The translations under genes and the position numbers were made by a program. Below, piece by piece: positions 1-32,000 of a DNA stretch of 32,000 nt. The DNA comes from Bermanella sp. (lineage in GTDB: Bacteria; Pseudomonadota; Gammaproteobacteria; Pseudomonadales; Oceanobacteraceae). The notes beneath the pieces were generated by a model that saw only the letters and a program-made list of their open reading frames with translations, did no database searches and was not told where the DNA came from. The first letter of the stretch is position 1, and every line of letters begins with the position of its first letter. The stretch covers positions 1 through 32,000 of the forward strand of contig JAWUXY010000119.1 in assembly GCA_034111105.1 (NCBI GenBank), read 5' to 3'.

Positions 1-105
1 CTTAATGTTGCCGCAGGACGCTGGAGCTTTATGCTAACGATTAACAACCCACTGCAAGAAGGCGAAAACGCAGGTCATTTAATTATTCAAGACTGTACCC
101 AATAA
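1..105 (+). CDS. C-terminal end of a CDS entering from the left (hypothetical; ...LNVAAGRWSFMLTINNPLQEGENAGHLIIQDCTQ*)
   Basis: Frame +1 is open from base 1 to a TAA at 103-105 and reads as protein-like sequence. It is short, so support is limited. Confidence 0.45.
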   Translation, partial: LNVAAGRWSFMLTINNPLQEGENAGHLIIQDCTQ

Positions 106-568
106 ATTTTAATTATTGTGAGTGTTTAGCCGCTATTAAAATATTGTATTTTGATAGTGGCTCTTTTTATTGCAGCAATAAATCATGCCCCACAAGCAAA
201 TACTCTACCCTCCTATTTCCCGTCCTCTCACTAAAAAACCACATAAACCATTATTCTTACTAATACCCATTGCATGGCATATATCCCATGTTTTACAGAC
301 CAGAAAAATTAACACTCAACACTCCCATTTAAAATAGAAAAATAGGCGAATAAACCCATGTATTTTAAATCGACAGCTTATATGAAAATAGTCAGTCAAC
401 TATTATGCAATGTCAGATAAAATAGATATTAAACAGATGAAATAGCGTATTGCGTTATGTAGGGTATTTAGGATAAGAGCTAATGATTTTCACGCAAAAT
501 ACAATCATTACCTGTATTACACAGTCAGAAAGAAAGGGAAGAAAAAAGACAAGAAAAACCCAAATAAA

Positions 569-597
569 AAAGAGGAGCAAGCTCCTCTTTTTTATTT
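569..597 (-). terminator. Likely bidirectional intrinsic terminator
   Basis: AAAAAAGAGGAGCAAGCTCCTCTTTTTT inverted repeat with flanking A and T tracts, about 35 nt downstream of the minus-strand amylase stop at 630. Confidence 0.85.
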
Positions 598-629
598 TTT
601 ACATTTATTTAAAGGAAATGATTAACTGA

Positions 630-3600
630 TCATTCCGATATTAATATCACACCATTACTATGCGCATTAAACGTAACAGTCCCACCATTAACCACAGCCG
701 TATTGCCCGTATACGCATCCGGTAGTACCGTGCCACTACTAAACAAGCCCCCTGTATTAATCGTGGTTGCTCCATTAGCGTCCATCACCACTATCACTTT
801 ATCATTATCTTTAACACGGCTAAACGTATAAGGAGACGATTGGATTTGCTGATGAGAGCCTGCACCAATTGCTATATGATTAGCACGAAACGTACCCAGT
901 TTTTGCCAATGGGCAAGGAGACCTTCAGACACCGAATCCCAGTTCATATCTGAACGAGTCGGCTCATCCCAGTGCCAGTTATTGCCTTCTTGGCGTCCAG
1001 TTTCATCGCCATAAAAGATTTGTACACCACCTGGTGACATTAACAATGCATTACCCGCAAACATTAGGTTTACGCGATTGTACAACGCAGTATCATGGCT
1101 TGATATGTAACTTAGGGCATTAAAACTTGCATCGTTATTAATGGCTCCTGCATAGCTAGCATAAATTTTCTCTAAACTGGCCGTGTTTGTTGCATCATTT
1201 TGAAAGCAAAAATTAATAATAGAATCAAAACCATTATCAAAGTATTCACTTCTGCCAACACAATGAGCCCAGACTTCACCCGTCATCCAAAAGTCTAACG
1301 TCTGACCATCCGCTTGCGCCGCTGGGTTAACAGCCTGCCATTCTTTTAGCGCAGCGTTTGCCTGAATTTTCAACTCCTTCCAAACACTTAGGGGCACATG
1401 CTTAGCGGTGTCAACACGAAAACCATCTACGCCATACTCTCGCACCCAATCTGTCATCCATTTAATAAGATAATTCGCTGGCGTACGCATTAACCCTGTG
1501 TTGTTAAAAAACGTATTTAATTCAGTATTTTCTTGATTGAGGCGGCCTTCGTTTGTCCACTTGCGCTGCAATAACGGTGGTAAACCCACAGTATTATTAG
1601 CGTCGTTTTTAAAATCAGGCAAGCCAGCTAAACACATGGTAATGTCATTACCGCCATCGCAGTTTTCATAACCTGCCACGCCGCTTAAACGCATCCATTC
1701 ACTGCCCCACCAATTACGCCATGCACCTGCATCTCCTTTGTTTAAATAATTATTAAACGATGAAACATTTAGCCCCTCAGGGTTATTAGTGAAATACTCG
1801 TTTTGCCAACCTGATGCTGGCGAGCCAAAGCCTTGTTCGTTCATGTCGTACAAGGTTTCATAACCGGAATGATTCAAAACCACATCAAACACAATACGTA
1901 TGCCTTTACTATGAGCCGTATCAATAAACGTTTTTAGTTCATCTGACGTACCATAGTTGGCATCCACATTGGTAGGGTCCAGAAAATAGTAACCGTGATA
2001 GCCATAATGTTTGAATTGCTCGCCCGCCACATAACCATGGATTTGCTCAATAGGAGCAGAAATCCAAATGGCATTGACACCCAAATTAGTAAAATAACCT
2101 TCGTTGATTTTTTGAGTAAGGCCAGTTAAGTCTCCACCATGAAACGTACCTTCATCGGATTGTGAACCATTATAAACATTACCATTTTGATCTTTATTGC
2201 GACCATATTGGTTATCGTTACTGGTATCGCCATTTAAGAAGCGATCCGTTAATGTAAAATAAACCGTCGCGTTGTCCCAAGAGAACTGTGCTACTGGCGT
2301 TGGTTCGATTTTAGTATACGAATAACTCATGACGACGGATGTCGTGCCATCAGTTGCCCACACATTTAACGTCACACTGTCACCGACAGATAAATTCTCA
2401 CCAATGGTTATCACCTTACCAGTATTAAAGTCTTGGCCTAATGATGGGTCATCACTACCAAAGCTGTACTTGCCTGTGGTGACCGACTCGCCTGACGCTT
2501 GTAAAGTCACACTGATCCCATCTGTACTAAAGTTACTACTGCCAGGTAACGCGATAACTTCAAGCGCTTGTAACGGTACATCACAGTTATCGGTCCACGC
2601 CGCGCTCTCCATGAAAAAACAACCATCTTGCGAACGATTAAGATCAATCGTTTTATCACTGCCTGCATTATTAAAAATAATATTTGAAGAGTCTGCCGTC
2701 TTAAACGTATATTTAAACCAACCCTCACCTAAATGAGTCATCACATCGCCAGGCCACGGGGAATCCGCTTCAGAATTTTCTGGTAATGCATTCCAATGAT
2801 GAATTCTGGCATCCCAATCGGACCATGCTTTCAAATAAACCGAAAAGCCATCATTGTCATTGATCATTTTTGTGTAGGTATATATTTGTGTATCACTGCC
2901 TGCGTCATTGGCGGCGTACACTTGCAAGTCTTGGCTTGCGCCATTAGCTAATGCATCACCTAAGGTGATCACATCCCCATTATTAAAATCAATGCCTTGC
3001 GTCATAACATCGCCACTGCCAATCAAGTACTTAAGCGTTGTTAATGCATTGCCATCGACATTAAGGGCTATCGATAAACTGTTTGAATTAAAAGTAGTGC
3101 TAGATGGCATAACCATTATTTCAGGCACAACCGGATCAAGCATACAGTTGTTAGTCCAACCTAAATTAATATCGTAACAACCACTGCTATTACGGTTTAG
3201 GTCTACTGTTTTATTGCCATTGCAATCCATAAAAATAACATTAGCAGACGTCGCGCCCACCACATCAATAGAATAAAAACCGTTTATTTCGTTTAATTGT
3301 TCGGTGCACCATTGCGTATCGTTCATGGTACCCGCAGGTAATACATCCCAAACATGAACAAACACATTAGGCCAGTTGGCTGGCTTTTTAAACTTCAGCG
3401 TTAATACATCCGCTTGCGTCACCACCACAGCCGCACTACTGGATTTAGTCTCAAAACTTGCGTTGATAACGGTGCTGCCCTGCGCAACCCCTAATATGGC
3501 ACTGCCCGTTATAGATGCCACCTGCTGATTACTTGTGGTCAGTATTGCATCGCTTGTTACATCGAATTTACGGCCATTAGTGTAATGTGCTTCAACGCTG

Positions 3601-4265
3601 ATATTTTGGCTACTGCCCACCGTTAACGACACATTGGATGGCATGACTGTGATGCTGCTTAGAATTTTATCCGTGTCATCTACAACCTGTGTGACCATTT
3701 TTGTTACTGGGTCAAATCGAATAATATACGTGAGGTTATCATCAATGATGCGATCATCACTTGGGTATGATTCGCTCCAATGACCATTATCAATTCGATA
3801 ACGAGCACTGCTGTCTTCACCAGAAAACGTCTGGGTGCTGACGTAAACACCATTAACCTCGTCCCATGTCATTTCGCTGGCGGCCCAATTATTAGGCGTG
3901 CCTCTGAAATACCATTTCGCAATACTCTGTTCATCGCAATCAGCCACGTTTTGCACGTTAATATCATGAGTGCTTACATTAAAGTTGATTTGATAGCTGG
4001 CATGATCAACCACCACCCTATTACTACTAGGGTAACTTTCGCTCCAATCCCCTGTGCGATCTATTTTAAAAGATGCAACACTGCCTTCACCAGAAAAGGT
4101 TTGGCAAACACTGAGCACATTTGAATCGGTTGTAGTAGACAGCGCTAGCATTTGCCAACCATTGCTGGAACCCCGATAAAACCATTCTGCGCAAGCGCTT
4201 GACGATATCGTTAACAATATCATCAAAAATGCCAGAGATTGGCTGGATTTATTCATAAAAAACAT
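630..4265 (-). CDS. Secreted multidomain MalS-like GH13 alpha-amylase (signal peptide, two tandem WYFRG-type repeats, Big2-like domain, two starch-binding-like modules, chitobiase-C-like linker, catalytic domain)
   Basis: 1211-aa ORF with signal peptide (SLAFLMILLTISSSACA|EW). GH13 motifs: VYFTLTDRFLNGD, VFDVVLNHSGY, DGFRVDTAKHVPLSVW (nucleophile), WMTGEVWAH (acid/base), SYISSHD, VQIFYGDETGR, TRSDMNW. The catalytic part resembles E. coli MalS as I remember it. SD TAGGAG at 4275-4280. Confidence 0.93.
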   Translation of the reverse strand: MFFMNKSSQSLAFLMILLTISSSACAEWFYRGSSNGWQMLALSTTTDSNVLSVCQTFSGEGSVASFKIDRTGDWSESYPSSNRVVVDHASYQINFNVSTHDINVQNVADCDEQSIAKWYFRGTPNNWAASEMTWDEVNGVYVSTQTFSGEDSSARYRIDNGHWSESYPSDDRIIDDNLTYIIRFDPVTKMVTQVVDDTDKILSSITVMPSNVSLTVGSSQNISVEAHYTNGRKFDVTSDAILTTSNQQVASITGSAILGVAQGSTVINASFETKSSSAAVVVTQADVLTLKFKKPANWPNVFVHVWDVLPAGTMNDTQWCTEQLNEINGFYSIDVVGATSANVIFMDCNGNKTVDLNRNSSGCYDINLGWTNNCMLDPVVPEIMVMPSSTTFNSNSLSIALNVDGNALTTLKYLIGSGDVMTQGIDFNNGDVITLGDALANGASQDLQVYAANDAGSDTQIYTYTKMINDNDGFSVYLKAWSDWDARIHHWNALPENSEADSPWPGDVMTHLGEGWFKYTFKTADSSNIIFNNAGSDKTIDLNRSQDGCFFMESAAWTDNCDVPLQALEVIALPGSSNFSTDGISVTLQASGESVTTGKYSFGSDDPSLGQDFNTGKVITIGENLSVGDSVTLNVWATDGTTSVVMSYSYTKIEPTPVAQFSWDNATVYFTLTDRFLNGDTSNDNQYGRNKDQNGNVYNGSQSDEGTFHGGDLTGLTQKINEGYFTNLGVNAIWISAPIEQIHGYVAGEQFKHYGYHGYYFLDPTNVDANYGTSDELKTFIDTAHSKGIRIVFDVVLNHSGYETLYDMNEQGFGSPASGWQNEYFTNNPEGLNVSSFNNYLNKGDAGAWRNWWGSEWMRLSGVAGYENCDGGNDITMCLAGLPDFKNDANNTVGLPPLLQRKWTNEGRLNQENTELNTFFNNTGLMRTPANYLIKWMTDWVREYGVDGFRVDTAKHVPLSVWKELKIQANAALKEWQAVNPAAQADGQTLDFWMTGEVWAHCVGRSEYFDNGFDSIINFCFQNDATNTASLEKIYASYAGAINNDASFNALSYISSHDTALYNRVNLMFAGNALLMSPGGVQIFYGDETGRQEGNNWHWDEPTRSDMNWDSVSEGLLAHWQKLGTFRANHIAIGAGSHQQIQSSPYTFSRVKDNDKVIVVMDANGATTINTGGLFSSGTVLPDAYTGNTAVVNGGTVTFNAHSNGVILISE
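3675..4187 (-). repeat. Tandem protein-level duplication (two ~85-aa modules) at the amylase N-terminus
   Basis: WFYRGSSNGW...CQTFSGEGSVASFKIDRTGDWSESYPSSNRVV aligns with WYFRGTPNNW...TQTFSGEDSSARYRIDNGHWSESYPSDDRII at a period of about 90 aa. Confidence 0.85.
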
Positions 4266-4280
4266 AGTTGTTTTCTCCTA

Positions 4281-4294
4281 ATTATTTTTATTTT
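4281..4294 (-). promoter_or_regulatory. A-rich leader element AAAATAAAAATAAT upstream of the MalS-like amylase start
   Basis: Exact 14-mer (plus strand ATTATTTTTATTTT), 16-29 nt upstream of the ATG at 4265. The same element precedes malE, the lipoprotein amylase and, with one mismatch, the mini-enolase. Confidence 0.5.
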
Positions 4295-4655
4295 AACTTT
4301 TCACAAAAAAACAAGGGACGTCGTTCATTCAATATAAACACTTACTAATAGCGCATTAAGATATTCTCTCAGGTATCCTAAAAGTCGAGCCAAACAAGAG
4401 CGTTACTTACCTTTTAAACGGGTCTATTTCTACCTAATTGAATAACAACATACACACTTCATCAAAGTGAACGCGTCGCAAAAATTTAACAATATGAAAT
4501 TATTTTTTCGTCATCGGACTTCCTTATATTAGATTTTTGTTAACAGGCTTAAGCCAGCACATTGAATAATAAAACAAATATCTTTTATTATTTTTGCCAT
4601 CATATTTTTTATGACCAAAAAAAAACGCCATTTTATTTATTGCCTTCATAAAAAA

Positions 4656-4669
4656 TGTAATCGATTTCA
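4656..4669. promoter_or_regulatory. Candidate LacI-family operator TGTAATCGATTTCA
   Basis: One mismatch from the perfect palindrome TGTAATCGATTACA at 12197-12210. It lies in the intergenic region upstream of the MalS-like gene. Confidence 0.6.
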
Positions 4670-4895
4670 CAATAGTCATGTAACAGCGTTACAGCAAGGG
4701 TAAAAATAGGGTATTTACGGTCAATATCGGTAATATTTATGACATTATTGTCGGTAATAATTATGTTTGGCTGGTTTTATCGAAAAGGGAATACTGCTGA
4801 TTTAGGAAAGAACGGGGGATCAATAAAAAACAACATCCGTCAGCCCATCAAATGAAATTCAACAGGCTATTTATTAAATAAAGTGTTTAAATTTG

Positions 4896-5675
4896 CTACT
4901 CATTAACGGTTATTTTAGGCGACTTTAAGGTGTTTAAATTCGATAAATCTTCTAACTCTCGCACCATTAAACCGCCAAAATATACAATCGAAAATGGTGC
5001 TTTTGCATTTAAGGGGTTACAGATCTTTTTTTCAATAAACGTCCAATGTCGCTTTATTTTCGCATAAGATGCCGAATCGTGCTTAACTTGGGCCATATCT
5101 AATAACTTATGACGTACTTCATCACATGCTCGCGCAATAAACGCTTCTGAAAATAATTCAGACCGAGACGAGGCGAGTGCTCGCTCTGCATGCATCTCTA
5201 TAGATGCCATAACAATATCAATAACTTCAAAAGCGTTTGAGGTGCTTGCATCCATTTTTTGTATTGATGTTGATGTCGAAATTGCCCTATCGATCTTTTG
5301 CACTACATCAAAATAGATCTCATATCCTTTAGAGGTGGTAGCTGTGCCGGAGCTTTGGAAATACTGAATGGTTGGCATGCTTGATGACTGAGAAAACGCG
5401 TTCACGCTTGCCATTAACTCAACACCCAGCATACTTTCTATTTGTTTAGATTTAATTAACTGCTGAGTTAACGTTAAAACATGATCAAGATTCAACACCA
5501 TTTGATCATGAGCGCGTAAGTCGTGATCGACAATTAATGAATATGCATAAGTATTACGTACTTTAATCTTTAATTTTTGTAATTGATAGACAACCTCTAA
5601 TGAGTTTTTTTCGTATGAAAGACTACTATTAGCAGCCAAAAAAAAGCCAAAAATAAGAATAGTTTTCGCCGTCAT
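4896..5675 (-). CDS. Secreted, mostly helical protein of unknown function
   Basis: The supplied ORF extends to 5726 from a GTG. The internal ATG at 5675 begins a typical signal peptide (MTAKTILIFGFFLAANSSLSYEKN), so it is the likelier start. I recognised no family. Confidence 0.7.
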   Translation of the reverse strand: MTAKTILIFGFFLAANSSLSYEKNSLEVVYQLQKLKIKVRNTYAYSLIVDHDLRAHDQMVLNLDHVLTLTQQLIKSKQIESMLGVELMASVNAFSQSSSMPTIQYFQSSGTATTSKGYEIYFDVVQKIDRAISTSTSIQKMDASTSNAFEVIDIVMASIEMHAERALASSRSELFSEAFIARACDEVRHKLLDMAQVKHDSASYAKIKRHWTFIEKKICNPLNAKAPFSIVYFGGLMVRELEDLSNLNTLKSPKITVNE

Positions 5676-5885
5676 TAACACACTTAAACGAATATATGAT
5701 CGTATTATTATTGAAAAACACTGCACTTTGGCTTCCTCATTTTATTTTTATAATTTTCTAAAGGATTCTATCTATTTTTAATCATATATATCCGTACCAC
5801 TTAACAATAAAATTTTTTATTATTCATACACATTCGTAAAAAAACGGGTCTTTCATCATTAAATGGCTTTCTGCTTATGCATTAA

Positions 5886-7571
5886 TTAAAGTAACAAATG
5901 CCTTATATCGTTTAAGAGATTTGAAATATAAACCGTAAATCTTGCAGCTTCTGCACCATCAACCACTCGATGATCATACGTTAACGATAATGGCAGCATT
6001 AACCTTGGTAAAAAGGTTTGACTATTATAATCGTAAACCGGCTTCATACTTGAGCGAGATAATCCAAGAATGGCCACTTCAGGCGCATTCACAATCGGTG
6101 TAAATTGTGTCCCGCCAATCCCCCCTAAACTCGAAATACTAAAACAGCCCCCTTGCATGGCATCTAGTGGCAGTTTTTTCTCTCTGGCTGCTTTTGCAAG
6201 ATGAGCCGCTTCTTGGGCGATATCAACTACGGTTTTATGATTCACATTTTTAATCACAGGCACCATTAACCCTTGCGGAGTTTCAACTGCGATACCAATG
6301 TTAATGAATTTTTTAATAATCAATATTTTTCCATCAGGATCAATCGATGAATTAAATTGTGGGAATTTTTCTAATGCCTTCGCCACCGCTTTCACCACAA
6401 AAGCCAGCATTGTCACCTTGAAATCAATTTGTTTAGGTAACACTTCACGCCTGTAGTGTTCAAGATCCGTGATATCGGTTTCATCAAATTGCGTCACCAT
6501 CGGAATATGGCGCCAACTTCGACTCATGTTGCGCGCGGTGGCCTGCTTGATACGGTTTAGTGGTTGCTTTTCAATTGGACCGAACTGGCTAAAGTCGATG
6601 ACAGGCATTTTGTCTGCTTCAACCATCGCCGTTGCAGGTGTATTCAGTATTTCTTTAACATACGCTTTGATATCGTCTTTAGAGATACGCCCTTTGGATG
6701 ATGTCCCTTTAATCGCTTGTAACGATACCCCTATTTCTCGCGCTAAGCGGCGTACAGCAGGCCCTGCGTACACCGTTGTTTCGGTGTTTTCATTGGCATC
6801 ATTTACTGATGGCGTCGCTGGGTTTTGACGCGCGACTGCTAGCTCACTAGGCTCTGGGTTTTTCATGCTCAATGGCGTTAACGAGGATTCTGCCGCCGTG
6901 CTCTGATCGTGTGCAGGCTTTGTATCATGTGAAGATACGTGCGCGCCCATGGCCTGATCAAAGGTAGATTCAATGACCCCGATGACAGCACCTGTTTTAA
7001 CCTCATCCCCTTCGTTAATATCGAGACGCTTTAATGTACCTGAATACTGCGCTGGTATTTCCATCGTGCTTTTGTCGGACTCTAGCACGAGCATGGTTTC
7101 ATCTTTGGTGAGTGCATCACCTACCTTCACACTCACTTCAATAACCAATACACTGCCATCTGTCCCTAAGTCAGGCATCAAAACAGTTTGATCTTGTTGT
7201 TCTGATAACTGGGCACATGCTTTTTCAGCGACTAATAACGCTTGCTGTGCAAAGTTTTCGCCCTCTACACGATTCGCCGCACCGCTATCTTGGCTTACCT
7301 CAAGCATACTATGTGATTGGTCTGTGCTTAAACTGTCTTGTAACAGTTTCATCATTGGTGAGCCCGTCGCTACTTTATCGCCTACATTTAAAAGCAGTTC
7401 TTTGATCTGCCCTGCTCTAGGTGAAGGGATGTCCATGGTGGTTTTATCCGACTCAAGAACAATCATCGTTTGATCTTGTGTGACCTCTTCACCTACTTCT
7501 ACACTCACCTCAATTACTTCAACCTCTTCAGAGGCACCAATATCTGGAATATAAATCGTTTCAGAACTCAT
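5886..7571 (-). CDS. aceF: Pyruvate dehydrogenase E2, dihydrolipoyllysine-residue acetyltransferase, with two lipoyl domains
   Basis: 561 aa. Two lipoyl motifs (VLESDKTTMDIPSP, VLESDKSTMEIPAQ), a peripheral subunit-binding domain (AGPAVRRLAREIGVSLQAIKGTSSKGRISKDDIKAYV), and a catalytic domain ending in LPLSLTYDHRVVDGAEAARF. Confidence 0.96.
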   Translation of the reverse strand: MSSETIYIPDIGASEEVEVIEVSVEVGEEVTQDQTMIVLESDKTTMDIPSPRAGQIKELLLNVGDKVATGSPMMKLLQDSLSTDQSHSMLEVSQDSGAANRVEGENFAQQALLVAEKACAQLSEQQDQTVLMPDLGTDGSVLVIEVSVKVGDALTKDETMLVLESDKSTMEIPAQYSGTLKRLDINEGDEVKTGAVIGVIESTFDQAMGAHVSSHDTKPAHDQSTAAESSLTPLSMKNPEPSELAVARQNPATPSVNDANENTETTVYAGPAVRRLAREIGVSLQAIKGTSSKGRISKDDIKAYVKEILNTPATAMVEADKMPVIDFSQFGPIEKQPLNRIKQATARNMSRSWRHIPMVTQFDETDITDLEHYRREVLPKQIDFKVTMLAFVVKAVAKALEKFPQFNSSIDPDGKILIIKKFINIGIAVETPQGLMVPVIKNVNHKTVVDIAQEAAHLAKAAREKKLPLDAMQGGCFSISSLGGIGGTQFTPIVNAPEVAILGLSRSSMKPVYDYNSQTFLPRLMLPLSLTYDHRVVDGAEAARFTVYISNLLNDIRHLLL

Positions 7572-7580
7572 GGTTAACTC

Positions 7581-10262
7581 CTAGCGTAGTGTTGGATCAA
7601 TTTGATCAGGATTAATACCAAAGCGTTTTATGGCCTGTGCAACCATAGCCCGCTTGATCTTACCTTCATCCGCTAAAGACGTTAGCGCAGCTACACAAAT
7701 ATAGTGCCTATCGACTTCAAAGAAGCGACGTAATTTACTGCGCGTATCACTGCGACCGTAGCCATCTGTTCCTAACACCCGATATGTTTTAGCACCAACA
7801 AATTCACGTATTTGATCTGCGTAAATTTTCATGTAATCGGTGGCAGCAACAATTGGCCCTTCAGTTTGGCTAAAACGTTGTTCAACAAAACTTATTTTTT
7901 TAGTCTCGCTAGGGTGCAACATATTCCAACGCTCAGTGCTGAGTCCTTCTTTTCTAAGTTCGTTAAAACTGGTAACACTCCAAATATCAGCGCTTATATT
8001 AAAATCATTTAGTAATATTTTTTCAGCTTCAATCACTTCGCGTAAAATTGCACCCGAGCCTAATAATTGAACATGCAGATCTGATTTTTTTTCAGCTGTT
8101 TTAAATTGATACAGACCACGAATAATGTCTTCTTCGACATTCGTAGGCATGGCTGGTTGTGCGTAGTTTTCGTTCATTGCGGTAATATAATAAAAGACAT
8201 TATGTTGTTGCTCTAACATACGTTTGAGCCCATCCTGAATAATGACAGCCATCTCATACCCAAATGTAGGATCGTAACAAATGCAGTTGGGAATCGTGCT
8301 GGCTAAAATATGACTATGGCCATCTTGGTGTTGTAAGCCTTCGCCATTTAATGTGGTACGCCCAGATGTTGCACCAATTAAAAACCCGCGAGCTTGCGCA
8401 TCTCCTGCCGCCCATGACAAATCACCCACACGTTGAAAGCCAAACATAGAATAAAACGTATAAAACGGAATAAGTGTGCAGTTATTCGTGCTATAGGACG
8501 TCGCCGCGGCCAACCATGCTGAAAAAGCACCCGCTTCGTTAATGCCTTCTTCTAACATTTTTCCTTTTTTATCTTCGCGGTAATACATCACTTGGGCTGA
8601 ATCAACCGGATTGTATTTTTGACCTTGCGAAGAATAAATACCCAATTGACGAAACATGCCTTCCATACCAAATGTACGGGCCTCATCGGGTACAATCGGC
8701 ACCACTCGCTCACCGATATCTTTGTTCTTCGTCATCAAGCCTAATAGACGAACGAACACCATAGTGGTTGAGATTTCACGATTATCGGAACATTTCAAAA
8801 TGGGATCAAACAGCGACAATGGTGGTACGTTCAGCGTTTCACCGACGGCACGGCGCTGAGGTAAAAAACCTCCTAGCTCTTCACGTCGCTCTGTCATGTA
8901 TTTAATTTCAGGGCTATCGGGTGATGGCCGATAAAAGGATACTTTTTCTATTTGCTCGTCATTGAGTGGGATATCAAAACGGTCTCTAAAGGATCTTAAC
9001 GCCTCGACATCTAATTTTTTAACACTGTGAGTGGCATTTTGTGCTTCACCTGCGCTGCCAATACCATAACCTTTTACGGTATGCGCAAGAATAACCGTTG
9101 GTTGCCCTTTATGTGCAACCGCCGCGGCATATGCTGCGTATACTTTATACGGATCATGGCCACCTCGGTTTAATCGATAAATATCATCATCTGATAAATC
9201 TTCAACCAAGCTTAATAGCTCAGGGCTTGTACCAAAAAAGTGTTCACGGGTGTAAGCACCACCTTTTACTTTATAGTTTTGTACCTCACCATCGACCACT
9301 TCGTTCATGCGTTTTTGTAGCAAGCCTTTTGTGTCTCTTGCCAAAATAGGGTCCCAATGTCGACCCCACACAACTTTAATTACATTCCAACCTGCACCTC
9401 GAAACTGTCCTTCTAAATCTTGAATGATTTTACCATTACCACGCACAGGGCCATCTAATCGTTGTAAATTACAATTGACGACAAACAACAAATTATCCAA
9501 CTGCTCTCTGCCCGCAAGTGATATAGCGCCTAATGTTTCTGGTTCATCGGTTTCACCATCGCCAATAAACGCCCAAACTTTTCTATTTTTTCTTTCAACT
9601 AACTCACGCTTATCAAGATAGTTCATGATGTGCGCTTGATAAATAGCTTGAATCGGCCCTAGCCCCATAGATACAGTAGGGAATTGCCAATAATTAGGCA
9701 TCAGCCATGGGTGCGGATAAGACGATAAACCCTTGCCATCGACTTCTTGACGAAAATTTTCTAACTGGGTTTCATCTAAACGACCTTCTAAATATGAGCG
9801 CGCATAAATACCAGGGGAGATATGACCTTGGTAATAAATAAGGTCTCCCAATGGGTTATCTAGTTTCGTCTCATTTGGAGCCCTGAAAAAATAATTAAAA
9901 CCCACGTCATACAATGTGGCACTGGATGAAAAACTTGAAATATGACCACCTAAGTCGCCCTCTTTAGCATTCGCTCGCATCACCATAACCAGTGCATTCC
10001 AACGAATCAGTGATCGAATGCGACGCTCCATAAATAAGTTACCCGGCATGGATTTTTCTTCATTAACCGGAATAGTATTGCGAAATGCAGTGACATACGC
10101 ATAAGGCAAAGGTGAAGCATTGTTACTTGCATGTGCGGCTAACTGCTCAATAATACTGCGCGCACGCTCTGGACCTTGATATTGAATAATATTGCTTATG
10201 GCCTCTAGCCACTCTTGATCTTCTAAAAATTCTTGGTCTTCTGCTACAACTGATGTACTCAT
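7581..10262 (-). CDS. aceE: Pyruvate dehydrogenase E1 component (homodimeric type)
   Basis: 893 aa. Includes WRNRALVMVMRAN-like N-terminus (IRWNALVMVMRANAKEGDLGGHISSFSS), ThDP motif GDGETDEPE, QDGHSH and GTDGYGRSDTR. Confidence 0.97.
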   Translation of the reverse strand: MSTSVVAEDQEFLEDQEWLEAISNIIQYQGPERARSIIEQLAAHASNNASPLPYAYVTAFRNTIPVNEEKSMPGNLFMERRIRSLIRWNALVMVMRANAKEGDLGGHISSFSSSATLYDVGFNYFFRAPNETKLDNPLGDLIYYQGHISPGIYARSYLEGRLDETQLENFRQEVDGKGLSSYPHPWLMPNYWQFPTVSMGLGPIQAIYQAHIMNYLDKRELVERKNRKVWAFIGDGETDEPETLGAISLAGREQLDNLLFVVNCNLQRLDGPVRGNGKIIQDLEGQFRGAGWNVIKVVWGRHWDPILARDTKGLLQKRMNEVVDGEVQNYKVKGGAYTREHFFGTSPELLSLVEDLSDDDIYRLNRGGHDPYKVYAAYAAAVAHKGQPTVILAHTVKGYGIGSAGEAQNATHSVKKLDVEALRSFRDRFDIPLNDEQIEKVSFYRPSPDSPEIKYMTERREELGGFLPQRRAVGETLNVPPLSLFDPILKCSDNREISTTMVFVRLLGLMTKNKDIGERVVPIVPDEARTFGMEGMFRQLGIYSSQGQKYNPVDSAQVMYYREDKKGKMLEEGINEAGAFSAWLAAATSYSTNNCTLIPFYTFYSMFGFQRVGDLSWAAGDAQARGFLIGATSGRTTLNGEGLQHQDGHSHILASTIPNCICYDPTFGYEMAVIIQDGLKRMLEQQHNVFYYITAMNENYAQPAMPTNVEEDIIRGLYQFKTAEKKSDLHVQLLGSGAILREVIEAEKILLNDFNISADIWSVTSFNELRKEGLSTERWNMLHPSETKKISFVEQRFSQTEGPIVAATDYMKIYADQIREFVGAKTYRVLGTDGYGRSDTRSKLRRFFEVDRHYICVAALTSLADEGKIKRAMVAQAIKRFGINPDQIDPTLR

Positions 10263-10320
10263 AATGAAATCCTAAATAATAACGGCATAACACAACACAT
10301 GAAAATCGTGTCGATAAAGA

Positions 10321-10337
10321 ATTAGCCACGGGCTAAT
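10321..10337 (-). other. Short perfect hairpin (7-bp stem, 3-nt loop) between mini-enolase and aceE
   Basis: ATTAGCC-ACG-GGCTAAT at 10321-10327 / 10331-10337. Confidence 0.5.
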
Positions 10338-10380
10338 ATGAACGGTGCTTAACTTATATTGATGACGCTAGTACGCTGTA

Positions 10381-10716
10381 TTAGCCAAGTTCACCACGTT
10401 GTTTTAACTGCTCCTTTATTCGCAGTAAACGATTGTATTTAGACACCCGACCTGATGGGCATAATGAGTCCATTTTAATGTGATCTTCACAGGTCGCGAC
10501 CGCTAAATCACTAACTGCCGTCAATACACCTTTGCCAAAATAACGATCCATGTCGTTATCTCTAAGCTCTAATGTTTCACGATAACCAGTAGACGCACCA
10601 GAAGGCGAACATGCCGAACCAAAAAAATCTCTCGTTAAATACACATCCGCTTGAATAATTGGGTTTCCTCGAATGTCGAGTATTTCTCGCGCACTAATAT
10701 TAATTATTTTTGACAT
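10381..10716 (-). CDS. Mini-enolase: enolase N-terminal ~68 aa fused in frame to the enolase C-terminal ~40 aa, with no catalytic barrel
   Basis: [27 protein letters not shown]...[31 protein letters not shown] matches the start of enolase. [35 protein letters not shown] matches the end ([35 protein letters not shown] in E. coli, from memory). About 320 residues in between are missing. Confidence 0.85.
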
Positions 10717-10731
10717 TACATTTATAACCCT

Positions 10732-10745
10732 ACTATTTTTATTTT
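10732..10745 (-). promoter_or_regulatory. A-rich leader element, one mismatch (AAAATAAAAATAGT)
   Basis: Plus strand ACTATTTTTATTTT, 16-29 nt upstream of the mini-enolase ATG (10716). Same spacing as upstream of the two amylases. Confidence 0.4.
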
Positions 10746-10771
10746 AATACTGAGATGTTAAAAATTTAACT

Positions 10772-12184
10772 TTACTGGGCTTCCTTAAAATTAGGTGATG
10801 TACTTTTTTCAACTAGGTTTTTCAACCACACCAATGTGTTAATTCTAAGCGAATAAATGGGAGCTTTAATCAATGCTTCACCACCAAGAGCAATAGCAAA
10901 TACCCACTGCACCGGTATTTGATAGATCAATCCTGATATCGCCGTTAGTGGTAAAACAATTAACCAAATCACGACCATATCCACATATAACGTAAATTTA
11001 ACGTCTCCGCCGCTTCGCAAAATAGACACACACGTAACAACATTAAATAGGCGCAACCAAAGGGTCACAGAGATTACAAAAAACATATCAACGGCTATGT
11101 TCAACACATCCCCATCCACACCTCTGTATATGTAAAACACTAAGTCGCTTAAACTTAACAAAACCAACCCATAAACAATGCAACCAAACGTTATTAAGCT
11201 TGTTAACATGAAGGCTTCTCGCTTTGCATCGGAAAATTCATTTGCCCCAAGACGACCAGAAATAATAATGGAAGCGGCACTGGTAAAGCCGATAAAAATA
11301 TCAATACTGATCCCTTCAATTGGTCCTAATAATGTAATCGCGGCTAATGCTTCTGTTCCCATTAATGCGTAAACCACCGTGAAAGAAAACACTCCTAAGC
11401 CCCAGATAAATTCATTCAACAATAGCGGTAAACTTTGCTTAACAAAGCGCTGAATTTCTTCTATTTGAAAGCTATTAATAAATTCTTTGAAATTAATTCG
11501 AATAGCCGAACGCCCTACATACACGCATGTAATCAATAAACCACATTCAATGCACTTCGCTATTGATGTGGCATAGGCTGCGCCTTCGACACCTAGTGCA
11601 GGGGCCGAAAAATGACCAAAGATAAGCACATAGTTCATAAAGGTGTTCACAATCACAGCAACAAACCCCACCATCATGGGTAATAATGTTTGGCTATTTG
11701 CTCGTAACACCGCAGAAAAAATTGACACAATGGCCATGAGCAAATGAAAAGGCGCGGTAATACTCAAAAATTGAGCGCCGATACGAATCACATTTTCGTC
11801 ATTGCTAAATAACGACATAATATTGTCAGGAAAAAAAACAGCGCCAATAGAGATAGGAATGACTAATACGAGCGAGAACGCTAAACCCAGTGACAACGTG
11901 CGCTTAACCCCTGCCATATCCCCTTTTCCAATATATTGCGCCGCTAAAATACTAGAGCCTGTGGCAAGACCAGAGATCATCAAAATCACCACAAAAAATA
12001 ATTTATTCGCCAAGCCCACTGCCGCCACTTCAGCGCTGCCTAATGAGCTCACCATAAGCACATCAATTAATGATAACGAAGACGCTAAAATTAATTGGAG
12101 CGAAATAGGAATCGCGAGTGCCAGTAGATTTTTATAAAAGCTACGGGGCGTATTTGATACAGCGTAGCGGAAACTGAGATACAT
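10772..12184 (-). CDS. MATE family efflux transporter
   Basis: About 470-aa polytopic protein with a MATE-like N-terminus (LLALAIPISLQLILASSLSLIDVLMVSSLGSAEVAAVGLANKLFF) and two-fold repeat layout. The supplied ORF starts at a GTG (12187); the adjacent ATG is at 12184. Confidence 0.88.
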   Translation of the reverse strand: MYLSFRYAVSNTPRSFYKNLLALAIPISLQLILASSLSLIDVLMVSSLGSAEVAAVGLANKLFFVVILMISGLATGSSILAAQYIGKGDMAGVKRTLSLGLAFSLVLVIPISIGAVFFPDNIMSLFSNDENVIRIGAQFLSITAPFHLLMAIVSIFSAVLRANSQTLLPMMVGFVAVIVNTFMNYVLIFGHFSAPALGVEGAAYATSIAKCIECGLLITCVYVGRSAIRINFKEFINSFQIEEIQRFVKQSLPLLLNEFIWGLGVFSFTVVYALMGTEALAAITLLGPIEGISIDIFIGFTSAASIIISGRLGANEFSDAKREAFMLTSLITFGCIVYGLVLLSLSDLVFYIYRGVDGDVLNIAVDMFFVISVTLWLRLFNVVTCVSILRSGGDVKFTLYVDMVVIWLIVLPLTAISGLIYQIPVQWVFAIALGGEALIKAPIYSLRINTLVWLKNLVEKSTSPNFKEAQ

Positions 12185-12196
12185 CACTATTACCTG

Positions 12197-12210
12197 TAAT
12201 CGATTACATT
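12197..12210. promoter_or_regulatory. Perfect palindromic LacI-family-type operator TGTAATCGATTACA
   Basis: Perfect 14-bp palindrome with central CG in the 28-bp gap between the amylosucrase stop (12216) and the MATE start. Confidence 0.7.
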
Positions 12211-12215
12211 AATTA

Positions 12216-14228
12216 TTATTTTTTAATGCTTGAAGCATGTAGAGGCTTAAGCCATAAACATTCATAAGGCGCAAGTTTGATACCCTCATTAAGATTAATC
12301 ACCGAGTGTTCACGGGACTTACTCAATACGTGCGTAAAAGCACCACACAAATTATTAAGTGCCAAAACAGGTTCATTAATCTGTGTTTGATAGGCGCTAA
12401 AATTAGCCAGTACTAAAATAGTGTCTGCAGCGCTGCCCCGTTGAAACGCCAATATTGAACGATCATTAAGATTAATGGTGGTCAATTGAGACCCAGAAAA
12501 AATCACTTCGTTTTTTCTCGCTTCGATCATCGCTTTAAGGCCATAAAAAATGCGTGATGCTGGGGTATCGAGCTGACTAATACTATGTGCGTCTTTTACC
12601 CAATCTTTTTTTATTCGGTTAACCCAACGGCTGTCTTTGCACTTAGCGATGTCATTAATAAAGGTATAATCATTTAATGCACCCACTTCATCACCTAGAT
12701 AAATGAGTGGTAACCCCCCTACTGACAAAGCCAAACTGTGCAGCAGTAAAATTCGCTGCACCGATAAATCAATATCAAGTGATTTATTGTTATTAATACC
12801 TTGTTCAAGACCGGATAATGATGCAGTGGTGCCAGATATACGAGCAAGCTGAGTATCATTATCACGCATGAAAGGTAAACCTTTTGCAAAGCTTTCTTCG
12901 TGCTCACCACTGTAAAACTGATCTAAAAATCGACGAGTGGTCAACGCATCTGCGCCAGTGAATTGAATATCTAAGTCACAAAAAACCCAAGGTATATCAT
13001 CATGACTACGAATATAATTGATCCAAGTACACCCTTCTGGCAAGGCATGCCAGCGCTGCAAACTAGTCGCTAATAAGTCGACATTGCCGCACGCTAACGC
13101 ATGCCACAGCGTTGAAGATAATAACGGTCGATAAGACAACGTTGCTGAATCAACACTGACATAATCAATGACCTCTTGAGGTTTAACGATGGCTTCTGAT
13201 TTGAATTCTAGACCTGATGTGACCAGTTTGGTTAAATTTTTGAACAATCGAACCAATATTTGTATTTGCGGTAAACTTTTACAATTGGTGCCTTTTTCTT
13301 TCCAAACTAGCGACACAGCATCTAAACGTAAAACATCCACACCTACATTTGCCAAATACAACACGTTATCTAACATACCTTTAAGTACATTCGGGTTATG
13401 GTAATTTAAATCCCATTGATTTACGTTAAAAGTCGTCCAAACCCAGCGATTAACTTTTGAATTGTAAATAATGTTTTCCCCTTTATCTGGGAAAGTCGCT
13501 TCGACATGCTGGATAATGTCATTCACTTCGCTTTCATCGTCAAAAAATAAATAAAAGTCTTCAAATTCTTTGATGCCAAGTTGAGCCTTTCTTGCCCAGT
13601 CATGATCATCTGCTGTGTGATTGAGTACAAAATCAAGTACTACATTTATTCCTTTCTCGTGGCATGCATCAATGAAATAGCCCATTTCGTCCATGGTGCC
13701 TAAGTCTTCACGAATCGATTTATAATCTGAAATGGCAAAGCCACCATCACTATTACCCATTGGTACTTTAAAGGGCGGCAATATATAAAGATACGTAATG
13801 CCAAGCGAACTTAGATAATCAATTTTTGACATCATCCCACTAATATTGCCCGCAAACAGATCGATATAACAACTTGCACCGATCATCTTATGGCTATTGT
13901 AAAAATCATGAATAGCGTGTTTTTCTGCGTCTCTTTCTATCAAATTTTTAGGCCGTGATAACCAGTATTGTGATGCCATCATGATGGTTTCATAAAATAC
14001 ATTAAAGGCTTCATCTCGGTCTGAGTATAGCGCTAGATAATCAAACGCTATTTGCTCAATAGTATCCGTTACTGTTTGCTTAAATTTATTTAAATCTCTT
14101 TGCGTGGTCTGTATGTTTTCACAACTAATATCGACATCTAACTTTGATAAAGCACGATCGATAAATGAAAATACTTGGTTATCTGGCTTTACACTCAATC
14201 GCTCTTGAGTCACATCCGCTGTATTCAT
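12216..14228 (-). CDS. Amylosucrase-like GH13 enzyme
   Basis: 670 aa. Motifs matching remembered amylosucrase: MPLFKCPEGKSDGGYAV-like (LPPFKVPMGNSDGGFAI), WVWTTFNVNQWDLNY, GVDVLRLDAVSLVWKEKGTNCKSLPQ, FKSEAIV, YIRSHDDI, SGTTASLSGL, GGLPLIYLGDEVGALND, DSRWVNR. Confidence 0.92.
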   Translation of the reverse strand: MNTADVTQERLSVKPDNQVFSFIDRALSKLDVDISCENIQTTQRDLNKFKQTVTDTIEQIAFDYLALYSDRDEAFNVFYETIMMASQYWLSRPKNLIERDAEKHAIHDFYNSHKMIGASCYIDLFAGNISGMMSKIDYLSSLGITYLYILPPFKVPMGNSDGGFAISDYKSIREDLGTMDEMGYFIDACHEKGINVVLDFVLNHTADDHDWARKAQLGIKEFEDFYLFFDDESEVNDIIQHVEATFPDKGENIIYNSKVNRWVWTTFNVNQWDLNYHNPNVLKGMLDNVLYLANVGVDVLRLDAVSLVWKEKGTNCKSLPQIQILVRLFKNLTKLVTSGLEFKSEAIVKPQEVIDYVSVDSATLSYRPLLSSTLWHALACGNVDLLATSLQRWHALPEGCTWINYIRSHDDIPWVFCDLDIQFTGADALTTRRFLDQFYSGEHEESFAKGLPFMRDNDTQLARISGTTASLSGLEQGINNNKSLDIDLSVQRILLLHSLALSVGGLPLIYLGDEVGALNDYTFINDIAKCKDSRWVNRIKKDWVKDAHSISQLDTPASRIFYGLKAMIEARKNEVIFSGSQLTTINLNDRSILAFQRGSAADTILVLANFSAYQTQINEPVLALNNLCGAFTHVLSKSREHSVINLNEGIKLAPYECLWLKPLHASSIKK

Positions 14229-14243
14229 TTTATCTCCTTTTTA

Positions 14244-15569
14244 TTAAGCATCTAGGCTCGAAAGTTGATGGGGATTTTCTGTGGCTGATTCATGTATTGC
14301 TTGGTCAAAGGCTTTTGACATTCGCTCGATACCTTGCTCTAACTGATGAGCAGTGATATTTAACGGGGGTGCAATTCTAAAGAGATGATCAAAGGTCATC
14401 ACTTTAACCCCTTGAGCCAAGCAACATTGATGTAACTTCATAGAAAATGCTTTCGTATCTTCTGGTGTGCCTTTGTTAAGTTGCAATGTCGCCATTAAAC
14501 CAGACACTCTAAAATCAGCTATCGTATTAAAGCGAGACGCTAATTCTGATATTTTTTGCCGTAATAACGGCTCCATCCCCAAAGCATTCGCAGCCAGTTT
14601 TTCATCATTGTAAATTTTAATCGTGATGTGCATTGCCGCAATCGATAATGGGTTTCCTCCAAAGGTTGTTGATGCACCGCCTCTTTCACCAAATGGAGTT
14701 GCATTCATAATTTCTTTTTTGCCCGCTAAGCACATGGCCGGAAAACCGCCGCCCAGTCCTTTAGCAAAGGCTATCAAATCAGGTTCAATTGCATATCGTT
14801 GAAATGCAAAGTCATATCCTGTGCGACCAAAACCCACACAAATTTCATCAATGAATTTTAAAATTGAATATGTGTCACACAGCCCACTAAATGCCTGCCA
14901 AAACCATTGGGAGCCTTGAAGGTTACCTCCCGCACCTAATATTGGCTCAAATATGACCGCACCAATGGATGAATCATTTGCAAAACACACTTCAATTTCA
15001 TCAAGACACCGTTGTTCATATGCCGGTTTTTGCTCATCACTCAACCCAAATTTATCTGGGAAAGGTAATTGCTTAATATCCGCAGGCGTCTCACCGGGAA
15101 ACTGACAGTGCCATAGTTGTCGAGCTGCTAATGTTTTACCATGATAAGCTTGTGAAAATGAGACGATGCTTTTTTTTGATTCCGGCAAAAACGATTTTAA
15201 AGCACGCAATCCCGCCTCGATTGTTTCACTGCCACCAGTGTAAAATTGAAAAGTATTGATATCCACCGGCGTAAGTGCATCAAGTTGACGCAGTAGTGTC
15301 AAACGTAGCGGTGTTGAATAATCATGTACATTCCATAATTCAGCTAAACGCGCTTGCATGAATTTCACGGCCACTGGATGCGCATGACCAATTGAATTAG
15401 TAAAGGTACCTGCACAAAAATCAATATAATCATTGTCATTTTTATCATATAAATACACCCCATTTCCGTAACTAAACTGATAAGGCGCACTGGCATACCC
15501 AGGCGTAATACCACTTGCCATTAGATTAAGCTCTGCATCACTTGTCAGGGTTCGCTGCTGATTAGACAT
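14244..15569 (-). CDS. Class III PLP-dependent aminotransferase (GABA/ornithine aminotransferase-like)
   Basis: Internal ATG at 15569 (MSNQQRTL...) is preceded by AAGGAG and overlaps the upstream dioxygenase stop. Motifs: FYTGGSETIEAGLRALK, AYHGKTLAAR, FIDEICVGFGRTG, FAKGLGGGFP (PLP lysine), TTFGGNPLS. Confidence 0.9.
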   Translation of the reverse strand: MSNQQRTLTSDAELNLMASGITPGYASAPYQFSYGNGVYLYDKNDNDYIDFCAGTFTNSIGHAHPVAVKFMQARLAELWNVHDYSTPLRLTLLRQLDALTPVDINTFQFYTGGSETIEAGLRALKSFLPESKKSIVSFSQAYHGKTLAARQLWHCQFPGETPADIKQLPFPDKFGLSDEQKPAYEQRCLDEIEVCFANDSSIGAVIFEPILGAGGNLQGSQWFWQAFSGLCDTYSILKFIDEICVGFGRTGYDFAFQRYAIEPDLIAFAKGLGGGFPAMCLAGKKEIMNATPFGERGGASTTFGGNPLSIAAMHITIKIYNDEKLAANALGMEPLLRQKISELASRFNTIADFRVSGLMATLQLNKGTPEDTKAFSMKLHQCCLAQGVKVMTFDHLFRIAPPLNITAHQLEQGIERMSKAFDQAIHESATENPHQLSSLDA

Positions 15570-16263
15570 GAGTGATTGACTCCTTTTTGGCGTAGTCGTA
15601 ACTGCCTGTTCTATAGTGGCCAATATCAAGCGCTTTAGAACCCACAAGATTCTTATCAATATAGCGAGTGCAATACGAGTAGCGATCTTGCTGTGATTGA
15701 TTAACTGGCACGGCGTGAAACGTTAACCCATCAACTACAACTAAATCACCTGCTTTAGGATAAAGTACAATCTCACCGTTAAGTGCATCATGGCTACCAC
15801 CTAAACCCAACTTACCTGACAAGTGGCTTTTAGGTACAAGCCTTAGCCCTCCCATCGCTTCGTTCGAGGTTTGCGGGTAAAATAAAAAATTATAAAATTT
15901 ACCCGCCCCCACTTTATAAGAAATATCTTGATGCCACGGTATACTATGGCTTAATGCACATTTATTATGCTGAATTAAACTCATGTGAAAGTACGCGTCC
16001 GGCATCATACGCTGAGCAATATAATTAAGGTCTACTGAAAACTTATCTAAAGTAGCGTTAACAAGATGCGGATTATCAAATGTATGATTAACAGCACCAT
16101 GAGACGCATAAAACTCAGGTGTGTTGTAAGCTTGTGACTCTTGTAATACCACGTATTTAATTGCATCAAATAACGCGAGTGTCGTTGCTTGATTTTTATA
16201 ATTGTGGATCACTAAATACCCTTCATTGCGAAGAAATTTCAACTTATCATCCGTAAAGTCCAT
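15562..16263 (-). CDS. Phytanoyl-CoA dioxygenase-like Fe(II)/2-oxoglutarate-dependent oxygenase
   Basis: 233 aa with a plausible HxD...H...R triad: IPWHQDISYK, FHAVPVN, RYSYCTRY. The start overlaps nothing; the stop overlaps the aminotransferase start. Confidence 0.83.
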   Translation of the reverse strand: MDFTDDKLKFLRNEGYLVIHNYKNQATTLALFDAIKYVVLQESQAYNTPEFYASHGAVNHTFDNPHLVNATLDKFSVDLNYIAQRMMPDAYFHMSLIQHNKCALSHSIPWHQDISYKVGAGKFYNFLFYPQTSNEAMGGLRLVPKSHLSGKLGLGGSHDALNGEIVLYPKAGDLVVVDGLTFHAVPVNQSQQDRYSYCTRYIDKNLVGSKALDIGHYRTGSYDYAKKESITHV

Positions 16264-16334
16264 TATGATATCCTTATCTTATTTATCGTAAGTAATTCAC
16301 ACCTTAATTCTTCTTTGACGCTTGAACGTATTAT

Positions 16335-18392
16335 TTAGCGTATTACGTTTTTTCGTTTATTATTTATGCGTTTCATTTGTGATACACGCTCATCACAATC
16401 AAAAAAATCTTCAACTGTATGACTCAGCTTGCGCCGCCAATTTGGATACTGATCTGTCGTACCTGGTAAGTTAATAGGATTTAATATGGCTAAAAAATCG
16501 TCCGGTTGAAAAACCGTAATATTCGCCTGCGAGGACGCTAAATATTCATGCGCTAACGCCACCACACTCTTACTATTTAAATCAGATATACTTGTTTCTT
16601 TTTCATTTAATCGCGTCGTTTTATTATTGATCGCCCGAACAAACGCCTGCTGAAAAGACGCTCTATTTTTACTCAAACGTTGATAGTCCGATTCACTTGG
16701 GAACAGCTTTAAACGCTTAAGAATATCTAAGTCAACGGATTGCCAATAACCAGCCATTGTAGGCAAATCATGAGTTGAAAGCGTCGCTAATGCTCGCTCT
16801 TCATAGTTTTGAGGGGACTTCAAATCTTGTTCATTATTTTCACGCTCAAATAAGAAAACTTTATACGAATAAATATCCGCATCGTTCATGGCCTTAGATA
16901 TCTCTTGTGGCACCATGCCCAAATCTTCACCGATCACCATGCATTGTTGCCTTTGACTCTCCAGCGCGAGTATCCCCATTAATTCTCGAAGTGGATAATG
17001 AATATAAGTACCATTACTTGCATCTTGACCTGCGGGCATACACCAAATGCGAAACAAGCCCATAATATGGTCAATACGTAAGGCACCGGCATGGGCCATA
17101 TTGGCTCGTATCATTTGCGTGAATGGCTCATAACCTCTCGCTTTCAGTGCACGAGGATTCATCACAGGTAACTGCCAATTCTGACCATGCAGCGCTAATT
17201 CATCCGGTGGCGCCCCCACGCTCACATCACAGTTGTAAACATCACCGTACATCCACGTTTCCGCACCATGATTATCAACACCTACAGCCAAATCACGATA
17301 CAAACCTAACGACATACCACCGCCTGTGGCCGCCGCTTGTGTCGCCGCTAATTGTTCGTCCGCTACCCATTGCATAAATTGATAAAAGCGTACCTCTTCA
17401 TGATACTCAATCAAAAATTTCTGGACCGCTTGGCTTTGATAATTTTGATATTCAGCTGGCCATTGCTGCCAGCTATTGATGGCATTATTTTTTTGATAAA
17501 AATAATGATATAACGCTTGGAATAAACAAATTAAATGATGCGACTCGCTACTATTTTTAACATAAGCATTAAACTGAGCTATTCGTTTCTGGTCTGCATG
17601 CGTAACAAATTCTTTATAGGCGACTTTAGCGGCCAAGAAAATCAATTGACTGTATTGTTGGTAATCGACTAAATCGACTGCCCGTAATTCGTGAATGAGC
17701 GTTTCATTCTCAGCATAAAACGTGGTCATAGCCTTTTCGGCTTCAGGCAGTTTTTGCCAATCAATGTACTTAGGGTCTAATAAAAGGCGGCTACTTGGGC
17801 TGTACGGGCTACAGATTCGCCCATCATCATTATATAAAAGATGTAACGGGTTCAGCCCAAGTACATTCGCACCTAACGCTGCGCCTTTCTCGGCAAACAT
17901 TTGCAAGTCTGTTAAATTACCCAAGCCCCAGTTTGACTCCGAGCGCACAGTATAAAGCTGCACCGCAAAGCCCCATATTTTATTTGTGTAAAAATCATCT
18001 GGCGTGTAGCACTTTTTAGGCGCGTAAATAACTCGACAAGCGTAAGCTTGGTTATGCCATTGCACATTAATTTGATGATAACCAAATGGCAATTCACTGG
18101 GCAAATGGATGCCGCCGCTAGTAAAGGTCAATGGTATCTTTTTTTCATTTTCTAACGTTAATACAACCTGACTTAAATCCGGATGCTCTATATTCGGCGT
18201 CACTAATAATATATCGCCTTCAATTATCACATAACAGTCTTCAAATAAGGTTTGTGGCTCGTTATTATCCGTACGATCAAGCAAGTCAACCAATGCGTGT
18301 AGCTTGTTTATTTGAATCTCTTCTATTTCATCGTTCTTATTTAGATAGCTTCTAGCTAGACCCATTTTTTTTATTTTTTCGTCTATATTCAT
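16335..18392 (-). CDS. malQ: 4-alpha-glucanotransferase (amylomaltase, GH77)
   Basis: 685 aa. Motifs: FWGFAVQLYTVRSESNWGLGNLTDLQMF, GDVYNCDVSVGAPPDELALHGQNWQLPVMNP, ALRIDHIMGLFRIWCMP, VIGEDLGMVP, LSTHDLPTMAGYW. Confidence 0.96.
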   Translation of the reverse strand: MNIDEKIKKMGLARSYLNKNDEIEEIQINKLHALVDLLDRTDNNEPQTLFEDCYVIIEGDILLVTPNIEHPDLSQVVLTLENEKKIPLTFTSGGIHLPSELPFGYHQINVQWHNQAYACRVIYAPKKCYTPDDFYTNKIWGFAVQLYTVRSESNWGLGNLTDLQMFAEKGAALGANVLGLNPLHLLYNDDGRICSPYSPSSRLLLDPKYIDWQKLPEAEKAMTTFYAENETLIHELRAVDLVDYQQYSQLIFLAAKVAYKEFVTHADQKRIAQFNAYVKNSSESHHLICLFQALYHYFYQKNNAINSWQQWPAEYQNYQSQAVQKFLIEYHEEVRFYQFMQWVADEQLAATQAAATGGGMSLGLYRDLAVGVDNHGAETWMYGDVYNCDVSVGAPPDELALHGQNWQLPVMNPRALKARGYEPFTQMIRANMAHAGALRIDHIMGLFRIWCMPAGQDASNGTYIHYPLRELMGILALESQRQQCMVIGEDLGMVPQEISKAMNDADIYSYKVFLFERENNEQDLKSPQNYEERALATLSTHDLPTMAGYWQSVDLDILKRLKLFPSESDYQRLSKNRASFQQAFVRAINNKTTRLNEKETSISDLNSKSVVALAHEYLASSQANITVFQPDDFLAILNPINLPGTTDQYPNWRRKLSHTVEDFFDCDERVSQMKRINNKRKNVIR

Positions 18393-18401
18393 AACTTACC
18401 A

Positions 18402-19511
18402 CTACAATGATTCTATTATTTTTTTTCTAATCTGATTATATTCATCATCACTCACTAGATTTTCTTCTCGTAAGACCTGTAATCTTTTAAGTCGATCTTT
18501 TATGCTCAAGTTATTTTCTTCTTTAGGTTGATCATGACCTGACACATCAAACACATTTGGTTTGGTTAATTCACCTGTGTAAACCTCATTTATTTTTGAT
18601 GGCACAACAGCACCCAGCACAGAAAAATAGCGATTAGTATCGCTATCTAATAATAAGTTATTAAGCCATTTCCTTTGATAACCATGGCTATCTAAGACAT
18701 CAACAATAGGTGACGCATCAACTCTTGCACCCAATTTTAGTCCTAGGCTGTCTGTGTTTTTACCCGGTTGTGTTAATAAAATAAAATTAGGCGCTGCAAT
18801 ATTCATTTGAAAACGCGTTTCAATATCGGCAGCACTAATGAGTACACTATAAGCCCAGTCTGTTGATAGTGTGCTGATAAAGGCATTTGGAATGGTTACG
18901 ATGACCTTATTTTTCTTAACTTTAATCTTTGTTGCGAATAAATAATGCTCTTTGATAGACGTTTCCACATCTTTTTCTATCTTGGCACTGACGTCACTAT
19001 CGAGGGTTTGATCGGAATTAGATAATGTTTCTATCTTCGTTTTAACAAGATAGTCATGGTGCATTGATTGCGCAGCATAAGGACGCGGCGTCACTATGAT
19101 GGCCTTTTCCCAAGCAAATTCATTTGCTAACAATGCTTGGCGGCCTGGCAATGTTTGTACAAAACCACTATTTGGCTTACGGTCTGTATCTATGTAAACA
19201 TCAATATTAAGAGTATAAAAATCGTTTTTTACAATTTCATTTAATGCCGTACCACCAAATCGAGATAATTTATTTTTGGGGGATGATAAAGGTTTGCGAA
19301 ATTCAAATATAAGCTGATGATTATCCGCTTGTTTTTTTACTTCAAATTTTATTAAGTCTAATTCACCCTCAACAATACTATTATTGACAGGGTATAAGAT
19401 ATCTCCCGCGCCATTATCATCGTTCGACTCATCAAGTACCGAAAAATCGGCATAACTACTTACAGACAGAAAAAGAAGGGATATGAGCGTTATTTTTTTG
19501 GGTTTTAACAT
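18402..19511 (-). CDS. Secreted glucodextranase-C/DOMON-like domain protein with C-terminal SHOCT-like segment
   Basis: Signal peptide (ITLISLLFLSVSSYA|D). DESNDDNGAGDILYPVNNSIVEGELDLIKFEVKK...VYIDTDRKPNSG...LPGRQALLANEFAWEKAIIV resembles the second paralog at 21822-22634. The C-terminus IKDRLKRLQVLREENLVSDDEYNQIRKKIIESL fits a SHOCT pattern. Confidence 0.72.
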   Translation of the reverse strand: MLKPKKITLISLLFLSVSSYADFSVLDESNDDNGAGDILYPVNNSIVEGELDLIKFEVKKQADNHQLIFEFRKPLSSPKNKLSRFGGTALNEIVKNDFYTLNIDVYIDTDRKPNSGFVQTLPGRQALLANEFAWEKAIIVTPRPYAAQSMHHDYLVKTKIETLSNSDQTLDSDVSAKIEKDVETSIKEHYLFATKIKVKKNKVIVTIPNAFISTLSTDWAYSVLISAADIETRFQMNIAAPNFILLTQPGKNTDSLGLKLGARVDASPIVDVLDSHGYQRKWLNNLLLDSDTNRYFSVLGAVVPSKINEVYTGELTKPNVFDVSGHDQPKEENNLSIKDRLKRLQVLREENLVSDDEYNQIRKKIIESL

Positions 19512-19564
19512 ATTTCTTTGCCCTAAATTGAGAGTTACTGCGGTTATCTTCTCACATTTAAATC

Positions 19565-19600
19565 AATTAGAGTGCCCAACATACCATGAGCACTCTAATT
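19565..19600 (-). terminator. Inverted repeat or terminator downstream of the outer-membrane protein gene
   Basis: AATTAGAGTGC / GCACTCTAATT, 11-bp perfect arms and 14-nt loop, between the stop at 19623 and the next start at 19511. Confidence 0.7.
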
Positions 19601-19622
19601 TTTTCGCAAAATCGCTCAGTAT

Positions 19623-21674
19623 TTAGAATTGTGTTTTAACAAATACTTTCATTCGATATTGTGAATAATCAAAGTCTTCATTAGGGCTATCGATATTGCC
19701 ATTCCAACCACTGCCTGCAACCAGTGCATCAATTGCGGCTGCATTGGTGACCTCTGTTACACTACCGTCTGCATTACCTTGGTAAAACTCAGGATCAAAA
19801 GTACCGTGTATAAACTCAACTTTTGCCCCCATTTCTACACCGGAGATAATATAGTCAGCTTGCAAGCCAAAGATATTTTTACTGTGTTGACCCGTTTGGT
19901 ATTCAACCCAACCACCGCCTTGCTCCCAACCGTCAAACACAGTGGGAACGTTGTCGATGGTGCCATCCATTAAGTCAACCTGATAAACATCGTAATAGGC
20001 TTTCACGTACAAGTCTTGATGTAACTGAGCGCCAATGGTCATACCAAAAGAAGTATAATCCGCTTCACGATCGTCATGTTTGTGGTGGCTAATAATGGTT
20101 GAGGCATTGCTATAAGCATCCGCCAACGAACTGTTCGACTTTACTCGCTTATCTTCATCGCCCACAAATTTCACAAAACCAGAAAGGTCTATGCCGCCCA
20201 ATACATCCAATTGATGCTCAGCACGCAAAGCCACAATCGTTGTTGACTTATCTTGGTAAGGCGATAACACAGAGCGATAATCACCACCTACACCCCAACC
20301 AGAAACACCATCAAGCCCAGGCATTGCACAATCCGCTTTCACATCACCGCCACAGGCCTGTTCATTATCATTATAATCAAGCAAGGTTAGCTCTAATGAT
20401 AAGTCCACATCTGCTATGGTATAGCGAGGAATAACCGTTAAACCTTTCCAACCGATAACACTGTAAGCTTGCGATTCATCGAAGTCAGTGAATTCGTTAT
20501 CCGCATTAACCGCAACAACTTGTTGTTGTGTTCCACGCCAACCGCCATAACCAACATTCGCCGTACCCGCTGCTTTGCTATTATAGTTCGGCCTCGACCA
20601 GCCCCATGCACCGTCATAGCCTTCTGTCAGCAATACATCGGCTTCACGACGAGATGCCATCATTGAGAAATAGTCTTTACCGATATCAAAGTACTGAGCC
20701 GAGATGGCTAACTCATCAACACCAAAGTCGCTTAGTTCAACATTTAATAGTAAGGCGGTATCGTTCACGCTTTTACTTGGTGTAGGTGTCCAACGCGGCT
20801 CTGTTACATTTTCATCAATATCAAATGTTGAGTTGTATACTGCAATGTTTGTACTTAAATAATCCAGTCCATCCCAAGCCAGTTTTAATCCTGTCACTGA
20901 ATTAGCAAAACGCGTTTCTAATCTTCGACCATTGGTTGCATCTGTATCATTGGTATCAAGCTCTTGGTCTTGAACATATTCATGAATCAAGGTTACATTT
21001 AAGTCATCTGATATATTGCTTTTTAACTGCAAACCATAAGCTGCATCTTGGGCTTGTAAGTCGCCAGTATTAAATTGAGGGCCTGCCCACAAACTAGGCA
21101 AAGAAATACGCGCAAAATCATAGCGCAACGCACTATTAAATAATGCACCTTGCGCTAAAATACCGGACCCATTGTCGCGGTCAATGTAACGCATTTTACC
21201 GATGGTCATGGCGTCGAACACACCCCAATCATTTGAACCAATCGTGACAGAATCAATCCACTCGTACCCAGGGGTTATACGAGTATAAATACCTCGCAGT
21301 TTCACGTATTGCGCTTCTTTGGGATTACTTTCACCAGTACACGTAACTTGACCACCGCCAGCAGGTGCTTGGCAATCACCGCCAAAGCCACCAAAGTTAG
21401 ACCAGTAATTTGAGTCAAAGCGAGATTTTAAGCGCCCACCAACCTCCACTTTTTCAGATACCTTTGCTTCAAACATCAATTCGAATTCAGTGCCCTGACC
21501 AATGTCACCGCTACCGAATTCTGAATTATTATATAAACCAGTTTGAGAATTTTGGTTACCATCTAAAAATTTGTTATAGACAGAACCATACCAACGTATA
21601 TCACCTGCCACTGCCATTTGGGAAGCAAGTCCCAACAGCACAGCGGACGCCAGTACCTTTTTTTTAAATTCCAT
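19623..21674 (-). CDS. Large outer-membrane beta-barrel protein (putative maltodextrin porin, not classical LamB)
   Basis: Start MEFKKKVLASAVLLGLASQMAVAGDIRWYGSVYNKF at 21674 with signal peptide. Alternating-residue strands, aromatic/acidic-rich loops, terminal Phe (MKVFVKTQF). Confidence 0.78.
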   Translation of the reverse strand: MEFKKKVLASAVLLGLASQMAVAGDIRWYGSVYNKFLDGNQNSQTGLYNNSEFGSGDIGQGTEFELMFEAKVSEKVEVGGRLKSRFDSNYWSNFGGFGGDCQAPAGGGQVTCTGESNPKEAQYVKLRGIYTRITPGYEWIDSVTIGSNDWGVFDAMTIGKMRYIDRDNGSGILAQGALFNSALRYDFARISLPSLWAGPQFNTGDLQAQDAAYGLQLKSNISDDLNVTLIHEYVQDQELDTNDTDATNGRRLETRFANSVTGLKLAWDGLDYLSTNIAVYNSTFDIDENVTEPRWTPTPSKSVNDTALLLNVELSDFGVDELAISAQYFDIGKDYFSMMASRREADVLLTEGYDGAWGWSRPNYNSKAAGTANVGYGGWRGTQQQVVAVNADNEFTDFDESQAYSVIGWKGLTVIPRYTIADVDLSLELTLLDYNDNEQACGGDVKADCAMPGLDGVSGWGVGGDYRSVLSPYQDKSTTIVALRAEHQLDVLGGIDLSGFVKFVGDEDKRVKSNSSLADAYSNASTIISHHKHDDREADYTSFGMTIGAQLHQDLYVKAYYDVYQVDLMDGTIDNVPTVFDGWEQGGGWVEYQTGQHSKNIFGLQADYIISGVEMGAKVEFIHGTFDPEFYQGNADGSVTEVTNAAAIDALVAGSGWNGNIDSPNEDFDYSQYRMKVFVKTQF

Positions 21675-21750
21675 AATAAAGACCTTTTGCAATTTAATTT
21701 TCTTATTTTTATGTCTAATTATTCTGCTTAAAGCTAGATTAAATACACAA

Positions 21751-21764
21751 TGCAATCGTTTACA
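21751..21764. promoter_or_regulatory. Candidate LacI-family operator TGCAATCGTTTACA
   Basis: Matches the TGTAATCGATTACA family in inverted/degenerate form, about 77-90 nt upstream of the outer-membrane protein start (21674). Confidence 0.62.
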
Positions 21765-21776
21765 TTTTTAAGCAAC

Positions 21777-21802
21777 AAAAGGCTGCAACATTGGCAGCTT
21801 TT
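21777..21802 (-). terminator. Probable intrinsic terminator after the DOMON-like gene
   Basis: Minus strand AAAAGCTGC-CAATGTT-GCAGCCTTTTGTT: GCTGC/GCAGC stem with A/T extension, 20 nt after the stop at 21822. Confidence 0.6.
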
Positions 21803-21821
21803 GTCCCCTATGAATTTAATA

Positions 21822-22634
21822 TTAATTCCTTAACATGCTTAATTCAGATAGTTTTACAACGTCACCATCTTCTGAGCATTCAAATTTCAACATTTCGATT
21901 TGCGCTGCGATTTCAGACTTATCGCCTTTACCACTACCCGCAAGTACATCTAAAACATGGGGATCGCAGTCTGTATCCGCTTGACCACCAAAGCGATGCT
22001 GACCTTCGTATTCATTAACCTTACGAGTTAATAGATCAGTTTTAGCCGGGAAACCTTCGTTTGATTGAACAACCACTTGATAGCCCCATTTCGCTGGATC
22101 CCCTTCACCTAGGTCTACAAGATTCACCTTACCCGTAATTTTATTGCCTTTGCCTTTAGTACGGCTAGGTACAACAATGTCGTTTAATATATCCGCGGCC
22201 TTCACTTGCGCTTCAGAGATAACACGTGATTGTTTTTGTGGTGACAGAATCACAACTTTGTCCCATTCGTGGCCTGGGGCAAATGTCACATTTGTGCCGG
22301 GCACACCTGCGGTATGTCCGCCTGCTTTCGTATCAATATAGACAAAAATCATCTGGATAGAAAAACCGCTCCCCATTCCCCATCCATCTTCCAATGTGGT
22401 ATTAAATTCAGTTGTGAATGTGGCTTTTTTTGAATCACTTTTTATTTTCAATTTTTTTAAATCAAAGGACCCGGGTTTATAAATGCCATCCGTTGGATAT
22501 ACCACATGGCCTGCACCAATGTCGTCTCCCTTAGGATCATTAAATTCAATGGAGCCAGCAGCAGCTGTTACACTTAAAGCAAGCGTACTCACAGCGGTTA
22601 AGGCTTTAAGCATTGTTTTTATTTTAATTTTCAT
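21822..22634 (-). CDS. Secreted glucodextranase-C/DOMON-like domain protein
   Basis: Signal peptide (MLKALTAVSTLALSVTAAAG). Followed by SIEFNDPKGDDIGAGHVVYPTDGIYKPGSFDLKKLKIKS...MIFVYIDTKAGGHTAGVPGTNVTFAPGHEWDKVVILSP. Confidence 0.78.
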   Translation of the reverse strand: MKIKIKTMLKALTAVSTLALSVTAAAGSIEFNDPKGDDIGAGHVVYPTDGIYKPGSFDLKKLKIKSDSKKATFTTEFNTTLEDGWGMGSGFSIQMIFVYIDTKAGGHTAGVPGTNVTFAPGHEWDKVVILSPQKQSRVISEAQVKAADILNDIVVPSRTKGKGNKITGKVNLVDLGEGDPAKWGYQVVVQSNEGFPAKTDLLTRKVNEYEGQHRFGGQADTDCDPHVLDVLAGSGKGDKSEIAAQIEMLKFECSEDGDVVKLSELSMLRN

Positions 22635-22700
22635 ATTGCAATTCCCATCGTGCGTTTATAGTTACATGTTATTCAAATGGTGTAATAAGATAAATTGGAT

Positions 22701-23591
22701 TTACCCTTTTACCCCTCCTGAAGTCAGTCCTGATATTAAGTATTTTTGTAAGTACAAAAATAGAAAAACAACGGGGGCCGATACGATAACAGAGCCCGCA
22801 GCAAAATAACCCCACATGGAAGAATGCTCCCCGACAAAAAATTTCAACCCTACTGGCGCAGTGTACAGTTGCTCTTCACTCATGAAAATTGAGGCTAAAA
22901 TAAATTCATTCCAACCAGCCATAAATGAAAACAATGCAGTTACTGCAATAGCAGGCTTGGCTAAAGGCACAATAATCTTCCAAAAGATAACAGCTTGTGA
23001 TGCACCATCCATAATAGCGGACTCTTCAATTTCTTTTGGGATCGTATCGAAATAGCCTTTTAGCATCCAAACACAAAAAGGAATAGCCGTAACAGAGTAA
23101 ACCAATACCAAACCAATATAAGAGTTCTCTAAATTCAACCACCCTACAATAATCACATACAATGGAATCAGCATTAGTGTGCCTGGAAACATTTGTGATA
23201 CCAAAAATGTCATCATCCCAACACCACGACCAGGAAAGCGAAAGCGCGAAAACGCGTAAGCAGATGTACTGGCCAAAAACACACCAAACACCGTTGTTGC
23301 ACCCGCGACAACAGCACTATTAAACAACCAACGACCAAATTGCTGTTCGGTTAGTACATCTATAAAATTTTGAATAGAGAAGTTTTCAGGCCATGGGATA
23401 ATAGCGCGAATTCGATCCCAGCTACTCGGATCAGCCGGCAGTTCTGTAATAGATAAAGACTGACTACCAGAAAATGCCAAAGAGAGCACCCAAAAAATAG
23501 GATACAACGACAATATAGTCATGCTAATAACAAACACGTATCTCATGATGAGCAGTATGTTTTCTGTTTCAAATAATTTATTCATAATCAC
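22701..23591 (-). CDS. malG: Maltose/maltodextrin ABC transporter permease MalG
   Basis: 296 aa. EAA loop EIEESAIMDGASQAVIFWKIIVPLAKPAIAVTALFSFMAGWNEF and C-terminus YLISGLTSGGVKG. Confidence 0.95.
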   Translation of the reverse strand: MIMNKLFETENILLIMRYVFVISMTILSLYPIFWVLSLAFSGSQSLSITELPADPSSWDRIRAIIPWPENFSIQNFIDVLTEQQFGRWLFNSAVVAGATTVFGVFLASTSAYAFSRFRFPGRGVGMMTFLVSQMFPGTLMLIPLYVIIVGWLNLENSYIGLVLVYSVTAIPFCVWMLKGYFDTIPKEIEESAIMDGASQAVIFWKIIVPLAKPAIAVTALFSFMAGWNEFILASIFMSEEQLYTAPVGLKFFVGEHSSMWGYFAAGSVIVSAPVVFLFLYLQKYLISGLTSGGVKG

Positions 23592-23597
23592 TCTCCG

Positions 23598-25520
23598 TTA
23601 CGAATTCGCATCCGTCACTTTGCTCACCTTATTTTGAAACACACCGTAAACCAGTAAGATCATGAAAATCACCACTGAATAAGCCGCTGCGTAAGCATAT
23701 TGCATTTTTTCAAAACCAATTTTATAAGCCTGTGTAATCAATATTTCATTTGCACCGGCAGGCTCACCTGCTGAAACCAAATAAATCACGTTAAACATAT
23801 TGAATGTCCATACTACCGACAGGATGACGGCGGGAATAAGTGTCGGCTTTAACGACGGCAAGGTAATGTACTTAAATTGTTGCCAACGATTAGCACCATC
23901 AATTTTAGCCGCTTCATACATATCAGTAGAGATTGACTGCAATCCGCCCAAAATAACCACCATCATAAAAGGAAAACCTAACCACACATTGGTGGTTAAA
24001 CCGGTTAAAAATGATGTGAAAACACTGCCAAACCAATCAATAGGTTCAAATCCAAAAATTTGAATTACCTGATTAATCACACCAAATTGTTGATGAAACA
24101 TGCCCTTCCAAACAAGCGCGGTAATATAATTAGGAATGGCCCAAGGTAAAATAAGCGCAACCCTGAAAAACCAACGGAACTTTATGCGCGAATCATTCAA
24201 TGCCAAAGCTAATAACAAGCCCAAACCCACTGCAAACACCACGTTTGATACGGTCCAACAAATGGTTATGAATAGCGTCCAATAAAAGTTTTCATAGTTA
24301 ATAATTGTTTGACCATCTAATTCTTTAAATAAATTAAAATCGCCTAAAATAGCCAAATAATTATCAAAACCCACAAAGCGCTCAGAGAACGAAAGGCTTT
24401 CGTTAAACATCGTGGTATCTGTAAAAGACAGTATAAAACCATAGCTAAACGGAAAAAATACCAATACCAACATACCCAACATGGCTGGCAATACGTACAT
24501 ATACGCCTGACGATTCTCTCTAAATGCATCACGGGTTTTGGCTGCTGAACCGGATACAAAAAAGATTAATAATAATGAAGAAAGTAAAATATAAACAAAG
24601 AGCTTAGCCATGAGCGCCTGCGTGTTCGATGCCATCCATTGTAAATAAAACGGCTGCGAGACCTCATCTAATCGCTGCATATCAAGACCGTAGCGATTAA
24701 TCCATAACATATCCGTATTAGCCAATACCAGCTCAATACTCTTTAATAATTCGGTAATATTATTGATAGCGTCAGATTGTTCAATTTGAAAATTGTGAAC
24801 TAACCTAACGCACAAAAGCACAGCCACACATAAGAATAGAAACAGGTAAACACTCGTATTTAGTGTGTTTTTACTAACAGATATGTATTTAAAATTCACA
24901 TTACTCAATGTCTTTTTATTAAAAAAAACTAAGCAGGCTAATGCGAGAACCAGCAATATAAACCAATCAATTACATAGTAAGGTGACACCGCTTTAGGTT
25001 CTGTTAGAACATCAACCTGCAACACTCCCTTAAATCGATCATTAACCAAATATGGATAAACCACCCTCAAAATACTGTTTGATGCTGTATCAAGCCATTG
25101 ATAGCTAACAAGTGGATTTAAAAATTGACCGCCTTTAGTTTTTCCATATGCCGATTTTATTTTTTTAGCTTCATCAAAAAATGACTTTTGATCTTTAGGT
25201 AATGAAAACGGAAAACTCTGGTGTTTATCTTCATCTTGCGTTGAGGCTATCACCTTAGCGCCGCGTAATTTCAATACCTTAATATCTGCAATACGCTCGT
25301 TTGATGCTTTCAAATTTAATGCGGCATCCTGCAGTGAAAGTGAATCACTGCCCGCCATTTTATGTGCCGTAAAACCAGATAAGATTACGGCTTTATCCAC
25401 TTCACTTTGTTGATATAAACGAGAGACGCTGTCGTTCAAACCATGCAAGAAAGCAAAGTAAGCGAGTGTGAATATCACAATAAAACTAAAAATACGGTTA
25501 TTAACCACTTGAGCCTTCAT
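23598..25520 (-). CDS. malF: Maltose/maltodextrin ABC transporter permease MalF with ~335-aa N-terminal extension
   Basis: EAA loop DMYEAAKIDGANRWQQFKYITLPSLKPTLIP. The canonical permease core begins near residue 335 (ENRQAYMYVLPAMLGML). Confidence 0.93.
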   Translation of the reverse strand: MKAQVVNNRIFSFIVIFTLAYFAFLHGLNDSVSRLYQQSEVDKAVILSGFTAHKMAGSDSLSLQDAALNLKASNERIADIKVLKLRGAKVIASTQDEDKHQSFPFSLPKDQKSFFDEAKKIKSAYGKTKGGQFLNPLVSYQWLDTASNSILRVVYPYLVNDRFKGVLQVDVLTEPKAVSPYYVIDWFILLVLALACLVFFNKKTLSNVNFKYISVSKNTLNTSVYLFLFLCVAVLLCVRLVHNFQIEQSDAINNITELLKSIELVLANTDMLWINRYGLDMQRLDEVSQPFYLQWMASNTQALMAKLFVYILLSSLLLIFFVSGSAAKTRDAFRENRQAYMYVLPAMLGMLVLVFFPFSYGFILSFTDTTMFNESLSFSERFVGFDNYLAILGDFNLFKELDGQTIINYENFYWTLFITICWTVSNVVFAVGLGLLLALALNDSRIKFRWFFRVALILPWAIPNYITALVWKGMFHQQFGVINQVIQIFGFEPIDWFGSVFTSFLTGLTTNVWLGFPFMMVVILGGLQSISTDMYEAAKIDGANRWQQFKYITLPSLKPTLIPAVILSVVWTFNMFNVIYLVSAGEPAGANEILITQAYKIGFEKMQYAYAAAYSVVIFMILLVYGVFQNKVSKVTDANS

Positions 25521-25534
25521 ATTTATAACATCCC

Positions 25535-26776
25535 CTAGTGGCTTTTAGACAAGGCCATAATATCTTTACTGATACTATTCTGTGCCTCTAGCAATGCCGC
25601 CTTAGGAGACGCTGTACCTTTAACTATTTTATTCATTGCCGTCGTAGCTGGTGACCACATCAAGGTCATTTGGGCATAATTAGGCATGGGCACAGCTGTT
25701 TTCATTTGTTCTTTAAAGGCCATTGCAACTGTATTTTTTTGCATTACTTCATGTTCCCACACCTTAATATTAGAAGGTAGCTGCTGACCTTTCTCGCCCA
25801 TAACCAGTGCGGTTTCATACGATGTTAAGTATTTAATAAAATCATAGGACTGCTCTTTGTCTTTTGAGCTTTTAGAAATGTATAGACCTTCAACAGACAT
25901 CCAAGGTGCCATGGCTTTGCCCAATTGATTGATGATCGGCATGGGCGCAATGGCATAATCAATATCAGGTGAAATCTCACCCAACATCCATGGGCCTGAA
26001 AATACGATGGCGGCTTTACCATCATTAAACAACGATGTAATTAAAGACGATGATGGCTCAGCTGGTAAGATTTCATGCTGCTCAAACCACTTAAGCATAA
26101 ACTCAACCGATGCAATGTTTTCTTTGGAAACCATCGTAGAAACAAGGCCACCTTCTTGAAACACCTTGCCGCCAAATGCATTCAATATGGCCGAATGAAA
26201 AAAGAAATTTGAATACTCATAAGCCAAACCAAATCGGCCTATTTTTTTATCTGTAATTTTTTCCGCAAGCGCCGTTAATTCATCTGTTGTTTTAGGGGCA
26301 TTCTTAACTAATTTTTTATTGTAGATCATAGCTGGCATTTTAAAATTAAACGGTAACCCATAAAGCGTATCGTTATACGTCATGGTACTGATCAATGAAT
26401 CAGGGAAGCGTTCAAGTTCTTCATCTTCCGCATAAAAATCTATCGATTCTAGTGTATTGCCAGCTTCAATCCATCCCCCTAAACGATCTTGGGCAAAAAT
26501 AAAGACATCCGGCCCTTTCCCACGAGGAATGGCTGCGCTGATTTTATCTGCATATGCATCATAAGGAACGGCTAGAGGCTTAAAGTATATTTTTTTATCT
26601 TCGATTTTTTTATTGTAACGCTTCACCACATTTTCAAACGCACTTTTTTCTTCACCACGATACGCGTGCCATACCAGCATACGCTTCATTTCTGACTGAG
26701 CGTGCACAAGGTTTATTGGCAATAAGCTAACCAACGTTAATAAGCCTGTTACGAGAATTCCAAACTGTTTTTTCAT
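25535..26776 (-). CDS. malE: Maltose/maltodextrin ABC transporter substrate-binding protein
   Basis: 413 aa. Signal peptide followed by MLVWHAYRGEEKSAFENVVKRYNKK, GKGPDVFIFAQDRLGGWIEAG, YGLPFNFKMPAMIYNKKLV, AAIVFSGPWMLGEI. Confidence 0.93.
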   Translation of the reverse strand: MKKQFGILVTGLLTLVSLLPINLVHAQSEMKRMLVWHAYRGEEKSAFENVVKRYNKKIEDKKIYFKPLAVPYDAYADKISAAIPRGKGPDVFIFAQDRLGGWIEAGNTLESIDFYAEDEELERFPDSLISTMTYNDTLYGLPFNFKMPAMIYNKKLVKNAPKTTDELTALAEKITDKKIGRFGLAYEYSNFFFHSAILNAFGGKVFQEGGLVSTMVSKENIASVEFMLKWFEQHEILPAEPSSSLITSLFNDGKAAIVFSGPWMLGEISPDIDYAIAPMPIINQLGKAMAPWMSVEGLYISKSSKDKEQSYDFIKYLTSYETALVMGEKGQQLPSNIKVWEHEVMQKNTVAMAFKEQMKTAVPMPNYAQMTLMWSPATTAMNKIVKGTASPKAALLEAQNSISKDIMALSKSH

Positions 26777-26792
26777 TTTAATAATCGCCTCT

Positions 26793-26806
26793 ATTATTTT
26801 TATTTT
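26793..26806 (-). promoter_or_regulatory. A-rich leader element AAAATAAAAATAAT upstream of malE
   Basis: Exact 14-mer (plus strand ATTATTTTTATTTT), 17-30 nt upstream of the malE ATG (26776). Confidence 0.5.
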
Positions 26807-26830
26807 TTGTCAATGACCAATTATGTATTG

Positions 26831-27922
26831 TTAGTTAATGATGCGCTCTTCAGTCTGCGCATCAAAAAGATGAATGGCGTTTATATCTAGTTCTAATTTA
26901 ATGTTATCGCCCATTTTTGGAATATCATGGGCAGGAAGTTTGGCAACAAGTTTTTCTTTCCCCTCATTCATTAAGACATGAATCAATACTTCATGACCCA
27001 GTGTCTCTACGATTTCTATGACACCTTTGCAGTAAATACCACTACTATCACCATGATTTGCACCCGTAATATGCTCAGGTCGGATACCCAGTATTAATTT
27101 CTTGTCTTCAAAACCTCGTAAAGAATCCTGCCAAACAGCCGGAATATCCATTGAGAAAACACCATTTTTAATCTGATTGCCTTCCACCCTAACATTTAAT
27201 AAATTCATAGGCGGTGTGCCTAAAAAACCAGCAACAAAGACATTTTTTGGTTTTTCATACAGGTCTAATGGCGCTCCTACCTGCATAATTTCACCTTTAT
27301 TCATCACTGCGATTCGATCACCCAAGGTCATTGCTTCTACTTGGTCATGGGTAACGTATACCGCGGTGGTATTTAAGCGCTTTTGTAAATGAGCAATCTC
27401 TGCTCTCATTTGCACACGTAGCTCAGCATCTAAATTTGATAGTGGTTCATCAAATAAAAACACCGATGGTTTTCTAACCAATGCTCGACCTAATGCCACT
27501 CGTTGGCGCTGGCCACCTGACAACGCTTTGGGTTTGCGATCTAAGAGATCGGTTAAACCTAGCACCTCTGCCGCTTCACTCACTAATTCATCAATTTTGG
27601 CGGCGTCTAATTTTCGGATTCTCAAACCAAATGAAATGTTTTCACGTACGGTCATATGTGGATATAACGCATAGCTTTGGAACACCATAGCCACATCACG
27701 ATCTTTAGGTTCGACCTTATTAACCACCTTATCTTTAATTCGAAGCTCGCCATGGGTTATTTCTTCTAGACCTGCAATCATGCGTAGCGTTGTTGATTTT
27801 CCGCAGCCAGAAGGCCCCACGAGAACCATTAACTCATGCGCTTTGATCTCGAAGTTTAGTTCTTTTATAATCGATGTATCGCCATACTTCTTTGCTATAT
27901 TTTCAAAAATAATATTGGCCAT
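26831..27922 (-). CDS. malK: Maltose/maltodextrin ABC transporter ATP-binding protein MalK
   Basis: Walker A VGPSGCGKSTT, signature LSGGQRQRVALGRALVRKPSVFLFDEPLSNLD, C-terminal regulatory domain. The ORF-track start (27952) is a TTG; the ATG at 27922 (MANIIFENIAKKYG) is the likely start. Confidence 0.96.
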   Translation of the reverse strand: MANIIFENIAKKYGDTSIIKELNFEIKAHELMVLVGPSGCGKSTTLRMIAGLEEITHGELRIKDKVVNKVEPKDRDVAMVFQSYALYPHMTVRENISFGLRIRKLDAAKIDELVSEAAEVLGLTDLLDRKPKALSGGQRQRVALGRALVRKPSVFLFDEPLSNLDAELRVQMRAEIAHLQKRLNTTAVYVTHDQVEAMTLGDRIAVMNKGEIMQVGAPLDLYEKPKNVFVAGFLGTPPMNLLNVRVEGNQIKNGVFSMDIPAVWQDSLRGFEDKKLILGIRPEHITGANHGDSSGIYCKGVIEIVETLGHEVLIHVLMNEGKEKLVAKLPAHDIPKMGDNIKLELDINAIHLFDAQTEERIIN

Positions 27923-27929
27923 TGGGTTC

Positions 27930-29525
27930 TCAACTATTTTTAGGCTTTGCAATATAAAATTGCACAGACATATTTTTTATTTTTAGATCAGATTCAAAAT
28001 CAGCGTTTTGACCTGCGTTAAGTGTGTCTAGATTAAACTTATACCATGATTTATTTTTCACAGAATCTGGAAGATCAAGCGACAATACGGCCTCTTTTTC
28101 GCTTCGATTAACAACCACAATAATGTGATCATCTTTTTCTTTATGATTACGCATGAATGCCATCTGATCACCTTTGGCGTACAGTAGCGTATACGTACCT
28201 TCGTGCATCGCAGGGTGCTGGCGTCTTAATTTTATAAGGGCTTGGTAATATGATCTAAGAGCTTCGTCACGGGTTATGCCAGAACCCGGCTTAACATCGT
28301 GCTCTCCCCAAGGCATATCCATTCGATTATGAGGCCATGCTTTGCCTTCACGCCCCACTTCTTCGCCATAATAAATCACGGGCATTCCTAAACTGCTCAT
28401 TTGCATGGCAACGCAAATTTTAAATTTATCTTTATCACTACCAAGATCTGCCAGAGCCATATTGACATCATGTGTCGATAAATAGTGAGCCATAAAATAA
28501 CCATCACGAACGTCATGACGATTCTGTAAATACTTAGAAAATGCAATCGCACGACCGCGGCCGTTAACAAAGGCTTGGCATGAACCTGTGAACGAAAAAT
28601 CAAACCCTGAGTCCGTTTCATCTTCTTTGAACCATTCATCCATTTGCGTGTGTGTTGCACCCCAAACTTCAGACAACAAGAAAAAATCATCACCCAACTC
28701 TTTACGAGTACGTGCACGATGTTCTTTCCAAAATGGGTGATCAATATGTTTAAACGTATCTAAGCGAAAACCATCTATGCCAGATCGTTTCGCCAGCGCG
28801 ATGGAATGTTCAATCAAATAGTCTTGTACAGGCGGAAGCTCGGTTTTCAGATCTGGCAGACCACCTACTTGACAGATGATGACATCAACGTCACATGACG
28901 TGTTTCGAGTGCGGAGCCATTTTTTGCGTTCACTGTCGCCATAGAAATGCTGCGCAGAATAACCAGCATGGTTATAGACCACATCTAATAGCACTTTCAT
29001 ATTACGTTGATGTGCGGCATTAACCAGTGCTTTTAAATCGGCCTCTGTACCAAATTGCGGTTCTATTTGATAGAAGTCGTCAATCCAATAGCCATGAAAA
29101 CCCCAGTGTTGAAAACCATCTTTGGTCTTACCACTTGGGTCAGCGGCATACAAACCAAAATCAATTTGTTTATTAATCGGTGTTAACCAAATGACATTAG
29201 CACCTAAGCTGGCAATCTCATCTATTTGTGCGGTGAGTCCTTTTAAATCACCGCCATGATAACCACCAGGATTTGAACGCTCTACCCTTGCATTATTAGT
29301 TGCATCACCATCAGCAAAGCGATCTAGCATCACAAAATAAATAATCGCATCATTCCAACTTTCCATTGGCTTAAGCACAATTGGGGAACTAACGTTTTCA
29401 GCTGGCTCAAAATTGACACAACCACTGACCAATGCAGTAATCACTATCGTTATTAATACCGAACAAATCATTGAATTCAGTTTAAAATTAAAATTCTGGC
29501 CAAGGTGTCCTTTACTTCTGCACAT
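27930..29525 (-). CDS. Lipoprotein GH13 alpha-amylase
   Basis: Lipobox-like ITALVSGC. GH13 motifs: DAIIYFVMLDRFADGD, VLLDVVYNHAGY, IDGFRLDTFKHID, LLSEVWGATH, HYLSTHDV, MPVIYYGEEVG. Confidence 0.93.
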   Translation of the reverse strand: MCRSKGHLGQNFNFKLNSMICSVLITIVITALVSGCVNFEPAENVSSPIVLKPMESWNDAIIYFVMLDRFADGDATNNARVERSNPGGYHGGDLKGLTAQIDEIASLGANVIWLTPINKQIDFGLYAADPSGKTKDGFQHWGFHGYWIDDFYQIEPQFGTEADLKALVNAAHQRNMKVLLDVVYNHAGYSAQHFYGDSERKKWLRTRNTSCDVDVIICQVGGLPDLKTELPPVQDYLIEHSIALAKRSGIDGFRLDTFKHIDHPFWKEHRARTRKELGDDFFLLSEVWGATHTQMDEWFKEDETDSGFDFSFTGSCQAFVNGRGRAIAFSKYLQNRHDVRDGYFMAHYLSTHDVNMALADLGSDKDKFKICVAMQMSSLGMPVIYYGEEVGREGKAWPHNRMDMPWGEHDVKPGSGITRDEALRSYYQALIKLRRQHPAMHEGTYTLLYAKGDQMAFMRNHKEKDDHIIVVVNRSEKEAVLSLDLPDSVKNKSWYKFNLDTLNAGQNADFESDLKIKNMSVQFYIAKPKNS

Positions 29526-29540
29526 ATGATTGTGTCCATT

Positions 29541-29554
29541 ATTATTTTTATTTT
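29541..29554 (-). promoter_or_regulatory. A-rich leader element AAAATAAAAATAAT upstream of the lipoprotein amylase
   Basis: Exact 14-mer (plus strand ATTATTTTTATTTT), 16-29 nt upstream of the ATG at 29525. Confidence 0.5.
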
Positions 29555-29609
29555 AAAACGCTTGATGACTCACCATTCTTTTGATGGCTAGTTTACCTTA
29601 CTCAATAAA

Positions 29610-29623
29610 TGCAATCGATTACA
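29610..29623. promoter_or_regulatory. Candidate LacI-family operator TGCAATCGATTACA
   Basis: One mismatch from the perfect palindrome, about 85 nt upstream of the first gene of the amylase-malK-malE-malF-malG run. Confidence 0.68.
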
Positions 29624-29683
29624 TAAAATAAATATTACGTGCTATGAATCAAAATTGCGAGTACTAAGTCTCTCTTTTTAATC

Positions 29684-29720
29684 AATTAAGGCATAAAAAG
29701 TTCTACTTTATGCCTTAATT
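29684..29720 (-). terminator. Strong inverted repeat immediately downstream of the PHK-like gene, probable terminator
   Basis: AATTAAGGCATAAA / TTTATGCCTTAATT, 14-bp perfect arms, 9-nt loop, 4 nt after the stop at 29724. The T-tract is weak. Confidence 0.65.
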
Positions 29721-29723
29721 GCT

Positions 29724-32000
29724 TTATACCGTCAGACTTAGGAATGCCTCTACAACCTTTTGCGCCACAATATGGGGCGGCGCCTGAAATATCGCTTTTT
29801 GTGCATCAATACTATGGCGATGATATACCGATGCATGAGCAGGATGCTCAACCAACCAATGACCTTTTACACAGTGGCTAAGCAGTACATCCACCACCAA
29901 ATAATCATCCACATTTATTTCTGGGTTTTGTTTGAAGTACGCCGCTAACGCCAGCAACGACTCAATGCACAAATGTCGATACTCAGGTATTTTAATTTCA
30001 CTAATTAAGCCATCAACATACAATTCAAAGGTTTTTTCGCCTGCGGTCATTTGCCCCATAACCCATTGCGAGTCAATACGATTACGACGCTCAAATTTAT
30101 CGCCAATCACGACCCCTTTACTGCGCTGTAATAAAATCCAAATATCTAAATAAAACGTCTCAGGCATGTGCGTTAATGTCCCTAACTGCTTACGCCAATG
30201 TTGCCAATTACTAAAACCTTGCGGCAAATTCGAGTCAATAAAATGAACCGTCTTTTCAGATGCCTCACCAATGAGATGAATACTCTCCACCTCAACAATA
30301 TGATGAACACTTTGGTCATAATTTTTTAGCATGTTTTTTAGTTTAGTAGCGATATCGCTGGGTGCCATATCACTCAATTCATCAAAGGCTAAGTCCTGTG
30401 TTTCATGCTGCTCATCACTCATCTCACTGGTGAGCATCAACAGTAAATCTGTGGTACGAAGCGCAGCAACATTTTTAAACAATAAGGGCTCGCTTCTAAT
30501 AATCGTAGCCAGATGGATTAAAATCTCCTGGATAAGCGATTTCTCTTTAGGGTCTTGACCACAACATGCTGCAATTTCGTGGTACAACGCATCGCTTTCC
30601 ATTGAGTCGGCAATGACTTTGTAGCCACTGTAACCACGTCCGAGCACTAAATGCTTTTGACGAGCCAGAATTTCACTGAGCGCACTGCTTAATTCTTGAT
30701 GATAAATATCAAGCAAGCCCGCGCACTGACGCACCAATGACCATAAGCGCAACTGGCAAGATTTTGCATACACTTCTTTTATTAAGTCTTTTAACGACAC
30801 ATCTTGATTATTGATCGTCATGACTTGTTGCGATGTGAACCGCCTTTCGAGCAATGACAACAATAATACTTGTTCATATAAATTTTCACTTTGCGATAAT
30901 TTCACCATCATCTGTGCTAATGAAACATCTTGTGACCATATTGTGAGCGCACTTACATCTATGCTTACTGTTTTTTCATGCTTGAAGGCTAATAAGCCAT
31001 TATCAAGAGCGTCATAACCAGGATGATATTGAATCAAATCAAATGGCTCTAAACCGTTTATGACTTCTGTATTTATTTTTGGTAACAACTCAACTAGATT
31101 ACCTAACCGAACATGCCCCTGTGATGTAGATAAATCCTTAAACAACGCCAATACATTTTCTTTAGTGTTGGCGCTAAGCATTGACTGATCCACATACATG
31201 GTCATTACAGGGTCTTTTTCACTTTGCCAATGGCGGCTTAAATAATTGGCCTCTGACAGAATGCGCTGTGCGAATAAATTATTATCCAGCGACATATAAA
31301 ACCGAGATTTTTGATATTGGAAATTAGGCAAGAATAAATATTTCTGATCATTAATTTCATACAGTCTTGAAGTTGCCATACTGCGGAGCACTCGCATTGG
31401 GCGACCTGTTAAACCTAAACGTTTATTACTGCCTAATCTTGAGTACACATTTAAAAGCTGCTCAGTCGCGCATAACGTTATATCGGTTAATTCGCTTTCA
31501 AGATTACTGGTAATGCCTTGCTTGTTTAGTATATTTTGCACCGAGGCATCACTGGCAATCAAGCAAATATGAACCGATCGAGCTTGCACTGAACGAGTTC
31601 GTTTTGATAAGTTTTGAGGATCTAATTGTTCAGGTGATATTAATTTTTCATGCAGTAAACGCGCCAAATAAAATAATGATTGCGCCCAGACAAGTGGTAA
31701 ATTGTTATTGGCTGTGCGTTTTTGGCTGTGCGGAGTTTGTTTTTCCGCCTCTACGTTTTCAAGTGGCACATAATACAGCTCTGGCAACAGCATTTGGCCG
31801 TTTTGCTCTACCGCTAGAGATTCTAACTTTTTATAGTACTCATCGGCTAAAATAAGGTTTTGGTTAAACAAACTGTTCAAATACAAATATGTGTAAAATA
31901 ATGGCCATTCCGACTCAATGTCTTTAAAGTTTTTAAGCTCATCATCTTTATAGTAAAAGCGAGAGTGATCTTCTAGTACAGATTGATGGCCATCTAACAG
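29724..32000 (-). CDS. Phosphorylase kinase alpha/beta regulatory subunit-like protein (GH15-like family), N-terminus outside the window
   Basis: The frame stays open beyond the listed TTG start at 31886 to the window edge (LLDGHQSVLEDHSRFYYKDDELKNFKDIESEWPLFYTYLYLNSLF). PHK-like blocks: LLPELYYVPLENVEAEKQTPHS, LPLVWAQSLFYLARLL, LGLTGRPMRVLRSMATSRLY, FYMSLDNNLFAQRIL, GYSGYKVI...ALYHEIAACCGQD, FYLDIWILLQRSKGVVIGD, MTAGEKTFELYVDGLISEIKIPEYRHLCIESLLAL. Confidence 0.88.
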   Translation of the reverse strand: MLDGHQSVLEDHSRFYYKDDELKNFKDIESEWPLFYTYLYLNSLFNQNLILADEYYKKLESLAVEQNGQMLLPELYYVPLENVEAEKQTPHSQKRTANNNLPLVWAQSLFYLARLLHEKLISPEQLDPQNLSKRTRSVQARSVHICLIASDASVQNILNKQGITSNLESELTDITLCATEQLLNVYSRLGSNKRLGLTGRPMRVLRSMATSRLYEINDQKYLFLPNFQYQKSRFYMSLDNNLFAQRILSEANYLSRHWQSEKDPVMTMYVDQSMLSANTKENVLALFKDLSTSQGHVRLGNLVELLPKINTEVINGLEPFDLIQYHPGYDALDNGLLAFKHEKTVSIDVSALTIWSQDVSLAQMMVKLSQSENLYEQVLLLSLLERRFTSQQVMTINNQDVSLKDLIKEVYAKSCQLRLWSLVRQCAGLLDIYHQELSSALSEILARQKHLVLGRGYSGYKVIADSMESDALYHEIAACCGQDPKEKSLIQEILIHLATIIRSEPLLFKNVAALRTTDLLLMLTSEMSDEQHETQDLAFDELSDMAPSDIATKLKNMLKNYDQSVHHIVEVESIHLIGEASEKTVHFIDSNLPQGFSNWQHWRKQLGTLTHMPETFYLDIWILLQRSKGVVIGDKFERRNRIDSQWVMGQMTAGEKTFELYVDGLISEIKIPEYRHLCIESLLALAAYFKQNPEINVDDYLVVDVLLSHCVKGHWLVEHPAHASVYHRHSIDAQKAIFQAPPHIVAQKVVEAFLSLTV

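Follow-up and report, generated by a model that had tools for sequence, protein, structure and literature searches.

The window analysed in this study, a stretch of 32,000 nucleotides from a Bermanella sp. contig, carries at its right edge a gene for a true bacterial relative of alpha and beta, the large regulatory subunits of animal phosphorylase kinase (PhK). The protein is best read as a cytoplasmic, glucose-releasing alpha-glucan hydrolase that would act most likely on maltodextrin or glycogen, and we put the probability of this reading at roughly 0.55. Searches gave more than 2000 bacterial homologs (E <= 1e-10) and, at the stricter limit of E <= 1e-30, 283 clusters of 50% identity, with members in Gammaproteobacteria, Campylobacterota, Cyanobacteria and Lentisphaerae. 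Databases already carry labels for this large family (IMG, 'phosphorylase kinase alpha/beta subunit'; UniRef, 'Phosphorylase kinase alphabeta'; Pfam KPBB_C precomputed), and bare homology is therefore no discovery. A full-text literature search returned no paper, functional study or enzyme assay on bacterial PhK-alpha/beta-like proteins.

The features are listed in Table 1, with domain names D1-D5 as in PMC10978961. The reading frame is unbroken up to the right edge of the window, and the 5' end of the gene, about 906 nt or 302 codons, lies outside it; the complete protein would measure about 1060 aa. The N-terminal 302 residues were inferred from a 99%-identical strain. Two orthologs of 1060 aa each, P0001 and P0002, 82-83% identical to the window fragment, were used as full-length stand-ins together with P0003, which is 99% identical. 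In the 99%-identical strain and in the 83%-identical orthologs, the part beyond the window continues the GH15-like D1 towards its N-terminus and is no unrelated domain. The absence of a signal peptide and the presence of the GH15 catalytic glutamates, both suggested as checks in the first-pass annotation, were observed in the orthologs, whose N-termini start at once with a helix of the barrel. In the AlphaFold model of P0001 (83% identical; pLDDT 84.9, pTM 0.85), this barrel starts at about residue 10 and its helices finish near residue 430.

Table 1. Features of the PhK-alpha/beta-like gene and its downstream flank in the window.
Feature	Position	Strand	Remarks
LacI-type palindromic operator TGTAATCGATTGCA	29610..29623	.	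upstream of the amylase-malKEFG operon
Perfect 16-bp stem-loop	29683..29721	-	begins 3 nt past the stop codon of the PhK-like gene
PhK-alpha/beta-like GH15 gene, 3' part	29724..32000	-	2277 nt, 758 codons plus TAA stop (29724-29726)
KPBB_C region (PF19292)	29730..30413	-	fragment residues 530-757; end of D4 and whole D5
D4	30282..30692	-	about P0001 739-875, from the model; aligns with PHKA1 ~812-970; limits estimated
D3, helical bundle	30702..30959	-	about P0001 650-735; limits estimated
D2, mixed alpha/beta domain	30987..31589	-	about P0001 440-640, from secondary structure of the model; limits estimated
D1, C-terminal third, GH15-like (alpha/alpha)6 barrel	31611..32000	-	fragment residues 1-130, P0001 303-432
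Glu74 codon GAG (Glu376 in P0001), within LLPELY	31779..31781	-	predicted GH15 general base
Invariant active-site loop DGHQSVLEDHSRFYY	31950..31994	-	fragment residues 3-17, P0001 305-319

The first-pass annotation had proposed a likeness to PHKA and PHKB over nearly the whole protein, and the searches substantiate it. A phmmer search of the full set of PDB chains recovered two proteins and nothing else, human PHKA1 (8jfk_M; E 8.6e-80, query 1-687 in three collinear blocks) and human PHKB (8jfk_B; E 1.8e-59). KPBB_C, the Pfam entry for the C-terminal domain of phosphorylase b kinase, matched the fragment along profile positions 2-231 of 238 (E 1.8e-69; 233.9 bits, cut-off 27). No NCBIfam model matches the window protein. 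The motif blocks listed in that annotation are present in the HMMER alignment without exception: LLDGHQSVLEDHSRFYYKDDELKNFKDIESEWPLFYTYL and LGLTGRPMRVLRSMATSRLY are matched to PHKA1, FYMSLDNN stands opposite FYLALDNK, and both LIQEILIHLATIIRSEPLLF and the C-terminal FY..W.LL / MT.GE..F / PEYR.L..E block are aligned as well. A profile built from the bacterial family found PhK alpha (E = 0, 1086 bits) and beta (E 1e-262) as its sole matches in the PDB, with no canonical GH15 chain at E <= 0.01, and on this ground an ordinary glucoamylase was rejected. D1 alone, searched by phmmer at E <= 10, gave PhK alpha and beta plus noise only.

The structural comparison agrees with the sequence searches. 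The P0001 model overlays both human subunits over about 1000 residues, with Foldseek E values of 3e-62 to alpha and 1e-61 to beta (TM 0.68-0.76; 1026-1103 columns). Identity over these residues is 34% with alpha and 30% with beta. Taken alone, D1 shares 53% with its counterpart in human alpha, rising to as much as 63% among bacterial proteins. The D1-D5 layout, KPBB_C and collinearity over the whole length are common to the bacterial protein and the PhK structures (PDB 8jfk, 8jfl, 8z5m-t). On PHKA1, the fragment part of D1 aligns with residues 297-427 and D2 is collinear as far as residue 608; D3, whose helices span 651-731 in the model, has its counterpart at ~710-810, beyond an alpha-specific insert. 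The KPBB_C region aligns with PHKA1 1052-1136 and PHKB 921-1029.

Several differences separate the bacterial protein from its animal relatives. Two long inserts of alpha (PHKA1 ~609-709 and ~971-1051) are unmatched, as the first-pass annotation had noted, and the N-terminal extension of beta (~35 residues, PHKB 1-44) has no counterpart either; we take these segments to be the carriers of the regulatory phosphorylation sites. The C-terminus reads ...AFLSLTV and lacks the CaaX box, whose farnesylation was reported for alpha and beta (PMC10978961). The gene neighbourhood contains no gamma kinase or calmodulin partner. An alpha-type intact active site and a beta-type basic pocket are united in one bacterial protein. 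Moreover, the bacterial gene is found in catabolic operons, which implies an enzyme and not a kinase regulator.

The kinship to GH15 enzymes is much more remote. Glyco_hydro_15 (PF00723) exceeds its curated threshold (E 1.8e-14, 53.9 bits against 22) although the fragment holds only the rear third of the domain, and it is precomputed on all full-length homologs. The (alpha/alpha)6 barrel and both catalytic glutamates are common to the GH15 enzymes (glucoamylase, Kribbella flavida isomaltose glucohydrolase, glucodextranase and trehalases), with which glucose release would be a shared role. However, identity in structural alignments is 12-16%, and sequence similarity is so low that the profile of the family recovers none of the canonical GH15 chains in the PDB at E <= 0.01. 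A canonical bacterial glucoamylase has a beta-sandwich before the barrel and no PhK-type C-terminal domains. The bacterial PhK-like protein has neither this beta-sandwich nor the starch-binding domain of fungal glucoamylases, and possesses instead about 630 residues of PhK-type D2-D5.

The active site is conserved without exception across the bacterial loci. The predicted general base, Glu376, aligns with PHKA1 Glu371 and is invariant in 65/65 aligned bacterial proteins and in 100/100 loci, and human beta carries Lys in its place. The predicted acid, E191 of the orthologs, aligns with PHKA1 E185 and is likewise invariant in 100/100 loci; its codon lies outside the window and was observed in P0003. 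E185 and E371 are named as the two catalytic glutamates of PHKA1 (PMC10978961). Eleven active-site residues in total (W52, R54, D55, W136, Q140, D142, W190, E191, R301, W334 and E376 in P0001 numbering) were found in all 100 bacterial loci, including the 30%-identical Catenovulum branch; in alignment A1 each of these positions is covered by 63-65 sequences and the residue is present in all of them. The Trp, Arg and Asp residues presumably line the GH15 subsite -1. Human alpha possesses the identical set of eleven, and six of them are changed in human beta, the non-catalytic paralog. D305, G306, H307, Q308, E312, R316 and Y319 are also invariant columns in A1. Confidence in the model is poorest at two invariant active-site loops, 191-199 and 300-318, and pLDDT reaches its minimum at 300-318.

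The placement among amylases, MalQ and a MalEFGK importer, reported in the first-pass annotation, holds for this locus. A GH13 amylase, MalK, MalE, MalF, MalG, two Glucodextran_C proteins, MalQ and further GH13 proteins are encoded downstream on the same strand. NCBIfam scans of the neighbouring proteins gave no match above curated cut-offs. A TreS-like GH13 enzyme, scoring well under its family cut-off, was also seen in the window. Upstream, edd ends 55 bp before the PhK-like gene in the 99%-identical strain with no hairpin in the gap, and the two genes are probably co-transcribed in Bermanella. An operator of the form TGTAATCG(A/T)TTGCA precedes edd, the amylase-malK operon, a porin-like gene and a secreted amylase. 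Eight matches with <= 2 mismatches occur in the window against 0.47 expected, a number reached by 0/100 shuffles; the motif lies ~100 bp upstream of edd in two orthologous loci (L012 and L013) and is kept in the alignment of orthologous loci. The stem-loop behind the gene folds at -20.9 kcal/mol (z-score -5.0; 0/200 shuffles fold as well), and orthologous loci of 82-99% identity keep both arms. It has no U-tract. It was seen by eye and by folding, a promoter and terminator scan of 29300-29900 having returned nothing, and it probably ends or stabilises a transcript and so parts the PhK-like gene from the amylase-malK operon.

Other lineages connect the gene to glucose catabolism. Glucokinase is encoded <= 5 kb away in 31 of the 81 loci having both flanks, and it is directly adjacent in 29 loci, on the same strand every time; five of nine lineages, defined at 60% identity, display this linkage. 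Two loci, L004 and L003, have the gene in first place of a gh15-glk-zwf-pgl-edd-eda operon with tight overlaps, adjoined in L004 by glgA and glgB, and the order in Reinekea is glk-gh15-malQ-malK. Glucokinase or glucan context was found in 0/55 loci of the largest bacterial group, which is apparently cyanobacterial and includes a Calothrix locus, and in none of the Lentisphaera and Catenovulum loci. A WecG-like glycosyltransferase gene is located divergently upstream in 14 cyanobacterial loci, where histidine kinases also occur, and neither provides a functional lead. Methanotrophs have been found to pass free glucose from their glycogen to Glk and the Entner-Doudoroff pathway; the study credits this glucose to MalQ with GlgP and GlgX and leaves the PhK-like gene unmentioned (PMC8062543).

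The first-pass annotation had offered a GH15-type enzyme and an oligosaccharide sensor side by side. The enzyme is favoured because both catalytic glutamates and the nine other active-site residues never vary among the loci, and because several lineages show the gene linked with those for glucokinase and the Entner-Doudoroff pathway. The bacterial counterpart of PhK alpha/beta would thus be a soluble cytoplasmic protein of five domains that works alone. D1 is a putative inverting exo-alpha-glucosidase of the glucoamylase type, which would cut glucose from imported maltodextrins here and may use stored glycogen in other species. The product is probably glucose, as the glucokinase linkage suggests, and it would be phosphorylated by glucokinase and burned via the Entner-Doudoroff pathway. 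In Bermanella, the gene, the amylases and the MalEFGK importer probably belong to a common LacI-family regulon. The remaining domains, D2-D5, carry the gamma kinase and form the hexadecamer in animals; here they probably make substrate or oligomer contacts. The predicted role resembles that of MalZ in the maltose system of E. coli, which yields cytoplasmic glucose from imported maltodextrins beside MalQ, downstream of MalEFGK, with the glucose passed to glucokinase. The likeness would be one of analogy; MalZ is a retaining GH13 enzyme acting at the reducing end, unrelated in fold and family and without homology to the PhK-like protein.

A GH15 hydrolase releasing glucose from an alpha-glucoside other than maltodextrin or glycogen chains is a minority possibility, with trehalose, single alpha-1,6 glucose stubs of limit dextrin, and isomalto-type or kojibiose/nigerose-type disaccharides as candidate substrates. 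GH15 includes cytoplasmic trehalases, and the glucokinase linkage suits any substrate that yields glucose. Outside PhK, the structure that D1 of the P0001 model matches best is an isomaltose glucohydrolase (TMt 0.73-0.74, prob 1.00 for 5z3a and 7c24) and not a glucoamylase, though D1 also superposes on the Aspergillus glucoamylases 1gah, 1dog and 6frv. Arg directly follows the catalytic acid in the bacterial family (WER) in place of the WEE of classical glucoamylases, which may point to a different +1 subsite. Human alpha, with its intact active site, has no activity on maltose, isomaltose or glycogen in the 2024 cryo-EM study (PMC10978961); conservation of the same eleven residues is therefore no proof that these substrates are hydrolysed. 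Methanotroph glk mutants build up trehalose besides glucose, and the trehalose-degrading enzyme is unnamed there (PMC8062543); the TreS-like protein of the window would fit such a substrate too. However, the partners here and in Reinekea are MalQ, MalK/E/F/G and amylases under a common operator, glgA and glgB adjoin the operon in L004, and a trehalose-specific gene is linked in none of the examined lineages. Maltodextrin or glycogen remains the favoured candidate substrate.

The ADP-contact residues of PHKB, R211, Y213, R214 and R274, correspond to R180, Y182, R183 and R243 of the bacterial protein, conserved in 90, 100, 97 and 97 of 100 loci, respectively. The corresponding residues of human alpha are A, Y, K and H, and in the Bermanella/HK3 clade Pro replaces one of the arginines. 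Through this basic pocket between D1, D2 and D4, the ADP site in human beta, the enzyme may sense the energy state. The pocket would also suit a non-catalytic sensor of alpha-glucan or oligosaccharide, perhaps of nucleotide, or a scaffold for glucokinase, phosphorylase or a transporter, which we consider improbable. Human alpha and beta, the sole biochemically studied members, are regulatory without detectable hydrolase activity, and D2-D5, the protein-contact domains in PhK, are wholly retained. The gene overlaps glk by 4-8 bp in L019 and L004, and translational coupling of this kind would suit a stoichiometric complex. A 314-aa Ser/Thr kinase is encoded just upstream of the homolog in Lentisphaera, in two close species only; its best PDB matches are PknB, StkP and PknA, and it was rejected as a PhK-gamma partner. 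At the Bermanella locus, in accordance with the first-pass annotation, no Pkinase domain was detected in window ORFs >= 200 aa or in the 10 kb upstream in orthologous loci, though a partner may be encoded at a distance. A sensor also conforms poorly to eleven catalytic and -1 subsite residues kept at ~30% overall identity when beta has lost six, and to the first place in the gh15-glk-zwf-pgl-edd-eda operon, which is typical of a pathway enzyme.

The first-pass annotation had further suggested an ancestral compact form. The compactness stands, whereas ancestry is plausible only, since a neighbour-joining tree on D1, in which the eukaryotes do not form one group and which is distorted by the long beta branch, left the relationship of bacteria and eukaryotes unsettled. 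PhK-like proteins of Blastocladiella, Parasitella, Synchytrium and Ramicandelaber have a D1 65-69% identical to the bacterial one of cyanobacterial type. These proteins from early-diverging fungi and protists possess 11/11 active-site residues and an RYRR basic pocket, as in bacteria; they are longer, with 1322-1686 aa, and their inserts split the bacterial alignments into 3-4 stretches. Tentatively, and on balance doubtfully, the bacterial protein may represent the ancestral, catalytically active state of PhK alpha/beta, an ADP-responsive cytosolic alpha-glucan glucohydrolase maybe docking with glucokinase. A duplication in the animal lineage would have left the sugar site to alpha and the nucleotide pocket to beta, and D2-D5 would have been turned into a scaffold for a protein kinase.

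Recent acquisition of the gene from a eukaryote, or its being a functionless relic in decay, is highly improbable: the bacterial D1 is unusually close to eukaryotic D1 (up to 63% for human alpha and 68-69% for early-diverging fungi and a protist) and the HK3 copy (99% identical; 840 + 227 aa) is split by a frameshift, but there are over 2000 bacterial homologs in several phyla with conserved operons, and the window copy is intact across its 758 codons. The HK3 frameshift is likely a sequencing error, because it consists of a single extra C and glk is also split in that assembly; a pseudogene was rejected.

No protein kinase was discovered before phosphorylase kinase, yet the glucoamylase-like domains of its large subunits still have no explained role (PMC10978961). 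The bacterial ortholog has the same active-site residues in operons that read from glucan to glucose, glucokinase and the Entner-Doudoroff pathway, and as a genuine PhK relative that is most likely a working enzyme, it offers a simple system for the intact active site of human alpha. Substrate, chemistry and the role of the ADP pocket could be studied there in a single protein and transferred to the human protein and to the PHKA/PHKB variants of glycogen-storage disease. Should the ancestral-state reading hold, the bacterial substrate would show what the 'silent' human PHKA active site binds or cleaves. The consulted part of a 2024 review of prokaryotic alpha-glucan enzymes gives GH15 glucoamylase for archaea only, and a hydrolytic route of glycogen or maltodextrin breakdown would, if true, be added to bacterial metabolism. 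It would equally, if true, be a case in which exaptation made a kinase scaffold out of an enzyme and each of two paralogs kept one of the ancestral sites.

The open frame of gh15 covers 758 codons on the minus strand; its translation enters at the right edge of the window and ends at a TAA stop. The ORF list gives an internal TTG as its start, for the sole reason that the real start codon is outside the window. A comparison of this fragment with all PDB chains matched just human PHKA1, the alpha subunit of phosphorylase kinase (PhK) (8jfk_M, E 8.6e-80, three collinear stretches), and PHKB, the beta subunit (E 1.8e-59). Pfam assigned the C-terminal domain KPBB_C to fragment residues 530-757 (E 1.8e-69) and also detected the rear of a Glyco_hydro_15 domain; no NCBIfam model covers the protein. 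The sequence blocks that the first-pass annotation had listed as common to PHKA/PHKB were all found in the HMMER alignment, and the PhK-like identity is thus confirmed, far beyond chance.

More than 2000 homologs at E <= 1e-10 were found among 8000 scored candidates from a search of 5.8 billion proteins. Nearly all top homologs among the matches listed are 1020-1124 aa long and carry PF00723 and PF19292, the exceptions being a few truncated or partial entries. They are named 'glycoside hydrolase family 15 protein' at NCBI and 'phosphorylase kinase alpha/beta subunit' at IMG; homology to PhK alpha/beta is already on record in public annotation, and the window gene is an ordinary member of this bacterial family. 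At 99% identity, P0003 from 'Pseudomonas sp. HK3' is the nearest relative, followed by two 1060-aa proteins (82-83%), and a Bermanella metagenome-assembled genome (MAG) has the same gene (82%). Residues are numbered by the full-length ortholog P0001, to which the fragment is equal in length from residue 303 on (fragment n = P0001 n + 302). Ortholog N-termini (MSENKK...LDAFY...) have no signal peptide and lead directly into the first barrel helix.

The HK3 copy of gh15 (L012, GCA_052920985.1) is in two pieces of 840 and 227 aa, caused by one extra C (GGACCTT versus GGACTT). This split looks like an assembly error, since glk of the same assembly is also split by a frameshift; the window copy is intact. 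HK3 is labelled Pseudomonas, and within the genome set a Bermanella MAG is closest to it.

An AlphaFold2 model of P0001 was built on a 65-sequence bacterial alignment (mean pLDDT 84.9, pTM 0.85). In a Foldseek search of the PDB, human PhK alpha and beta ranked first (E 3e-62 to 2e-54, TM 0.68-0.76) over 1026-1103 aligned columns at 30-35% identity. The next matches followed after a large gap and were GH15 enzymes covering D1, the barrel domain, only: Kribbella isomaltose glucohydrolase (5z3a, 7c24; TMt 0.74) and Aspergillus glucoamylases. In the PDB, the family profile matched PHKA1 (E = 0, 1086 bits) and PHKB (E 1e-262) only. All five domains of human PhK, D1-D5 (PMC10978961), are therefore present in the same layout in the bacterial protein, which lacks the PhK alpha inserts (~609-709, ~971-1051), the PhK beta N-terminal extension and the animal CaaX box, ending instead in SLTV. 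The lowest confidence in the model (m9cdfc62e3fae, pLDDT <50) falls on residues 191-199 and 300-318. These stretches, bordering the catalytic acid and the DGHQ..E..R..Y loop, belong to the most invariant of the sequence. Judging from the model, these loops may be mobile lids, ordered solely when ligand is bound.

Eleven residues (W52, R54, D55, W136, Q140, D142, W190, E191, R301, W334 and E376) are invariant in all bacterial sequences covering them, i.e. in all 63-65 aligned sequences at each position and in 100/100 genomic and metagenomic loci, including the Catenovulum/Gayadomonas branch, which is 30-32% identical overall. They are interpreted as the set of catalytic and -1 subsite residues of GH15; nine of them are presumed to belong to it from the conserved regions of GH15. 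The remaining two, E191 and E376, align to the two catalytic Glu named for human alpha in PMC10978961, from which their assignment comes. Human alpha keeps 11/11 of these residues, and human beta has six altered, to K, Q, Y, N, F and K. D1 identity is 53% between P0001 and alpha, 46% between P0001 and beta, and 48% between alpha and beta. Bacterial D1 domains reach a median identity of 57.5% to alpha D1 (maximum 62.7%), overlapping the lower part of the bacterium-versus-bacterium range (median 66.7%).

Human beta binds ADP between D1, D2 and D4, where Arg211, Tyr213, Arg214 and Arg274 hold the diphosphate (PMC10978961). These correspond to bacterial R180, Y182, R183 and R243, kept in 90, 100, 97 and 97 of the 100 loci, respectively. 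At the four positions human alpha reads A, Y, K and H, and the Bermanella/HK3 clade, window included, has Pro for R180 and is left with 3/4 pocket residues. The long homologs of the 50%-cluster library that align in several stretches come from eukaryotes, namely early-diverging fungi, animals, Corallochytrium and a protist. The eleven active-site residues are kept in the fungal and protist proteins, and RYRR is kept besides, as in bacteria, in Blastocladiella, Parasitella, Synchytrium and Ramicandelaber (P0143, P0147, P0148, P0156). Animal alpha orthologs keep the active site and not the ADP pocket; human beta shows the reverse. The simplest reading of these sequences is that both sites were present in an ancestor and became divided between the paralogs when alpha and beta duplicated in animals; the family trees are neighbor-joining trees, too crude for rooting.

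A perfect 16-bp hairpin follows the gh15 stop codon. It is conserved in orthologs and, as it has no U-tract, escaped a consensus terminator scan. The genes downstream, on the same strand, encode a GH13 amylase, MalK, MalE, MalF and MalG; then come two Glucodextran_C proteins with a 710-aa porin-like protein between them, MalQ and more GH13 enzymes. The upstream flank was read from 99%- and 82-83%-identical loci, where the order is gap-pyk-zwf-pgl-glk-eda, a LacI-family regulator, (SDR), edd and gh15, with 55 bp and no hairpin between edd and gh15. The best partial match of the regulator is CytR, below the cut-off. A LacI-type palindrome, TGTAATCGATTGCA, has 8 matches in the window against 0.47 expected (<=2 mismatches, both strands), and the same motif, as TGTAATCGTTTGCA, precedes edd by ~100 bp in each of the two orthologous loci. 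On this basis, edd and gh15 appear to form one transcription unit, under the same LacI-type regulon as the starch and maltodextrin genes.

Coordinates of gh15, its surroundings and related loci (window positions unless a locus is named)
Feature	Position	Strand	Remark
gh15 stop codon	29724-29726	minus	TAA
E376 (P0001), Glu74 of fragment	31779-31781	minus	in LLPELY; by alignment
P0001 residues 300-318	~31950-32000 and beyond		low model confidence
Hairpin	29683-29721		3 nt past gh15 stop; -20.9 kcal/mol, z -5.0
TGTAATCGATTGCA site	29610-29623		ahead of amylase-malK operon
TGTAATCGATTGCA site	21751-21764		ahead of porin-like gene
TGTAATCGATTGCA site	12195-12208		between 670-aa GH13 gene and MatE gene
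TGTAATCGATTGCA site	4656-4669		ahead of 1211-aa secreted amylase
TGTAATCGATTGCA site	7832-7845		weaker
MalF-like permease	23598-25520		640 aa
Glucodextran_C proteins	21822-22634 and 18402-19511		secreted; SLH-like binding
710-aa protein	19623-21755		signal peptide
Dioxygenase and aminotransferase	14244-16263		233 aa (PhyH-type) and 471 aa (class III)
Enolase-like ORF	10381-10716		111 aa
LacI-family regulator, L012 (HK3)	6233-7225		upstream ED cluster
gh15, L012	10001-13181		frameshift-split
glk, L012	4485-5526		frameshift-split
glgA/glgB and gh15-to-eda operon, L004 (Campylobacterota MAG)	2604-6120 and 9107-18027
Ser/Thr kinase, L016 (Lentisphaera profundi)	8865-9809		314 aa
Ser/Thr kinase, L002 (L. 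marina)	7973-8914		314 aa

Several other features of the window were observed. The 710-aa protein ends in ...VKTQF, has no Pfam or NCBIfam match and is probably an outer-membrane beta-barrel. Its gene, inside the mal cluster, is flanked by those of the two Glucodextran_C proteins, an arrangement kept in the HK3 and Bermanella loci, and the three may form an uncharacterised outer-membrane maltodextrin-capture system. The MalF-like permease has its transport domain at residues 431-633 only, behind an unusually long N-terminal extension of ~400 aa. The dioxygenase and aminotransferase genes, an odd pair for a maltodextrin cluster, lie between malQ and a cytoplasmic GH13 gene. Between aceE and the MatE transporter gene, a short ORF joins the first 80 residues of Enolase_N to a short Enolase_C piece and looks like a truncated or rearranged enolase remnant.

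Gene context was counted in 100 loci (20 genomic or looked-up, 80 metagenomic). By unsupervised neighbor clustering, glucokinase is by far the commonest neighbor family. It lies within 5 kb of gh15 in 31/81 loci having both flanks. In 29 loci the two genes are direct neighbors; they share a strand in every case, and glucokinase is the downstream one in 27. The link occurs in 5/9 lineages (60% identity): a large cluster including Methylomonas and Methylococcaceae loci (25/28), Campylobacterota (3/3), Reinekea (2/2), Bermanella (3/3, with edd adjacent) and L047, a further locus. It is absent from a large, apparently cyanobacterial cluster with a Calothrix locus (0/55), from Catenovulum and from Lentisphaera. 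The order is glk-gh15-malQ-malK in Reinekea blandensis, and gh15 overlaps glk by 4 bp in Methylomonas. In L004, glgA-glgB and two unrelated ORFs are followed by gh15-glk-zwf-pgl-edd-eda with overlapping stops and starts, an operon also present in L003. By prediction, the L004 genes suffice for hydrolytic breakdown of glycogen all the way to pyruvate; the lineage is usually regarded as chemolithoautotrophic.

In two close Lentisphaera species, the homolog is preceded on the same strand, at ~190 bp, by a Hanks-type Ser/Thr kinase gene and followed by a convergent PPK2 gene. The kinase is PknB/StkP-like and not PhK-gamma-like.

We propose, with a probability of roughly 0.55, that gh15 encodes a cytoplasmic hydrolase making free glucose from alpha-glucans. 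The complete GH15 catalytic set is strictly kept but has decayed in the non-catalytic paralog beta; the protein lacks a signal peptide; linkage to glucokinase and ED genes is tight and repeated; glycogen-synthesis or maltodextrin-uptake genes are nearby; and in the window organism an operator is shared with the mal genes. All of these argue for such a role. The substrate in the window organism would be imported maltodextrin, in a role like that of MalZ of E. coli; methanotrophs and Campylobacterota would draw on stored glycogen. The latter fits Methylotuvimicrobium, where free glucose from glycogen was shown to feed Glk and the ED pathway; that study credits the glucose to MalQ with GlgP and GlgX, the gh15 gene being unmentioned (PMC8062543). 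The chief argument against the proposal is the inactivity of human alpha, which has identical active-site residues, on maltose, isomaltose and glycogen (PMC10978961), and two alternatives are kept for this reason. A different glucoside substrate (trehalose, alpha-1,6 stubs or others) is unlikely beside the neighboring genes for glycogen synthesis or maltodextrin uptake. A non-catalytic sensor or scaffold, possibly partnered with glucokinase, is slightly less likely still, as the strict conservation of the catalytic set speaks against it.

No study of a bacterial member was found in full-text literature searches, and the accessible part of a 2024 review of prokaryotic alpha-glucan enzymes gives GH15 for archaea only, with no mention of phosphorylase kinase. 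Set against every characterised system, the protein is a stand-alone, kinase-less and probably catalytic form of the PhK alpha/beta architecture. The window gene is of value for its unusually explicit context, which combines ED genes with a mal regulon, and the bacterial gene makes an old question on the glucoamylase-like domain of PhK experimentally approachable.
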